From IMG/VR virus record IMGVR_UViG_3300033066_001594: a stretch of 64,000 bases of DNA; one strand, given 5' to 3'. Of the stretch, positions 1 through 64,000 are shown piece after piece; positions within the stretch are counted from its first letter, which is position 1, and each line of letters opens with the position of its first letter. Source of the stretch: an uncultured virus (IMG/VR IMGVR_UViG_3300033066_001594). Taxonomy: Duplodnaviria > Heunggongvirae > Uroviricota > Caudoviricetes. Under the pieces are notes generated by a model. It saw nothing but the letters and a program-made list of their open reading frames with translations, ran no database searches and was not told the origin of the DNA. The translations under genes were made by a program, and so were the position numbers.

Positions 1-131
1 TGTTGAACGTGAACCTGACGCGGGCAGGCGGACGTTGGATGTGCTTTCATTCCGTGGACTTGCTGTGCTATGGACAGACACCAGAAGACGCGTGCAAGGA
101 GTTCGACAAGCTGTTTAAAGAGGGTCGATGA
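1..131 (+). CDS. partial hypothetical protein (3' end)
   Basis: Open frame 3..131 ending CYGQTPEDACKEFDKLFKEGR*; the TGA overlaps the next ATG. Confidence 0.5.
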   Translation, partial: LNVNLTRAGGRWMCFHSVDLLCYGQTPEDACKEFDKLFKEGR

Positions 132-367
132 CGAACGGTCACTTCCACATCTCACTGGACTCTGGCACCTGTATTAACGAGACGCAGTTCGACGTAGCTG
201 TTGCCAAGGCGATGGCCATTGCCAGGGCCGAGGACGGCTCCAGGCCTGTCGAGATCGGGTTTGCCTGTACATACGGTTGTGGTCAGCTGCACCCGATTGT
301 CCCGGCTGACATGGCGACGCTCACGGCTGAGGAGCGTCAGTGGGTCTTCGGGGTCAGTCATCAATGA
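128..367 (+). CDS. hypothetical phage protein
   Basis: ATGA-coupled ORF in the + strand tiling path. Confidence 0.6.
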   Translation: MTNGHFHISLDSGTCINETQFDVAVAKAMAIARAEDGSRPVEIGFACTYGCGQLHPIVPADMATLTAEERQWVFGVSHQ

Positions 368-371
368 GAAC

Positions 372-389
372 TGTCCAACGCGTTGGACA
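372..389. promoter_or_regulatory. palindromic protein-binding site, copy 1 (TGTCCAACGCGTTGGACA)
   Basis: Perfect 18-bp palindrome, intergenic; its 14-bp core recurs exactly at 11724, 21160 and 31158. Confidence 0.6.
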
Positions 390-399
390 AAGGAATGAG

Positions 400-633
400 A
401 TGCTCGTTTTCCTGTTGATCAGCAACACGTTTCCCTACCCGCCGGCTGGGGCGTTCTACGTCAATTTCAAGCACGTCGTCAAAGAGAAGAACTGGGTGCA
501 GTGTGGCACGGAAGAGCAGGCACGCGAGGCTGCGGTTACCAAGGCCAGGCTGGAAGGCTGCTTCGTCCACCGGATCGATGAGGATCTCAAGTCCGTCCGG
601 GTGTATGCACCCGAGGTCCAGGAGGTCATGTGA
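400..633 (+). CDS. hypothetical phage protein
   Basis: AAGGA RBS before ATG 400; overlaps the next start. Confidence 0.55.
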   Translation: MLVFLLISNTFPYPPAGAFYVNFKHVVKEKNWVQCGTEEQAREAAVTKARLEGCFVHRIDEDLKSVRVYAPEVQEVM

Positions 634-953
634 TTGTCAGGGAACCATGTCCGTGCAAGCTCGGATGTGTATGTAACCCGAACTGTCCGTGTGCCAACTC
701 GTTTATGAGCGGCGTGTGCTCGCTGTGTGAAGGCAGGGGGTACATCGAGATCGAGCGTCGGATGACGTTTGGCCCTGCTGACTTGTATCCGGTGTTCACG
801 ATCCCCGACTCCATCCGTCCGAGCGTGGCCAACTTGTTTGGACCACCCAGCCAGAAGATCGCCCAGCAGATCATGAACACGCCGGCTAAGTCCATGTTGC
901 TGCCCCGGATCAAGAAGAACGTGAACAGGCCACGTAGAAAGAAACGCAAATGA
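630..953 (+). CDS. Cys-rich (Zn-finger-like) hypothetical protein
   Basis: CPC..CVC..CPC..CSLCEGRG; basic C-terminus. Confidence 0.55.
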   Translation: MIVREPCPCKLGCVCNPNCPCANSFMSGVCSLCEGRGYIEIERRMTFGPADLYPVFTIPDSIRPSVANLFGPPSQKIAQQIMNTPAKSMLLPRIKKNVNRPRRKKRK

Positions 954-1180
954 GACGTCCGCGTATCACCAAGGCGATTGCCGACGAGCTCGGGGGTCTT
1001 GCCGGTGCGTTCGAGGAGAACGCGAAGGCGGGACGTCCCGAGATCACTGGAGACGACCTGGCGGGTGCCGGGGATGCCTATGTCGGGTGCAAGACGCACC
1101 AGGACGTCCTGCGGGTGGATCAGGCAATCGACTATGCCGGCGAGCTGTTGAGATACCTGGCGAAAAGGACCATCAAATGA
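950..1180 (+). CDS. hypothetical phage protein
   Basis: ATGA overlaps at both ends. Confidence 0.55.
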   Translation: MRRPRITKAIADELGGLAGAFEENAKAGRPEITGDDLAGAGDAYVGCKTHQDVLRVDQAIDYAGELLRYLAKRTIK

Positions 1181-1593
1181 CTGAAGCAGAACTGTTCGTA
1201 GCGAGCATCCCACAGAACCTTGAAGTCGGCATCACCAACGAGACGCTCGACCCGACGGGCACACACAAAGTCGGTGAATGGACGCCCAGTGAGTTCAACG
1301 TGGACGGTAACACCATTCACGTTACGTTCAACGACGGCACCAAGGCCCGGCTCGACGTTTCACTGGGTGAAGGTCCGAAGGACTACAGACTCTTCTGTGG
1401 CAAGCTGTCGGTCGTGATGGGGAAGATGTTCATAGCGTTACAGCAGATCAACAACGTCGCAAGCCTGGCAACAGCCGCCACGACGAACGCTACCGTGCAC
1501 GCCGAACTCAGTGCCGTCAAGACGACGGTCGATGCCGTGTTGAAGGAGTCGCTTGCCGTTCTCCAGGAGTTCGAGTTTACGACCAAGCGATAA
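1177..1593 (+). CDS. hypothetical phage protein
   Basis: ATGA-coupled start MTEAELF. Confidence 0.6.
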   Translation: MTEAELFVASIPQNLEVGITNETLDPTGTHKVGEWTPSEFNVDGNTIHVTFNDGTKARLDVSLGEGPKDYRLFCGKLSVVMGKMFIALQQINNVASLATAATTNATVHAELSAVKTTVDAVLKESLAVLQEFEFTTKR

Positions 1594-1624
1594 GCCTGGT
1601 CGGTTTCTAAAGAAGTAGGGCAAC

Positions 1625-1885
1625 ATGGACAACAACCAGCTCATTGAACTCCAGGCTAAAGTCGCGAAGCTCATGGAAGGCGTCACTGACGGGCCGTGGT
1701 ACCCCAATGGCCAGGAGTTCGACTGCAAGGTCATGCTCCAGAACGGTATGTTCATCGGAGAGTTCGACAGCTTCGCCGACTGTCGTTTTGCCGCCGAAGC
1801 CAGGACGATCATCCCGATGCTTGCCAAGCTCATCGAAGACAACACGCGGCTGGCTGAACTTAAGGCTGGAGATAAACCCAAATGA
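1625..1885 (+). CDS. Ead/Ea22-like phage protein
   Basis: TDGPWY...ADCRFAAEARTIIPML resembles the TPGPW...DA.FIA.AR..VP.L pattern. Confidence 0.5.
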   Translation: MDNNQLIELQAKVAKLMEGVTDGPWYPNGQEFDCKVMLQNGMFIGEFDSFADCRFAAEARTIIPMLAKLIEDNTRLAELKAGDKPK

Positions 1886-2298
1886 AACCGATTATTGTCA
1901 AAGAAGCCGCCGTGCAACAGCCGGTCGCGTACAAGGACGTCGAGTGGACGCACGCTATGTTACGGGACACGTGGCCCAAGGGCGACGGTTCAGTAGTTGA
2001 CGCCCTGCTAACACGTCTCGAGGAACTGGACTGGGTTGCGTGCAAGGACCGGCTGCCAGACCACCCGTGTCAGGTTGAGGTGTGTATTCCCAAGACCTAT
2101 GGCGGCAAACGGACATGGCAGCGGTACTTCATGCAGTACGGGACGGATGTGTGCGACAAGCCAATCGACGGCTTCAGCAACGACAACTGGCATGTCGACG
2201 TGTCGACAGAACGGGCAATCACCGAGCAATGGTACTGGCGGCACCCGACGGAGCCGCCGATGCTGGACGTGAAAGGATCAGATCATGTTGTTGAGTGA
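1882..2298 (+). CDS. hypothetical protein with a DUF551-like motif
   Basis: WVACKDRLP ... YWRHPTEPP. Confidence 0.5.
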   Translation: MKPIIVKEAAVQQPVAYKDVEWTHAMLRDTWPKGDGSVVDALLTRLEELDWVACKDRLPDHPCQVEVCIPKTYGGKRTWQRYFMQYGTDVCDKPIDGFSNDNWHVDVSTERAITEQWYWRHPTEPPMLDVKGSDHVVE

Positions 2299-2680
2299 AC
2301 TGAACGTCACCGTGTGCTACGCCTATGACCCCTGGCAGCCCATGTGGGTCAGGTCCAAGCCGTTGAACAACTGGCAGTTGATCGACGAAGTCGAACAGCG
2401 GTTCACGCTGCCTGTCTCGACGTACTCGTTCGATCTCTGCTGGGACAACCGGGTTTTCGCATTCGATCTCCGGGACCACCACTACGCGGAGAGTAATCCG
2501 CTGGAGTGGCTGGACCTGGACTTCTGGTGGCAGGTCGATCCGCAGGCCTACCACGTGAAGTACGAGATCATCCAGGACGCGACGGTGTACCGCGAAGAAG
2601 AGGACATGGTCTACACGATTCCAGAGCCCAGCGGGCTTGGTCTCCTGGCCTTTGGTTTGTGTCGGCGACGAGGTTACTGA
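2285..2680 (+). CDS. protein with a C-terminal PEP-CTERM-like sorting signal
   Basis: Ends IPEPSGLGLLAFGLCRRRGY (PEP, hydrophobic stretch, Arg cluster). Confidence 0.6.
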   Translation: MLLSELNVTVCYAYDPWQPMWVRSKPLNNWQLIDEVEQRFTLPVSTYSFDLCWDNRVFAFDLRDHHYAESNPLEWLDLDFWWQVDPQAYHVKYEIIQDATVYREEEDMVYTIPEPSGLGLLAFGLCRRRGY

Positions 2681-3015
2681 TGAAAGATGCGAAGCAAACG
2701 ACGACCCAGCGATGGGCTCCGACTCCAGGGATTGAAGTGTTCTACCAGGGACTCGTTCGCTGCACGATCCGCAGGGAGCTTACGGGTATCTTCATCGAAG
2801 CCACAGCCGGCCACGGCAGTGCCGTGGCCGGGATCAGCACCGATCTGGACAACGGTCGCTGGAGAAGGCCCGATATCAACTGGAGCTCGGCCGGTACGAC
2901 AACGACTGAAGGGGCACTGATCTTCGGTCAATGCCTGTCGGCTGCCGTCACGCTTGCCGCCTTGGAATACAGTCACATTCCTATCAAAGACCGATCATCC
3001 AAAAAGCGAAAGTAA
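2680..3015 (+). CDS. hypothetical phage protein
   Basis: TGATG-coupled start MKDAKQ. Confidence 0.55.
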   Translation: MKDAKQTTTQRWAPTPGIEVFYQGLVRCTIRRELTGIFIEATAGHGSAVAGISTDLDNGRWRRPDINWSSAGTTTTEGALIFGQCLSAAVTLAALEYSHIPIKDRSSKKRK

Positions 3016-3022
3016 GTGTCTC

Positions 3023-4000
3023 ATGGCTAAGAAAAAGAAGACCGCGATCCGTAAGTTCGTCAAACGAGTGCACAAGCGGGCCGCGAAGCAGGCGGTCAAG
3101 CCCAAGGCGATCACCTTGTCCCTGGGTAACAACATCAACATCACGCTCGACTTCATTGACAAATCGGCGACGTTTGTCGGCTGGGGTCGTCCCGTTGAAC
3201 GTGATTCAGGCCGACCGTTCGACGTGGCAATGGACATGCTGTCGACGGTCCTAGTAGCTCTGATGGGTGCGGGCGTTGACCTGAGTGCGAATGCCAGGCT
3301 CCAGAACGCGATGTTTGTGATCAGCGATTACATCCTGAACCATTTCGGCGATGACACGGTGAAGTCGAAAGACACGGTCAGCCGCTCTGACCTGGTGATT
3401 AAAGCTGCGACCCGCCTGTTGACGGGTCTGCTGCGTAAGGATTTCAACGGCTGCACGTATTACGACGGTATTCAGGGCGACGCGGAGAAGGAGCTAGGGC
3501 ATGCCCTACTACTTCCAGCGGATTCGCCGCCGCCGGTCGGCTTGGACCTGACGGTCCTACAGTACGCAAATTATCGACGCAGCAGACAGTGGGATCCGCG
3601 GAACAAGATCACGCTCCTGTTTCATTCCAACGAGCTTGCCGGTGAGGCTGGAGAAGCTGCCAACGTCGTCAAGAAGATGGAGCGGGAAGCGATGGGCCTT
3701 CCAGGTTCACGGGCGACGACCCAGGACCTGGGGAGTGAGCTAGCGGATGTCGTCATCTGTGCCAGTTTGACGGCGAACAAGGCGGGCATCGATCTGCCGA
3801 CTGCTGTGATCAAGAAGTTCAACGAGACATCGCGGGAGAAGGGTTTCACGATCTTCCTCCCAGATCCAACGCCAGAGCCCGTACCAGAACCCCTGTCAGG
3901 GCCTAAGACGTCCCAGATCATCTGTGATCACGTCTGGCATGCGTATCCGGAACTGCTACCGCCTTGCCCCAAGTGTGGGCTGGAAAGAACTAGAGGTTGA
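3023..4000 (+). CDS. mazG: MazG-like nucleotide pyrophosphohydrolase domain protein with an N-terminal extension
   Basis: NELAGEAGEAANVVKK...DLGSELADVVI...IDL..AVIKKFNETS carries the ExxE...ExxD all-alpha NTP-PPase motif. Confidence 0.8.
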   Translation: MAKKKKTAIRKFVKRVHKRAAKQAVKPKAITLSLGNNINITLDFIDKSATFVGWGRPVERDSGRPFDVAMDMLSTVLVALMGAGVDLSANARLQNAMFVISDYILNHFGDDTVKSKDTVSRSDLVIKAATRLLTGLLRKDFNGCTYYDGIQGDAEKELGHALLLPADSPPPVGLDLTVLQYANYRRSRQWDPRNKITLLFHSNELAGEAGEAANVVKKMEREAMGLPGSRATTQDLGSELADVVICASLTANKAGIDLPTAVIKKFNETSREKGFTIFLPDPTPEPVPEPLSGPKTSQIICDHVWHAYPELLPPCPKCGLERTRG

Positions 4001-4003
4001 GTC

Positions 4004-4324
4004 ATGTGGGTCAACATTTCCGACAAAGAGATTGAGGCGGCCGTTAAGGCTTTACAGGGGCCGTGTCCAGCTATCGCTGAGAGGATCCTCGCCGAACAGA
4101 AGCAGCTGACGGATCTGACCCGGTGTCAGTTCGTCAACCATGCGGAAGAGAAGTACGGCGAAGAGGGTGACGATCGGGAGATCAACATCGACGAGGATGC
4201 AGTGGTTTGTGAGAGTGATGATCATTCGTTCGTCATGGCCTGGGTGTACGTCACGAAGTCTGAAATCGGTCTCACGTCTGAAGAGGACGAAGACGACGAT
4301 GAAGATGACGAGGACGAGGGTTGA
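4004..4324 (+). CDS. hypothetical phage protein with an acidic tail
   Basis: EINIDEDAVV...FVMAWVYV; RBS GAGG. Confidence 0.65.
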   Translation: MWVNISDKEIEAAVKALQGPCPAIAERILAEQKQLTDLTRCQFVNHAEEKYGEEGDDREINIDEDAVVCESDDHSFVMAWVYVTKSEIGLTSEEDEDDDEDDEDEG

Positions 4325-4424
4325 CCCAAGTGCGACCCGGACTGCCTGGGCAAGGCTGAAGACAACCACGACGCCTGTGAGTGGCCACCTGGAATGCTCG
4401 ACAAAATGCAGAAGGAAATGAAAC

Positions 4425-4688
4425 GTGAAAACTAACATGAAGACGATCAGGAACGTGTTGTTCGAAGAAGGATTCTCGTGCTCACGCATCGACGAGATCA
4501 TGTCGAAGCTCGACCAGTCACTCCAACAAACAGGTGAGCAGACCGAGATGCCGTACCTGGAGCTTTCAAACGGCGAGCGGGTCACGGTCGGCGAGTTCGT
4601 TTATACGGATCACTGTTGCACGTATGTCGTGTCCAGGTTTCATCCATTGACGGTGTGGTTCATTTATGATGGACCTCTGGGGTCGTGA
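4425..4688 (+). CDS. hypothetical phage protein
   Basis: + strand tiling ORF. Confidence 0.5.
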   Translation: MKTNMKTIRNVLFEEGFSCSRIDEIMSKLDQSLQQTGEQTEMPYLELSNGERVTVGEFVYTDHCCTYVVSRFHPLTVWFIYDGPLGS

Positions 4689-4953
4689 TCACTGGAGCAC
4701 ACTGGCTTACATCGAGACGGTCATGGTGGACTGCAAGGGCTTCCAGATCGGCCAGGACGGTCACGACGACTGGATGTGCCTGCAGGACATGGCTGAAGCT
4801 GGTCTGTTCACCTGTGACGTGTTTGGCGTGCAGCCCGGTACCGTGCTCAAGTTGTCGCCCAAGGGTCAACGGATCGTAGCAGAGCTCCGGGCTCACAAAG
4901 CCGAGGGCGGCAGTCTCGATCAGTTCAAACTCAAGCTCGACCAGGAGTACTAA
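4666..4953 (+). CDS. hypothetical phage protein
   Basis: WGRDHWSTLAYIET...HDDWMCLQD. Confidence 0.6.
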   Translation: MMDLWGRDHWSTLAYIETVMVDCKGFQIGQDGHDDWMCLQDMAEAGLFTCDVFGVQPGTVLKLSPKGQRIVAELRAHKAEGGSLDQFKLKLDQEY

Positions 4954-5564
4954 TGTCTGCTGGTGTAGACACACGTGAAGTCTGGATGCTCAAACTCAGT
5001 TACTGGGGTCTGCTGCCTGAGGGCGTACGTCCTTTCAGGCGGACCAGCTTCCTTGCTGAAGATAAACCAGGAGCCTATGAGCCACGATTTTTCTCGTTCA
5101 GACACAAGCCGACACGATCTGATCTTGCGACGGTGCTCAAAAGGACCTATTGGATGAATGGCGGTGCCTTCGACGCCGAGCTGGACGCAATCAATCGGTC
5201 CGAGTTCCCGCTGGTAACTGAGACGTGTAAAGCCGCCAGGGTAGACCTGAAAGATGAATCGTCCAACGTTGTTGGACGAATCGAGGTCGACCGGGAGGTG
5301 ATGTACGAGAACAGGTACCGCGTCATCCCGTACATCGGTCACGACGACATCAAGCAGGTCCTGCGTTATGTACCCAAGGTGAAGCGAGAGGCCGCAGTCA
5401 AGCTGATCGATGGCCACCACAGACGCCTGGTGGAGAGAGTCCTGGACGAGCACGAGACGCGTCAGGCTCTGGTCAGCGAACACCTGGTTTGTGATTCCGT
5501 CATCGTGCAGGCCTGTCTTCGTAAGTTCCTGCGTGAGCAGGGCATTATCAAGGGCAAGTCATGA
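4953..5564 (+). CDS. hypothetical phage protein
   Basis: TAATG-coupled 203-aa ORF. Confidence 0.65.
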   Translation: MSAGVDTREVWMLKLSYWGLLPEGVRPFRRTSFLAEDKPGAYEPRFFSFRHKPTRSDLATVLKRTYWMNGGAFDAELDAINRSEFPLVTETCKAARVDLKDESSNVVGRIEVDREVMYENRYRVIPYIGHDDIKQVLRYVPKVKREAAVKLIDGHHRRLVERVLDEHETRQALVSEHLVCDSVIVQACLRKFLREQGIIKGKS

Positions 5565-5953
5565 AAGTCTACATGTACCGGGCCGCCCTCTACTGTGAGG
5601 CGTGCGGTCAGGCGATCCGTGAGCAGCTGGACAAAGACGACAAGCGACCGGAGCAACACACCGACGAGACGACCTACGATTCTGACGATTATCCGAAGGG
5701 TCCGTACAAAGATGGCGGCGGAAAGGCTGACTGCTTTCAGCACTGTGACGCTTGTCACGTGTTCCTCGCCAACCCGCTGACGGAAGACGGCATTCAGTAC
5801 ACGCTGACCGCGTTGGCAGAGTACATGAGCAACGGTCGAGGGAGAACCGAAGTGCTCGACGCCTGGGCCCAGGAGCTGCTGAAGTACTTCCAGTGGATGA
5901 AGCGGTCGGACTTCGACAAGGTTGGCAAGTACCTGAACTTCAGAAAGAAATGA
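5561..5953 (+). CDS. Zn-finger hypothetical protein
   Basis: YCEAC...HCDAC...NPLTEDG. Confidence 0.65.
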   Translation: MKVYMYRAALYCEACGQAIREQLDKDDKRPEQHTDETTYDSDDYPKGPYKDGGGKADCFQHCDACHVFLANPLTEDGIQYTLTALAEYMSNGRGRTEVLDAWAQELLKYFQWMKRSDFDKVGKYLNFRKK

Positions 5954-6183
5954 CCATGGCCACATCCAAGTACCAGTGCAAGTTCGAAGAGGACGACAGT
6001 CCTATTTCCGTTGTCGAGGCCGACTCTCCAAAGGACGCGGCGATCGCGTTTGCAGAGCCACGCGTTGACCGGTCGTTCGGTGACTGGACGTACGTGGACG
6101 TTCGGCCCGTCATCAAGGGTCGGAAGAACATCAACTGGACGCGGATCAGGGTGAATATCAACCACGGGCCGTCTTGCTCCTGA
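5950..6183 (+). CDS. hypothetical phage protein
   Basis: ATGA-coupled; VVEADSPKDAA. Confidence 0.55.
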   Translation: MTMATSKYQCKFEEDDSPISVVEADSPKDAAIAFAEPRVDRSFGDWTYVDVRPVIKGRKNINWTRIRVNINHGPSCS

Positions 6184-6192
6184 GAGGCTGCT

Positions 6193-6537
6193 ATGGGATA
6201 CGCATCGATTTGTCACGTGCCATTTGCTGTCAGGAAACAACTTGTCGAGCTGGGAGCGGTCACCGCTCGCATGTCAGTTATCCGCCAGTCTTATCAGGCG
6301 GGCACCAGCCCGTTCACAGACCTCGTTTACTTCTTTGATGCTCAAGGCAACGAAGTGGGTTACTGGTCGATTTTGAACGACGTGTGCGGCACACCTCCGA
6401 CCGTGTTTAAACCTAACTACCGCGTATGGGATCCTGACCTCCTGTCGAGAATGACCAGCTGTCATATCGGCGTGTACCCAGAGCCAACTGAGGAGCCACG
6501 TGGCCAAGAAGAAAAAGACCGTCGTTCTGGTGACTGA
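6193..6537 (+). CDS. hypothetical phage protein
   Basis: GAGG RBS; tiling ORF. Confidence 0.55.
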   Translation: MGYASICHVPFAVRKQLVELGAVTARMSVIRQSYQAGTSPFTDLVYFFDAQGNEVGYWSILNDVCGTPPTVFKPNYRVWDPDLLSRMTSCHIGVYPEPTEEPRGQEEKDRRSGD

Positions 6538-7030
6538 AGTCGAGGGGCTGACCGACGCGGTTACAGGAACTGTCTACGCGATCGTGACGCTGACCGTGGA
6601 GAGTGCGATCGCGATGTTGCGGATGAGAAGTCTGTGGCAGATGTGTGCGATGCACATGGGCAAGGACTTTGCACTCTATGGAATCGAGTGCTGGGACTAC
6701 CAGGTCGAGTACTTCTGCAAGATCACGCAGCCCGGGTATGCGGATGAACCGCCCTCCGTCGTATCCGAGGGTGTCTGGTGTGTCGCCGGCCGCGGGATCG
6801 CTGGCCAGCCGGCGGACGACACGATGTTCGGTACCGATGTGTTCAATGCCGAAGCCTGCCGTATGCAGATCAGGGACCAGGGGATCACGTGGACAGGCTA
6901 CGTGAAGTACGTGGATAACTGTCCGGAGTTCTCGATGCCTGAGCTGACGTGGAGTGACCTTGAGGCGATCGCCCGGGGTGATAAGCCACAGCTGACAGTA
7001 CTTAACGCAAGAAAGAGTCGAGCGAAATGA
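6500..7030 (+). CDS. hypothetical protein, paralogue family A
   Basis: GAGGAG RBS; shares motifs with 17866 and 18355. Confidence 0.65.
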   Translation: MAKKKKTVVLVTEVEGLTDAVTGTVYAIVTLTVESAIAMLRMRSLWQMCAMHMGKDFALYGIECWDYQVEYFCKITQPGYADEPPSVVSEGVWCVAGRGIAGQPADDTMFGTDVFNAEACRMQIRDQGITWTGYVKYVDNCPEFSMPELTWSDLEAIARGDKPQLTVLNARKSRAK

Positions 7031-7557
7031 AGTACCGCAAGAAGCCCATCGTGATCGAAGCTGAGCAATTTCATCCGGATAAACTGCCGCTGCCTTTTCA
7101 TGAACGGTCGGCGTGTAACCTCGGACCAAACGGCTGGTACGTCGTGACAGCCCACGGACAAGAGACAGTAATTGTTGCAGGAGACTGGATTATTCCTGAA
7201 CCAGACGGCCGTGGTTTCTATCCGTGCAAGCCTGACATTTTTGAAGCAACCTATGAGTCCGCGGACACGACACCGGCCAAGACAACTGATCTGACGATCA
7301 GCGTGAGCCTGGTGGATCAAGCCGAAGCTACGCTGCCCACGCTACCAGCGACTGTGAGCGTGACGCCAAACCGGCTGCTCATCAAGTTCGAAGGCTACGG
7401 CGAGCGGACCGCGATAACGAATGAGGGCTGGCCCGTGCTCGTCGAGCTGTACAACGGCCAGCCCAAGGTGTTCATCTGGGCGGACATCAAACAGGAAGAT
7501 CCCACGCACATCGTGAACCTGGAAGACGCGGCAGAGTCCAAACGACCACCCGATTAA
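7027..7557 (+). CDS. PGDYG-like phage protein with a C-terminal extension
   Basis: MKYRKKPIVIEAEQF...GDWII..PDG.GFYPCKPDIFEATYE. Confidence 0.75.
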   Translation: MKYRKKPIVIEAEQFHPDKLPLPFHERSACNLGPNGWYVVTAHGQETVIVAGDWIIPEPDGRGFYPCKPDIFEATYESADTTPAKTTDLTISVSLVDQAEATLPTLPATVSVTPNRLLIKFEGYGERTAITNEGWPVLVELYNGQPKVFIWADIKQEDPTHIVNLEDAAESKRPPD

Positions 7558-7563
7558 CCCATC

Positions 7564-8226
7564 GTGAGGCAAAACGTGGCAAAGAAAATTGAACACCAGA
7601 ACGGTGACCTGAAGGTCTGGCACACACCACAAATCCCCGGCAAGCCGTTCGAAGTTGACGTCGAGAACCTGGTCGAGGCCCGGCTGATTCTCGATGCCCT
7701 GGCTGACTACGACGACTTCCAGTTCAAGAACAAGATCAGGCCCGACTACTCCAACGCCAATGGTCTTGTCTCTTGCGTAAACGGGGAGTGGGAGGATTTC
7801 GATCCTGACTCCATGGACGGGTTTGTTCAGGCGGTCTTGTATCTGTTCCCGGATGTCGACACGATCTCCTGTGAGTTCTGGCGGACTAACATGACCGTCG
7901 AGCAACTGCGGCAGGTCTGTCAGCAGATGGAAGAGGACAACGAAGGTCTGCTCTTCTTCCGTTACAAGTATGTCAGTGTCTACTCCACGATCTGGAAGAA
8001 CGACTGCACGTCAGACTTCTGGTTCTCGACGACGGATGGTCAGGACAGCGATGACAGCGGCACCTTCGACGTTCGTGATATCCCGCCGATCCCAGAAGCG
8101 AAGCAGGCCAAGTACGAATCCATGCATCCGGACGACCGTACCAAGCAGACGCTGGCCTGGGCCATCAACAACGGCTGGCTCACGGACACCGGCCTGAAAT
8201 TGCCTAAGAAAAAGAAGAGGAAGTGA
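7564..8226 (+). CDS. P22 gp17-like (superinfection-exclusion related) domain fused to a second domain
   Basis: LKVWHTPQIPGKPFEVDV...DALADYDDFQFKNKIRPDYSNANGL matches my recollection of P22 gp17. Confidence 0.65.
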   Translation: MRQNVAKKIEHQNGDLKVWHTPQIPGKPFEVDVENLVEARLILDALADYDDFQFKNKIRPDYSNANGLVSCVNGEWEDFDPDSMDGFVQAVLYLFPDVDTISCEFWRTNMTVEQLRQVCQQMEEDNEGLLFFRYKYVSVYSTIWKNDCTSDFWFSTTDGQDSDDSGTFDVRDIPPIPEAKQAKYESMHPDDRTKQTLAWAINNGWLTDTGLKLPKKKKRK

Positions 8227-8230
8227 CGCT

Positions 8231-8431
8231 ATGGCAGCACGCAAACGCAAGACGATCCTGGACGAGTTGAATCAGCCGCTTCCGAGTGACCGGTCGGTTC
8301 GCAAGGCCTACCGGCTGATCAAGGCCGTTCACAAGGTGATGAACAGGGATGAATGGGACTCTGACACGACGGCGTCTATTGCCGGCATCCTGAGCAAGTA
8401 CGGGCTCACGTTCAAGGACCCCAACGAGTGA
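8231..8431 (+). CDS. hypothetical phage protein
   Basis: EWDSDT...IAGILSKYG. Confidence 0.55.
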   Translation: MAARKRKTILDELNQPLPSDRSVRKAYRLIKAVHKVMNRDEWDSDTTASIAGILSKYGLTFKDPNE

Positions 8432-8784
8432 CGATCAAGCAGCTCTACCAGCCCATGGGCTCGAAGCAGTGCGGCCAGACATGCGTGGCGATGATCGCGG
8501 GGGTCACCGTCGAAGAGGTCGTGAAGCTTATCGGGAAGAAGGGCAGGACAACGCATAACGACTGGCGAAAGGCGTTACAGGTGTACGGGTTCGACGTCCT
8601 GGAAAAACGCCGCGTGTCAAACAAGCGTCCGTTCCCAGACCTGTGTATCGCTATCCAGAAACAACCGGGACACAACGTGCGTCACGCCTTCGTGATGTAC
8701 AAGGGTCAGATCTACGACCCCAGACCTCTTGATCACCTCGCGTGGCCAATTACCTCTTACGTAAGAGTGGTGGCTAACCGATGA
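8428..8784 (+). CDS. papain-fold C39-like peptidase
   Basis: Q....CGQTCVAMIAG (catalytic Cys) and HAFVMYKGQIYDP (His, Asp). Confidence 0.7.
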   Translation: MTIKQLYQPMGSKQCGQTCVAMIAGVTVEEVVKLIGKKGRTTHNDWRKALQVYGFDVLEKRRVSNKRPFPDLCIAIQKQPGHNVRHAFVMYKGQIYDPRPLDHLAWPITSYVRVVANR

Positions 8785-9071
8785 ATCCGAAGATCAACAT
8801 CATCCGGCTCAACTGTGACGGGAACTACGAAACGCAGCTCGTGACTTTTGATCATGAGCGGGCCAGGGCCAAGTACGCGGAGCTGATGAAAAAGACCGTG
8901 CAGCCTTTTGCCATTATCAACGAGACCTCGGCCAAGCCCGATGAGATCACGGGCTTTCGCGTTGTCGACGACGGCGATCAGTCCTACGTCGAGATCGAGA
9001 ACCACTGGTACGAGATGCGGGATTCGATGGGCGACCTCCAGGTGATCTGGGAAGTCGAAGAGGTGGTGTGA
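8781..9071 (+). CDS. hypothetical phage protein
   Basis: ATGA-coupled. Confidence 0.6.
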   Translation: MNPKINIIRLNCDGNYETQLVTFDHERARAKYAELMKKTVQPFAIINETSAKPDEITGFRVVDDGDQSYVEIENHWYEMRDSMGDLQVIWEVEEVV

Positions 9072-9073
9072 TT

Positions 9074-9331
9074 ATGTCAGACAAAGTTACACAACGAGGA
9101 AACGCGGCGGATCAACCCACAATGTCGTATCGCTACGAGTCGACAGCCTGTAACCCGATCGACATCGAGATTGAAGAGCCGTGGGTCATTATTCGTAATG
9201 ATCCGGATGCCACGGACGGACACGACGAGTTAACGGCCGTCGTCGGCACAGAGTCCATGGCTGAAGCTTTCTGTGTGATCCTAAACCAGGGTTTAACTGC
9301 GGCCGATCTCAAGAAGCTACTCAAGTGCTAA
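9074..9331 (+). CDS. hypothetical phage protein
   Basis: GAGG RBS; tiling ORF. Confidence 0.55.
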   Translation: MSDKVTQRGNAADQPTMSYRYESTACNPIDIEIEEPWVIIRNDPDATDGHDELTAVVGTESMAEAFCVILNQGLTAADLKKLLKC

Positions 9332-9350
9332 TGCTCGTACGGCACGCCAA

Positions 9351-9569
9351 GTGAGAAGTCTATTGATGAAGAACGTAAAACTGAAGGTAGCGAACCACAA
9401 GGGACAGGTGATGACGGGGATGCAGCTCAGCCGAAAACAGGCGGCTAGGCTGGCACGAAAGCTCCTGTTCGTCTGGAAACTCACACACGCTGTCGAGTTT
9501 GAATACGGTGAACCAAATGAAGATCGAAGAAATACGACAGTTAAAACGCGGCGACCGAATTGTCGTTGA
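9351..9569 (+). CDS. hypothetical phage protein
   Basis: Tiling ORF; start uncertain. Confidence 0.4.
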   Translation: MRSLLMKNVKLKVANHKGQVMTGMQLSRKQAARLARKLLFVWKLTHAVEFEYGEPNEDRRNTTVKTRRPNCR

Positions 9570-9765
9570 TGTAGAGGCGTGGGACGGGCTTGTACACCGT
9601 CCTGCGTCCCCACTGACGTGCACCGTGACCTATCTCAACGGCACGGCGTACGACGCTACCCAGGTCCATGTCTTTCCACTCAACCCGAAGATCCCCTGCC
9701 AGCCCAAGTACGTGTTCCCATCCCAAGTCCTGAGGAAGGTCGGTCATGAGGAAGAGACCAGCTAA
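9517..9765 (+). CDS. hypothetical protein (SH3/KOW-like start)
   Basis: LKRGDRIVV. Confidence 0.5.
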   Translation: MKIEEIRQLKRGDRIVVDVEAWDGLVHRPASPLTCTVTYLNGTAYDATQVHVFPLNPKIPCQPKYVFPSQVLRKVGHEEETS

Positions 9766-10198
9766 ACGTGAGAAGCTTTACAACGAGTTGAACGTATCCG
9801 CGGACCTGCAAACCAAGCTGGACGCCCTACTGGCTGTTATGACCACGGATGGCCTTCAGCACTACTGCAAGTTAATGAAGCTCAAGCAGTACCGGAAGCT
9901 AGGCCGCGGAGAACTTGAACTCAAGGTAATCAGGGATCATGTAACCAACAGCATGCGACGCCAGCAGGAGTTCACGGAGCTGGTAGCTCGTCGATCCAGG
10001 AACAAGAGCAAGCACGCCGAGCGGTTCTTCGAGCTGTTCAAGGTTCGACTGGCTGACTACATGCCTAACCCGGTGATCGGATTCGACGTCACGGGGTTTG
10101 ATGACAAGGTGATCGGATCCGGCGACAGGTCGATGCTCGACGTGATTCGTGAGAAGTACGGCGACGAGGCCGTGCAGATCATTCAAGACCTGAACTGA
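9746..10198 (+). CDS. hypothetical phage protein
   Basis: FDVTGFDD...SMLDVIREKYGDEAVQII. Confidence 0.6.
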   Translation: MRKRPAKREKLYNELNVSADLQTKLDALLAVMTTDGLQHYCKLMKLKQYRKLGRGELELKVIRDHVTNSMRRQQEFTELVARRSRNKSKHAERFFELFKVRLADYMPNPVIGFDVTGFDDKVIGSGDRSMLDVIREKYGDEAVQIIQDLN

Positions 10199-10466
10199 GG
10201 TTCACATGTTCTATCGCTACTTTGCAGAGACGCTCAAGAACACGCCGCGACGTACATGGGAGTCCGTAATAACTTCAATTTCGCTCTTCTGGTAGAGAAC
10301 GCCGTTAACCAGCAATCCAGACGGCTCATACACCGGATGCCCGTTCAACAGATCGAACAGTTTTACGACGCGACCGGGGACGAGTAGGTGCCTGTCCTGG
10401 TTTAAACAGGACAACGTTTCGATCCTTGTGTACGATCGCGTCATCTTTTACCCCAGGAGACTTTCC

Positions 10467-11480
10467 ATGGCCGTTACCAGCGAACAGATCACAGCAGCTA
10501 CCAAGGCCCTCACCGATGCAGCCGCAGTCGTCATCCAGCAAGTGGCACAGCTCCAACTGGAGAATGCCCAGCTCAAGGCCCAGATAGCCGGCCAGGTGGT
10601 CGAGCCGATCAAGCCCCCGACCTACATGGGCACGATCACAGACCACAAGTTCGGCAACGACATGGCGTTGACGGCTGAAAAGCACCTCGTGTGGATGCAG
10701 GACACCAACACGAGGTGCGTCCGCATCTGGCACAGCATCGATCCGGCGACCGGACAGGCCAAGTGGAACAAGGACTCCATCACGCTGGCCCGTGAGTACC
10801 TGGTACGCGACCCGAACATCCGCGTAGTCATTTGCTGCACGCCGGACCAGAACCATCCCAAGTTCTCTGTCTGTCTGTTTCAGGCGACCTTCGATGACCT
10901 GGTCGCTGGCATTCCACAGGCGTACCGCGACCGGTGCTACATCGAGCTGATCAACGAACCCAATAAGCCAGAGTTCTGGAACTGCACGGGCGGCAAGGGT
11001 GCGGCCTTCGTCCAGATGTCTCCGTGGTCGATCAAGCTGCAGACCGTTGGCTTTAAGACGATCTCACCAAGCATCACCGAGCCGTGGCAGGGGAACGTCA
11101 AGGGTCACTTTGCCGGCATCTCGGCCGACGTGCTCAACAGCTTCACCCACCTGGGCTACCACTGTTACCAGAACAACGCCGACGAGTTCCGCAAGTGCCT
11201 GGACCAGGCCAACGTCGTCGCCGGCTCACGGGGCGTGGCCCTGACCGAATGGGGACTGATGGTGTGGCTGGCCTGGTATCCGCCGATCGAAGTGTTTGTC
11301 ACAACGGTGCCCACGTACGTCAAGGCGATCGCCGAAACCACCGTGCTCTCTGCGTTCTACATCGGCACACCCTCAAAGGACTTCCCAAATGGTCCTTATC
11401 TCATCGACGTCGCTGCCGAACCGGACAAGACGACGATCCTGTACCCGGTGTTCAAAGCCGAGTACGCCAAATACAAATAG
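10467..11480 (+). CDS. clan GH-A-like TIM-barrel glycoside hydrolase with an N-terminal coiled coil
   Basis: IELINEPN (acid/base), GYHCY, ALTEWG (nucleophile); AGGAG RBS. Confidence 0.7.
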   Translation: MAVTSEQITAATKALTDAAAVVIQQVAQLQLENAQLKAQIAGQVVEPIKPPTYMGTITDHKFGNDMALTAEKHLVWMQDTNTRCVRIWHSIDPATGQAKWNKDSITLAREYLVRDPNIRVVICCTPDQNHPKFSVCLFQATFDDLVAGIPQAYRDRCYIELINEPNKPEFWNCTGGKGAAFVQMSPWSIKLQTVGFKTISPSITEPWQGNVKGHFAGISADVLNSFTHLGYHCYQNNADEFRKCLDQANVVAGSRGVALTEWGLMVWLAWYPPIEVFVTTVPTYVKAIAETTVLSAFYIGTPSKDFPNGPYLIDVAAEPDKTTILYPVFKAEYAKYK

Positions 11481-11488
11481 AGGTACTC

Positions 11489-11719
11489 ATGTTCAAGTTG
11501 CTGATGGATTACGCGAACGCACAGGAAGGGCTGCCTGGGTACACCGTGTTCTTCGTGGTGACTACCGGGTCCGTAACCAACCTGATCGAGGGGGCCATAC
11601 AGAAGCTCTCGGATGACGGCCAGTCCGTGCTGATCATGGCTCGCGACGAGACGGGTAAGCTTGAGCTTCCGACAGTCATTCACGAGCGGGTTTGCGTTGC
11701 CGCCTGGATCGACTGGTAA
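11489..11719 (+). CDS. hypothetical phage protein
   Basis: GAGG RBS, MFKLLMDY. Confidence 0.55.
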   Translation: MFKLLMDYANAQEGLPGYTVFFVVTTGSVTNLIEGAIQKLSDDGQSVLIMARDETGKLELPTVIHERVCVAAWIDW

Positions 11720-11723
11720 ATTG

Positions 11724-11737
11724 TCCAACGCGTTGGA
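11724..11737. promoter_or_regulatory. palindromic site, copy 2 (TCCAACGCGTTGGA)
   Basis: Exact core between the stop at 11719 and ATG 11743. Confidence 0.6.
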
Positions 11738-11742
11738 AGATC

Positions 11743-12336
11743 ATGTCACTGTCTAATGTCAATCCGACGACAGGCATCCGTTACGGGCTCATCGACGGGG
11801 CAGACGCACCGGGGCTGGAAGAGTGGATTTTCGATCATGGCGTCGATGAAGAGTACAGTGCGTTTCGAGCGACAATGCTGGACAGCTTCGTCGCGATCAT
11901 GAAACAGGCCTCGTCGGCTACGTTGTCCAGGCTCTTGTCCGCTGTATGTGACGTCGATGGCGTGACCATTGACGACCCCGACGAGCTGCACACGATTAAA
12001 GAGGTCCTGGTTGAGATACTGACGTGGGAAGCCACCAACAACATCTACACGCAAATCTCACAAGCCGAGAGACTTTTTAACTCGATGATCGGTCAGGATC
12101 TGATCACGTATACAAGCAACGAGTTCACCACGTACACGGCGGATGACGGCATTAACTTTTTCAGGATGACGACGGACCGAGGTAACACCATCTGGTGTCT
12201 CAACACGTCCAAGATTGTTTACGCCAACCGGTTGTGTGGTCCGTGCATGCCCAACGCGGGTGACCTCAACAGCGGGATTACGGATATCAAAGAAGAAGGG
12301 TACGAGTGCTATGGTGTCCCCGATAACTACCTTTGA
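11743..12336 (+). CDS. hypothetical phage protein
   Basis: NPTTGIRYGLI...LCGPCMPNAGDL...YECYGVP. Confidence 0.65.
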   Translation: MSLSNVNPTTGIRYGLIDGADAPGLEEWIFDHGVDEEYSAFRATMLDSFVAIMKQASSATLSRLLSAVCDVDGVTIDDPDELHTIKEVLVEILTWEATNNIYTQISQAERLFNSMIGQDLITYTSNEFTTYTADDGINFFRMTTDRGNTIWCLNTSKIVYANRLCGPCMPNAGDLNSGITDIKEEGYECYGVPDNYL

Positions 12337-12892
12337 TCCCAGCTGGACTCATACGCTGCACGTCGGGATCGACGGTAAGACGCTGTTTGATCGACTGGGC
12401 ATGTCAGAGGCTTGGGACAGCTACAAACTTCGGGTCGATCTGCAGCCGCAGAACTTCATGGAACAATTTGGCATGTTCACCAAGCTGCTACCGGCGGCCT
12501 GTCGTGGGCCTCACGGTATGCACCCGTCAGGTCGGGTCGATAAGTCGTTCCTGCCAACGGTACTGGGCTGGTACGGCCTGCCAGCTACCTTGCCGCAGAT
12601 ACCGGTGTGGAGCATGTGGGCGTTTAATACCGCTACCGGTGTCGTGGCGACACCGATGTTGTTTCTCAGCTGGTTCAAGATCTCAGCGGGAACTAAGCCG
12701 GTGACTACGCGTCTGCAGCTGCTTGAGTCGCCGTTCCACGCTATCGGGTATGGCAACCAGGGTGAGTTTCTGCAGTTCAGAAACGCGGCTATTCGTTCTA
12801 ACATTCCACTCGTCCTGTCACAGAGTCAGAGCGGGGGGTTGGACGACCTCAAGATGGCTTGCGGGATCAGCAATTGGCTCATTCACTCGTAG
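12311..12892 (+). CDS. hypothetical protein, paralogue family B
   Basis: THTLHVGIDGKTLFDRLG. Confidence 0.55.
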   Translation: MVSPITTFDPSWTHTLHVGIDGKTLFDRLGMSEAWDSYKLRVDLQPQNFMEQFGMFTKLLPAACRGPHGMHPSGRVDKSFLPTVLGWYGLPATLPQIPVWSMWAFNTATGVVATPMLFLSWFKISAGTKPVTTRLQLLESPFHAIGYGNQGEFLQFRNAAIRSNIPLVLSQSQSGGLDDLKMACGISNWLIHS

Positions 12893-12902
12893 AAGGATTG
12901 AC

Positions 12903-13472
12903 ATGTCGGCGGCCACACATTGCATAGAAATCGGACTGGACCTGTTCACTGTAGCCCAGCGACTGGGTGTAGAGAACCTCTGGACTTCGGCACTCACCCG
13001 GTACAAGCTGTGTGCAGGCGGCCATCCACTGGACGGTCTCGACCTCATACTCTCGACGTTTCAATCCGGCCTCACTTCACGTGATTACAAACCAGTTCTG
13101 AACTTGCTGAAGGTGCCTCCCGGGTTCAAGACTCGCAACCATGACATAACTGGGCCAGCGAGCTGGTTTCCGCTTAAAAAAGGAAGACACATTCGAAGCT
13201 ATTTCTTTTGCACGGACGTCCTCTTTGTTAAACCGGAAGAGCTCGGCAGATTTGACTTCACCATGAGAGAGGGTGTCATCGCGTATGCGGCGTGGCAGCT
13301 GGACAAACGTCACAGCGTCCACAAGAGCTTTATAAAGCACCTCGAGACCGAACCTTACTTGTTCCGTTTCTTTGGCGGACCCGACGGCCCACGTTACGAC
13401 ACAGCCAACACGGGCGGTGTGCTGTCACACAGCCCCAGCATGAAGCTGTTCACAAGGAGTCAATGTGTCTGA
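12903..13472 (+). CDS. hypothetical protein, paralogue family B
   Basis: AAGGA RBS; THCIEIGLDLFTVAQRLG. Confidence 0.6.
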   Translation: MSAATHCIEIGLDLFTVAQRLGVENLWTSALTRYKLCAGGHPLDGLDLILSTFQSGLTSRDYKPVLNLLKVPPGFKTRNHDITGPASWFPLKKGRHIRSYFFCTDVLFVKPEELGRFDFTMREGVIAYAAWQLDKRHSVHKSFIKHLETEPYLFRFFGGPDGPRYDTANTGGVLSHSPSMKLFTRSQCV

Positions 13473-13561
13473 AATCAAAGTAGACCCGGAAAAGCGTAAA
13501 GCCATGGAAGCGAGGGTCCGCTGGCGTCAGGCCATCGAAGAACCAACGCTGTGAGGTATTC

Positions 13562-13795
13562 ATGATTGGCGGAACCGTTGTTCAGGTCGTCACGAAGCTG
13601 GATGCCGTGTATATCGAGGTGCTCGACGAGGGGACGCTGGACCGGGCCTGGAGGAAGCTGGACAAGCCGTCCCTGGCCCACGTGGGAGACGTAATCTGGT
13701 GGCAGAGTTACACCGGCTACCTGAGCCGTCTTGGTCATTTCAAGGACAAGAACATCGGCAGCTGCCGCCCGGCCAACGCCCACGGCCGGCCGTGA
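13562..13795 (+). CDS. hypothetical phage protein
   Basis: GAGG RBS; MIGGTV...GDVIWWQS. Confidence 0.6.
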   Translation: MIGGTVVQVVTKLDAVYIEVLDEGTLDRAWRKLDKPSLAHVGDVIWWQSYTGYLSRLGHFKDKNIGSCRPANAHGRP

Positions 13796-13953
13796 CCGCC
13801 TGACGCGTTAGAATGAAAGTCACGGGAGGCGATATGAGAGGCATGAACACCCATTGTTTCGGCGTGGCGTGTGTACTGGTCGTCCTGTTGGACACTTCGC
13901 TCGAATCTGAGACCTGGCCTGACACGCCGGCCATGACGATCCCCGTTGCAGCA

Positions 13954-13999
13954 CCGCCACAGCCGGCCCGAATCGGGTTCGGCTGTGGCGGCTTGATTT
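13954..13999 (+). terminator. strong hairpin (terminator or structured RNA)
   Basis: CCGCCACAGCCG-GCCCG-AAT-CGGGT-T-CGGCTGTGGCGG followed by a weak T tract. Confidence 0.45.
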
Positions 14000-14020
14000 G
14001 GACACTCCGACGGTCTTCCA

Positions 14021-14260
14021 ATGGAAAAGCTACCCATCTGGCCCCACGAGGCCCACGACCCGTTTCTTGACTTCTGGTATTGCCGCGAGCAGTGGCTGTA
14101 CTACAAGACCCGGTGCTGTGTGTCTGCCCGTCATTACGAGAAGCTGATGACCAAGGCGTGCGGTGACCTTCTGCTGATCGTCCCAACGCTGGCAGGCAGG
14201 TCCATGCCGCGTCATGTCTTTTTTGAGGTACCTGCTCGTGACCCAAGCAATTACTGTTGA
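14021..14260 (+). CDS. hypothetical phage protein
   Basis: Tiling ORF. Confidence 0.4.
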   Translation: MEKLPIWPHEAHDPFLDFWYCREQWLYYKTRCCVSARHYEKLMTKACGDLLLIVPTLAGRSMPRHVFFEVPARDPSNYC

Positions 14261-14939
14261 GCCAGCGACAACGAAGAAGCCTCGATACGCTGTGATCGAG
14301 CTGATCTACGACCGAGACTGTGCAAATCCGACCGATGAAGGGGAGTGGGAAGTCATCTCGTTCAGCGACGACAACAAGACCACCCACAAGCCCAAGGATT
14401 CTCTTTACTTCATGGGCCTGGGCTGGCGACAGCGGTTCAAGTACGCGACTGCTTTCCGCCTGAACTACACTGAGCATGGCCTGTGTGAATGGAGCCTGTA
14501 CGACACGAAGAACGTTCAGCACTACATCAACCAGGCGTGGGTTGACGAACGGTTCGACGGCGTTCTGCGTTGGGTCGGAGACTGTAAGTATCTCCCCAAG
14601 GACAAGGTCAAACGTTACAAGATGGCCGAGGCGTTCATCGAGACCTACACGAACTGGTGCAACGGCAGCTGTTACGCCTTTCAAATCAGGGTCGAGCACG
14701 GCGGTGAACAGGACGACGCCTGGCACGGAACGTACTACGGCGATGACGGGATGGAGGACGACATCCAGGGAGAGCTGGACGCTCTGCTCAAAAAGCACCC
14801 GACGATCGAGCGTGTCTTTGTAACAGGCAGCATGAGGTGGCTGGGCTCCTATCTGAGTCTGAAGCTGCCTAAAGGTGTCGAGATCCACAAAGACGTGAAG
14901 GACATCGAACACGGGGTGGAGTTCTACTTTGACCTTTGA
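14214..14939 (+). CDS. hypothetical phage protein
   Basis: IETYTNWCNGSCY...GTYYG; start uncertain. Confidence 0.65.
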   Translation: MSFLRYLLVTQAITVEPATTKKPRYAVIELIYDRDCANPTDEGEWEVISFSDDNKTTHKPKDSLYFMGLGWRQRFKYATAFRLNYTEHGLCEWSLYDTKNVQHYINQAWVDERFDGVLRWVGDCKYLPKDKVKRYKMAEAFIETYTNWCNGSCYAFQIRVEHGGEQDDAWHGTYYGDDGMEDDIQGELDALLKKHPTIERVFVTGSMRWLGSYLSLKLPKGVEIHKDVKDIEHGVEFYFDL

Positions 14940-15447
14940 TGACATGCTGTACATCCACATCGGCATGGACGTGGAGTACTGGTGTAAGACGACAGGTAAC
15001 CAGGCGATGCTGGACAACTGGCTGACGCGGCACGCGTTGCTGTGCAAGCGGTCAGTTCCCTGTTGCGATGATATGAGTCTTGTCGGGTGTGAACCCGAGT
15101 GCGAAGGGCTGAAGGCCGTTGCCTCACAGGTCTTCACATTCATGGGTACCACGCCGTTCTTGGGTCCGCACAGGAGCAGGGAGTACCTGAAGCAGTTCTC
15201 GTTGTTTTACATGCCGACTGTTGGTCATACCACAGTTCTGAACGTGGCCACTACCCGGATACTTGCCTGCGGCCAGGTGACGATCAAGACCCGCGATGAA
15301 CTAGCAGAACTGATGTACAAGAACGGGGCGTCGAGGGCCTATGCCATCGTGCGTAAAGGCTTTCCCGTGTTCGTCAGGCGGCTCATTCGTAACGTCGCTA
15401 CGCTACACCAGCTGGGCGATCTTCTGTTTTCGGAGGGCTGGGAATGA
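14929..15447 (+). CDS. hypothetical protein, possibly family B
   Basis: LYIHIGMD N-terminus. Confidence 0.55.
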   Translation: MTFDDMLYIHIGMDVEYWCKTTGNQAMLDNWLTRHALLCKRSVPCCDDMSLVGCEPECEGLKAVASQVFTFMGTTPFLGPHRSREYLKQFSLFYMPTVGHTTVLNVATTRILACGQVTIKTRDELAELMYKNGASRAYAIVRKGFPVFVRRLIRNVATLHQLGDLLFSEGWE

Positions 15448-15896
15448 CTGATTTTCAAAGTCGCTACCAGGCCAGGAACAGTGCACAGACGAGGGCCAAC
15501 CTGACCGACTCCAGGACCTACATCTACCGGGCCTCCAAAGACTGCTGGGCTGTGGCTTCAGGAGGCGACCTGTCTGCTTTTAAGGAGGTTGAGTCCGTGG
15601 ACCCGACTATCCCACCGTTGACCAGGTTCAACCGACGATCCGTGTTTATGTACGTCATTCATCGCATCAGCCAGCTCGACCAGATGCACGGTTTCACAAA
15701 CAAGACGGGTTCGATCCAGGTAGATGGGAAGAAGGACTCCACCAAGATCGCGTACGGAGAGTGGCTGGCCCTTTACCGTCTGGCGGATGAACTATGCCTG
15801 TGGAGTGCACGGCTGAGCAAAGAAGAGGAGATCGAAGTCCGTAAGCTGCTGGTTCGGAATGTACCCAGCAAGGTGCGTGATGACCCAAACTTATAA
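15444..15896 (+). CDS. hypothetical phage protein
   Basis: GGAGG RBS, ATGA-coupled. Confidence 0.6.
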   Translation: MTDFQSRYQARNSAQTRANLTDSRTYIYRASKDCWAVASGGDLSAFKEVESVDPTIPPLTRFNRRSVFMYVIHRISQLDQMHGFTNKTGSIQVDGKKDSTKIAYGEWLALYRLADELCLWSARLSKEEEIEVRKLLVRNVPSKVRDDPNL

Positions 15897-16203
15897 ATCG
15901 GCTGTCAGCTACTGCGTCGGCATCATGGACGACCACAGCTCGCCGGAAGACCCGCCGATGTTCGTCCTCTGGCCCCGCCACCGGAAGAACCACGGCTGGT
16001 GCCTGAGCCTGGATATAGACGACATTCGTCTCATTCACAAGTTCAAGACTGTCCTCCATGCCGTGGACTTCATTGCCAGGCAGAAATGGGACAAAGACGA
16101 CCTGGTGTTCGTCTACGTGATCTTCGGGCAGCCCATCGAGCTAGGGTGCGTGATTCAGAACGGTAAGCATGTCGGATCGCACCCGTTTCGGATCGAGAAA
16201 TGA
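15880..16203 (+). CDS. hypothetical phage protein
   Basis: Tiling ORF. Confidence 0.55.
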   Translation: MTQTYKSAVSYCVGIMDDHSSPEDPPMFVLWPRHRKNHGWCLSLDIDDIRLIHKFKTVLHAVDFIARQKWDKDDLVFVYVIFGQPIELGCVIQNGKHVGSHPFRIEK

Positions 16204-16514
16204 ACACGCCTGTCGTCAAGTACATTCCGGTGGTGACCGTTACGTCAATGGAGCTCGCGTTCCCAGACGTCTATCGGACGGTGATGGGCTACATGGGCCT
16301 TGGAACGTACAAGTATCCGTACATCTGGAGTACAACAACATTCGTCGCGAACATGCGTTCGTGTCAGTACGCGATCAGCAAGAAAGAGTACACCCGGCAA
16401 ACGTTGGAAGGCGTTCTGGACGACAACACGACGACGCGAGAGAACATGAAAATGTTTGAAGCGTTCATGGCCACACTCCCTAAAGGCACTGTGGTCTTGT
16501 TGAAGGAGCAATGA
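16200..16514 (+). CDS. hypothetical phage protein
   Basis: ATGA-coupled. Confidence 0.55.
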   Translation: MNTPVVKYIPVVTVTSMELAFPDVYRTVMGYMGLGTYKYPYIWSTTTFVANMRSCQYAISKKEYTRQTLEGVLDDNTTTRENMKMFEAFMATLPKGTVVLLKEQ

Positions 16515-16720
16515 TCAAACGACTCGTAGGTTACCGCACCACCGACAAGCAGTACATTCGCTGGACACACCTGGATGATCAGTACGTGGATACCCGGGTG
16601 TTTAAGATGACCCGCCGCACGTACTGGATATTCGGGTGCCTGCCCGTCTGGCGTCGGATCGTTAAACTGGTTGAGATTCCGGTCTGGCTGCAAGTCAGAC
16701 GCATGACCCTCGGCTACTAA
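16511..16720 (+). CDS. hypothetical phage protein
   Basis: AAGGAG RBS. Confidence 0.55.
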   Translation: MIKRLVGYRTTDKQYIRWTHLDDQYVDTRVFKMTRRTYWIFGCLPVWRRIVKLVEIPVWLQVRRMTLGY

Positions 16721-16732
16721 AGGAGCCATCAC

Positions 16733-16969
16733 ATGTCGCAACAGAACAAGATGACACGGGACGAAGCAGAGAAACTGACAATCCACGCGATTGTTGATCG
16801 ACTGCTGGAGAACAGGGAAGTGAGTTGGGGCGACCACGTCGATCTCGAGCTGCTCAAGAAGAACGACTACGTCATCCTGACCGTCAAGGAAATCTACCTG
16901 CTCAACCGGCTCATCGGTCAGTTCTTCATCAGCCCGACCAAGACCGGTCAGCCAGGCTATCACGTCTAG
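16733..16969 (+). CDS. hypothetical phage protein
   Basis: AAGGAG RBS. Confidence 0.6.
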   Translation: MSQQNKMTRDEAEKLTIHAIVDRLLENREVSWGDHVDLELLKKNDYVILTVKEIYLLNRLIGQFFISPTKTGQPGYHV

Positions 16970-16979
16970 CGGTGCAACT

Positions 16980-17417
16980 ATGAACGATCAACTCTGCCTC
17001 GTGTACCTCTACCTGTTTCACGGACGCAAGACGCCGGACGAGCCGACGGACGACTGGGGTGAACAAGGGCCGATTTTGGGACCCTTTGGTTACGTGCACA
17101 TCACCTATGCCTGTGACCTCAAGGTGTGCTACCTGGACGCCAACGGCGTTGAGCACGAGGACATGGGTCTCCGCTACGTCGACGACCTGGTGTACTACGA
17201 CGGGATGTTTTACGGCGACATCTCGGTCACGACGATTGAACGCTTGGGTAAGAAGGCGATCACGCTCTACGACCCGGTCAAGGCCCAGGTCCCGGCCGAG
17301 TACCTGAAGAAGAAAAAGGAGGCTGCGGATGAAGGTCAAGCTCACGAGCTACCGGCAATACGAGAAGCTGGTACTTCCTCACCTGGATCAGAAGCTGGCG
17401 GTCGACAGCCGGGTTGA
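16980..17417 (+). CDS. hypothetical phage protein
   Basis: YLYLFHGR..P....DDWG..GP..GP..YVHITY...YYDGMFYGD. Confidence 0.65.
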   Translation: MNDQLCLVYLYLFHGRKTPDEPTDDWGEQGPILGPFGYVHITYACDLKVCYLDANGVEHEDMGLRYVDDLVYYDGMFYGDISVTTIERLGKKAITLYDPVKAQVPAEYLKKKKEAADEGQAHELPAIREAGTSSPGSEAGGRQPG

Positions 17418-17580
17418 ATACGGCGTGACCATGCCGGACGGCGGTAATGGCTACCGGGAGACGCATTCACAGAGGGGTGTGGACTTCGTGGAGATCTGGA
17501 TGCCCTACTGCCGGAACCGGAGCTGGATCTACATGTTCGAAGGTTTCGAACAGAAATTGCGAGAAGCTCATGTCGGATAA
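17329..17580 (+). CDS. hypothetical phage protein
   Basis: AAGGAGG RBS. Confidence 0.55.
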   Translation: MKVKLTSYRQYEKLVLPHLDQKLAVDSRVEYGVTMPDGGNGYRETHSQRGVDFVEIWMPYCRNRSWIYMFEGFEQKLREAHVG

Positions 17581-17881
17581 AACCTACTACGTGTGCGGCA
17601 CCTACGTCGTTAATCCGGAGACGCGTCAACGCACCGAGTTCAGGCTGGTCCGACCGACGCACGGGTATCCCTATGTCACAGAGGGCGAGCAGTCCGCTCG
17701 CCGTCTGTTTGACCTGTGCAGTCACCACGCGTGTCTCTATCGACTCGAAGGTGAGCGACTCATACTCGTTCGACGCGGCGAGGACTGCGACATGGCCGCG
17801 TCGATTGTCACCCCGGAGTGGAGTGTCATGGACTCCATTCGACAGGCCATTGACCTGGAAAAGCTGTGGAAGATTCACTAG
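17570..17881 (+). CDS. hypothetical phage protein
   Basis: Tiling ORF MSDKTYY. Confidence 0.55.
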   Translation: MSDKTYYVCGTYVVNPETRQRTEFRLVRPTHGYPYVTEGEQSARRLFDLCSHHACLYRLEGERLILVRRGEDCDMAASIVTPEWSVMDSIRQAIDLEKLWKIH

Positions 17882-18339
17882 ACCTGATCTGCAGTGTCGA
17901 CGACGATGACGGGGAGCTGACCTACCTGCACGTCGTTGTGACACCAGAGATGGCACGCAAGCTGTTGGTGTATTGGAATTACTTCACGATCATACGAACG
18001 ACGGACCCGACGCTTTATGTCCTGCAGTTCTTGTGGCCCGAGTCGGTCGTCGAGGCGTTTGAATCCATCGAATACGAAACCCTTTCTTACTCCGAACTGG
18101 TAGAGCCGGAAAACGAGGTGTGGGATATTTACACCAAACCGTGGATGCTGAACGACGGCATCGACGCCGGACCGTCCAACGTGTACGTGACGGCGTCCGG
18201 TGTTTACTGGAGGTCAGATGTCTACGGTCACTATCAGACGCCGGTCCTCGAATGGCGGTATATCAGGCAGGTGGCCGACGGCAAGGCATCGTCGAACAGA
18301 GACTTCATGAAGATGGTCCCGGTCCCCCGGGTTTTATAG
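17866..18339 (+). CDS. hypothetical protein, paralogue family A
   Basis: HVVVTPEMARKLL...GVYWR...W..I.QVADG. Confidence 0.65.
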   Translation: MEDSLDLICSVDDDDGELTYLHVVVTPEMARKLLVYWNYFTIIRTTDPTLYVLQFLWPESVVEAFESIEYETLSYSELVEPENEVWDIYTKPWMLNDGIDAGPSNVYVTASGVYWRSDVYGHYQTPVLEWRYIRQVADGKASSNRDFMKMVPVPRVL

Positions 18340-18354
18340 AGGGAGAGCAACCCC

Positions 18355-18837
18355 ATGCCCGATATCGTGTCACACACGGTCACCGAGGAAAACGAATACT
18401 GGTTTCACGTGGTCCTGAACCAGGACACGGCCAAGAAGCTGATGACCTACAAGGCACAGTGGGACGCTGTCCTGGCCGCCCTTCCGACGTTAAACCTCAT
18501 ACGGCTTGCCAACGAGACAACCGTTCAGGCGTACATCGAATATGTGAACGCTCGTGAAGAGAACTACTCTGGGCTGGACGATCCGAGCACAGAGGATTGG
18601 TATCTGCACTCGAACAACTGGACGCTGACCAACATGCCTCCCTCGGACGGTCCGCCGGATATCTACCTGAAAGCCGAAGGAGTTTTCTGGCGATTCAACT
18701 TCCCGACTGAAGAGATATATATCGTGACCGCGACGATCCCCTGGGCGGCCATCCAAGCCGTAGCTGAGGGCAGAGAGTCGGAAGATTTGTTTCCGCGGCT
18801 CGAAGAGGATGACGACGAAGAAGAGGAGTCCGTATGA
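18355..18837 (+). CDS. hypothetical protein, paralogue family A
   Basis: HVVLNQDTAKKLM...GVFWR...W..I.AVAEG. Confidence 0.65.
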   Translation: MPDIVSHTVTEENEYWFHVVLNQDTAKKLMTYKAQWDAVLAALPTLNLIRLANETTVQAYIEYVNAREENYSGLDDPSTEDWYLHSNNWTLTNMPPSDGPPDIYLKAEGVFWRFNFPTEEIYIVTATIPWAAIQAVAEGRESEDLFPRLEEDDDEEEESV

Positions 18838-19331
18838 GTGATTCGATCATCAATAACCTGTTGACCTGGCCTAACAGGGCGGATGTCCGTGCCTTGTTTC
18901 GACGTCTGACGGAGGACCGCGACTCCGACACCGACCTGGACGTTGAGAACATCATCCGAGCCACTGATGTGATTGCTGCGGCGTTGTCTGGCTTCGGGGA
19001 CACGGCCGGCGGTTCTTACTTCATTCAGAAATGCAGCTCGTACATCGGCTTCAGAGACGCGAGAACAAACGGCAAGGGCTGGCCTCACGGCAAGTGGGCC
19101 GACAAGACTACCAAGTGGATGAGTACAAACGTGAACGGGGTTGTCACGTTCCCGTTCGCGGTGGTCTCACGTACTTTGTCGAACAAGCGGATGCGTGAAA
19201 CGGTTGCAGCTCTGATCGAGCACAGTGCGTGGTTCCAGGTCATGCCCCTGCCCAATGACTTGTACCGGGTCACCGTAAAACTCGAGAACGAGCACCAGTT
19301 GCTGTCCGAGAACTCCAAGACCAATGAGTAA
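18834..19331 (+). CDS. hypothetical phage protein
   Basis: GAGGAG RBS, ATGA-coupled. Confidence 0.6.
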   Translation: MSDSIINNLLTWPNRADVRALFRRLTEDRDSDTDLDVENIIRATDVIAAALSGFGDTAGGSYFIQKCSSYIGFRDARTNGKGWPHGKWADKTTKWMSTNVNGVVTFPFAVVSRTLSNKRMRETVAALIEHSAWFQVMPLPNDLYRVTVKLENEHQLLSENSKTNE

Positions 19332-19494
19332 TCCAACTACCAGCCCGGTGATGACTGAAAAGAAGGCACAACGTCACATGAGGGAGGCCCTGCGGTGGCT
19401 TGCGAAGCAGCGGTGCAACAAGCGTAACTGCGGGACGGTCTGCCTTTGTGAATCCTGCCACGCCAGGAAGGCAATCGAGTATTACGATAAATGA
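19324..19494 (+). CDS. small Cys-rich protein (not in ORF track)
   Basis: MSNPTT...RCNKRNCGTVCLCESCHARKAI, 56 aa. Confidence 0.5.
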   Translation: MSNPTTSPVMTEKKAQRHMREALRWLAKQRCNKRNCGTVCLCESCHARKAIEYYDK

Positions 19495-19531
19495 CAACTT
19501 GGACCCGCGAGACCAGGTGCTGCGGGTATAA

Positions 19532-19741
19532 ATGGAGAAGGCAAGGACATCACGGATGAAGCACATGATGACACTCAGACTGGAATACGCGGACGGTCGA
19601 CCGGCTTTCAAACTCCGAACCAGTGCCTGCACGGTGACGGTCGAGGCCGGCCCGCTCCTCCGGGTCCTGGACGAGCACCGCAACGTGTACCTGGGTGTCA
19701 AGAGCATCACGACGCTGTTCGAGCCTGAACCAAAAGCATAA
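19532..19741 (+). CDS. hypothetical phage protein
   Basis: Tiling ORF. Confidence 0.5.
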   Translation: MEKARTSRMKHMMTLRLEYADGRPAFKLRTSACTVTVEAGPLLRVLDEHRNVYLGVKSITTLFEPEPKA

Positions 19742-19755
19742 GTTTGCAACGATAT

Positions 19756-19809
19756 AGAAGAGACCCGTCTTGACCCGCTTGTCACGCTAGAGGCGGGTTT
19801 CTTCTTTTT
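19756..19809 (+). terminator. intrinsic terminator-like hairpin
   Basis: AGAAGAGACCCGTCT pairs with AGGCGGGTTTCTTCT, followed by Ts. Confidence 0.55.
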
Positions 19810-19820
19810 ACGGAGCTGTC

Positions 19821-20396
19821 ATGGGTAAGAAGACACCGCAGAAGGACGAATGGACTGAGCAGGACAAACGCAGGGCATGGGCATGGGGCTGGGACATCTT
19901 TGACAGGGACTCGTCTGGCAAACTGGAAATCCAGCACCTGACTGATCCGCACGGCGTGGCCGAGGAAGCCGGGGCAGGCCCGTACACGGGTCCGGTCTGG
20001 AATTCGGATGAAGAGGTCGTCGGATCTCTGAAAGTGGCCTCAGCACGGGGCGACGCCTTTGCCACGCACGCTTTGAAGTGTCTGAAGCAGGATTACGATC
20101 GACGATATCGGGAACGACGGAAACGGGATCATGATCGGTTCAAGCTGGCGATGAAGCTTCTGAACACTGCACCCGTGAACTACAAGCGGGTGATCGGCAA
20201 CCTCTCGTCCGATCAGCTGCAGGACCTGCAGAAGCAGCTCACGTGCATGATGCAGGGTGCGGCCCAAGTACTGGGTTACGCGAAGGCTTGTCACAGCGGT
20301 CACGACAAAGCGGTTAAGAGTTGTAATCAGCTCCTGACCACCACGAGGCGTACACTCGGGTTCGGAATGCCGCACGCAGCAAACATCAATTTTTGA
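19821..20396 (+). CDS. hypothetical phage protein
   Basis: GGAG RBS; 191 aa. Confidence 0.65.
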   Translation: MGKKTPQKDEWTEQDKRRAWAWGWDIFDRDSSGKLEIQHLTDPHGVAEEAGAGPYTGPVWNSDEEVVGSLKVASARGDAFATHALKCLKQDYDRRYRERRKRDHDRFKLAMKLLNTAPVNYKRVIGNLSSDQLQDLQKQLTCMMQGAAQVLGYAKACHSGHDKAVKSCNQLLTTTRRTLGFGMPHAANINF

Positions 20397-20409
20397 AAGA
20401 ACACTGTCA

Positions 20410-21213
20410 ATGCAGATCCCGGAACCCCTCCAGCGACTCCTGGACAATGACGCGTTGTTCGTGCTCAACGACAGCGGGGGGAAAGACTCGCAGGCCATGC
20501 GGATCCTCCTCTCTCGCGTCGTACCGGCCTCGCAGCTCCTGGTCGTTCACGCCACGCTCGGCGAGTTCGAGTGGCCAGGTGCCCTGGAGCATGCCCAGCA
20601 AGGTGCCGATCGGTTTGACCTGCCGTTCGTTGTCGCCCGTGCCACCAAGACGTTCTTCGAGATGGTCGAGCGTCGGTACGAGAGCGACAAGACCAGACCG
20701 TGCTGGCCGTCATCCTCCACCCGCCAATGCACCAGTGATCTCAAGCGTGGACCTATCGAGCGGGAAATCCGCGGCTGGGGTGTCAAACAAATCGTCAGCT
20801 GCATGGGGATCAGGGCCGCCGAGTCTCCTAAGCGGTCCAAGCTGGATCCCCTGAAGTTCAGCGGTCGTAATTCCCGGGCTGGCCGCGAGTGGTGGGACTG
20901 GCTTCCGATATTTGACCTGTCGACGGATGAAGTGTTTCGGACGATCGCTGACGCGGGCGAGGAGCCCCACTACGCCTACAAGCTTGGGAACAAGCGGCTG
21001 AGCTGCCTGTTTTGCATCCTCGCCTCCCGGGGAGACCTGCAGAACGCGGCACGTCACCATCCAGACATGTACAGGCAATACGTCGAGCGGGAAGAACGCT
21101 ACGGCTACACCATGCACCAGTCACGCACCTCACTCAAGGTGCTGGTTGAAGGTAAACCTTCCAACGCGTTGGAAAATCCAGACGAGGATCTCCCATGCCT
21201 AAGTCCAGAATGA
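20410..21213 (+). CDS. phosphoadenosine phosphosulfate reductase family protein
   Basis: SGGKDS PP-loop, CTSDLK, GIRAAES..R, LPIFD, RLSCLFC. Confidence 0.85.
   Translation: MQIPEPLQRLLDNDALFVLNDSGGKDSQAMRILLSRVVPASQLLVVHATLGEFEWPGALEHAQQGADRFDLPFVVARATKTFFEMVERRYESDKTRPCWPSSSTRQCTSDLKRGPIEREIRGWGVKQIVSCMGIRAAESPKRSKLDPLKFSGRNSRAGREWWDWLPIFDLSTDEVFRTIADAGEEPHYAYKLGNKRLSCLFCILASRGDLQNAARHHPDMYRQYVEREERYGYTMHQSRTSLKVLVEGKPSNALENPDEDLPCLSPE
21159..21174. promoter_or_regulatory. palindromic site, copy 3 (TTCCAACGCGTTGGAA)
   Basis: Perfect 16-bp palindrome 20 nt upstream of ATG 21195. Confidence 0.6.
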
Positions 21214-21428
21214 CACCCGAAGAGCAGGAAGCACATCGAGTGGCCAGGAACAAAAGACAGCGGCAGTACAACTCACTGGTTCGCCTGGGGTTTACCCCTA
21301 AGCATTGGACCGGGAACGGTTACCGCGTTAGCTGCACCCAGTGTCAGGCCCTGTGCATCAACGGGGTTGCGACACACGAGCAGGGCTGTCCGAACGCCAA
21401 ACGACCACGAGAAGAAGACGAGGATTGA
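21195..21428 (+). CDS. small Zn-binding protein
   Basis: VSCTQCQALCINGVATHEQGCPN. Confidence 0.65.
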   Translation: MPKSRMTPEEQEAHRVARNKRQRQYNSLVRLGFTPKHWTGNGYRVSCTQCQALCINGVATHEQGCPNAKRPREEDED

Positions 21429-21457
21429 CTCCTCGCGGTAATCTAAAGGTGGAGGCA

Positions 21458-21595
21458 ATGATGATTCACCCACGCCGCTCGACATCGGATCTGTCCATGT
21501 CCAGGGTCACCCTGATCCTGCTGGGCTTCGTCCTCTTCTGGATGGTCGTCCAGACCGCCGTTCACACGTACAACAGCTCGCCCGGTTCGTTCTGA
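21458..21595 (+). CDS. small membrane protein
   Basis: GGAGG RBS; one hydrophobic helix. Confidence 0.5.
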   Translation: MMIHPRRSTSDLSMSRVTLILLGFVLFWMVVQTAVHTYNSSPGSF

Positions 21596-21622
21596 GCCCT
21601 CACTTCAATTCAAAGGCAGATC

Positions 21623-21982
21623 ATGCGTCTCTATTCTGAGCTTGCACCGGGTTCTCCGTTTCCACCGTTTCAGCAGATCGTCGAGCAGGGCTACTTTTCG
21701 GGGACACCCGAGCCGGCCCCTGACCTGGAAGATGACGAGGACGCCGACGAAGAAGGGGGCTGCGGTTGCGGCGAGAACTGTGATCGCGGAGCTGGCGACG
21801 CCTGCCCCCTGGACACACTCTATGACAAGGCCGAGTACCTGGGCCTGACCCGACAACGGATTAACGCCCAGCTCATCGTCCCTGGCTCCACGGTTCGTGA
21901 CCAGCTCAGGATCATCTGGAAGGGACACGGCTTTGAAGCGACCTGGAACTTCATCTGCCTGTTCGGGTTGAAACGGCAGTAA
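21623..21982 (+). CDS. hypothetical phage protein
   Basis: Tiling ORF. Confidence 0.55.
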   Translation: MRLYSELAPGSPFPPFQQIVEQGYFSGTPEPAPDLEDDEDADEEGGCGCGENCDRGAGDACPLDTLYDKAEYLGLTRQRINAQLIVPGSTVRDQLRIIWKGHGFEATWNFICLFGLKRQ

Positions 21983-22287
21983 TGCGACTTATCCTCAACG
22001 TGTTTGGGAGACCCATGCGAAGACTTTTGCGTTCTCAGGAAATCGATGCGTTCGAGTTCACCGAGGACATGGGATCGCACACCAGCGTCATTCCCTACTG
22101 GTTCATCGAAGCTATCACGAACGGCAAGCTGGGTACGAAAGACAACAAAACCTGTATCCGGCTCCAGGACGACACGCTCGTCCCTATCCCGGATCACTCC
22201 TGGGTGTTCATCATCAACGGGGCGATCAGCTTCATGGATGAACGGACGCTCAAGCTGCTGACCTATCCACCACTTGGAGGTGCCTGA
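21982..22287 (+). CDS. hypothetical phage protein
   Basis: TAATG-coupled. Confidence 0.55.
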   Translation: MRLILNVFGRPMRRLLRSQEIDAFEFTEDMGSHTSVIPYWFIEAITNGKLGTKDNKTCIRLQDDTLVPIPDHSWVFIINGAISFMDERTLKLLTYPPLGGA

Positions 22288-22556
22288 TGCCACGCATCGA
22301 AATCATTCCCGCGGACTGGGACGAGAGCAGCGGCGACGCTTCGCCTATGTTCGACGTGTGCAGGTCGTGTGCCGACGAGCTGAAAGAGGGAGACGGCGTG
22401 CTCGGTCCGGATCACACGCCGGTAACCGACTTGCTTAGGAAGACCGGCTATGTCGGCGGCCGTATCGGGTCAGACGACGTCGATCACCCGTGCTACAACC
22501 ACCTCTACGACAAGTGCTTCGTCTGTGGCGAGGGCCTGGACGCGGAGAAAGACTGA
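22287..22556 (+). CDS. Zn-finger hypothetical protein
   Basis: CRSC...HP.Y....DKCFVCG. Confidence 0.6.
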   Translation: MPRIEIIPADWDESSGDASPMFDVCRSCADELKEGDGVLGPDHTPVTDLLRKTGYVGGRIGSDDVDHPCYNHLYDKCFVCGEGLDAEKD

Positions 22557-22558
22557 GC

Positions 22559-22993
22559 ATGTCCAACACCGAATTCAAACTTCCTCCCTTGTTGTTTCCT
22601 GATGTGACGGACATCAACAAGCTGTTCGACAGGATCGTACCGGCGGCGGCTTCAAAGCCGGACGATGCGACGCGACCCGCAGCGTACTACCTGGTTGATG
22701 GCGGTGAGCTTCCACACTCAGCGGCCCAGCGTAAACCGGGCGACGTGCCGTTCGGCCCATACTGTTACCGTCACACGCTCGAACAGGGCTACCTGTCTTA
22801 CGACGTACACCCGACTCTCGAATTGGCGACGTGTCTGCAGCGTCGGATGATCTGGGTTGCGTACGACGCGATTCATTTCAAGATCGTCGACCACAAGGAC
22901 AACATGTCGCTCGTGGTCGCAAGCTACAGCCAGATCCTGGGCACGCACTGGCTTTCGTACGTCAGGACGGATTCGATCCCCGTTCGTGAATAA
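22559..22993 (+). CDS. hypothetical phage protein
   Basis: Tiling ORF MSNTEF. Confidence 0.6.
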   Translation: MSNTEFKLPPLLFPDVTDINKLFDRIVPAAASKPDDATRPAAYYLVDGGELPHSAAQRKPGDVPFGPYCYRHTLEQGYLSYDVHPTLELATCLQRRMIWVAYDAIHFKIVDHKDNMSLVVASYSQILGTHWLSYVRTDSIPVRE

Positions 22994-23003
22994 GGAGTGA
23001 ACT

Positions 23004-23495
23004 ATGGCAATCAAAAGCTACTGTCTTCGTATCCAGTCCAAGGACGACGCCCGGTCCGTGCGGTGGCTTGATGACCCGGACAAGAACGAGAGGATGAACC
23101 TCGCACTGGAGGAACTGGCGGCGAGGGCCACGCTCCACGAATGGAACGACTCCAAATGGCAGCTGACCGACAACGACGGGGCGTTGCTCCTCCCACGCCT
23201 CCAGGCCGTGGCCGAGGCGTTTATGCGGTACGGGTTCAAGAGCCTGGTGAACGCGGTCGGCGTACCGTCGTTGTACTCGTTCTACTTCATCACGCCGTTC
23301 GACAATCCAGGGACGAAGCCGGACACGAGTCAGTTTTCGTCCATCTGGCTGGCCGACGGACTGCTCATACAGAGCTGCTCGTCCGTGGTTGTTGAGGTCA
23401 CGAAGGGCGTCGCCCTGTTCACACCCGACAGGGTCATGACCACGGACCCGCTTCAATTCGTGGACGGTCGGCTGATGTGGAAGGAAAAGGCGTGA
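23004..23495 (+). CDS. hypothetical phage protein
   Basis: TAAGGAG RBS. Confidence 0.65.
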   Translation: MAIKSYCLRIQSKDDARSVRWLDDPDKNERMNLALEELAARATLHEWNDSKWQLTDNDGALLLPRLQAVAEAFMRYGFKSLVNAVGVPSLYSFYFITPFDNPGTKPDTSQFSSIWLADGLLIQSCSSVVVEVTKGVALFTPDRVMTTDPLQFVDGRLMWKEKA

Positions 23496-23968
23496 GCACA
23501 CCGCTCCTCCCGTCTCTGGTACTCCGATGTCAGCTGTCCGGTGTGATGGCGATGCGTCATTTGCTGGAGACGTCTGAACGCTGTGACTGGTCACTTGGCT
23601 GTGCTGACAGCCTCCCGTCTCGTACCTTCGACGGTCATTTGTTTCCGCCGCAGCCGTTTCAAGTTCACAGGGAGGGTGTCGAGAGCGAAAAGAACCTTCG
23701 GTCCGTTGTCGGCGACATCCGGATATGGAACACGGCGGTGCCCGCTTCAATGAGCGTGATGACACCAGAAACTCTCAACGGCTACATGTGCACTTGTTTC
23801 TCAGGCGTCCGGTGGAGCCGTCATCCCCATTTCCTCTGGATGGTGCATGTGAACAAGTCAAAGCCTGACACAAGTCTCCACGAGCTGGTGCTCAGCTGGT
23901 TGGTCATCCGAACCTGGTGTGCCATCGCGACGGTCGACGAGCTGGAACATCTGAAACCATTCGCTTAG
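23492..23968 (+). CDS. hypothetical phage protein
   Basis: GTGA-coupled. Confidence 0.5.
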   Translation: MSTPLLPSLVLRCQLSGVMAMRHLLETSERCDWSLGCADSLPSRTFDGHLFPPQPFQVHREGVESEKNLRSVVGDIRIWNTAVPASMSVMTPETLNGYMCTCFSGVRWSRHPHFLWMVHVNKSKPDTSLHELVLSWLVIRTWCAIATVDELEHLKPFA

Positions 23969-23975
23969 GCTTATC

Positions 23976-24152
23976 ATGAAAGAACCTGCAAACATACCGA
24001 TCCTGCAACAGGCCAGGTCTCTGCTGTTGATGGCCAAGAACATGACCCGGTGTGCAAACGCACCAAGGACAACGAACAAGATCCGGTCGTCACTCAAGAG
24101 TGTCGACGGAGCAATTCGCCATGCCCGGTGCGTGCTGAGTCGAAAACCCTGA
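23976..24152 (+). CDS. small basic protein (not in ORF track)
   Basis: MKEPANIP...APRTTNKIRSSLKSVDGAIRHA, 58 aa. Confidence 0.5.
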   Translation: MKEPANIPILQQARSLLLMAKNMTRCANAPRTTNKIRSSLKSVDGAIRHARCVLSRKP

Positions 24153-24326
24153 GTACGACACACGTCATCCTGTGCTTGCTGTTCGCGGTGCTCGGTCTGA
24201 CCGGCTCTGCCCATCTCCTGTTGGTGTGGCGACAGGCCAACCTCTGGGTTAAGATCCAGCACCTCTGCAGCGTCCTGCTGTCCGTTCTGGTCATCGCGTT
24301 CTTTCTCTACCTGTTATGAGGTCACC

Positions 24327-24536
24327 ATGTTCAAGGTGAACGACATCGTTTGTCACAAGGCATCGTTTCTCAAGAGCATCGGCTGGATTACTGACGTCCC
24401 GAAAAACGGCAAGGTTGTCGAGGTCAAGCTCGGCGAACCGCAGCGTGTCATGGTCGAGTGGTGTGACGGTGACACCGTCACCATCCTCTGCAGCAACCTT
24501 GTCCTCGAATCCAAGAAGCACCTTGAGCCGGTATGA
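24327..24536 (+). CDS. small SH3/KOW-like protein
   Basis: MFKVNDIV...GKVV...VEW...NL. Confidence 0.6.
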   Translation: MFKVNDIVCHKASFLKSIGWITDVPKNGKVVEVKLGEPQRVMVEWCDGDTVTILCSNLVLESKKHLEPV

Positions 24537-26659
24537 CCGCCGGCCCTGTCCTTTTACCCCACCTCATCCCTATGCAACGACAAATCACCGACATGTCCGT
24601 CATCGAGCTGGAAAACGCACTCCGGCGGCTTCGTCATCTCTACTACAACACGGACCGTTCCAATTTCCCTAACGACCTGTACGACGCCATGCAGCGTCGT
24701 ATGCGGGTACTGGACCCGACGAGTACCGCGTTGACAGCGGTAGGTGCACCGACCGACCGGTCCAATCACCTGGCCAAGACACGCCACACGTCACACATGG
24801 GGTCGATCGCCAACGCGATGAACCTGGAAGAAGTGAAGGCGTGGTGGGACCGTGTGAACCCACCGCTGGTCATTGGAACGTACAAGGTCGACGGCCTCAG
24901 CTGTCTGATTCGTTACGAGAACGGTGAGCTGATCAGTGTCGCCACGCGGGGCGACGGTATCGAGGGCGACAACATCACGCTCAACGCCCTCTTCATGCGG
25001 GGGCTGCCGACCCGCCTGCCCAAGCTCGCTACGCTGGGCACCATGGTTGAGTTTACGGGTACCGTTCGTGCCGAGCTGATCCTGCCGCTCGAGAGCTGGA
25101 GGAAGCTTGACCCGGACGAGAAGATGGTCCCACGAAACTTTGCATCAGGCCTCGCCCGTCGCAAGACGAACACCGAGGACTGCCAGCACCTGTCGGTCGT
25201 GGCTCACGGTCTGGACTGGCCCGATCACGACCTGTTCACGTGGCGGGATGTGTTTGCCATCCTGTCGTATTTCGGGTTCGAGACACCCGCCCCGCAGCAG
25301 CTCCTGTCGCTGCAGGAGATTGAACAGGCGTTTGACCGTCTGCAGACCGTACGCGGCAGCCTGGCTTATGAGATCGACGGTCTGGTGCTGACGACAGACG
25401 ACCTGAGGGCCTTTAAGACGCTGGGCATTGACGGCGAGAACTGCCCACGCGGGCAGATCGCCTACAAGTTCAAGGCACAGACCGCCGAGAGCACGCTGCA
25501 GGCTGTCGAGGTGAATGTCGGCCATACCGGTGCACTCAACCCGCGGGCGACCCTCGAACCGGTGATCGTCGGCGGGGTGACCATCCGTCATGCCACGCTC
25601 TCAAATTTCAATGAGATCAGACGACTGGGCCTGCGGATCGGCGACCGCGTGGAAGTCTCCAGGCAAGGGGACGTGATTCCCAAGGTGCTGCGTGTCACCA
25701 AGGCCCATCCGTCAGGTCAGTACATCGAGGAGCCGACTGTTTGCCCGGTGTGCGGCAGCCCGGCCACGCGTATCCAGCTCAGCGGCGACAGCGAGGTGCC
25801 GGCGTTCTCGGCCCATATCTACTGCCAGGGCTCGGACTGCCCGGCACAGAGCCTGGGCAAGCTCGAACGCTGGGTCAACAGCCTGAGCATCAAGGATGTC
25901 GGTCCACAGCTTCGACTGGCGTTGATGGACGACTTCACGTTCACGTGGAAAGGCCAGACGCGGCTGTTCAAGACGCCGGCCGATCTCTACCGCCTGACCG
26001 TCGACGAGCTGGCCAAGGTCCCGTTCCCGCCCCGCGAGTCTTCGGACGAAGTTCCTGGGAAGCCCTACGGGAAGGTGCGTGCGGCCAAGGTTATCGCCCA
26101 GATCGAGAAGCGGCGGAAGCTCAAGATCCACGAGGTCGTGGGTTCGCTGGGCGTGAAGCACCTGGGCAAGGGCCGGGCACACAACATCCAGGAGGCCCAG
26201 ACGATCCTCGGCTCCAACTCGCTGTGCGACGACGTCTGGCATTGGCTCTCGGGCTACAAGAAGGGTAATCACATCTACGGCGGCGTGCTGGTCGCTTACG
26301 CCGAAGAGCTGGGCATCAAGAACATGGTGCTGGACATTCAGAACGGCCTGAACGCCCAGATGAGTCTCCTGGAGGACCTGGTCGATGCCGGCGTCGAGAT
26401 CCTGTCTGATGTCATGGACACGCCGGTGACGAACGGCAGGCTCTCGGGTCAGTCGTTCTGCTTCACTCAGGTGCGGATGACCGAGGACGAGAAGGTCAGA
26501 CTCAAAGCATTGGGCGGTGAGGAGAAGAGCGGCGTGTCTGGGGGCCTGACCTACCTCGTGACCAAGAACCCGGATAAGGCGACGACCAAGAGCGACAAGG
26601 CCAAGGAGCTTGGCACGCAGGTCATCAGCTACGAGCAGTTCCAGAAGCTCATCCTGTAA
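24533..26659 (+). CDS. ligA: NAD-dependent DNA ligase
   Basis: YY..D..YD domain Ia, KVDG adenylation motif, ATRGDG..G, EIDGLV, AYKF, OB fold (ATLSN, GDVIP), CPVC Zn finger, C-terminal BRCT. Confidence 0.95.
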   Translation: MTAGPVLLPHLIPMQRQITDMSVIELENALRRLRHLYYNTDRSNFPNDLYDAMQRRMRVLDPTSTALTAVGAPTDRSNHLAKTRHTSHMGSIANAMNLEEVKAWWDRVNPPLVIGTYKVDGLSCLIRYENGELISVATRGDGIEGDNITLNALFMRGLPTRLPKLATLGTMVEFTGTVRAELILPLESWRKLDPDEKMVPRNFASGLARRKTNTEDCQHLSVVAHGLDWPDHDLFTWRDVFAILSYFGFETPAPQQLLSLQEIEQAFDRLQTVRGSLAYEIDGLVLTTDDLRAFKTLGIDGENCPRGQIAYKFKAQTAESTLQAVEVNVGHTGALNPRATLEPVIVGGVTIRHATLSNFNEIRRLGLRIGDRVEVSRQGDVIPKVLRVTKAHPSGQYIEEPTVCPVCGSPATRIQLSGDSEVPAFSAHIYCQGSDCPAQSLGKLERWVNSLSIKDVGPQLRLALMDDFTFTWKGQTRLFKTPADLYRLTVDELAKVPFPPRESSDEVPGKPYGKVRAAKVIAQIEKRRKLKIHEVVGSLGVKHLGKGRAHNIQEAQTILGSNSLCDDVWHWLSGYKKGNHIYGGVLVAYAEELGIKNMVLDIQNGLNAQMSLLEDLVDAGVEILSDVMDTPVTNGRLSGQSFCFTQVRMTEDEKVRLKALGGEEKSGVSGGLTYLVTKNPDKATTKSDKAKELGTQVISYEQFQKLIL

Positions 26660-26697
26660 GGACGTGGTCGACGTCACAGGTTCACCAAGGAGACACC

Positions 26698-27045
26698 ATG
26701 GCTAAGAAAAAGAAACAGACGTTAATCGACATCCTGTACGACAAGGTGCCGGCCACGCACCGGCACTACAAAGGCGGCAAGTACACGGTGATCTGTATCG
26801 GCAAGGTGGAAGCCAACCCGCGATACCGAATGGTCGTTTATCGATGCTGCAAGACGGGTGTCGTGTGGATTCGTCCGCTCGGAGACTTTGAAGCGTGGGT
26901 CGATGACCCGCGGAAGCCAGGCAAGTGGGTTCGACGTTTTAAAAACATCACAAGCGAAGGTTCGAATGGCAAGCCGCGTCCCAAGACTGCTCGTAATCGT
27001 TCAACGGGGACAGGTTGTTCGCGTCGCCACAGACGGGTTGGTTGA
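26698..27045 (+). CDS. DUF1653 domain protein
   Basis: HRHYKGGKY.V...MVVYR...WIRP..DF. Confidence 0.8.
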   Translation: MAKKKKQTLIDILYDKVPATHRHYKGGKYTVICIGKVEANPRYRMVVYRCCKTGVVWIRPLGDFEAWVDDPRKPGKWVRRFKNITSEGSNGKPRPKTARNRSTGTGCSRRHRRVG

Positions 27046-27196
27046 CGTCTGCGTCAAGGACCTGGATGTCCTTAACCGGGCACAGGTTGAAGACGACGTC
27101 GAGGCGTTGAGAGATTACAGGGAATTGTTGTTCAAGCACCCAGTGGAATTTCTACCGCCCGAGGACCTGTCCCAGGCGGCAAAACTCGAAGAGTAG
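26966..27196 (+). CDS. hypothetical phage protein
   Basis: LLVIVQRGQV.V...V.V.D.D. Confidence 0.55.
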   Translation: MASRVPRLLVIVQRGQVVRVATDGLVDVCVKDLDVLNRAQVEDDVEALRDYRELLFKHPVEFLPPEDLSQAAKLEE

Positions 27197-27204
27197 GAGC
27201 ACTC

Positions 27205-27516
27205 GTGTCAAAGTCTGATTACCCAGAGTTTCTGACCTCGCTGATGGCATTGACCGGGAGCCCGCTCCTGCTGCTGGAAGCTGTGATCTCCAACTACAGG
27301 GCCATGCCCGAGCCGGGGGCCGAAGACGTGATCACGTTCCCAGGACCCCGCAGGGCACTGGTCAACAACGTTGCCGTGATTTATTCGCAGCTCGCCGGTG
27401 TACCGACGTACAAGTTCCCGTTCAGTGAAGCAGCGGTCATCGACATGCACACCAAGTTCAGGAAGCTGACGGGTGAACGCAAGACGATGGTGCTGAATCA
27501 CCTGAATTTCAAGTAG
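27205..27516 (+). CDS. hypothetical phage protein
   Basis: AGGAG RBS. Confidence 0.6.
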   Translation: MSKSDYPEFLTSLMALTGSPLLLLEAVISNYRAMPEPGAEDVITFPGPRRALVNNVAVIYSQLAGVPTYKFPFSEAAVIDMHTKFRKLTGERKTMVLNHLNFK

Positions 27517-27524
27517 AGACCTCT

Positions 27525-27743
27525 ATGGCTACAGAAAAAGCGTTCGAAGCCTTTATCTACAAGGACAGGAAGTATTTGTCATTCCCTACCCAGGGCGGGA
27601 TCCACGTGATCGACGATGAGGGTCACAATTTCGGCTCGTACTTCAACCGCTCGTCGTTCAGGAAGATGATTGAAAAGCACGGCGTGTCCTCCCAGATCGT
27701 TGGCAAGGCTGCGTTGACGTTTCAAGTTCGCCCGATGACATAG
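27525..27743 (+). CDS. hypothetical phage protein
   Basis: Tiling ORF. Confidence 0.55.
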   Translation: MATEKAFEAFIYKDRKYLSFPTQGGIHVIDDEGHNFGSYFNRSSFRKMIEKHGVSSQIVGKAALTFQVRPMT

Positions 27744-27759
27744 CCGGCCAGGAGCCGTC

Positions 27760-28149
27760 ATGAAGATCGTCTACGAAGTGGGTGACGTGGTGCTCCTCCC
27801 TGCCCGGGGCACCCGTCACAGGATCGTCTCGCAGTTCCATGCGATCGATCCGGTCCTTGGCATCGCCGGCGACTACCAGTACCTGAGCCTGGAACCCCCT
27901 GGACCTTCCGACGTGTTTGATGCGACAGACGCCCGTCGCGTCATCCCGCTGCTGACCGGGTTTCTTTACTACCACCAGCAGCGGCCGGTGGGCGTCGCCG
28001 TCAGCAGCATCAGCCCCGAGGACGCGGCTCCGGGTCTCTCTGCGATGCAGGCCGGTGGTCTACAGGTGTACGGCATTCCCGTGCACCTGGACTTCACGTC
28101 TGCCACACGCCAGACGTTTGTGCTGGTCGCCGGCAGCTGGTTTCGATAG
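27760..28149 (+). CDS. hypothetical phage protein
   Basis: AGGAG RBS. Confidence 0.6.
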   Translation: MKIVYEVGDVVLLPARGTRHRIVSQFHAIDPVLGIAGDYQYLSLEPPGPSDVFDATDARRVIPLLTGFLYYHQQRPVGVAVSSISPEDAAPGLSAMQAGGLQVYGIPVHLDFTSATRQTFVLVAGSWFR

Positions 28150-28187
28150 CTTCCCATTTTTGGGCTGCACATCGTTACCATGGCAGC

Positions 28188-28418
28188 ATGAGTCAACCTG
28201 ATACCACACTGGACCTTGATATCATCGAAGAGCGGCGGGCGGTCGAACGGGCCGCTACCGTCACGGCTTCGGCTCCGTTTACCGTGGTGCGGCCCAAGCG
28301 GTACCGCATCACGTTCTTTGGTATGGCCTATGTCGAGAGTTTCACGCAGCCACAGATTCGTCCGCTGGCTCGCTGGATTCTGTCCAAGCTCGGCATCGTG
28401 ATTTCAATCGAGGGCTGA
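28188..28418 (+). CDS. hypothetical phage protein
   Basis: TACCAT-N6-ATG, no SD. Confidence 0.55.
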   Translation: MSQPDTTLDLDIIEERRAVERAATVTASAPFTVVRPKRYRITFFGMAYVESFTQPQIRPLARWILSKLGIVISIEG

Positions 28419-28421
28419 GCC

Positions 28422-29054
28422 ATGCCAAGAGACGTCGATGGTATTCCGGAGCGGACACCAGAGGACTTTCGAAAAGAACAAGAGGCTCGATTGGCCGAGA
28501 TCGCCAGGTTGGCCAGCGGAACCGTTCCATCCGATTTGAACAAGGTGCAGGCCAAACACGAAAAGGCTCACCAGCTCACACAGGAACGCAAAGAGCGACA
28601 ACGGGAGTACAACCGCCGGTACCGTGAACGGAACGGACCGGCCAGGTCTCGTCGCAACCGCTGGTACGTCCGGATCTCGGACAACAAACCCTTCGAATCC
28701 ATCCGTGCGGTCCAGGCCGAGCATTCGAAGTACAACTATGACCACGTGCGTACCAAGATCATGCGTGGCCTGCCGATCGACAACGAGACCTATCGACCGG
28801 CTACGGACGACGAGGCCACGAAATTCCGGGTCGACTCCTGGGCCAAGCAATACCAGACGGACAAACCTGTACCGCCTGTCGTCCCCCAGCCCGAGACAAC
28901 AGCCAAGCTGGTGGAACTGACAGACACGCCGACGCAGACTATTTCAGAACAACTGACCGCCATTACGACGCAGCCGGGGCGGCTGCGTGTGATCTACATC
29001 GAGGGAACGGGACCGGACGTGTCACAGCTGGTGCGTCAAATCCTGTCTACCTGA
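28422..29054 (+). CDS. basic putative DNA-binding protein
   Basis: Arg-rich REYNRRYRERN segment. Confidence 0.6.
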   Translation: MPRDVDGIPERTPEDFRKEQEARLAEIARLASGTVPSDLNKVQAKHEKAHQLTQERKERQREYNRRYRERNGPARSRRNRWYVRISDNKPFESIRAVQAEHSKYNYDHVRTKIMRGLPIDNETYRPATDDEATKFRVDSWAKQYQTDKPVPPVVPQPETTAKLVELTDTPTQTISEQLTAITTQPGRLRVIYIEGTGPDVSQLVRQILST

Positions 29055-29082
29055 TCGCCACACTCAATCCCCCGCTTTAAGG

Positions 29083-29115
29083 ACCGGGCCTCTCTTGAGG
29101 CCCGGTTTCTTTTTT
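29083..29115 (+). terminator. intrinsic terminator
   Basis: ACCGGGCCTC-TCTT-GAGGCCCGGT + TTCTTTTTT. Confidence 0.75.
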
Positions 29116-29523
29116 ATGCTCATTTCAACGCTGATCGCCGTCATCAAGAAACAGCACCAGGACAATCGAGGACAGCCGGAGTTTATCCGGGGCCAGCGGA
29201 TCTACCGAGGCTTCTGGTCGACTGAACGGTATGTCGTTGACTTTGCAGACGACAGGGCCGGCTGGTTACAGTTTGACACCAACCAGGACGCTTCCTACTT
29301 TGGCGTGTGGGTCAACCGCCGTACTTTGCAGAGTCTGTCCTACGCCGAGGGCGACTGGTCGTTGACCGAGTTTGATTCTGTTCTGAGTTTCAATGAAGAG
29401 CTGGATACCATGTGCTCGTTTTACGACGAGGGTTATGCTTTCAAGTCCATCGACTTTGACACGAAGACGATCACGACACACCGCCAGGACCGTTTAGAGT
29501 TCTACATTCCACTGGGAGTGTGA
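29116..29523 (+). CDS. hypothetical phage protein
   Basis: GWLQFDTNQDASYFGVWVN...YAEGD. Confidence 0.65.
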   Translation: MLISTLIAVIKKQHQDNRGQPEFIRGQRIYRGFWSTERYVVDFADDRAGWLQFDTNQDASYFGVWVNRRTLQSLSYAEGDWSLTEFDSVLSFNEELDTMCSFYDEGYAFKSIDFDTKTITTHRQDRLEFYIPLGV

Positions 29524-29825
29524 TGTTTCACTATCAGCACCCGAAGTTCAAAGTAGTGTTCCACCTCCCGTCGTGGTACGTCGGCATTCCGAAGGCCGGA
29601 CGTGGGTTTGTGTTCGAACGCCAGGATTACGTCTATGTCCGCAAGTCCATCATCAAGGACCGTGTCATCGTTTTCTGCCCTAAGCTGAAGAAGGTGATGC
29701 TCGCCCCGGTCGACGAGCTTCGCAAGCAGGTGGAGATCAAGCGGCGAAACGTTCGTGTCGAGTACCAGCCCCAGATCGAACGTCAGTTCCAGGTTGCTAT
29801 CGCCGTGGGAGGCTACCAGCCATGA
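29520..29825 (+). CDS. hypothetical phage protein
   Basis: GTGA-coupled. Confidence 0.55.
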   Translation: MMFHYQHPKFKVVFHLPSWYVGIPKAGRGFVFERQDYVYVRKSIIKDRVIVFCPKLKKVMLAPVDELRKQVEIKRRNVRVEYQPQIERQFQVAIAVGGYQP

Positions 29826-30325
29826 GTGTCAGCGACGACATCACTGAAGGTCGTGTCTGTGGGCTGTGCCATCTCAGACTAGCCGAGAAGACAGGACATT
29901 ACACCGTCTGTACGGCGTGTGGCGGTGACGCTGAACTTACCGGCGAAACCGGCGGCGACTTCGACGAACTACTCTGCGACGAGGGGAAGATGTTCCAGTA
30001 CGCACAGGAGCTTGGCATCACTTGCGGCTTGAACGTGCTGTGTCACACGCCGTGGCACTACCAGCTGCGGGACAAGGATACGAACACGATCATCGACTTC
30101 TGGCCGACCAAGCTCAACGTTCGCGTCGGCACACAAAGCACGATCAAGGGACTGAACAGCCGGTTCGACACCATCTGTGATGAAGATGTGCCGACACTGC
30201 TGTCACTGGTCCAGCTTCTCGTTCAGCTGAAGACAGACCATGTCAAACACCATGAAAGCAAGACCGAAGATATCGACTCGGTTCAGGATTCTTCGATGGC
30301 TGGAGATGACACTTCCCCGTTCTAA
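29822..30325 (+). CDS. Zn-finger hypothetical protein
   Basis: MS..DD..EG..C..C...C..C; IIDFWPTK. Confidence 0.6.
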   Translation: MSVSDDITEGRVCGLCHLRLAEKTGHYTVCTACGGDAELTGETGGDFDELLCDEGKMFQYAQELGITCGLNVLCHTPWHYQLRDKDTNTIIDFWPTKLNVRVGTQSTIKGLNSRFDTICDEDVPTLLSLVQLLVQLKTDHVKHHESKTEDIDSVQDSSMAGDDTSPF

Positions 30326-31154
30326 GGCGGGGAGACTGGCATTGATCAACGAGCATGGCGTGCGATCGGACGGTCGCGGCGTGTCGTTCGCGATCAACGT
30401 GAAGGTCAGGAGGTTTCTCAAGCCCAAGGGTTGGGAGGATGTCGACCTGTACGCACCGCTGAATCGTGAGGACATGTGGCAGGCCATCGGGTTCGAAGAC
30501 GTTGTTCATGAATTCGAAAACCAGTGCCCACTCAACCTATCGATAGGCACCGCCGGCCGATCGAACGGCTACCTGACGCTGGTCAGCGTGAGTTGGTATA
30601 GAAGTCCGAATCGATCGTACTGTCCCCGCTGCAACACGCCGTCGACTGTCGAAGTGCTGACGGACGAGATACCTGACATTAACTCTTGCAGACAGGACGC
30701 CGTCGATTGGCTTTACTTTGCAGGCGTCAGGCTCTCAACGACAGGGCATCTCGAACTTGTGACAGAAGGTAAGCACAAGGACCGTATTAACTCCATGGTG
30801 ACTCGTCTGGAGCTGACACGGATGGAATACGGTAGAAACGAGCTCAAAGATCGGTACGAGGCGACCCGGTCAGCAGTATCGAACGGGTACATGTCACCTC
30901 GGTCGTTTGACGCCATGTGCACCGTGTGCAGAAAGCCGACACGGGTCAACTACGAGACGATACCGACGGTTCCCGTCTACCGGGACTTCAAGGTCGATCG
31001 CGACAACAGAGTTCTTGATCTTGAAGACACGGTAGCGGTCACCAAACTGGCCAAGTCGCTTGTCCTGTTCAACCGTGCAGCCAACCAGCTGGCCCGCAAC
31101 TTTCTGGAGCTTGCTGCTGAAATCCAGGACGTAGATCCTGAAGACGAACCATAA
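30252..31154 (+). CDS. hypothetical protein with a split Zn ribbon
   Basis: GRSNGYL, SYCPRC...CTVC...RVNY. Confidence 0.65.
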   Translation: MKARPKISTRFRILRWLEMTLPRSKAGRLALINEHGVRSDGRGVSFAINVKVRRFLKPKGWEDVDLYAPLNREDMWQAIGFEDVVHEFENQCPLNLSIGTAGRSNGYLTLVSVSWYRSPNRSYCPRCNTPSTVEVLTDEIPDINSCRQDAVDWLYFAGVRLSTTGHLELVTEGKHKDRINSMVTRLELTRMEYGRNELKDRYEATRSAVSNGYMSPRSFDAMCTVCRKPTRVNYETIPTVPVYRDFKVDRDNRVLDLEDTVAVTKLAKSLVLFNRAANQLARNFLELAAEIQDVDPEDEP

Positions 31155-31157
31155 CCT

Positions 31158-31171
31158 TCCAACGCGTTGGA
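31158..31171. promoter_or_regulatory. palindromic site, copy 4 (TCCAACGCGTTGGA)
   Basis: Exact core between the stop at 31154 and ATG 31182. Confidence 0.6.
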
Positions 31172-31181
31172 CAATCACACC

Positions 31182-31436
31182 ATGGATGATGCTGATGTTG
31201 AATACCTGAGCCGCTATGTCGAAACGTCGCGACTCATTCCGGAGGTCGAAGTCTGGTGGGTCCGAGAAGACAGGATAATGTTTCGCGTGACGAAGGTGGG
31301 TAAGCACGCGGACGAGCCGTCGGCCTGTGCAATACTCGACAACGGCACATACGTCGCCCTGTACAACGTGTCGGACCTGGACGAGTTTCGAATCGTGATC
31401 CGTGTCAACCAGTGGCCCAGCCAGAGGAAGGACTGA
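31182..31436 (+). CDS. hypothetical phage protein
   Basis: Tiling ORF. Confidence 0.55.
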   Translation: MDDADVEYLSRYVETSRLIPEVEVWWVREDRIMFRVTKVGKHADEPSACAILDNGTYVALYNVSDLDEFRIVIRVNQWPSQRKD

Positions 31437-32590
31437 TGCAGTTTTACGAAGCCCGAGACGACTACAAGGCGTCACTGGTCCTTAACTCAATGGTTAAGGA
31501 CTACACGGTGAAGACGAAGATCGAGCATTTCAAGAGGATGAAGCAGCTTCACTTTGCTGAACTGCTCAGCCAGGAGCAACAGCGAGGACGTGGCAGCGAG
31601 ATGACACGGCTCGCGTTTAACCAGTACTCCGCGTTCCTGGCGTTCGAAAAACTGGGCCGACCCTATCTCAAGGTGTACCCGCAGATGGCCGGCCTCATGT
31701 GCCGCACGCGGATCGATATCCCGGAGGATCACCTGAAACTGCCGTTCGATGCGTTCGAGATACGGATGCCCATGACCGGCAGTCCGCTGGTCGACGACCC
31801 GAAGCACCCGCTGCGTGCGATCATAGTTGCCGAACAGATGGCCGCGGTAGGGGATGACTCGGCTCATCGGCTGGTTTACGGCACGCACACGACGGTTCGA
31901 ACGATGTACCTGTTCATGGACTTTGGTGAGTCGGTACGCATGCCTACCGACGTCACGGACAAAGATGTTGAGGTTCCGGTCTACAACTTCCTGAACCTGA
32001 TCTTCTACCCGGGCGAGACCGTCGTCCAGGCGATGGACAGGGCCCGGTCGAAAATCCAGCCAACTGATGGCTACCAGCCCAGTGCCCAACTGCTCGATGG
32101 CATCCTGTCGATGACCGTGGCATCTACGTTCTTCATGAACCGTCAGCACTCGATGATCATGCCGGACATCCACCCGCGGTTTAAGCAGCGGTGGGAGAAG
32201 GCCCAGAAGACAGGGGACAGTCGGGAGACCGAACAGATCCGTCAGAACTGCAAGAAGCTCAACCACTACGGCTGGAACCTGAAGAGCAACGAGATCGAGC
32301 TGCCGCGTCCCGTGTACGAGACACCGGCCGACGCGACGTCCGCGAGCCGCGAGGAACGAGGCCGTCGGTTCGAGCTTCGGTTCTCACAGCTGCGTTCGGG
32401 TCATCTGCGGATGCAGCCCTACGGACCCAAGGACGCTCCGACGCACCACGAAGTCATCTTCATCCCACCGACACAGGTCCGACCCGACCTGCCGACGCGG
32501 CCCCATCCGGGGTTTGTACTCAAAGACAATCTCAGAGGTATCCATGGCAACGACGCCAATCGATCCGAAGGCACAGAAGCTGGCCATTGA
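31436..32590 (+). CDS. hypothetical protein with a C-terminal R.GH.R.QPYGP...I.P..V motif (AcrVA2-like tail)
   Basis: LRSGHLRMQPYGP...VIFIPPTQV. Confidence 0.55.
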   Translation: MQFYEARDDYKASLVLNSMVKDYTVKTKIEHFKRMKQLHFAELLSQEQQRGRGSEMTRLAFNQYSAFLAFEKLGRPYLKVYPQMAGLMCRTRIDIPEDHLKLPFDAFEIRMPMTGSPLVDDPKHPLRAIIVAEQMAAVGDDSAHRLVYGTHTTVRTMYLFMDFGESVRMPTDVTDKDVEVPVYNFLNLIFYPGETVVQAMDRARSKIQPTDGYQPSAQLLDGILSMTVASTFFMNRQHSMIMPDIHPRFKQRWEKAQKTGDSRETEQIRQNCKKLNHYGWNLKSNEIELPRPVYETPADATSASREERGRRFELRFSQLRSGHLRMQPYGPKDAPTHHEVIFIPPTQVRPDLPTRPHPGFVLKDNLRGIHGNDANRSEGTEAGH

Positions 32591-33467
32591 GGTCAGCGAT
32601 TACTACCGGAAGTTCTATCCCAAGGGGATCATCCCGATCGTCCTGGGCGACGGCAGTCAGACGTGGTCGGGCATGAGCTACACGGTGACGCAAGGGCCCG
32701 TCAAGACCACGCGTCTCTACTGTGCCGGCCAGATCAAGGACGCCCGCATGCTGTACCACCTACCCGACTCTGACCTGGAGTGGTATGCGAGTAACACGCT
32801 CAAGGAGAACATCACGCCGGACCGAAAGGAGTACCACCCGTTCGGTCCGTCCTTCCAGCTGTCTTCGCTGGAGAGGCCGACGACTGAAAACGGACAGGCG
32901 TGGTACGAGGAGAACTACCACGACGGCTACTGGACCCGGAAGCTGCTGACGCTGCACCGCTATCACGCCAGGGACGCCCGGTGGGGAGAGATCAAGCCCA
33001 TGGATCTCAAGCGGGCCTGGCCCTATGAGAAGGTGGAGGCTGATCCAGGTCACTCGTGGGTCCAGCTCTCGTCGTCCAGGTTCCCGACCTCCGTGTATAT
33101 CAAGGAGAGCTACGACAAGGCTGTGGACACGCTAAGAGAGTGGGACCCGACGATCGTCAACTGGGTGATCGCCGCGTACGGGACGTACCCGCCCAGTCGA
33201 CACGGGGCTGCCGTGCACCCGCTCGAACTGTTCAGCTGGCTGCCCCGGAGGTCGTGGCCGACGCTTAAGACCGCGTTGAACCGCGAAGGTACGCTGGGCT
33301 TGGTGCTCTACCTGAACAGGGAGTTGAACTCGGCTCGAGGTCCTGAGCCGGCGGTCTACCCGTTCGGCCCGGCGTGGACGATGAAGGACGAGAATGGGAT
33401 CGTCGAACAGGTCGGGACCCAGCCAAGCAATTTCAAATATAGAGAGGCCTTCTGTTGGAAGACCTGA
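32544..33467 (+). CDS. hypothetical phage protein
   Basis: GAGG RBS; 307 aa. Confidence 0.65.
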   Translation: MATTPIDPKAQKLAIEVSDYYRKFYPKGIIPIVLGDGSQTWSGMSYTVTQGPVKTTRLYCAGQIKDARMLYHLPDSDLEWYASNTLKENITPDRKEYHPFGPSFQLSSLERPTTENGQAWYEENYHDGYWTRKLLTLHRYHARDARWGEIKPMDLKRAWPYEKVEADPGHSWVQLSSSRFPTSVYIKESYDKAVDTLREWDPTIVNWVIAAYGTYPPSRHGAAVHPLELFSWLPRRSWPTLKTALNREGTLGLVLYLNRELNSARGPEPAVYPFGPAWTMKDENGIVEQVGTQPSNFKYREAFCWKT

Positions 33468-34009
33468 AATACGTTTTCATGACGTGCGGTTTCGCACTCA
33501 GAGACCATCGGGTATCACGTGAATATTACAGGCGGTTTACCAGGTACACGTTCGGGCGGTTTGCACTCACGGCAGTCTCAGTCTTCGTGAAGAAGTGGGA
33601 GAGTCTGAAACTTAGCGACTTCGAAGGCCACGACTTTTATGGCATGTTCTGCCTGTACATGGAGGCGGTGTACGGGATGCTGCCCATCGCACAGGATTCT
33701 GCGACGGTCCTGAGGGAGGGTTTCTACACACCGATCGCCGGAGCTGTTTTGGACGTGACTTGGTACACCGAGAACGCGTACGTGATCACGAAGCTCCAGG
33801 ACAAAAAGATGTACGTGCTCTATGACGACGGGAAGTTCCGGCGATCCCGGTTCAATCGACGTAACGACTACCTGACGTTTCCGGATGAGGGGATGGCTGA
33901 CGCTCATTTGTACAACATCCGAAAGAGACTCATGAAGTACGGTCACAAACCTGTGTACCCGTACCGGCTGGAAATCACCTCGACAAGCCCAGGGCTATTT
34001 TATGTTTGA
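33455..34009 (+). CDS. hypothetical phage protein
   Basis: Tiling ORF. Confidence 0.6.
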   Translation: MEDLKYVFMTCGFALRDHRVSREYYRRFTRYTFGRFALTAVSVFVKKWESLKLSDFEGHDFYGMFCLYMEAVYGMLPIAQDSATVLREGFYTPIAGAVLDVTWYTENAYVITKLQDKKMYVLYDDGKFRRSRFNRRNDYLTFPDEGMADAHLYNIRKRLMKYGHKPVYPYRLEITSTSPGLFYV

Positions 34010-34595
34010 CTTCACGTGCAAGCTGCCCTGGAGTGACCTGCTTTTTCTCACGGTCCCTAAGTCATCCACCAGCAAAACGTACGTGAACACTTTCGGAACG
34101 GCTGGCCTTATTATGAAGCCCGACATAGTGGCCAGTTGTTCAAATTATTTCTGGTGGCTGCACGGACAGCGTACAGCCGGGAATGTGCTATTTGCCGAGG
34201 TCCTTGCGGATGCACTGTTGCGGTTCTTCGATGAGCAGTCACGTCTGGCACCCCGGCTCGAGAACCACCCGAAGTTCGCGGCATCAATCAAACTGCTGAC
34301 ACACGGAACGTTCTTCGAAGGGCTTCATTTCACACAGTTCAACGCCGAGGTAATTCAAACCGAGGACACCGCCCTGGATGACTGTCTTCTTTGCAGTAAC
34401 ACAGGGCTACACGGGACCGAAAACTTGCATTCACCTTACATAGGGACGTCGAGCAAACGGAACTTCGTGGTGTACCGTCGTGCCCAGTTCGGCATGTTCA
34501 CGTACAGCGGTCCGGGCCGTACGGACTGCACGCTGGAAAGTGCGTTATCTTTACGCGTAGCCAGTCCACTTCGGCTCTGGCACATTAACACTTGA
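34002..34595 (+). CDS. hypothetical phage protein
   Basis: Tiling ORF. Confidence 0.55.
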   Translation: MFDFTCKLPWSDLLFLTVPKSSTSKTYVNTFGTAGLIMKPDIVASCSNYFWWLHGQRTAGNVLFAEVLADALLRFFDEQSRLAPRLENHPKFAASIKLLTHGTFFEGLHFTQFNAEVIQTEDTALDDCLLCSNTGLHGTENLHSPYIGTSSKRNFVVYRRAQFGMFTYSGPGRTDCTLESALSLRVASPLRLWHINT

Positions 34596-34608
34596 AGGGA
34601 GTTAACAC

Positions 34609-34815
34609 ATGACAGCCTCATGGCCGCAAGAACGGGATCCACTGGTAGAGATCAAGGAAGACGTGTTTGGTGTTGAAGACCCGGAGAACGACGATCTCGA
34701 AGATGAAGACGAGGACGAGATCGATGACGACGATGACGATCTCGATGATGACGAGGAGTTTGAAGAGGACTTCGACGACGATGACGAAGAAGACGACGAC
34801 GATTTCGACGACTGA
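34609..34815 (+). CDS. extremely acidic small protein
   Basis: GGAG RBS; C-terminal two thirds almost all Asp/Glu. Confidence 0.6.
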   Translation: MTASWPQERDPLVEIKEDVFGVEDPENDDLEDEDEDEIDDDDDDLDDDEEFEEDFDDDDEEDDDDFDD

Positions 34816-34821
34816 GTTTGA

Positions 34822-34870
34822 CCAACAAAAAGACCCTGCCATTTCTGACAGGGTCTTTCTGCTTTGTTGG
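34822..34870. terminator. bidirectional terminator between converging genes
   Basis: AAAGACCCTG/CAGGGTCTTT stem extended by CCAACAAA/TTTGTTGG. Confidence 0.7.
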
Positions 34871-34873
34871 ACC

Positions 34874-36040
34874 TCAGGGCCTTGTTGTCGGCGTGACGTT
34901 CTTTGGATACACGCGGTCAAAGTATTTAAAAGCGACGTCCATCGTCTCGTTTTGAATCGCAGCGTCGGTCATGTCGCCCCAGACAATGACGCCGTCGACA
35001 CCTGAGTCTGCCAGCTCTTTCATGAACGCGTCCCAGCGGACCAGCGGCATCACGCCCGTCGGGTTGTTCGGGGATGGTCCCAGCTGCATGCCACGCCAGA
35101 CGTAGGGGTACACCGGTTTGTCACCGGCAATTCGCTTAGCCTCTCGCACCATCCACTTGATCAACGCTTTGTCGTGGGCAATGTCCCACGAGTGGTTGTC
35201 GCCATCGTCCTGTGGCACGTCACTCACGACGTAGATGCTCGGTGCCAGGTAGTTGACGGCGTCGACCAGCCCGCCACGCCAGTCGATCGTCCCATCGTCC
35301 CGGTAGCCGTAGGTCATGCGGTCGGTCGCCCGCCGCCAGTTGTTGAACTGGATCAGGCGGTTGGGAAACAGGCTTCGCCAGTAGGCCGCGGAGATGCCGT
35401 CGAACGTCGGCTGTGTCGTGTTGTTCGCCTGGATGGAGTACTCGAAGTCGACGCACAGATAGGGCATCTCTTCCGGGGTCAGGGCGTAGACGCCGATTTG
35501 GACTGTCGGAGCCTCTTCCCGGATGATCCGGATCTGTCGGCGGAGCTGGCGGATGTTCTCCTCGACCACGCGGTTGTCGGACAGTGTCCCGTCCCAGTAA
35601 CAGTCCAGGTTCTCGATGTCCAGGTTGAGCAGGGCACCCGGGCGGAGCTGCCGGGCGAACTGGCGGAGTTTGGCCTCATTGATCTCCAGCCGGGGGCCGT
35701 GGTAGCCGCCGACGAAGTACGAGTCTTCCACCAGCGGGAGGTTCGGGTAGTTCAGGTTGAAGCGACCGCCGCCCTCTGTCTTGATGGCCAGGGCACCCGG
35801 GTAGGGGTTCCAGGCGTAGTAGGTGTTGGGCGGTGCGTTCAGGATGTGCGTCGAATCAAACACTGGCCGGATCTTGGGCGGAATGACCACACCGACAGTC
35901 GCGTTCTGCGTGGACGGGAACGATCCGCCTGTGATGACCTGGGGCGGTTCCGTGTTCGGGTAGGTCTGTGCCGGCTCGGGAACGGCACCCAGGCACAGTA
36001 GAATGCCGGTCAGGGCAAGGGCTTGAAAGCTCCGTTTCAT
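34874..36040 (-). CDS. secreted TIM-barrel glycoside hydrolase (GH56/hyaluronidase-like motifs)
   Basis: AAGGAG RBS; signal peptide MKRSFQALALTGILLCLGA; LDIE, LAPSIY, KPVYPYVW, GVDGVIVWG. Confidence 0.6.
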   Translation of the reverse strand: MKRSFQALALTGILLCLGAVPEPAQTYPNTEPPQVITGGSFPSTQNATVGVVIPPKIRPVFDSTHILNAPPNTYYAWNPYPGALAIKTEGGGRFNLNYPNLPLVEDSYFVGGYHGPRLEINEAKLRQFARQLRPGALLNLDIENLDCYWDGTLSDNRVVEENIRQLRRQIRIIREEAPTVQIGVYALTPEEMPYLCVDFEYSIQANNTTQPTFDGISAAYWRSLFPNRLIQFNNWRRATDRMTYGYRDDGTIDWRGGLVDAVNYLAPSIYVVSDVPQDDGDNHSWDIAHDKALIKWMVREAKRIAGDKPVYPYVWRGMQLGPSPNNPTGVMPLVRWDAFMKELADSGVDGVIVWGDMTDAAIQNETMDVAFKYFDRVYPKNVTPTTRP

Positions 36041-36093
36041 AGGCTGTCTCCTTAAGATCAAGAGGTAAATCGAACTTCTCTAAGGTAACTCAA

Positions 36094-36525
36094 ATGCCGC
36101 GTCGAAAACGAAAAGCCGACAACCGGACGCGTCCGGACGGGTTGCATGAGCTCCACTCAGTGGAAATTATCGTTAACAGCGGCCTGTACACGCTGTGTGA
36201 CGTAGAGGTCGGCATGCTGCGGTCCAACCCGGTCGTCTCACGGCTCCTGGAAGAGATGAACAACTCCTCTCAGTACTTCGACCACTGGTTCAGAGAGACG
36301 GCCGTGCATCTCACTTCAGAAGTAAAATTTTCACCCGTGCTGTGGGCTCTGTACCCCTCGAACCGTGGTGGACCAAAGGACCCGGCAACTGTGTTCTCAC
36401 CCCTGCTGGAGTGTGAGGCCGTCCGATGTGCGATCGCACGCGTGACCGCGTTTCTTAGGCTGTGGAAGCCGGTATCGATGTCGAATGACGAGTACGCCAA
36501 CCGGCTGTACCTCAGGTTCATTTAA
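36094..36525 (+). CDS. hypothetical phage protein
   Basis: TAAGG RBS. Confidence 0.55.
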   Translation: MPRRKRKADNRTRPDGLHELHSVEIIVNSGLYTLCDVEVGMLRSNPVVSRLLEEMNNSSQYFDHWFRETAVHLTSEVKFSPVLWALYPSNRGGPKDPATVFSPLLECEAVRCAIARVTAFLRLWKPVSMSNDEYANRLYLRFI

Positions 36526-36670
36526 TTGCTGTACTGTAGAAATACGGAAACGGGCACCTGCGTTCTTGTTGCCTGAGCCCCGATACCGTCTAGGATTTTC
36601 CCCTACAGCGACACTTCGCCGCAACGAATTCTCGTAACATAAAGCGGAGGATCAGTTCTTAGGAGTTGCA

Positions 36671-37258
36671 ATGACCATTCAATCGACGATCGGTTCTCTG
36701 AAAAGCCCGTCCGCGTTTGTTCAAAAGCTCATGACGTCATTGGCATCTTCCACTGCCAACACGCCGCTGATCGAGCGGGTCGTACAGCTGGCACTGAAAG
36801 TGATTGATGTTCAAGCCCGCCACAAATCCGGGGTCAACGCCATTGACGAGACGCTGCAGGCTCTCAACGGGGCCATGGTCAGACTCACGGCAATGAAGTC
36901 GGAACTCCGAGAGCGGGTGTTGCTGGACATGGCGAGTCGTCAGCAGTTGACACACTACCGCGACGACGGCACCGTCCAGGTGCTTGATCTGAACGACGGC
37001 CGACACCAGACCTATTCGAACATCGGTGACGTCGTCAGCCGCTGTGAAGGCGAATCCAGCCTGAACGAGCCGGTCATCCTGCAGTTCAGCCCAGGTCAAC
37101 TGGTGCTGACGTCCGACTTCCGGCTGGGACGCGTGCTCGTCGAGACCAACGAAGATATTTACGAGCTGGACCTTGGCAACGGCAAGCATCAGGCGTACTC
37201 GGCCCGCGATCTGGTCCAGCTCGACGATGCCGACGGCAACGCCTTGATCTTCCACTAA
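36671..37258 (+). CDS. hypothetical phage protein
   Basis: AGGAG RBS; internal repeat LDLNDGRHQTYS / LDLGNGKHQAYS. Confidence 0.65.
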   Translation: MTIQSTIGSLKSPSAFVQKLMTSLASSTANTPLIERVVQLALKVIDVQARHKSGVNAIDETLQALNGAMVRLTAMKSELRERVLLDMASRQQLTHYRDDGTVQVLDLNDGRHQTYSNIGDVVSRCEGESSLNEPVILQFSPGQLVLTSDFRLGRVLVETNEDIYELDLGNGKHQAYSARDLVQLDDADGNALIFH

Positions 37259-37285
37259 CCGATCCCTCCCTACCCAGTGTGACGA

Positions 37286-37327
37286 GAGGCCCTCGATGCG
37301 TCCAACATCGAGGGCCTCGTTCTTGTT
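37286..37327 (+). terminator. terminator-like hairpin
   Basis: GAGGCCCTCGATG-7nt-CATCGAGGGCCTC + GTTCTTGTT. Confidence 0.6.
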
Positions 37328-38107
37328 ATGCCTAACTCAAGCTTTGTCATCGCCGGATTTGGTAAACAGTACAACGGCGTGCCGCGACTCAACGTGCTGC
37401 ACCACGCTTCGACGGGCAGGCCGATCGTCTTCGGCCGTGAACTGGATCTGCGATTCACCATGCTGCCAGTCGTGAGCGACATGGCTGCGACATACAAGGT
37501 GAACGGTGACTACCTGACACGCGTTTATGTCTCGCCGCTGTGCAAGGCGTCGACTCCAGAGACGATCAGTCTGAGTCCCAGCTGGTCTCGGTCTCTTAAC
37601 AGCTCTATTCGAGCCATACCCATGAAGGCGTATCAGTTGCCGACTGTCATCCAATGTGAACTGGACAGCATCAGGCTGAGGTGGAACTGCCACGGCTGGT
37701 TGCCAAAGGCTAACCCCGGGACGCGTGTTTACGGTCTTCCGTTCGTTGAAGAATCCGCCGTCGACGTACTTCGGTACCAGACCCAGAATGGGGTTGAGGT
37801 GAACTCGGTGTCTCTCATTGACGGTATGGAAGTAGTACTCAACGCAGGGAAATCCGAGCTGCACTTTCGGTTCGAACCCAACAACCACGTCATGATGTTT
37901 TCCATGCGGCTTTACCATCGCATGCTCCGGTATGTGCTGAGCGACGCGTGGAGCGTATCCCACTGGATCGGAGACACTGTGCTCACTGTCACAGTCACTA
38001 CGCCGGCCGAGGCTTGTATAGCTCCGGCACTGCACGTGATTCGTCACTTTGGTCCGATGCTGCAATCGACTGCAGTGCAGAATTTCGAATGTCTTTATAG
38101 GAGATAA
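37328..38107 (+). CDS. hypothetical phage protein
   Basis: 259-aa tiling ORF. Confidence 0.55.
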   Translation: MPNSSFVIAGFGKQYNGVPRLNVLHHASTGRPIVFGRELDLRFTMLPVVSDMAATYKVNGDYLTRVYVSPLCKASTPETISLSPSWSRSLNSSIRAIPMKAYQLPTVIQCELDSIRLRWNCHGWLPKANPGTRVYGLPFVEESAVDVLRYQTQNGVEVNSVSLIDGMEVVLNAGKSELHFRFEPNNHVMMFSMRLYHRMLRYVLSDAWSVSHWIGDTVLTVTVTTPAEACIAPALHVIRHFGPMLQSTAVQNFECLYRR

Positions 38108-38109
38108 CC

Positions 38110-38745
38110 GTGGGCTATATCGGTATCGTCAGGCAGTGGCACACCAACTGTGACACGATTGACAGGCTGCGTGTTCAGTTCGAGCGATTCGATCCTGGTA
38201 AGACGGGCGGCGGCGGTGCGGCAGTCAATATGTTTCGTTTCGAGTCGTTTGACCGTGACCTCATGCGAAGCCGGCTCTGGAACCTGACGAAAAAGAAATC
38301 CCGTCACTACGTCCAGGTGCTGTTCATGGAGGCCCGCGACTGTGGCATCGAAGCGTTTAGCGTGCACGCGGTTGAGAAAGAAATGGTGGTCAGCCAGCTC
38401 TTCAACCGTTCCGTGGCCCGTGACGTGTGGCGGCCCGTCTTCGCCAGGAGCAAGATCAACAATGTCAAAAACCCACCGAAACTTCCTGTCGTCTGTCGTT
38501 CTTTCTCCACGATCCGGCAGCTGACAAACACACAGGTGTCTCTTATCGTGCAGTCGACCAACGTGAGGCATGTGGCACCGCCGGCCCTCATGAATCCTGG
38601 TCTGATAGCATCTTGGTATCGATACACCAAGACGACCGTTTACACTTTAGAAGTCCGTTGCATCCAGGACGACTCCATCGTCCGGTCGATTCGTGAAATT
38701 GCCGTCGAAGTCAACACTCGCTGTCACCTGACCGCCATGTCCTGA
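38110..38745 (+). CDS. hypothetical phage protein
   Basis: AGGAG RBS. Confidence 0.55.
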   Translation: MGYIGIVRQWHTNCDTIDRLRVQFERFDPGKTGGGGAAVNMFRFESFDRDLMRSRLWNLTKKKSRHYVQVLFMEARDCGIEAFSVHAVEKEMVVSQLFNRSVARDVWRPVFARSKINNVKNPPKLPVVCRSFSTIRQLTNTQVSLIVQSTNVRHVAPPALMNPGLIASWYRYTKTTVYTLEVRCIQDDSIVRSIREIAVEVNTRCHLTAMS

Positions 38746-38758
38746 CGGGAGGTTTTAA

Positions 38759-39595
38759 ATGAACAAGCCCAGGGTCAAGCGTCCGCCCACACCCGAGATC
38801 TCGCTGCGTAAAAGCTTCACGATGATCCAGCGGATGCAGGACCGGCTGGACGACCTGGACTTATATGGCCAGACGATGAACTTCTATGTGGCGGATCGCG
38901 TCACGACGATCCTCCTGGCCACGCTGGGTTTGAACACGGCCGTGAAGCGGCACGCCATGCTCAACAGCGTGCTCACGCTTTCGGGTCATCCTTTCAACTA
39001 CAACACGTCCCGCACGCTGATCCGTCGCCTGGTGACGAGCGTCCCGCAGATGGAGAACGGCCAGCCGGTCAACGCCGGCCAGGTCACGGTGCTGCCAGAG
39101 GGATGGCACGTGCTGCAGGTGCTGGAGTCAGCCGTGCAGCGTGGCGTGGTCACGCTCGTGCTCAACATCGATTACGGTCCGTGCACGGACGTCCAGTTCA
39201 ACTGGAACCTGCGGGCCGGTGACAGCAACCTGGTGGGCCTGTGGCGGCGGCTCAAGCTCCCGCGGACCTACATGGGGCAGTGGAACTACCTCACGCAGAT
39301 GAGGTTCTGGGCCTGGCTGCGTGTGATCAACGGTGTCCCGATCGTGTCGAGCACGCGGACCGATTCCTCGATCAAAGGTGTCAACGACCAAATTGTCAGA
39401 TTCAGGCGTCCGCCCTGTCCTCATCGTTACAATAAGCCCTGCGTATTGTGCCCGGTGGGTTACGACAAGTGTCCCGCGGGCTGTCATCGATTCACAGTTT
39501 TGAAGGTCATCGGACATGACACAGATCAAGATTCCGTCAGCGGGAGCGATGCAGGCGACGCCGGATCGCCAGGTGTGGATGAACCCCCAGCGTGA
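38759..39595 (+). CDS. hypothetical protein with a C-terminal Cys cluster
   Basis: GGAGG RBS; CP....PC..CPVG...C..GCH. Confidence 0.65.
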   Translation: MNKPRVKRPPTPEISLRKSFTMIQRMQDRLDDLDLYGQTMNFYVADRVTTILLATLGLNTAVKRHAMLNSVLTLSGHPFNYNTSRTLIRRLVTSVPQMENGQPVNAGQVTVLPEGWHVLQVLESAVQRGVVTLVLNIDYGPCTDVQFNWNLRAGDSNLVGLWRRLKLPRTYMGQWNYLTQMRFWAWLRVINGVPIVSSTRTDSSIKGVNDQIVRFRRPPCPHRYNKPCVLCPVGYDKCPAGCHRFTVLKVIGHDTDQDSVSGSDAGDAGSPGVDEPPA

Positions 39596-40040
39596 CATCG
39601 CTCACGCGTTTCCCGACTACATTTACAGGGCCACCGCCATTCTCGAAAAAGGAACGCTGTACCGGTTCTTTGATGTGTTCGAGGCGGAGGGCGGCAAGCC
39701 AGAGCAGGTGGGTGAGGTCGTCCGCTTCTGGCAGCGGTACTTCGAGAACTGCAGCTCGGCCGAGTACTCGACGCAGAAGGAAGCGTTCAACGATGCCGGC
39801 TTCGAGTCGCTGGACATGAGGGCGGTGGGCGTCGCTGCCACGTCCCTGATGTTCGTGGTGCTCAGTGCCTACTACGTCGGACTCCAGGAGGCCACGTTTT
39901 CGACGCGGCCTGACGAGAACCCGGACAGGTCCTGGAAGCAGGCAGAGCCACAGTACCTGCGGACTGACGGCGGTCCGGTCCGCCGCTGGATACGCAGACG
40001 CCTCTATCGTCTTTTTGGTCGTATCCTCCATGCCATCTAA
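39516..40040 (+). CDS. hypothetical phage protein
   Basis: WMNPQRDIAH.FP. Confidence 0.65.
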   Translation: MTQIKIPSAGAMQATPDRQVWMNPQRDIAHAFPDYIYRATAILEKGTLYRFFDVFEAEGGKPEQVGEVVRFWQRYFENCSSAEYSTQKEAFNDAGFESLDMRAVGVAATSLMFVVLSAYYVGLQEATFSTRPDENPDRSWKQAEPQYLRTDGGPVRRWIRRRLYRLFGRILHAI

Positions 40041-40308
40041 GCACACAACCATCATCAACATCACCAGCACGCACCCGTTGACCGTCGAAGAGACCACGGA
40101 CGTGCTGGACGGGTTTGGACCGCACGTCCGACAAGCCTTCGTAACGTACCGTGATTTCGTCGATGCACCCGAGGGCCAGAAGGTGATCGACCGGGCACAG
40201 GCCGGCGTCCCTGAGCCCCAGGTGACCACGGACCAGATACGGACGCCGGTGGTGACGATCGACGAGGTCGTGACCCCGGTGAAGCTGGAGATCAACGAAC
40301 CGGATTGA
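40030..40308 (+). CDS. hypothetical phage protein
   Basis: Tiling ORF MPSKHT. Confidence 0.5.
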   Translation: MPSKHTTIINITSTHPLTVEETTDVLDGFGPHVRQAFVTYRDFVDAPEGQKVIDRAQAGVPEPQVTTDQIRTPVVTIDEVVTPVKLEINEPD

Positions 40309-40351
40309 TTCGAGGCTGCACAGGCTTCGAATCGGTTACGCTTGATTACCC

Positions 40352-40582
40352 ATGCGGTTCTTTACACGCAAAGCAGGCCAGCAGGTTGTGCTGGAGCTCA
40401 ACGGCCAGATCATCGCGGTGATCGAGGCGTCAGAGCACGCACATGGCACGGGCCTGCGGATCGGCGTGGCCGCGTCTCCTACGCTGCGTGTCGTCGAGGC
40501 CGAGACAGTGGAGTCCTCCCGGCTCAAGGGCACACGGTGTCACTGGCGTGACCAGTATCGACAACAGTCCCGAGCAAAATGA
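40352..40582 (+). CDS. CsrA/RsmA-like protein (divergent)
   Basis: M...TRK.GQ.V.L ... LRIGV.A aligns to CsrA MLILTRRVGE...VRIGVNAP. Confidence 0.55.
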   Translation: MRFFTRKAGQQVVLELNGQIIAVIEASEHAHGTGLRIGVAASPTLRVVEAETVESSRLKGTRCHWRDQYRQQSRAK

Positions 40583-41295
40583 CAGATCCTCTTGAGAACC
40601 TGCTGGGTCGTATGGGCCGTCCTCCTGCCGTCCCCAGGGACAGCGAGATACGGGCCATCGTCGAAAAGGACCCTCGGTTCAGACTCAGCCTCGATCCAAA
40701 CCTTCCGGCCATTGACACGTCCTCCAACCGGGTGCCTGTACGTGAGGGCGTGTACAAAGACCAGCTCCTGACCTCACGAGTCCCGCTCACGCGTGAAGAG
40801 GCAACGGCCGGCCGACGGCTCGCGGGCCGCACCGACATCACATGGATTCACCTGGGCTGTCTCTACGAGATGGTCCGCGTCCGCACCGACGTCCTGGCCC
40901 AGTACCAGATCGAGAACAAGCAGCCGAACATGCACGTGGAAAGCCACCGGTTCGACCAGCCGTGGCTTCACGGCCTGCAGTCCTGGGGGACGCTGCTCCA
41001 AGGCATCGATCCGACGCTGGAGGCGGACTGTGTCCGCTGGCTCCTCAACCAGCTGTTCGTCCGTCGCACGACTCGAACCTGGTGGCGGCTCCGTCGTGAG
41101 CGGGTCACCATCAGCGACCCGACGCGGGCACCGATCACCAACCCACTGGACCAGATACAGGTCTCGGTCTTCCTGCCGCTGGGCAGTCGCGGCTCGACGG
41201 TCCTGCGTTCGTGCGAGAATGGCTATCACGTGTTCTTTGACCCGACGCTCCAGCCGCCGGGCCATCTGACTCCAGAGCTGGACCAGTTCACTTAA
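40579..41295 (+). CDS. hypothetical phage protein
   Basis: ATGA-coupled 238-aa ORF. Confidence 0.65.
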   Translation: MTDPLENLLGRMGRPPAVPRDSEIRAIVEKDPRFRLSLDPNLPAIDTSSNRVPVREGVYKDQLLTSRVPLTREEATAGRRLAGRTDITWIHLGCLYEMVRVRTDVLAQYQIENKQPNMHVESHRFDQPWLHGLQSWGTLLQGIDPTLEADCVRWLLNQLFVRRTTRTWWRLRRERVTISDPTRAPITNPLDQIQVSVFLPLGSRGSTVLRSCENGYHVFFDPTLQPPGHLTPELDQFT

Positions 41296-41304
41296 GGAGA
41301 CGTT

Positions 41305-41697
41305 ATGCGTGAGATCAAGAGCGAGACAGGCAAGTCGTCGGTGCTCGTGTTTGCTGTCGACGGACCCGGCCCGGGCGGGGCATCACATCACTACCAGATT
41401 CTCAGCCCGGACCGGAAGCTGTGTCTGGGCGACATCCGGTTTCAGGACGGGGCCATCCTGTCCGTGGGTGTCAACGGGCTTACGCACGAGTCGCTGCTGG
41501 CGACCATCGTCGATCGCCTGACGGCTTTCCAAGCCGGACCGTTCGCCTGTGTCGAGAACGCCGAGGCACTGGCTGCCGTACAGGTGGCCCTGGTTGCGTT
41601 AGGCAAGCGAACAGCCCGACGCACGGCAGCGGGGATCGAAGGTACCCATGTTGCCGAAACTCCGGTGGAGAAGGAGAAGGCACCAGCGAAGAAGTGA
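41305..41697 (+). CDS. tad1: Tad1-like (Thoeris anti-defence 1) nucleotide-signal sponge
   Basis: GPGGASHHY.I...IRFQDG...LL..I.DRL..FQAGPF...EN..AL...R...G..GT matches the Tad1 pattern. Confidence 0.8.
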   Translation: MREIKSETGKSSVLVFAVDGPGPGGASHHYQILSPDRKLCLGDIRFQDGAILSVGVNGLTHESLLATIVDRLTAFQAGPFACVENAEALAAVQVALVALGKRTARRTAAGIEGTHVAETPVEKEKAPAKK

Positions 41698-41720
41698 TGA
41701 CAGTGACATGTCAAAAGGGG

Positions 41721-41763
41721 AAGATGACCCGTCTGCATGCCGGCAGAGCGGGTCATCTTTTCT
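41721..41763 (+). terminator. intrinsic terminator
   Basis: AAGATGACCCG..CGGGTCATCTT + TTCT. Confidence 0.65.
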
Positions 41764-41817
41764 GAAGAATAGTAGATTCGATCACTTCATGTTCATTCTA
41801 GCCAGTAACTTAAGAGT

Positions 41818-42039
41818 ATGCGACTTCCACTTCATGGTCCAGGACCTCGCGTTTTGGTGAGCATCAAGGACGGTCGTGTGTCCAGCGTGAGTGCGGACGG
41901 TGCGTGCGTTGTCATCGTCGAGCATTCCAATGACTCGGCTGAGGTGCCTGTAGTTGTAACGGTGCAGCGGTCTGACATGGACAAAGACATCGCGGCACTG
42001 GAAGCAGCTACCCCCACACAACCCCCTACAGTCGAGTAA
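41818..42039 (+). CDS. hypothetical phage protein
   Basis: RVLVSIKDGRVSSV; TAACTT-N6-ATG. Confidence 0.55.
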   Translation: MRLPLHGPGPRVLVSIKDGRVSSVSADGACVVIVEHSNDSAEVPVVVTVQRSDMDKDIAALEAATPTQPPTVE

Positions 42040-42043
42040 CTCC

Positions 42044-42499
42044 GTGAATCAATACAGGAACGAGCGTCCCATCCGAGAAGACCTGCGTAGTTTGCGAGTC
42101 AGTCAGGTTGCTGACATCCACCAGGCGGTCGCGTGGACACAGCGGCTGCTCCAGGAGATTCGGAAGATCCAGACGCAGATGAAGATGCCCAACCGGTGCA
42201 ATGCCCGGGGCCAGCGACTCACCGTGGCCGAGTACCGGTCGTGGAGGTCCAACGCACTCTTTGCCCTTCAATCACTGGAGCAGCAGCGTCGCGAGCTTCG
42301 CACGTACATCCGTCAGGAACGTGCACGTCTGAAGGAGGAAGCGATCCCGGCCCACGCACGTGACGCGGAAAGTTTGTTGCTGTCGCTGTACCGTGTGAAC
42401 AGGGCTGTGCTGTCTCAGGCTCAGGACTTGAAATTGAGTGACCAGGACCAGACACTGCTGGACGTGATTCGCGATCGGTTCTTTCTTTTCGACCTGTAA
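42044..42499 (+). CDS. hypothetical coiled-coil protein
   Basis: Tiling ORF. Confidence 0.6.
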   Translation: MNQYRNERPIREDLRSLRVSQVADIHQAVAWTQRLLQEIRKIQTQMKMPNRCNARGQRLTVAEYRSWRSNALFALQSLEQQRRELRTYIRQERARLKEEAIPAHARDAESLLLSLYRVNRAVLSQAQDLKLSDQDQTLLDVIRDRFFLFDL

Positions 42500-42508
42500 G
42501 GACAGCTC

Positions 42509-42850
42509 ATGCTCAAGTTTAGTCACCCCGTCCCCGGACCCAAGCAACCGCCAGCACCCGTCATCTCCGCAGCCCCCTCGGCTCCCACGCCCGCACAACA
42601 CAACACACATCAGCAGACTCATGCGGACCCGAAGCCGACAGGCTCGATCACCGACATCCTGACCCTGGTCATCGGCGACCGCGAGCAGGTGACCCGCGTC
42701 CTGCTCCGTCACGGCTGGACCCAGCTCAAGACAAAAGGGTCCTACCTCTTCGAGTCGCCGAAGCACCGACAGCCCAAGGATTTTCCGATGGCCCGACACC
42801 TCCAGTTGCGGGAACTGGTCGAACCGTACCGGGGTAAGCTGAACGTTTAA
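42509..42850 (+). CDS. Pro-rich protein with a HicA-like C-terminal segment
   Basis: TAAGGA RBS; REQVTRVLLRHGWTQLKTKGSY. Confidence 0.5.
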   Translation: MLKFSHPVPGPKQPPAPVISAAPSAPTPAQHNTHQQTHADPKPTGSITDILTLVIGDREQVTRVLLRHGWTQLKTKGSYLFESPKHRQPKDFPMARHLQLRELVEPYRGKLNV

Positions 42851-42982
42851 ATTACGATGTCGACCGTGATTTTCCTGTTCACAGACCAGGTCGGACCTTG
42901 TAGAGTTTGTTATCAAGCGGTCAGATTAGAGCATGAGCCGGTGCCGCTGACCTACCCTTCCGGCACATCAACGGAGTGTCCT

Positions 42983-43039
42983 ATGGCAAAGAAAGCCAAG
43001 ACCACGAAGAAGACGACGAAGAAGACCACGAAGAAGTGA
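42983..43039 (+). CDS. 18-aa Lys/Thr-rich micropeptide MAKKAKTTKKTTKKTTKK
   Basis: GGAG RBS; followed by a terminator. Confidence 0.45.
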   Translation: MAKKAKTTKKTTKKTTKK

Positions 43040-43073
43040 ATGCCGCTGTTGCGGTTTTACTTTGACGACAACA

Positions 43074-43109
43074 AGCCTCGCCGGGTGAACTCGGCGAGGC
43101 TCATTTTTT
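43074..43109 (+). terminator. intrinsic terminator
   Basis: AGCCTCGCCG..CGGCGAGGCT + CATTTTTT. Confidence 0.7.
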
Positions 43110-43126
43110 GAACGGCGGAGGGTCCT

Positions 43127-43291
43127 ATGTGGATGTTTATCCTGCCCATGATTTGTCTCTTTGTCGCTGCACTGCTTTGGTATCCTGCCGATGAGGCGGA
43201 CTGTATGCAGTACGGTCATCTGCCCAACACGACTGCTGACCGGTGCATCCGGTGTCGTAAGGAGTTGAGACCTGTTAACAGGGAGCAATGA
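43127..43291 (+). CDS. small membrane-anchored Cys/His protein (not in ORF track)
   Basis: GGAGG RBS; hydrophobic N-terminus, C..YGH...C.RC. Confidence 0.5.
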   Translation: MWMFILPMICLFVAALLWYPADEADCMQYGHLPNTTADRCIRCRKELRPVNREQ

Positions 43292-43292
43292 C

Positions 43293-43487
43293 ATGAACGG
43301 CCTCGTGTACTTTTTCTTCGGCGTGATCTTCGCGATATTGACGCTGGCCGGTCTCGAGATGGCCGGCAAGTCGGCTGACCGCTCAGACCTGAAGTCCGCC
43401 ATAGGCTGGTCGGTCTTCACGCTGGTCGTTATCGGCCTGACCATGCTCTGCCTGCTCACCAGTGTCTTTGACGGAGCCTCCAGATGA
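43293..43487 (+). CDS. small two-helix membrane protein
   Basis: Two hydrophobic segments. Confidence 0.55.
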   Translation: MNGLVYFFFGVIFAILTLAGLEMAGKSADRSDLKSAIGWSVFTLVVIGLTMLCLLTSVFDGASR

Positions 43488-43702
43488 ATGAAGCACAACG
43501 AAAGCTGGCCGAGACTAGCGGAACGCCCACGGAGTTCGCACGAGCCTGCGACGCGGCCCGTGCCCAGGGAATGATCACGCAGAAGGAGTGTGAAGAGGCG
43601 GTTGAACGTTACTGGAGGTTGTGGAATGAGGCGTATCGCAAACCCGACGGCAGCCGATCGTCCAGCACGTTGGACAATCAAAATGAAACGACTACTACGT
43701 AA
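43484..43702 (+). CDS. hypothetical phage protein
   Basis: GTP.EFA.AC..A...IT..E...A. Confidence 0.55.
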   Translation: MNEAQRKLAETSGTPTEFARACDAARAQGMITQKECEEAVERYWRLWNEAYRKPDGSRSSSTLDNQNETTTT

Positions 43703-44177
43703 GTACGAGATTCAGGCTGTCTACAGCTGCGTTCAGTCGAATGGGACTTTGAAATCGGCGAGAATCCGGGCACAGCTGCTGCCGCTGAGAGACGCGAACG
43801 ACTATTCATTCTGCAGGTTCAGCGACCCCGGACCCCTCAACGGCGTCCTCCACTGGACCAGTCACTGGAACCACTCGACGAAGAAGGATGGCGTCGACGT
43901 CTGCTGTCGAACGGACAGCAACCGCAAGTCTAATTACAAAGGCACATCGGTCCTGTGGGTGTTATGGCTGATCTGGAGACAGGATCGGCTGGCACCTGTG
44001 ACTTACACGCAGAGCACGCCAGATAGCGACCGTGAGCTGGTGTTTGTGGGTTGTGACTTGCTTGAGTTTCACTCGTTCCTCTCGTTCGTCACACTGCTGC
44101 ACACGCACTACAGCAACGAAATGACCATGCTCGGTGAACTGGTTCGCAAGGTCTACAACAAGCGTCGCCTCATCTAA
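43683..44177 (+). CDS. hypothetical phage protein
   Basis: Tiling ORF MKRLLRKY. Confidence 0.55.
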   Translation: MKRLLRKYEIQAVYSCVQSNGTLKSARIRAQLLPLRDANDYSFCRFSDPGPLNGVLHWTSHWNHSTKKDGVDVCCRTDSNRKSNYKGTSVLWVLWLIWRQDRLAPVTYTQSTPDSDRELVFVGCDLLEFHSFLSFVTLLHTHYSNEMTMLGELVRKVYNKRRLI

Positions 44178-44220
44178 AAATAACAGCAAAACGCGTCATA
44201 TTACTGTGTACCGCTTCATT

Positions 44221-44254
44221 AACCCTTGGCCGTGTGGTCGAGGGTTTTCTTTTT
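44221..44254 (+). terminator. intrinsic terminator
   Basis: AACCCTTGGCC-GTGT-GGTCGAGGGTT + TTCTTTTT. Confidence 0.7.
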
Positions 44255-44408
44255 CACGTAAAGGAGAACGTCATGTAAACGCAACGAGTAGGTCACTGAC
44301 AGATACGGAAACATCTCAAGCACCAAAACTGGCGGAGTTTGGTGCCCGGACAGTCTGGATCACAGGGTTGTGATCTGAGTCCGGATACATCCGCGTGGAG
44401 CAACAGTC

Positions 44409-46043
44409 ATGCCTCAAGGTTCAACGACCACTATCTCGACCGTCATCCGTCTCAGTCTCCCAGCCTCGATCGACACCACAGAAGATGGCGTGATCGATCT
44501 CAGTGCTGTGATCGTCGACGTGATGAACGACGTCAGAGCAAGTCATTTGAGTCAGTACCGCCCGGCCATCAATCGTCCGTACCGCTGCTACAGCATCGGT
44601 GTCGAGAACGGCCGTATCAAGGTGGGCGGCGTGCTCAGCAAGAAGGACGAACGAACGGGTGAACCTGTTCACATGGCCAAGACCTACAAGGAGCTTGGCC
44701 TACCTCATCGCCAGATGGTCGACATCAACACGGGCCAGGAATACTCCTGGCAGCGTGGCAGCTTCTGCATCGTGGACGCCGCCGGAAACCATCGCGAGAT
44801 TCGTCTCGACGATAACTTCCGGAACTACGAGTTGAAGCTGTGGCAGAAGCACAAGCAGTATCCCAACGGCAGCAGCATCCGCCGCGTCGTGCGGGACAGC
44901 CGTACGGTGTTTGCCGACACGACACCGGCGGACATTCGACAGGCCGTCGACGAACTCGAGACCAGCCTGATCTCTACCAAGGAGACGGACCGGTTCTCGT
45001 GGGTGTCAACTCTCCCGATCTACGCGATGGTGCCCAACCAGTCGTGTCTCACGTTCGCAGAGACGTGGATCGACGAGACAGTTCTGAAGATCGTGTCGGG
45101 TCACGTGTCGCTGACCATCCAGCGGGCCGGCTTCGACGGCGTCCTGCAGCCACGCGTGGCACCGGGTGTCGATCCGGCCAAGGCCCGAGAAGAAGACATC
45201 ACCGGGTATCGGCTGGTCGACGCGGCCGATCCCACCAGACTGCTCGAAACCCGGATGCGTATGCCGGGGTTTGTGTTCAAGCAGTTCCGCGGCGAGGTGA
45301 AGGCTGGCGACGTCCTGCAGATCGTTGAAGACAGCGGTCTGTATCTCGACGCCAACGACTTCAAGACCCAGAATCCCAAGACGTACGAGCACATCCGCGG
45401 CCGGTTGATGGGTGAGTACGTGACGCCGTACGGGGATGACTTCCTCGTCGACATCGCTGTGCTTGCCAAACTCCCGGATGTGGGTCGTCTGGTCGTCTCG
45501 GTCTTCCAGCCCTACACGGTGGTTCTCAAGCCACAGGTGTTCCCGGGCCGGTACTCGCCGGACATGTTGAGATCCACGCCCCTGTCCACGACCAGTGGGC
45601 ACCTGGACGTGGACCTGGTAACTCTGCCTGAGCAGTGGACGGCTCGCCGGACACGACCCCAGACGCCGGGCTACCACGGGACACGTCAGCAGACGACAGT
45701 ACGTCGCGTCGCACCGCCGCTCTTTTCTGACCTGGGAACCGTTTCGGAGATCCCAGAGAAGAATCGTCCGGCACCGCTGACAGAGCACTTGAACATCTCG
45801 TCGGAGGGTCTGCCGAGCGGTAACGAGGCGGTCGCTGGAATGCTGCGGGAGGCGGCACAGACCGGACTGTCGACTAGCCCTGACGATGACTTCATGGCGG
45901 CGATGGAAGAGGCAGTCGAATCGGTGATCACGGATGCGAACATCCCTGAGAACCGTGAGACGCCAAACCCGCTGCAGGGTTGGGACGCCGTTGATCCCAA
46001 CCTGACGACGGCCGGGCTCACGCCTGGTACGCCGATCGATTGA
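44409..46043 (+). CDS. large hypothetical protein (544 aa)
   Basis: Long ORF, GGAG RBS, high third-position GC. Confidence 0.75.
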   Translation: MPQGSTTTISTVIRLSLPASIDTTEDGVIDLSAVIVDVMNDVRASHLSQYRPAINRPYRCYSIGVENGRIKVGGVLSKKDERTGEPVHMAKTYKELGLPHRQMVDINTGQEYSWQRGSFCIVDAAGNHREIRLDDNFRNYELKLWQKHKQYPNGSSIRRVVRDSRTVFADTTPADIRQAVDELETSLISTKETDRFSWVSTLPIYAMVPNQSCLTFAETWIDETVLKIVSGHVSLTIQRAGFDGVLQPRVAPGVDPAKAREEDITGYRLVDAADPTRLLETRMRMPGFVFKQFRGEVKAGDVLQIVEDSGLYLDANDFKTQNPKTYEHIRGRLMGEYVTPYGDDFLVDIAVLAKLPDVGRLVVSVFQPYTVVLKPQVFPGRYSPDMLRSTPLSTTSGHLDVDLVTLPEQWTARRTRPQTPGYHGTRQQTTVRRVAPPLFSDLGTVSEIPEKNRPAPLTEHLNISSEGLPSGNEAVAGMLREAAQTGLSTSPDDDFMAAMEEAVESVITDANIPENRETPNPLQGWDAVDPNLTTAGLTPGTPID

Positions 46044-46059
46044 TTTTTGTACCTCCCCG

Positions 46060-46098
46060 GGCCACGTCAGCTTTACGGCTGGCGTGGCTTTTTCTTTT
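46060..46098 (+). terminator. intrinsic terminator
   Basis: GCCACGTCAGC-6nt-GCTGGCGTGGC + TTTTTCTTTT. Confidence 0.75.
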
Positions 46099-46118
46099 AA
46101 CTTCTACAGGAGATCGCA

Positions 46119-46451
46119 ATGGACCAGGAAACCTACGACGCACGATTGGATGCGGTGATCGCAGCCACGGGCTTTTCTGCTTCGAATTATGCTTACGACA
46201 CTCGTAAGCATGTGTCGGCCACTTTTCGAGCAATCGACGAGCGACGACACGAACAGCCACGCTATGTGGTCATATTGCCAGCACTACCGCGTCCGGCTAA
46301 CAAGCCGGCTCGGTTCGCGGTGGCGGCAAACGATTTTGAGCTTGTCACCGTTCTCATTCACACAGGGTCAGATGTCTACGATTTGTACGCAGACGACTAT
46401 CTGAATACGGTTCAGTTTGAGCTGCGGTTTTTGGTCAACATTCGGAACTAA
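46119..46451 (+). CDS. hypothetical phage protein
   Basis: AGGAG RBS. Confidence 0.6.
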   Translation: MDQETYDARLDAVIAATGFSASNYAYDTRKHVSATFRAIDERRHEQPRYVVILPALPRPANKPARFAVAANDFELVTVLIHTGSDVYDLYADDYLNTVQFELRFLVNIRN

Positions 46452-46465
46452 CAAGGAGGTGTCTC

Positions 46466-46654
46466 GTGAGGCTTTTGCGTCTACTAGGGATATCAAATGG
46501 AGATGAGTTCGCCATGGGGTTTTTCTACGGCACCATGGCCGGACTCCTGATCCTGGTCGTCTTCATGCCCGAACCGGGCAGGCCCAAGACCAAGATCGAT
46601 CGCATCATCACACTGCCACCGACGTCGGTGGCAGTCGACCCGTTCGCCCCGTGA
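46466..46654 (+). CDS. small membrane protein
   Basis: AAGGAGG RBS; one TM helix. Confidence 0.55.
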   Translation: MRLLRLLGISNGDEFAMGFFYGTMAGLLILVVFMPEPGRPKTKIDRIITLPPTSVAVDPFAP

Positions 46655-46667
46655 TTGGTCTGTTTGA

Positions 46668-46890
46668 ACAAACGTACTGGGAGGTATGTCATGTCAAAGA
46701 AGAAGGTCAAACAGCCCAACATTCAGAACATCCCGGTCCCAGGCGTAAACAAGCCCAGGCCGAAGTTGTTCGTAATGACGCAGAAGTTCGTCACGGCGGA
46801 CTATGCAGAGATCGAGAAAAAGATCCTTCGTCGATACGAAGGACAGTGAGTTGTCTTGCTTCACAAACGTACTGGGAGGTATGTCATGTC
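46668..46890 (+). repeat. 28-bp direct repeat ACAAACGTACTGGGAGGTATGTCATGTC (46668-46695 and 46863-46890)
   Basis: Exact duplication containing the RBS and start codon of two consecutive genes. Confidence 0.85.
46691..46849 (+). CDS. small basic protein
   Basis: GGAGG RBS inside repeat copy 1. Confidence 0.55.
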   Translation: MSKKKVKQPNIQNIPVPGVNKPRPKLFVMTQKFVTADYAEIEKKILRRYEGQ

Positions 46891-47221
46891 GAAAGCTGAA
46901 GTTCTTACCATCATCGCGTCCGTCCTTGGTGTGCTTCTTGGCTACACGATTGTTGTAGCGTATGACGGTCTGCAAGCTGACAGGGTTCAGATCCAGCGAA
47001 TTGAGCAGCTCCTGACGCAGCAACGAGCCATTGTCGCCGCCCTGAGAGAGGATCGCGATGGACTCTTGTCGACGCGTACGTACCAGCCGCTTGGCGGACA
47101 GGCAACGCTGGACAAGCTGCGAGCCGATCGGCTCAAGCTCCGCACGCAAAGCGAGATCGCTGAAGACCAGAAGGCCCAGGCTCGCCGGCTCCTCAACTGG
47201 CCGACGAAGACCACCCCATGA
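46886..47221 (+). CDS. N-terminal TM plus coiled-coil protein
   Basis: GGAGG RBS inside repeat copy 2. Confidence 0.6.
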   Translation: MSKAEVLTIIASVLGVLLGYTIVVAYDGLQADRVQIQRIEQLLTQQRAIVAALREDRDGLLSTRTYQPLGGQATLDKLRADRLKLRTQSEIAEDQKAQARRLLNWPTKTTP

Positions 47222-47237
47222 TCTGTCTGTTGCATCC

Positions 47238-47272
47238 AATGAACCGGCCGGGGAGACCCGGCCGGTTCATTT
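47238..47272 (+). terminator. perfect 15-bp hairpin with a GAGA tetraloop at the accessory/structural boundary
   Basis: AATGAACCGGCCGGG-GAGA-CCCGGCCGGTTCATT. Confidence 0.6.
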
Positions 47273-47339
47273 CTACCTCGTCTTCTTTTTCTTAGCTATC
47301 AGCCGTCCACCCTCTGTTTGGTGTACACTGTGCGGCATC

Positions 47340-48131
47340 ATGGCTTCCTCATCTGATTCAATGGACAGTGGCACACCCGCACCGGGTGGTGGTATCGTCG
47401 GTCAGAGTTATGTCCGCGTCGGCAACGGGTACATCGTCCCGCACGCCAACCCCAACCCGACGTCCGGACGCAACGTCCTGAACTTCAACCCTGACGCACC
47501 TTACCCCCAGATCGTCGACCCAGATCTTGGCGGAGGCATGACCCCTCAACCCCCTTCAACTATGAACGTCAAACCCGCCATCAAGCCGCAGCCTGTTGTC
47601 GTCCCACCGCCCCCGCCAGACCCGTTGCCGGTTCAGGGCGAATCCAGCGACGACCTGGATTCACTGCTCACCGCCATGGGCGAGGAGGCGGCCACGCACG
47701 CGGTCGACCTGCGTCCGGTGCCGACCAACCCGCACGTCCAGCAGTTGCTGGAGCAGCAGCAGTCCATGGGGACCAGGCCCACCAAGCTCCTGCAGATTGT
47801 GACCAACGTGGTCTCGCTCCCGGTCCTGTATCACAGCATCGACGTGATCACCGGGGCGGACGGCAGCACGCCCATCCTCGTGCTTGGCTGGGACACACGC
47901 TGCACCGATCAGGTCCAGCCGCCCACGTTTAAACCATGCGACTGGGACAACCCGCTTACAATACTGATTCAGGACAAGCTGCTGACCTGCATTCATCAGG
48001 GCATCAGCTTCCTGTCCCGCGGCTACCGGTACACGGTGCTGTTTTACGATCCTCAGCGAATGGTGCAGGTGTCTCATGATCAAAACGGGCAGAATCCAGG
48101 AGCAGCTAACGCCCTGCGTGGTGTGCGGTAA
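47340..48131 (+). CDS. Pro-rich hypothetical protein
   Basis: First ORF after the hairpin; MASSSDS. Confidence 0.6.
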   Translation: MASSSDSMDSGTPAPGGGIVGQSYVRVGNGYIVPHANPNPTSGRNVLNFNPDAPYPQIVDPDLGGGMTPQPPSTMNVKPAIKPQPVVVPPPPPDPLPVQGESSDDLDSLLTAMGEEAATHAVDLRPVPTNPHVQQLLEQQQSMGTRPTKLLQIVTNVVSLPVLYHSIDVITGADGSTPILVLGWDTRCTDQVQPPTFKPCDWDNPLTILIQDKLLTCIHQGISFLSRGYRYTVLFYDPQRMVQVSHDQNGQNPGAANALRGVR

Positions 48132-48288
48132 GCCTTCTGACGTCGAGTCCAACGGCAACATGTACTGTCGGGGCTGCAAGCCGGTCACCGACAAGCTTGC
48201 CTCGGACACGCCGGCCGCCACAGGCCAGGCTTCCACTCCGTTCAGTCTCGCTTCCGAACAGATGGCAAACGCTCACCGGGTGAAATAA
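48076..48288 (+). CDS. small Zn-finger protein
   Basis: CVVCG...YCRGC. Confidence 0.55.
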   Translation: MIKTGRIQEQLTPCVVCGKPSDVESNGNMYCRGCKPVTDKLASDTPAATGQASTPFSLASEQMANAHRVK

Positions 48289-50070
48289 ATGTCCCTGTTT
48301 GGCTATACCGTTGGTAACAACACGATCGACTCGCCGCGGACCTTCAACGGTCGGCAGTACCCCGATCCGTTCGTCACCTACGCCACGATGCTTATGCCCC
48401 GTACCATCGAGGATCTTCTTCGATGGTGTGAGCACTTGTGGAACCGCAACTCGACGTACGCTGCCGCCGCCTGTCGCGTGGTCAGCTACTTCGTCACGAA
48501 GGTCGAGATCCAGGACTGCCAGGACGACGACGAACGCAAGCGGTACACAAAGTTCCTGGACCAGACGCTGAAGTTGGCATCCAACGCCACGGCCGTCGGC
48601 CAGGACGTGATGGCGTACGGCAATTCGTTCACGAGCCTGTACCTGCCCTTCCGCCGGTTCCTCTCCTGCAACGGCTGCAAGTGCCAGATCCCGGTCACCA
48701 ACCTTGACTACAAGTTCGTGAACTTCAAGTTCCACTGGACGTGCAAGGGCTGCAAGACGAACAACGTCACCGAGAGGCCGATCGACCGCCGGACGATGGA
48801 AGAGGACAAGGTCCGGATCATCCGCTGGGCCCCGCTCCAGATCCGTATTCGCCACAACCCCGTGAGTCAGCGGAACGAGTACCTGTGGGACCCGCCGGTG
48901 ATGTTCAAGAAATCGATCCGCGACGGCGACCCGCACATGCTGCAGGACACGCCGTGGGAGATCATCGAGGCGATCAAGGTCAACCGGCTGTTCAGGTTCT
49001 CACCCGACGCCATCTACCACATGAAGGAAGAGGGCCTGGCGGGCATCAACCACGCCGGCTGGGGCGTCTCCCGGTTCATGCGTAACTTCACGCAGGCGTT
49101 CCACGTCCAGATCCTCAAGCTCTACAACGAGATTCTGGCCCACGAATACATCGTGCCGTTCCGCGTGATCAGCCCAAAGGCGGCCGGCGGCACGGGCAGC
49201 GATCCGATGGTCCAGCAGAACCTGAGCGGGTTCTCCTCCAGGATGCAGGGCATGCTCAAGAGCTTCCGGCGAAGCCCCGGCGGCTGGCATATCGCACCCA
49301 TGCCCATCGAATACCAGTCGCTGGGTGCCGAGGGTGTCGAGATGGCCACGCACGAGCTGATCGAGCAGGCCGAAGACTCCATGCTCAACGCGGCCGGGTT
49401 CCCGGCTGAGCTGTACAAAGGCACTCTCCAGCTGCAGGCACTGCCCGCAGCCCTTCGTCTTTTCGAGCAGCAGTGGCCTCACTTCCGGGACGGCCTGGAC
49501 GGCTGGGTTCGCTGGATCGTGACCACGCTCGCCGCGACGTTCAACTGGGAGCCGGTCTCGGCCCGCATGCAGCCGCCGTCGCTCGCCGACGACATCGAAA
49601 CCAAGCAGATGAAGCTCCAGCTCGTGGCAGCCAACCAGCTCTCGCGTCAGGCCGGCCTCACCCCGCTGGGTATCGATCCAGAGGCGGACGAAGACCAGCG
49701 TCTCGAAGAGCAGCAGCGGCTGGCCGAGAAGTCGCAGAAGATACAGGAGGAGCAGCAGCAAAAGCAGATGCTTCAGCAGCAGATCCAGAGCCAGCCCATG
49801 CAGGCTGTCGGTGCAGGCAGTGGCGGAGCCGACGGGGCGTCCACCACGCCGCAGGACATGCAGGGCCAGGCCGACCAGATTGCCAAGCAGCTCCTCTCCA
49901 TGCCGGAGAGCCAGCGTCGCAGCGAACTCGGAAAGATCCGGAAGTCGGACGAGACGTTGTGGGCTCTGGTCAAGAGCAAGATGGACCAGACACGCAGCGA
50001 GGGCGAGAGCCAGGGTCGCCAGCAGATGTATCAGCAGATGCAGGCTGCCGCCCAGCAAGGGCAGCAATGA
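48289..50070 (+). CDS. probable portal protein with an inserted Zn ribbon
   Basis: 593 aa; early helices then GQDVMAYGNSF and beta strands (portal-like layout), CNGC...CKGC insert, Gln-rich C-terminal helices; heads the structural module. Confidence 0.55.
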   Translation: MSLFGYTVGNNTIDSPRTFNGRQYPDPFVTYATMLMPRTIEDLLRWCEHLWNRNSTYAAAACRVVSYFVTKVEIQDCQDDDERKRYTKFLDQTLKLASNATAVGQDVMAYGNSFTSLYLPFRRFLSCNGCKCQIPVTNLDYKFVNFKFHWTCKGCKTNNVTERPIDRRTMEEDKVRIIRWAPLQIRIRHNPVSQRNEYLWDPPVMFKKSIRDGDPHMLQDTPWEIIEAIKVNRLFRFSPDAIYHMKEEGLAGINHAGWGVSRFMRNFTQAFHVQILKLYNEILAHEYIVPFRVISPKAAGGTGSDPMVQQNLSGFSSRMQGMLKSFRRSPGGWHIAPMPIEYQSLGAEGVEMATHELIEQAEDSMLNAAGFPAELYKGTLQLQALPAALRLFEQQWPHFRDGLDGWVRWIVTTLAATFNWEPVSARMQPPSLADDIETKQMKLQLVAANQLSRQAGLTPLGIDPEADEDQRLEEQQRLAEKSQKIQEEQQQKQMLQQQIQSQPMQAVGAGSGGADGASTTPQDMQGQADQIAKQLLSMPESQRRSELGKIRKSDETLWALVKSKMDQTRSEGESQGRQQMYQQMQAAAQQGQQ

Positions 50071-50228
50071 GCGTCCTGTGGCTCAAGCTCCTGGGTGCCG
50101 CGGTCGCAGCGATCCTGCTGACGCTCGTGGAGGTCAAGGTGTTCGCGTGGATGCGTAAACGCTACCGGGCGTACAGGTCTGACGAAGACGCGACCTACAT
50201 CAGCGACATTGGACGGTATCGTCATTAG
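50067..50228 (+). CDS. small membrane protein
   Basis: ATGA overlap with the portal stop; TM helix then RKRYR. Confidence 0.55.
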   Translation: MSVLWLKLLGAAVAAILLTLVEVKVFAWMRKRYRAYRSDEDATYISDIGRYRH

Positions 50229-50238
50229 GAGAGATCCC

Positions 50239-50751
50239 ATGGACCGGCTCCGCGAGGCCGCCTGGCTGCTGGATACGGCTTATCGTGCGATGCAGCTGGC
50301 ACAGCGGCTTTCGCCGGGCTGTCTGGACACACTTAAGGAAAGACTGATCATGTCTACAACCACTGACAAGGTTCGCCAGCTCATTCAACAAGTCTCGACG
50401 TTGGTCAGCTCCAACGCTGCCCTGCAGGCCCAGGTCGCTGCCAAGGACACGCAGATCACCACGCTGACCACGCAGCTCGACGACAAGACGACGGAAGTGG
50501 CGACGCTGACGGCCCAGGTCAGCCAGCTGACGACCGCCGTGTCCACGCTGCAGGCCCAGCAGGTGTCGCTGACCGCCAGCATCGATACCGTGCAGCAGGC
50601 GTCGGACGCCAAGGACGCGGCACTGGCCACGGCCAACGATACGATCGCCGCCAAGAACATACAGATCGCCGAGCTCCAGGCGTCGTCGCTCGACACGGCA
50701 CTGGCCCAGGAAGTCGATGATGCCCTGGACGCTATCCAAGGACAGCCGTAA
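50239..50751 (+). CDS. long coiled-coil protein (alternative start 50350)
   Basis: Thr/Ala/Gln-rich heptad repeats. Confidence 0.65.
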   Translation: MDRLREAAWLLDTAYRAMQLAQRLSPGCLDTLKERLIMSTTTDKVRQLIQQVSTLVSSNAALQAQVAAKDTQITTLTTQLDDKTTEVATLTAQVSQLTTAVSTLQAQQVSLTASIDTVQQASDAKDAALATANDTIAAKNIQIAELQASSLDTALAQEVDDALDAIQGQP

Positions 50752-50784
50752 ACAAGCGGATCGATCTTGAACTACAATGTGGGC

Positions 50785-51948
50785 ATGAGTCCGCAAACGC
50801 GACATCAAATCAAGCTGGCCTTCTGGGGTACCAAGGTGGCGGCGGCCTGTAAAGACGGGCCGCCGCCATTTGGTCATTCCAGGACGCAAGGTTCATCCAT
50901 CCGCGAGAAGCTGGCCGCGGCTCTGTCCAAGCGACGCAACGTGCTCCTGCCTCACCACCTGGGCCGCAAAGTCACCAAGAAGGCGTCTGTCGAGGAGTGG
51001 GGCAACACGCTCAAGAACCTTGGCAACCAGGCGACGACCGGTCTCAAGGGACTGAGTGATAAGGCGAATCAGGCGTTCGGCGGGACGGGCTGGCAGGCAC
51101 CGGCGATCGGTGCGGGTATGGGTGCGGGCATAGGCCTGATCGGCTCGGACAAGAACAAGACACGCAACACGCTGATCGGTGCGGCGGCCGGCGGCCTGGC
51201 TGGCCTGGGCATGAACACGTTCAAGCAGCACCAGCAACCACAACAGCCTGCTGGCGTTCCCACACCACAGACTGAACCGCAGGCCGGGGCTGCCGGCCCG
51301 GTGTCGTCGGCTGACGTGGCTCCTGGTGTGTTCGGCAGTGACCTGGGAGGACTCGTCGTGCCGGGTGCCGCCCTCACGGCAGGGCTGAGGTCATCAGCAG
51401 GCTGGGCTGTGCCCACGGTCGCGGGACTCGGTAACGACTTGAGTGCGGCTATCCGTGACGGTCATGGTAACATATTCAAGGGTCTGAACACCCGGGCGAA
51501 CAACCTTCTGGCCAACAAGGCCGAGACCAACAACTACGGCAGTGAAATGCTGTCACGTGCCACGGATGAGATTGGCAACTACGCGACGGGGCAGACGCCG
51601 GTAGCTTCCAACTTCGTGGCCATGGGCAAACACCTCGGGCGGGCGGCAACGGACAACACGCCGGTCGCCGGCTCGGCGTACGGCGATTCCTCTTCTGCAC
51701 TGGCGAACCAGGCCAACAAGCTGACGGCCAGTCTCAGCCAGCCGGCCCAGGGTCGTTTCGCGTACGAGGTGGCACCGAACGGTCGGACGATCCTGCGGGA
51801 CACGACCAACCAGGCAGCCGTACCGCGTAACATACAGGAGTTGCAGCAGCTTCAGTCCCAGAGCCCGGCGACGGCCCAGCAGCTGCTCGCCGCTCTCAAA
51901 CAGTACATGCCTGATCGTTATCAGGAACTGACGCAGCCCACAGCCTAA
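50785..51948 (+). CDS. putative internal virion protein with glycine zippers and K-x-A motifs
   Basis: GAGMGAGIGLIG, GAAAGGLAGLG; KLAF, KVAA, KLAA, KKAS. Confidence 0.65.
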   Translation: MSPQTRHQIKLAFWGTKVAAACKDGPPPFGHSRTQGSSIREKLAAALSKRRNVLLPHHLGRKVTKKASVEEWGNTLKNLGNQATTGLKGLSDKANQAFGGTGWQAPAIGAGMGAGIGLIGSDKNKTRNTLIGAAAGGLAGLGMNTFKQHQQPQQPAGVPTPQTEPQAGAAGPVSSADVAPGVFGSDLGGLVVPGAALTAGLRSSAGWAVPTVAGLGNDLSAAIRDGHGNIFKGLNTRANNLLANKAETNNYGSEMLSRATDEIGNYATGQTPVASNFVAMGKHLGRAATDNTPVAGSAYGDSSSALANQANKLTASLSQPAQGRFAYEVAPNGRTILRDTTNQAAVPRNIQELQQLQSQSPATAQQLLAALKQYMPDRYQELTQPTA

Positions 51949-51962
51949 AGGACACAGCGACC

Positions 51963-53666
51963 ATGACCCCCAACGTCCCACTCGAAACACGAATCTCGCG
52001 TACGGCCCGCTATCTCGAGGGCGTGATGAAGGCGGGGCTCGAAGCCGGCCTTGACACCGAGAAGCTGGCCTGTCTTTGTCAGGATGCCGGCGACGCGTTC
52101 TGCGTTCAGCAGTTCGGCATACCCATGATGGTGAAGCGTGCGGTTGCCAGCCCGCCCATTCCCGGCGGACCCAACCTCGCCGATCCTGCCGCGTGGGGTG
52201 GGGGCGGTCAGCAACAGTCCAACGCGTCGAACAATTCACAACAGCCGCAGCCCGGTCAGCCGCCGGTGGCCCCGCCGCCGCCCGGCCCGACGCTCCAGAA
52301 CCCACAGGGCGTCGCACCGCTGCCGCACCGCTACAACTTCCACCTCGACGACACCGTGCACCGCATCCGCCGCGACCAGATCGCTTACGCACAGAAGAAG
52401 CAGCGTGAGAGCCAGGAAGCCCAGCACTATGCGGGCGGGCCTGGCCTTGACGGCATCGCTCAGACGATGGACCCCAACGGACAAGCTGGTCAGATGGCTC
52501 AGACGCCGGCACTGGGTTCGCCTCCTGCAAGTGGTCCGTCGTCCACCAAGGCAGCGAGCATTGCCAATGACGCTATTGCAGGTGCCACGCTCGGAGGAGC
52601 CGCGGCAGCGGGCCTCGTCATCTCCAACTGGCTGGCCAATCGACGACAGGCCAAGACAGCTGCCGCCCAGCCCGTACCGTTCCATCAGCTGGGGAGGGAC
52701 ACACAGAACCACCTAGTGGCGGTGCACATGTTTCACCAGCGGAATCCTGAATACCAGGTCAGCAATCAGACTTATCTGACGTATAAGCCGTTCCTCGATC
52801 GAGCTGTACCCCCCAACGGCCATACGCGGGGTTCGAGGGCCTTGGGTGCACTCAAGGACGTCGGCTACGGCGTGGGTCTTGGGGCTGCCATACTTGGAGC
52901 TGGCTACGGAGTTTCTCAGCTGACAAAGAGTGCCAGCGATGCTCATTCGATCGCAGCGTCCGCCGGTCAGGTACTCGGTAACACCGTACGGGGCAACCAG
53001 TGGGCAGCACCGTTGATCGGGGCTGGCTTCGGGGCTACAGTCGGCGGACTGGGCGGACTTCTTAAGGGCGGGATACTCGGAGCGATCTCTGGGCCAAAAG
53101 GTGAACGTGGACGATACGCCAAGCGAGTCGGCGTAACTCATGGCATTTTGAGTGGCCTGGGCGGTGCGGCCTCCGGGGCTCTGATGGGTGCCGCGTACAA
53201 CGCACAGGCAAACCAGGCTGGCGGCGTCAAGCAGGGCAACGTCGGCTTCCAGGCTGGACAGAGGCAGGATGGAGCGTATAAAACCGCGTCGTTCGCCGCA
53301 CGTGTGCTGACGAACCAGATCAAAACCGCGAATATAGATGAAGCACTTACTGCGGCTCTGGGCGGAGGTGCCGGGGCAGTGGTAACGGCCCCCGTTGGCG
53401 GTCTCATCGGGTTGATCAGGGCCAAGGCAGCCGGAAAGTCGGGACGACGTGGGGTTCTTCACGGTGCTATTCTCGGCGGAACCCTCGGAGCTACACGAGG
53501 TGCTATCGGCGGCTGGAATAACCCAGTACCGTGGAGTGAACTCGGTACGCCGCAAATGCCGCCGGGCTGGACTCCAGGAACACCGATTCAACCGTTTGAC
53601 ATGCTGCCACCGCAGCCGCCTATCGCCCCAGAGTATCAGTTTGATCAGGACCCGTTACACGCTTAA
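51963..53666 (+). CDS. putative internal virion polyprotein with multiple glycine-zipper modules and K-x-A motifs
   Basis: Modules start after KAAS, KTAA, KSAS, KTAS, KTAN. Confidence 0.65.
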   Translation: MTPNVPLETRISRTARYLEGVMKAGLEAGLDTEKLACLCQDAGDAFCVQQFGIPMMVKRAVASPPIPGGPNLADPAAWGGGGQQQSNASNNSQQPQPGQPPVAPPPPGPTLQNPQGVAPLPHRYNFHLDDTVHRIRRDQIAYAQKKQRESQEAQHYAGGPGLDGIAQTMDPNGQAGQMAQTPALGSPPASGPSSTKAASIANDAIAGATLGGAAAAGLVISNWLANRRQAKTAAAQPVPFHQLGRDTQNHLVAVHMFHQRNPEYQVSNQTYLTYKPFLDRAVPPNGHTRGSRALGALKDVGYGVGLGAAILGAGYGVSQLTKSASDAHSIAASAGQVLGNTVRGNQWAAPLIGAGFGATVGGLGGLLKGGILGAISGPKGERGRYAKRVGVTHGILSGLGGAASGALMGAAYNAQANQAGGVKQGNVGFQAGQRQDGAYKTASFAARVLTNQIKTANIDEALTAALGGGAGAVVTAPVGGLIGLIRAKAAGKSGRRGVLHGAILGGTLGATRGAIGGWNNPVPWSELGTPQMPPGWTPGTPIQPFDMLPPQPPIAPEYQFDQDPLHA

Positions 53667-53675
53667 TGGTTATCA

Positions 53676-54866
53676 ATGAAACCACTCGAGATCTACGACA
53701 AGGTGATCGGCCGGCAGCCCGGCTTGTACGGTCCGCTCCACGGGGCAGGACCGGCAGCCGTTGGCCGGGCCGTCCTCGGGGCGGGCATCGGCTACGGGGC
53801 CGGCAAGCTCTTTGGTGGTACACAGAAGACCAAGCGAAACCTCGCACTCGGCGGAGCGGTGGCCAGCCTTGTTCCCAGTGGTCTGGATATGGCGACGATG
53901 CACGGACTGGGTAAGGGGATGAATGATCCGTTCCCTTATGCCCCACCTGTCCAATCTGTCCAACCTGTCTCGCCTGTCGCCCCGCCCAAGGTCGCTAAAG
54001 ACCTGAGCTGGGTGGGCGTGCAGATCCCCGGGCACCTTCGCAAGCGAATCCGCGAGATGGCCAAGGGCGTTGCTGATGAAGACCTGGTCCCGGCAAAGAT
54101 CAAGAACTACGGGCAGGGACGGGAGATGAACCCGCACGTCACCGTGCTCTATGGGCTCCGCACCAAGGACCCCAAGAAAGTTGAGCCGGTAGTGAAGGGG
54201 AAATATCCCCGCATCCCGTTCCGCCTGGGAGCCATCAGTACTTTCGAGAAGCCTGATTACGATGTGCTCAAGATTGACGTGCACTCAGGCGACCGGCTCA
54301 AGGGTCTTTACAACCATCTCAAGTCCAACCTGCCTAACGCCGACGTGCACCCCACGTATCACCCGCACGTGACGCTGGCGTACCTGCGTAAGGGCGTGGC
54401 CCAGAAGTACGTGGGCTCTCACCCGCTTCGCGACCAGAAGGTGGAGGTGAACAAGGTCCGCTTCTCGACCTCGGACCGCGACAACACCGACATCAAGCTG
54501 GCCACGGCCATGGACACGATGGCCGAGATCGCCCCGGCCCAGTACAGCCCCGTCTACTTCCCGTTCGAACCAGGACAGGACCACATCTCGGTCAACGGGG
54601 CAGCCAACGCCGTGCTCGCCGATCCCAAGATGTCGCTGTCGCAGAAGGCCGTTGCGTTCGACGTGCTCAGCAAGGCGGCCGATGGTCGGGACAGCGGACT
54701 GATCACAAAGAATGACCTGGTGCGTGGGGCATTGGGTGCGGGCATGGGCTATGTCGCGGCCCAGACGATGGGCCGCGTGCTCGGTGCCGTGTTCGGGCTG
54801 GATCGGACCAGCCAGCGTCGGCTCTCGCAGGCCGGGGCGTTGGGCGGATTGTTCAACAGTCTTTGA
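53676..54866 (+). CDS. glycine-zipper protein with a central 2H phosphoesterase (Acb1/2'-5' RNA ligase-like) domain
   Basis: Two HxT motifs (PHVTVLYG at 54132, PHVTLAY at 54363), YDVLKIDV; glycine zippers on both flanks. Confidence 0.8.
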   Translation: MKPLEIYDKVIGRQPGLYGPLHGAGPAAVGRAVLGAGIGYGAGKLFGGTQKTKRNLALGGAVASLVPSGLDMATMHGLGKGMNDPFPYAPPVQSVQPVSPVAPPKVAKDLSWVGVQIPGHLRKRIREMAKGVADEDLVPAKIKNYGQGREMNPHVTVLYGLRTKDPKKVEPVVKGKYPRIPFRLGAISTFEKPDYDVLKIDVHSGDRLKGLYNHLKSNLPNADVHPTYHPHVTLAYLRKGVAQKYVGSHPLRDQKVEVNKVRFSTSDRDNTDIKLATAMDTMAEIAPAQYSPVYFPFEPGQDHISVNGAANAVLADPKMSLSQKAVAFDVLSKAADGRDSGLITKNDLVRGALGAGMGYVAAQTMGRVLGAVFGLDRTSQRRLSQAGALGGLFNSL

Positions 54867-54877
54867 TAAGAGCCACG

Positions 54878-55171
54878 ATGCTGGGTAAACGGAAAGACCT
54901 CGTCAAGCTTGCAAGTGGTATCTACGACTTGATGCAACCTGGTGAGTACGGCAAAGACGAGGATGGCGTGTGGTATTGCTGTGCCCCTGCACCTGTTGAC
55001 AAGGACGGGTTTGGATTCCACGGGACACTCGGCGACGGCAAGGGCGACCGTGGTCACATTGTGACCGAGCATGAAGACGGGACAATCACTGTCTTTCCTT
55101 CGATTCTCATTACTCGTCACGACGGGTCTTGGCATGGCTACCTTGAACGGGGCATCTGGCGTCAGTGCTGA
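54878..55171 (+). CDS. DUF6527-like protein
   Basis: TITVFPSIL....WHGYLERG.W. Confidence 0.55.
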   Translation: MLGKRKDLVKLASGIYDLMQPGEYGKDEDGVWYCCAPAPVDKDGFGFHGTLGDGKGDRGHIVTEHEDGTITVFPSILITRHDGSWHGYLERGIWRQC

Positions 55172-55184
55172 TAGGATAAGTCAC

Positions 55185-55589
55185 ATGGACAAGATTGCTT
55201 TTCGTCGCGGTTTCCTCCTGGCCCTCGCTTCTTATGGCCTGGGCCCGGAAGAGTTTGGTCGTCTCGTTGCTGAGAAGCAGTCGGGTGTGAAGACCGCGTT
55301 CAATCCGGTGAACCTTCTTGATCCGTTCGTCGCCGCGGGCATTGGTGTCCCGTTGGCCTTGGGCACGCTTGCGGCCCGTCACAACGCTGACGGTGACGCA
55401 AACAATCTATACAGGCGGACGCGGATCAAGTACAACCCTATCAACGACGTTTCGAATGAACTGGCCCAGGCCACACGCCGGCTCCAGACGCTGAAGGATC
55501 GTCGTCAGCCCAAACCGGAGCTCCCGCGTGTCACAAGCCCAGCCCTCGGCAGCGAATCCTATCTACAACCGCTTCCGCCAGCCCGATGA
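55185..55589 (+). CDS. putative virion protein with K-x-A motifs
   Basis: MDKIAFRRGFL...VKTAF, hydrophobic Gly segment. Confidence 0.6.
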   Translation: MDKIAFRRGFLLALASYGLGPEEFGRLVAEKQSGVKTAFNPVNLLDPFVAAGIGVPLALGTLAARHNADGDANNLYRRTRIKYNPINDVSNELAQATRRLQTLKDRRQPKPELPRVTSPALGSESYLQPLPPAR

Positions 55590-55950
55590 GAGAACCCGCC
55601 GATACTTCGCGGCAGACCCCGGCGTCGAGTTCCGCGGACAAGTCCCCCTTATCAATGCCGACGACCCGAACCAGCCGCAGGAGTTCATGGACGGCATGGC
55701 TCGGGTCTTCAACCTTGCAGATCCCCAGCAGGCCAAGGATTACAATGAGGTGATCAACAAGGTCGCACGAGGCATCGCGATCCTGTGTAGGGAGGATGTA
55801 ACGTTCAGCGAGAAGACGGACAACTACGTGATCTACGCTCGCTGGATGGAACGGTTTTACGCGATGCCCGACTACACACAGAAAGAGACCAACGGTGCAG
55901 CCCAAACTCAGCCCACTCCGAACGCTCCAGTCGCCCAGATTTCTGTCTAA
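55528..55950 (+). CDS. hypothetical protein
   Basis: RVFNLAD....DYNEVIN...YARW.E. Confidence 0.6.
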   Translation: MSQAQPSAANPIYNRFRQPDERTRRYFAADPGVEFRGQVPLINADDPNQPQEFMDGMARVFNLADPQQAKDYNEVINKVARGIAILCREDVTFSEKTDNYVIYARWMERFYAMPDYTQKETNGAAQTQPTPNAPVAQISV

Positions 55951-58042
55951 GACGGCGGGCGTCGAGGGTCAGCAAATCTCCAACGCTCTGTGGGGCTCCA
56001 ATTACCAGCCCGACTCCAACGGATTCCTGAAGGACCCGCTCCTGCTGTCACTGGGCACGGGACTGGGGATTGCCGGCGGTTCGGCACTGGCCAAGTACCT
56101 CGGTCCGAAGAAAGATGTTCCGACGCGTCAGCAGCTCAGCCTGCTCAAGCAGCGTCAACAGGCCTTCAGCCAGGCCCTGCAGGGGTCCGGTGCCACGCCG
56201 CCGGCCAAGCTCGCAGCCGCTGTCATCGACAGGGCCTGTGAACTTGTCACCGAGAAGCGGGCGTTCTGGGAGTGGTATCTGCCCGGTGCCATGCTCGCAG
56301 GGACCGCCGCCTATGGGGCGAGCTACCCGCACTTCTACAAGAACAACGAAAGCTACATCCGGGCCAAGGCGATGCAGCGTGCCAAGAGCCGCATCCAGGC
56401 GGTCAAGCCGCCGGGCGTGCAGGTCGAGACGCTCAAGCCGGGTGAAACACCCGAACAGCTCAAGGCCTTGTCCACGTCTTCGGAAGATGTGGTGCCGATG
56501 CCGTCCGCCGACAAGCTCGCCGGCCTCCAGTACCTGGACGATCTGGACCTGTTCGCCGCCCTCTCGCATTCGCTGTACACCGCCGGTGCCCTGCAGCCGG
56601 ACGACAAGCCGCTCGTCGATCTGCTCGTGAAGACAGCGACACAGCGATACGCACGGACCGAGAAAACGGCCAGCGTGAAGCTGGCGTTCTCGGCCGAAGA
56701 ACTGCAGACGGTGCTGGACAACCCGAACGCCCAGCCGCAGCTTCTGTCCATGATCGACAAGCTGATGAAGCTCAAGCCCCAGGACTTTGCCGAATACGGC
56801 AGCACGCCGCAGGAGGTCGTCGCCTACATCAAAGACAAGATGTCGTACCCCTTCATGGGCAGCACGGTTGCGGACGCCCTCACGAAAAAGGTCGAGGCAA
56901 CGCCTGAAATCGCTTCTGACATCGCGAACCTCAGATCGACAGCAGGCTTACCCGCGGCGTCTCAGGCTCCTGCCGCACAGGCACAGGCGGGACAACAGGG
57001 CCAGCAGGGACAACAAGGACAGGACGGACAGCAGGGCCAAGGTGGCTTGAAGTCCAAGGCCATGGACTTGCTCATGGACCAGACACCGCAGGGTCTGCTC
57101 GGCATTCTGGGTGGTGCCGTGGGGATGGCCACAGACCATCCGATCCTCGGACTGCTCGCTATGGTGATGGGTGCGTTTGGTGCACCGGCCGTTTCCTTCC
57201 TGGCCAAGCAGTACCCGAACGTCGGCATCCTGCAGAAGGTCAACCAGTTCATGCAGGACACCACGCTTCGCAAGCTCGTGGACGGCTACCACGCCAAGAC
57301 GCAGGAAGCGATCAAGGGCGACGCACCCCCGACTCCTCCCACGACTCCTCCCACGACTCCGCCCACGACTCCGCCTACAACTCCACCCGCAGCTACTCCG
57401 CCTACGACTCCTGGCGGAGCGACGCCGTCGGCACCTGCAACAACCACACCGACGACGCCAGCCACACCACAACCGTCGGCTGGTCTACCGTCAGCGGCTA
57501 CACCGGCGACACAGACCACGGCAGCAGTGCCAGGTAGAGAGGTGAGACAGCCTGCTGAGGGGCCAACGCCCAATGTGAATCAACCTCCGACCACAGCAGC
57601 AACGCCAGGTCGAGAGGTGCGGCAGCCCGCTGAAGGGCCAACGCCCTCACTCTCTAGTCCTGGATCTGCGTCCCCGGATACGGGAAACCAGCAGCTACAG
57701 CCAGCAGGGGCTGCTCCTGCGGCCCCGGTGTCGATGCCAAAGCCACCGACGACCCCCAGTAAGGTTCCTGCACCGATGCCAGCGGCACCGCCGGCAGTTA
57801 AATCAGGCATACCGTCGCCGGCAGCGGTCCCGATGCCACCGAGCATGAAGAACATCATGTCGGGCATGCCCAAGATCGATGTTCCGGGCGGTGCTTCAGC
57901 GACAAGCCACGGCTCGTCGCTGGGTATGAAACAGATGACGGGCCAGGCCCCGGCGGCTTCGGCGACCACGTCGGTCCCGACGCCCAAGCTCAACCCGCTA
58001 CCCCACGGTGTCACGGGCCTTGGGCCTAAAGTCACCGCTTAA
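55895..58042 (+). CDS. putative virion protein with K-x-A motifs, hydrophobic hairpins and a Pro/Thr-rich tail
   Basis: KTAG, KLAA, KRAF, KLAG, KTAT, KTAS, KLAF; low-complexity C-terminus. Confidence 0.7.
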   Translation: MQPKLSPLRTLQSPRFLSKTAGVEGQQISNALWGSNYQPDSNGFLKDPLLLSLGTGLGIAGGSALAKYLGPKKDVPTRQQLSLLKQRQQAFSQALQGSGATPPAKLAAAVIDRACELVTEKRAFWEWYLPGAMLAGTAAYGASYPHFYKNNESYIRAKAMQRAKSRIQAVKPPGVQVETLKPGETPEQLKALSTSSEDVVPMPSADKLAGLQYLDDLDLFAALSHSLYTAGALQPDDKPLVDLLVKTATQRYARTEKTASVKLAFSAEELQTVLDNPNAQPQLLSMIDKLMKLKPQDFAEYGSTPQEVVAYIKDKMSYPFMGSTVADALTKKVEATPEIASDIANLRSTAGLPAASQAPAAQAQAGQQGQQGQQGQDGQQGQGGLKSKAMDLLMDQTPQGLLGILGGAVGMATDHPILGLLAMVMGAFGAPAVSFLAKQYPNVGILQKVNQFMQDTTLRKLVDGYHAKTQEAIKGDAPPTPPTTPPTTPPTTPPTTPPAATPPTTPGGATPSAPATTTPTTPATPQPSAGLPSAATPATQTTAAVPGREVRQPAEGPTPNVNQPPTTAATPGREVRQPAEGPTPSLSSPGSASPDTGNQQLQPAGAAPAAPVSMPKPPTTPSKVPAPMPAAPPAVKSGIPSPAAVPMPPSMKNIMSGMPKIDVPGGASATSHGSSLGMKQMTGQAPAASATTSVPTPKLNPLPHGVTGLGPKVTA
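57329..57412 (+). repeat. 12-bp tandem repeat encoding (PPTT)n
   Basis: CC(T/G)CC(C/T)AC(G/A)ACT-type units. Confidence 0.75.
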
Positions 58043-58070
58043 TGGCCGCTTCCAGTAAGCTGGAAGGACC

Positions 58071-61000
58071 ATGGCAAGTCAACCACTCAGCCCACAACAC
58101 GATGCACCGGCTCCCATTGAGCCGGTGCATCGTGATTTCCTGGATGTACCGTCCACCCGTCAGGGCCTGTTTGACGGCGTGATCGGGTCGATTAAGACCA
58201 GTTACCCGGTGTCGAACAACCAGTTCGAGCTGCACATCGAGAATCCCAAGTACACGGCGACGCCCAAGTACAGCATCGCCGACCAGAAAAACGCGATCCT
58301 CAAGCAGCAGAGCCTGACCTGGCCGATCAAGGGCGACTGGGTGCTGAAGGACAAGCAGGGTCAGGAGATCCACCGCGTCAAGAACAAGCTGATCGCCCGC
58401 GTGCCGTACATGACCGATCGCGGTACGTTCATCTACAACGGCACCGAGTGGACGGTCTCGAACCAGCAGCGGCTGCGTTCAGGTGCCTACGCCCGCCAGA
58501 AGGAGAACGGTGACCTGGAGAACCACGTCAACCTGATCCCCGGCACGGGCAAGAGCTTCCGCCTGCACATGGAGCCTGACACTGGTGTGTTCAAGATCCA
58601 GGTCGAGCAGAGCCACATGCCCCTCTTCCCGGTGCTGCGTGCACTGGGTGCCTCTCCGAAGGACTTTATCGATCACTGGGGTCACGACCTGTACATGGCC
58701 AACGCCCGGCAGGGAGATCCGCAGACCGTTGCCAAGGTGTTCGGCAAGCTGGCCCGCACCGCACAGCTCGAACAGTTCAAGCATGACCCGGCCCTTGGCA
58801 TCCGCGAGATCTTCGCCAAGGCGGGACTCGACCCGGAGGTGAGTCAGCGGAACCTGGGGGCCCCGCACGCCAGCGTGGACGCACCCATGCTGCTGGCGGC
58901 CACGCGGAAGCTCCTGCACATTCACCAGGGCAAGGCCGAGCCGGACGACCGCGACTCGCAGGCCAATCAGACGGTGCACGGCCCGGAGGACCTGTTCGCC
59001 GAACGCATCACCAAGGACTCGGGACGCATCGCCAAGCAGCTCCTGTGGAAGGCGACGCACAACCGCAACCTCAACCACATCTCCTCGTCAGCCTTGACGC
59101 CGCAGCTCAACTCGGTGCTGCTGACCAGCGGCCTGGGTTCCCCGCTGTCAGAAATCAACCCCGTCGAGATCCTCGACCAGCTGGCTCGCGTGTCGCGTCT
59201 TGGTGACGGCGGCATGGGTTCGAGCGACGCCATTCCCATGGAGGCTCGCAGCGTCCAGCCCTCGCAGATGGGCTACATCGATGTCGTGGCCGGCCCCGAG
59301 TCAGGAAACATCGGTGTCGACACCCGTGCGGCGTGGGGTACGCGGAAGGGCAAGGACAACCTCCTCTACCAGCAGATGATCAACGTCCGGACGGGCAAGC
59401 CCGAGTACCGCTCGGCACGCGACACCGTTCACAGTGTGCTGGCGTTCCCCGGTGAGATGGAGAAGAACTCCTCGTCGGTCCGAGCCATGGTCGACGGCCG
59501 CATGACGTACGTGCCGAAAGAAAAAGTGGACTACGTGGTGCCCAGTGGCAACCACATGTTCGCGTTGACGACCAACCTCATTCCCGGCCTCTCCGGCATC
59601 AAGGGCGGCCGTGCTCTGATGGGTGCCAAGATGGTCAAGCAGGCTCTGCCCATGGTCAACGCCGAGGCCCCGCTCGTGCAGTCGGCTCACCCGGATGGCG
59701 GGAGTTTCCACGAACACCTGGGACGGTTGATGGGGACGGTGCATGCCGCGACCGACGGAATTGTCCAACGTGTTGGACGAGATTCGATTCACGTCCGCCA
59801 CGCCGACGGCTCGCTCAAAGAGCACGAGTTGTATGACAACTTTCCGTTCAATGCCAAGAGCGTCAGCGGCAACAGCCTGGTCGAAGTAAGGAAGAAAAAT
59901 AAAAAGGTTTGGACGGGGGCGATCCAGGACTACGTATCTCAGGAAGGAGATTTTGTTCGGTCCATTCATCCCGTAACACACCAGTCCGCGTGGATGCCAA
60001 TCACAGGGTTCATAAAACACAGGAACGATAAAAAGCTGTACCGCATTACAACTGCATCCGGTCGTCACGTGGTTGTAACCGAAGACCACAGCTTAGTTAC
60101 TGTTGGAGACGCCGGTCAGCTCGTGTCCGTATTTCCTAAGGATTGTGTGGTGGGTGAGACTAGACTCCCCGTCGCCACGATTCCTAATACGACAACCCTG
60201 TTTGATTGGTCCTACGATTTAGGCGTGGTTGCTGGCTTGTACCTCTCTGAAGGTCACATTCCAAAAGCTCAACCGAACCTGATTAATATCGCGGTCGCTC
60301 CTGATGTTAGAGCTGCTGAAGTAAAGGAGTTGCTTATTCGGGTTAGTACGAGCGGACGTAAGCCATTCCGGAATGGGGGCAGCGTTTGTCTGACTGACGT
60401 AAACCTGTCTAAATGGTTACAGCAACACTTCGGACGAATGTCTCATTTCAAGTTTGTGTCAGACGCGGTTCTTAATGCCCCAGAGCCGTTCCGTCGCGGA
60501 CTCGTCAACGGGTACATGGGCGGGGATGGTACTCTAGCCATCGACAGCAATAACGCCGTCCAGATCAACGCTTACAGTATGTCGAGGAATCTGCGTGACG
60601 GCCTGGTACGTGTCCTAGCGTCATTGTCTGTGTTCTGCTCTGTAGACGACAGTCGATCGTCCCCAGAAGGTCCGGTTTACGGCTTTCGAGTCATCTCATC
60701 TCACCTGACGAAGCTGGACCGATGGTTCTGTTACGAAGACCGACACGTCAAGTTCCAGGCCACTACCAGCAAGACGTACCGATCATCCCCCTACTCTGCG
60801 ATTCCTGTGCCAAAATCTCGTAAGGCTCGTAAAGCCCTCTACACGGACAACAAGCCAAACATGTTTGTGTACAAAACAGCGAGTCTAGGTTTTGTTGCGA
60901 AGGAGCGTGTAGCTAAGTTCAAAGGCCCATACGGACGCTGGGGCCGATCCGACGTTATGTGGGACATGATCACAGACATTTCGCCCGTACCGCACGAGGA

Positions 61001-64000
61001 TTATGTTTACGACTTTTCTGTGGGCGGATCTGAGAACTTTGCTGTAAATCACGGTCTAGTTGTTCACAACACGTTTGTGCACAGCACGCCGGTCGTCAAG
61101 CCGGGCGATCCGGTCACCGCCGGTCAGCTCCTGGCCAAGAGCAACTACACCAACGACAAAGGCGAGCTGGCACTGGGCCTGAATTTCAAGACCGGGTACA
61201 TGCCGTACCAGTCGGAGCACGGCTCTGTGGCCGCTGACACCCACGTGCTGTGGTACGACAGCGACAATCAGCCACATTTCGGACCTGTTGAGACTGTAAG
61301 TGACGCTGTTAAAGCGTTAGCGTTAGATCCTAGATCACTTAAGACGTCTCCCCTCGGGATCACTAAGCTGTGGGCTCACCCGCCAACTGGCGGTATGTCT
61401 GAAGTGATTACATCCTCCGGTCGACGTGTAGTCGCAACTGATAACCACAGCTTCGTAACTTTGAACGATGACGGGCAACTTGTGGAGTCTAAAACTACGG
61501 GACTCACACCCAAGGTGTCTTGGATTCCTCGTCTCGGGCGGGTTGACCTGCCCGTAACAACTACAACGGCAGAGCTTGGATCCAAGACGTTGCCTGCGAT
61601 TGTGCTTCCGCTGTCCGCCGATTTAGGATTTGTTGTTGGCATGTATCTCGCTGAAGGATACGTGCGGCTACACAAAAACGTCGACTTCGCGGTCACTGAT
61701 CCTTTACTCCGTGTCCATCTTGTGGGGGCACTTCAACGGTTGTTACCGCACGCGACGATCTCAGACAAGCCTCAGAATCCTTACATTCGTGTGTACTGTT
61801 CTCGCCTTGCTCAGTGGCTGGAACAGACCTGTGGAAAGCTCGCACAGCGAAAGTTTGTGCCTGGTGCTGCTTTTGGGGCTCCTTTGGTGTTCCGTCTAAG
61901 CCTCCTCGCAGGTTTCTGGGCAGGCGATGGTCGTGTCTCGAGCAAACAGTCAGTACCGACAGACACTGACACCCTTATCACGTCAAAGAGACTCCGTGAC
62001 GGTCTGGGATTACTTTTCGCCAGCGTGGGTATTAGCACCACGCACGGCCAGTACACCGATGCTGCTTACTCGGAAGGGGTTGTGTACCGCCTTGGCATTA
62101 GCTGCCGTGACTTGAATAAATTTCCTACATTCCCGCACTCAGTTAAAGCGGCTCGTCTTGATGAGATCGTGCGTAGTTACAAGGGCTGTGGGTCTGCAGA
62201 TCACGTTCCTATCCCGCGTAATGCTGCAAAGGCGTACCAACAATGTGGACGGGGGCAAGGTCGTCGGGTCTACAACCGCCTCCAGGCTCAGGCCAAGGCG
62301 AGCACTGCTAATAGAGACGACGTATTGCGGTACGTGCCGGCTGATTCTCAAGACCCAGCACTCCAAGCTCTTCGACGGTTGGCTATCTCACCTATCGAGT
62401 GGGATCGCATTGAGTCTATTCAACCTAAGACCTACGTGGGGCTGGTTTATGACTTCGACATGGCTCCACTTCGTACGTTTGTTTGTGTTGATACGCTGGT
62501 AGTCCACAACTCCAACTACGAGGATGCCATCGTCATCAGCGAGGCGGCTGCCAAGCGTCTGACCAGCGAGCACATGAAGCAGCAGACGTACGACCCGTCT
62601 GCCGAGGGCGTGAAGGTCGACCGCAATCACTACCTCTCGGTCTTCCCGACCAAGTTCAACCGGGATCAGCTCAACAGCATCGGGGACGACGGTGTGGTCA
62701 AGCCCGGCACGCGGGTGACCCACGGCGATCCGCTGGTCCTGTCGGTCAAGACCAAGAAGCCGCAGCAGGGCATGAGTGCGTTGCACCGTCACAACAAGAG
62801 CTATACCAACGACGACGCCCTCACCTGGACGTTCAAGCACCCGGGCGTCGTGACCGACGTGCACCACGGTAACGACGGCATCAAGGTGACGGTCAAGAGC
62901 TATCACTCGATGCAGGTCGGCGACAAGCTTTCCGGTGCTTTCGGCGACAAGGGCGTGTGCGGGGCCATCGTCCCGGACGACCAGATGCCACGCGGCAGCG
63001 ACGGCCAGCCTCTCGAGGTCCTGCTCAACCCGCTCGGGGCGATTACCCGCACCAACCCCAGCCAGTTGATCGAGGCGGCACTGGGCAAGGTCGCGGCCAA
63101 GACCGGCAAGAAATACGTCCTGCCGTCGTTCGGCACCGATCTGCTCAAGTACGCCATGAGCGAGCTGGAGAAGAACGGCCTCAGCGACACCGACAAGGTG
63201 TACGACCCGCACACCCGGCGGACCAACGAGGTCTTCACCGGCAACCGGTTTCTCTACAAGCTGTACCACGAGGCAGAATCCAAGGAGACGGGCCGATCGG
63301 ACGCCGGCAGCTACACGAGTGAAGGTCAGCCGGCCAAGACCAAGGAAGAGTCGGCCAAGCGACTGGGCCTGCTCGACATGAACGCCCTGATCTCTCACGG
63401 CGTGCCTGCCGTCATCCGCGACAGCAAGCTGGTCCGCGGCCAGCGGAATGACGCCTACTGGGCAGCCTTCCGGTCCGGCCAGACGCCGCCGGCACCCGAG
63501 ACGCCGTTCATCTACAACAAGTGGCTTGCCCACCTGCAGGGGTCAGGCGTTCACATTCGTGACACGGCCCACGGCCTGCAGCTCATGGCCATGCGTGACA
63601 AGGACGTCGACCAGCTCTCACGGGGTGCTCTGACCCACGGCGACTCGGTGAGTCTCAAGGACAACAAGCCCATTCCTGGTGGCTTGTTCGACGTCGGACT
63701 GACGGGTGGTCACCACGGGCAGAATTGGACACACCTGGACCTGAGCGAGCCGATTCCCAACCCGGTGATGGAAGAGCCGGTCCGTCGGCTGCTCGGCCTG
63801 ACACAGAAGGAGTTCGAACAGCGGCTCGCGTCCCCGGAAGGGACCCACTGGTTCAAGGACAAGCTCGCGTCACTGGACGTCGATAAGGAGATCACCAGCC
63901 AGCGTCGACTGATCGAATCAGGCCGCAGGTCCAAGCGTGACGAGGCGGTCAAGAAGCTGGGCTACCTGACCACGCTCAAGCAGACAGGTATCAAGCCCCA
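58071..64000 (+). CDS. rpoBC: DNA-directed RNA polymerase beta-beta' fusion with two inteins (3' truncated by the window end)
   Basis: Single frame translated by hand with no stop. RpoB motifs: VPYMTDRGTFIYNG, RALMGAKMVKQA, GELALG, NYEDAIVIS, GDKLSGAFGDKG, LLNPLG, YKLYH. RpoC N-terminal motifs follow: KPIPGGLFD, HLDLSEP, TLKQTGIKP. Confidence 0.93.
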   Translation, partial: MASQPLSPQHDAPAPIEPVHRDFLDVPSTRQGLFDGVIGSIKTSYPVSNNQFELHIENPKYTATPKYSIADQKNAILKQQSLTWPIKGDWVLKDKQGQEIHRVKNKLIARVPYMTDRGTFIYNGTEWTVSNQQRLRSGAYARQKENGDLENHVNLIPGTGKSFRLHMEPDTGVFKIQVEQSHMPLFPVLRALGASPKDFIDHWGHDLYMANARQGDPQTVAKVFGKLARTAQLEQFKHDPALGIREIFAKAGLDPEVSQRNLGAPHASVDAPMLLAATRKLLHIHQGKAEPDDRDSQANQTVHGPEDLFAERITKDSGRIAKQLLWKATHNRNLNHISSSALTPQLNSVLLTSGLGSPLSEINPVEILDQLARVSRLGDGGMGSSDAIPMEARSVQPSQMGYIDVVAGPESGNIGVDTRAAWGTRKGKDNLLYQQMINVRTGKPEYRSARDTVHSVLAFPGEMEKNSSSVRAMVDGRMTYVPKEKVDYVVPSGNHMFALTTNLIPGLSGIKGGRALMGAKMVKQALPMVNAEAPLVQSAHPDGGSFHEHLGRLMGTVHAATDGIVQRVGRDSIHVRHADGSLKEHELYDNFPFNAKSVSGNSLVEVRKKNKKVWTGAIQDYVSQEGDFVRSIHPVTHQSAWMPITGFIKHRNDKKLYRITTASGRHVVVTEDHSLVTVGDAGQLVSVFPKDCVVGETRLPVATIPNTTTLFDWSYDLGVVAGLYLSEGHIPKAQPNLINIAVAPDVRAAEVKELLIRVSTSGRKPFRNGGSVCLTDVNLSKWLQQHFGRMSHFKFVSDAVLNAPEPFRRGLVNGYMGGDGTLAIDSNNAVQINAYSMSRNLRDGLVRVLASLSVFCSVDDSRSSPEGPVYGFRVISSHLTKLDRWFCYEDRHVKFQATTSKTYRSSPYSAIPVPKSRKARKALYTDNKPNMFVYKTASLGFVAKERVAKFKGPYGRWGRSDVMWDMITDISPVPHEDYVYDFSVGGSENFAVNHGLVVHNTFVHSTPVVKPGDPVTAGQLLAKSNYTNDKGELALGLNFKTGYMPYQSEHGSVAADTHVLWYDSDNQPHFGPVETVSDAVKALALDPRSLKTSPLGITKLWAHPPTGGMSEVITSSGRRVVATDNHSFVTLNDDGQLVESKTTGLTPKVSWIPRLGRVDLPVTTTTAELGSKTLPAIVLPLSADLGFVVGMYLAEGYVRLHKNVDFAVTDPLLRVHLVGALQRLLPHATISDKPQNPYIRVYCSRLAQWLEQTCGKLAQRKFVPGAAFGAPLVFRLSLLAGFWAGDGRVSSKQSVPTDTDTLITSKRLRDGLGLLFASVGISTTHGQYTDAAYSEGVVYRLGISCRDLNKFPTFPHSVKAARLDEIVRSYKGCGSADHVPIPRNAAKAYQQCGRGQGRRVYNRLQAQAKASTANRDDVLRYVPADSQDPALQALRRLAISPIEWDRIESIQPKTYVGLVYDFDMAPLRTFVCVDTLVVHNSNYEDAIVISEAAAKRLTSEHMKQQTYDPSAEGVKVDRNHYLSVFPTKFNRDQLNSIGDDGVVKPGTRVTHGDPLVLSVKTKKPQQGMSALHRHNKSYTNDDALTWTFKHPGVVTDVHHGNDGIKVTVKSYHSMQVGDKLSGAFGDKGVCGAIVPDDQMPRGSDGQPLEVLLNPLGAITRTNPSQLIEAALGKVAAKTGKKYVLPSFGTDLLKYAMSELEKNGLSDTDKVYDPHTRRTNEVFTGNRFLYKLYHEAESKETGRSDAGSYTSEGQPAKTKEESAKRLGLLDMNALISHGVPAVIRDSKLVRGQRNDAYWAAFRSGQTPPAPETPFIYNKWLAHLQGSGVHIRDTAHGLQLMAMRDKDVDQLSRGALTHGDSVSLKDNKPIPGGLFDVGLTGGHHGQNWTHLDLSEPIPNPVMEEPVRRLLGLTQKEFEQRLASPEGTHWFKDKLASLDVDKEITSQRRLIESGRRSKRDEAVKKLGYLTTLKQTGIKP
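59859..61070 (+). mobile_element. intein 1 (404 aa) with LAGLIDADG homing endonuclease
   Basis: Starts SVSGNS; TEDH block B; GLYLSEG and NGYMGGDG; ends VYDF...LVVHN|T; lower third-position GC than the exteins. Confidence 0.9.
61224..62510 (+). mobile_element. intein 2 (429 aa) with LAGLIDADG homing endonuclease
   Basis: Starts SVAADT; TDNH block B; GMYLAEG and AGFWAGDG; ends VYDF...LVVHN|S. Confidence 0.9.

Follow-up and report, generated by a model that had tools for sequence, protein, structure and literature searches.

A phage gene, interrupted by three inteins, for the probable large chain of an Arash-type two-chain RNA polymerase

The polymerase gene and its locus

We analysed a 64,000-nt stretch of DNA from an uncultured virus, hereafter the window. 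At its right-hand end a single ORF starts at ATG 58071 and continues without a stop for 1976 codons to the last letter, as the first-pass annotation had claimed (Table 1). This start is consistent with the N-terminus of the fused polymerase family described below. All motifs cited earlier were found in the frame, namely NYED (62514), GDKL (62919), DKG (62946), KLYH (63258), RLGLLD (63360), PETPF (63495), LSRGAL (63615), PIPGGLFD (63669), HLDLSEP (63732) and KKLGYL (63951). Pfam recognized Rpb2 domains 2, 3 and 6 together with two intein stretches, and the best solved-structure matches of the protein were bacterial β chains. The gene had been thought to be missed by the ORF track; it is simply clipped at the window edge, the complete product existing as protein P0001 (2757 aa, residues 1-1976 identical to the window translation), which is encoded on a 71,462-bp contig. 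The gene would end near position 66344, provided that contig and window are collinear.

Table 1. Features of the window
Feature	Position	Strand	Basis
MazG-like	2954-4000		family scan
Superinfection-exclusion gp17-like	7564-8226		family scan
PAPS-reductase-like	20410-21213		family scan
NAD-dependent DNA ligase	24533-26659		family scan
Portal protein, Arash gp204 homologue (28.8% over 489 aa, E 4e-66)	48289..50070	+	sequence match
Seven cysteine-poor genes from portal to polymerase, candidate internal virion proteins	50209..58042	+	composition, family scan
2H phosphoesterase-domain ORF, 396 aa, 0 Cys	53676-54866	+	family scan; weak Acb1-like match, E 0.0035
140-aa gene; 6 related loci have a homologue just upstream of the polymerase	55528..55950	+	sequence match
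Shine-Dalgarno-like GGAAGGA upstream of the ATG	58062..58068	+	sequence
RNA polymerase β-β′N fusion gene, first 1976 codons	58071..64000	+	ORF, protein match
Extein 1, β N-terminal part, aa 1-596, 0 Cys, GC3 0.83	58071..59858	+	Pfam, structure match, alignment
Intein 1, 404 aa, Ser1 to His-Asn, GC3 0.55	59859..61070	+	Pfam, alignment
Extein 2, 51 aa of β	61071..61223	+	alignment
Intein 2, LAGLIDADG endonuclease, 429 aa, Ser1 to His-Asn, GC3 0.52	61224..62510	+	Pfam, alignment
β C-terminal part: NYED pair, barrel with both catalytic lysines, KLYH, altered RFGEME-equivalent	62511..63563	+	Pfam, motifs, model
Seamless junction and start of β′N, zinc-binding domain deleted	63564..64000	+	alignment, pattern scan

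Run X1, which may be the source data of this DNA, yielded a near-identical Logan contig that covers 55800-64000 unbroken and gapless and differs by 2 silent substitutions. This contig has neither stop nor frameshift at 63540-63580, a break there having been named at the outset as evidence against the fusion. Short contigs from runs X2 (activated sludge), X3 and X4 (both riverine) were mostly 99% identical; no independent contig spanned the β-β′ junction with 31 letters on each side, X2 record 12 stopping at 63580. At 61178-61179, X1 and X2 both carry two different bases, and both changes are silent. An exact DNA search of metagenome contigs gave no match to this contig, a peptide-pattern scan of IMG/VR for this polymerase returned distant relatives only, and the best 80 loci of a genome-contig scan were ordinary bacterial rpoB/rpoC-like matches, from which no host was inferred. 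Positions 1-48000 hold dense, small ORFs on the same strand, almost all without a family match; we found no tRNA in the window and no terminase match among the window ORFs scanned.

P0001 carries three inteins (aa 597-1000, 1052-1480 and 2210-2669), each starting with Ser1 and ending in His-Asn; the third lies beyond 64000, together with the DFNGD catalytic loop (~64683) and the final 88 aa. Splicing would leave 1464 aa (exteins of 596, 51, 729 and 88 aa) with one cysteine. Inteins similar to intein 1 over its full length occur in five relatives (45-48% identity), and same-site alleles of intein 2 in three (41-50%). The GC3 of inteins 1 and 2 (0.52-0.55) lies below that of the exteins (0.83-0.88), which suggests that these two inteins arrived later.

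Once inteins 1 and 2 are removed, the β part measures the ∼1000 aa estimated previously. Such a length is not unusual, as seven β subunits of the mReC lineage (Weinheimer and Aylward) have 999-1052 aa. In an alignment with Pseudomonas β, the absent stretches of at least 15 aa were residues 2-19 at the N-terminus and, internally, 232-354, 941-1064 and 1140-1191, regions known as lineage-specific inserts. Both β lysines and the acidic pair of the active centre are present, and each lysine is kept in 198/198 fused ORFs. Residues of the rifampicin pocket are changed in the alignment (Q513S, D516S and H526Q, in E. coli numbering). The replacement of RFGEME by RLGLLD is genuine but not peculiar to this phage, the equivalent stretch being variable throughout the fused family. 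An AlphaFold model of aa 1481-1976 (pLDDT 82, pTM 0.49) matched bacterial β in Foldseek with E 2e-24; all its listed matches were β chains, so that it provides no separate structural proof of the β′ part.

The β C-terminus continues directly, with no stop, into a stretch that aligns with the RpoC N-terminus, just as the first-pass annotation had read it. The in-frame β-β′ fusion is thus present, but of β′ it covers only the N-terminal portion: the chain ends 88 aa past the catalytic loop and has neither bridge helix nor trigger loop, and β′C profiles matched neither P0001 nor the window. This end point corresponds to residues ∼522-540 of a Pseudomonas β′ ORF whose NADFDGD begins at 430. The cyanobacterial β′ split probably lies somewhat further along than here. 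Both the phiKZ-type and the cyanobacterial β′ are described as split after the barrel in a review (available text of PMC7598289). The zinc pattern CxC..CxxC was found in 0/37 rows of the fused family versus 7/7 mReC rows.

The two-chain family and its place in the virion

A homologue search scored 1894 proteins among 8000 candidates; because this number may include cellular RpoB, we examined only the 120 listed. All 120 were fused in the same way, at 46-58% identity (P0001 itself excepted), and most listed homologues end 91-106 aa past the start of the catalytic motif. Loci of the family show three layouts: two chains, a full single-chain fusion, or separate subunits. A separate β′C gene (∼620 aa) was found in 31 related loci, 234-5548 nt downstream (median 1039); the β′C proteins of these relatives have bridge-helix and trigger-loop motifs and align to bacterial β′ through both. 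The phage's own β′C was not found in the window or among the best 120 of 1776 matches to the β′C of locus L172. Full single-chain fusions from uncultured phages (2020-2160 aa, e.g. L024 and L044) form a sister clade in the same family; they share the junction and the missing zinc site, and intein-3 alleles with DxNGD also occur among them, but their β′C remains on the same chain.

In L042:10187-15958 and L047:10127-16033 the polymerase frames are split by single stops with 3-nt ORF gaps, as with a reassigned stop codon. In L046, L049, L020 and L021, β′N ends near profile position 377-381; the rest of β′ in L046 and L049 lies in a later ORF, and the catalytic loop may there be interrupted by an intron or a split intein.

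Five relative genomes (162-216 kb, four of them at least 90% complete) were examined. Each has a single β barrel (5/5), and four of the five carry homologues of two Arash proteins, sigma gp10 and the capsid protein. No α subunit was detected in any of the five (control 14/14). Pfam Sigma70_r2 likewise matched 0/5, which is a sensitivity miss because the Arash gp10 query matched 4/5.

Coverage of at least 80% of the query was reached by only four of 50,697 phage records, Salmonella phage Arash and the Vibrio phages D69, D148 and D181. These are the closest known relatives, Arash encoding gp206 (1525 aa), gp216 (606 aa) and the sigma gp10 (OQ632216; available text of PMC10585845). Gp206 is also a β-β′N fusion that ends ∼90 aa past the loop and is complemented by a separate β′C; its gene lies downstream of the portal gene, it has one cysteine and it belongs to the same clade. 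It differs from our query in sharing only 29-31% identity over the long exteins, in having no inteins and in its catalytic loop, YAADYDGD. Gp206 is termed 'subunit beta' in the available text of PMC10585845, where the words 'fused' and 'fusion' do not appear. In the accessible CC-licensed PMC and bioRxiv literature we found neither a description of the fused-and-split layout nor a formal name for the Arash-type two-chain phage RNA polymerase.

The first-pass annotation had suggested a packaged polymerase from the position of the gene behind putative internal virion genes. The order portal-then-polymerase is common to this window and Arash. Cysteine accounts for 0.27% of residues in the seven genes between portal and polymerase, whereas the 58 ORFs upstream of the portal reach 2.02%; among 67 homologues 1400-1500 aa long, 55 have no cysteine at all. 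Ejected virion proteins, as in N4 and T7, generally lack cysteine. Cysteine loss is a hint only, because Arash β′C has four and several are present in the portal and other known structural proteins. Lys-x-Ala, a candidate head-protease signal, occurs 26 times in the post-portal genes versus 16.4 expected; the polymerase has no excess. The ORF adjoining the polymerase upstream (55895-58042, 715 aa) has Pro/Thr repeats (PTTPPT) and a duplicated PGREVRQPAEGPTP segment, and no homologue of it was found in the related loci examined. Many polymerases of the fused family carry PF22547 or PF02834 inserts.

Mass spectrometry of Arash virions recorded 3516 spectra for Gp206, the most of any protein, 1210 for Gp216, 467 for the sigma Gp10 and 1333 for the major capsid protein (available text of PMC10585845). 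With this proteome, the portal synteny and the low cysteine content, packaging of the polymerase in the virion is in our judgement quite likely. The same two-chain enzyme could instead be made after entry and stay unpackaged, the host polymerase transcribing early genes and the phage enzyme middle and late ones. The Arash authors themselves allow that enzymes in sucrose-gradient particles may be carry-over (available text of PMC10585845), and Arash has a second sigma, gp196. There is also one polymerase set per genome, which leaves the transcription of late genes to this enzyme whether it is packaged or not. The spectra of Gp206 nevertheless exceed those of the capsid, albeit from a protein five times longer, the gene sits in the head module, and cysteines and zinc site have been lost clade-wide; an unpackaged enzyme therefore seems unlikely to us, and a packaged one is the reading we retain.

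The catalytic asparagine and intein 3

An NADFDGD motif had been expected downstream in the same frame. The motif is there, but it reads GADFNGD, immediately before intein 3, in a part of the chain known from the protein only; the middle Asp of DxDGD is encoded as Asn, and the DxDxD triad of the active centre as DFNGD. Among 198 fused ORFs, some of them redundant, the triad was Asp-Asp-Asp in 189, Asp-Asp-Asn in four and Asp-Asn-Asp in one (P0001), the remaining four being truncated. An insert directly after the motif was present in 12 fused ORFs, including all five Asn forms, and Asn was found in 0/182 insert-free homologues. A Fisher test of intein versus Asn (p 3.6e-7) was not relied on, as the rows are related.

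A search with intein 3, the query region of which also contained the 10 residues preceding the intein, retrieved 26 further proteins, 25-45% identical over this region. All 26 read D(F/Y/H)NGD followed by Ser, so that Asn was present in 27/27 carriers of the allele; the host exteins of the 26, full fusions among them, share 31-53% identity with P0001. A motif-first scan of IMG/VR with two patterns gave 12 matches, five RNA polymerases and seven other proteins, and 5/5 polymerases (three of them distinct in the stretch shown) had a 474-479-aa intein ending in His-Asn. A sequencing error was rejected as the source of DFNGD, given the same Asn in intein-carrying homologues and in this motif-first scan. 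When 211 hosts were placed on a FastTree built without the motif columns, the 26 NGD rows required 21 changes (shuffled mean 24.9). The five rows nearest to P0001 are DGD, and P0122 (NGD) is 85% identical to L019 (DGD). Residues further upstream of the motif vary with the host. Seven carriers of other intein alleles at the same site retain DFDGD; the insertion site alone does not, therefore, demand Asn.

Given Asn in all 27 carriers, none in the 182 insert-free homologues and 21 changes on the host tree, the Asn is real and travels with intein 3 from host to host. Homing accompanied by short co-conversion could put it there, and the absence of a revertant among the carriers suggests that intein 3 needs it. 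We infer that the intein needs, or always imposes, an Asn three residues before its start in an enzyme that would yet be active.

Other inteins were observed at this site. P0012, P0047, P0084 and P0109 contain a second type, with a Cys start and a Tyr-Asp end, which in 4/4 cases follows DFDGN, the third catalytic Asp being replaced by Asn. Same-site inteins with a Gln start (no first-residue nucleophile) or an Asp end were seen in P0006, P0034 and L048, and in P0027 and P0056.

E. coli RNA polymerase is crippled when residues of its aspartate triad are substituted, and the present copy might be a dead or crippled one, spread by a selfish intein in a phage that uses the polymerase of its host or of co-infecting phages. 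All three Asp are kept in 189 of 194 scorable fused ORFs, and Asn lies on at least 21 separate host branches, as homing with co-conversion would give. The carriers, however, have intact ORFs (1646-3592 aa), and the divergence of their inteins, to 25-45% identity, implies that splicing has long been under selection; there is no revertant among them, and the relatives have no second polymerase. A crippled copy of this kind is in our view very unlikely.

Two answers may be offered to how a functional enzyme would accommodate the residue. Asn-Gly is prone to deamidation, and conversion to Asp, spontaneous or helped by splicing, is one tentative answer; that the Asn form retains enough activity is another, which we hold with exactly the same reserve. 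A dead enzyme is a distinctly less probable outcome. A bolder and rather doubtful proposal is that the intein-3 family completes the active site, splicing or the resulting Asn-Gly geometry turning Asn to Asp and so switching the polymerase on, within a large, apparently undescribed clade of α-less, zinc-less, virion-carried RNA polymerases. We found no description of an intein-linked catalytic Asn in the accessible CC-licensed PMC and bioRxiv texts, including those of PMC7824862, PMC13282480, PMC13573597 and PMC7598289.

Relation to other multisubunit polymerases

We aligned β and β′N of 89 rows, trimmed to 1276 columns, and dropped 18 and then 19 rows to leave 52 for a tree under LG+C20+F+G4. 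Archaea, eukaryotes and phiKZ types were not represented in the tree, three of its four giant-virus rows were β′ only, and oral-type mReC was unsampled; seven contigs matched by sample id and length to the tables of PMC7481178 served as mReC references, six of them in the final tree. The fused family fell on one side of a branch (99/98), with the query inside the two-chain clade together with Arash (99/99) and paired with P0002. Bacteria, including four metagenome rows, were monophyletic without the query (100/99), and a clade of the fused family plus Bacteria was rejected (p-AU 0.0197). The query was 20-23% identical to seven mReC polymerases, 24-26% to 18 bacterial rows and, in the median, 47% to its two-chain relatives. 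Two further phage enzymes, of Cobetia phage Carin-5 and Yersinia phage YerA41 (L325 and L326), branch beside the fused family (98/95) on a long branch; the YerA41 β′ is annotated as two genes.

These data bear out a phage-encoded, deep-branching polymerase that is not of the phiKZ type and, by its sequence, lies outside Bacteria. The phiKZ/AR9-type virion and non-virion enzymes resemble it in having no α, a β′ split past the barrel and a packaged form, whereas they have a split β, two sets and no sigma (available text of PMC7598289 and PMC7824862). The query has a whole β, its relatives have one set (5/5) and a sigma homologue (4/5), and phiKZ/AR9 types match just 12-26% of it (49-67 bits) versus 99% for Arash and the Vibrio phages (270-283 bits).

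The first-pass annotation had placed the gene in or near the lineage of Weinheimer and Aylward and called that lineage often fused. The latter is not supported: in the available text of PMC7481178 'fused' and 'fusion' occur once each, both on crAssphage, and 90/90 table rows examined give separate β and β′ proteins. Like the query, mReC polymerases are phage-encoded, alignable to cellular RNA polymerase, outside Bacteria and short in β, and they occupy the neighbouring branch; they differ in their separate β and β′, a retained zinc site, a Gp23 capsid and often two sets per genome (available text of PMC7481178). Membership of the query could be argued from the branch that sets every phage row, Carin-5 and YerA41 included, against Bacteria and giant viruses (100/97), and from a β of ∼1000 aa in both groups. 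The mReC filter, which asked for separate β and β′ of at least 800 aa with NADxDGD (available text of PMC7481178), might also have missed fused enzymes; the query is fused and reads DFNGD. The joining branch is short (0.087), however, and may reflect long-branch attraction, the mReC rows form their own clade (100/99), and the identity of the query to them is lower than to Bacteria. The zinc site separates the two groups, and a Gp23 capsid (PF07068) was detected in 0/5 two-chain relative genomes versus 4/5 mReC-type records. Membership thus failed on three features and is highly improbable; nearness to mReC is plausible but not proven, in view of the short branch, the composition bias flagged in 20 rows and the limited row sampling.

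The query shares its catalytic lysines, ED pair and fold with bacterial RpoB/RpoC, and differs from them in its ∼25% identity, its lack of a zinc domain and its changed rifampicin pocket. Bacterial rpoBC fusions do occur, in Helicobacter and Wolbachia, and the best structural matches are bacterial, but such a fusion or an assembly chimera is refuted by the tree, the portal neighbour, the absence of ribosomal-protein families from the 85 window ORFs scanned, and the unbroken X1 contig.

We conclude that the gene probably encodes the large chain of an Arash-type two-chain phage RNA polymerase. One gene encodes all of β and the front of β′, with clamp and catalytic barrel, and removal of the three inteins leaves both barrels on one chain with no β′ zinc domain. 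Bridge helix and trigger loop would come from a β′C encoded just downstream, as seen in relatives only; from the same relatives, we would expect one polymerase per genome, an Arash-type sigma and no α. The two chains and the phage sigma may be packed in the head and ejected with the DNA, and the enzyme would then transcribe phage genes without host polymerase.

The family represents a minimal cellular-type transcription core of two chains, one of which bears both catalytic barrels; it has its own sigma, lacks α and the N-terminal zinc site, and is almost free of cysteine. Since Arash and three Vibrio phages are cultured members, α-less assembly, ejection and the origin of phage RNA polymerases are testable now. 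One mobile intein occurs in many unrelated hosts, and all its carriers have a near-universal catalytic Asp replaced: either Asn is tolerated in two-metal catalysis or the residue is repaired post-translationally, and with either outcome a textbook rule would have to change, with consequences for intein engineering.
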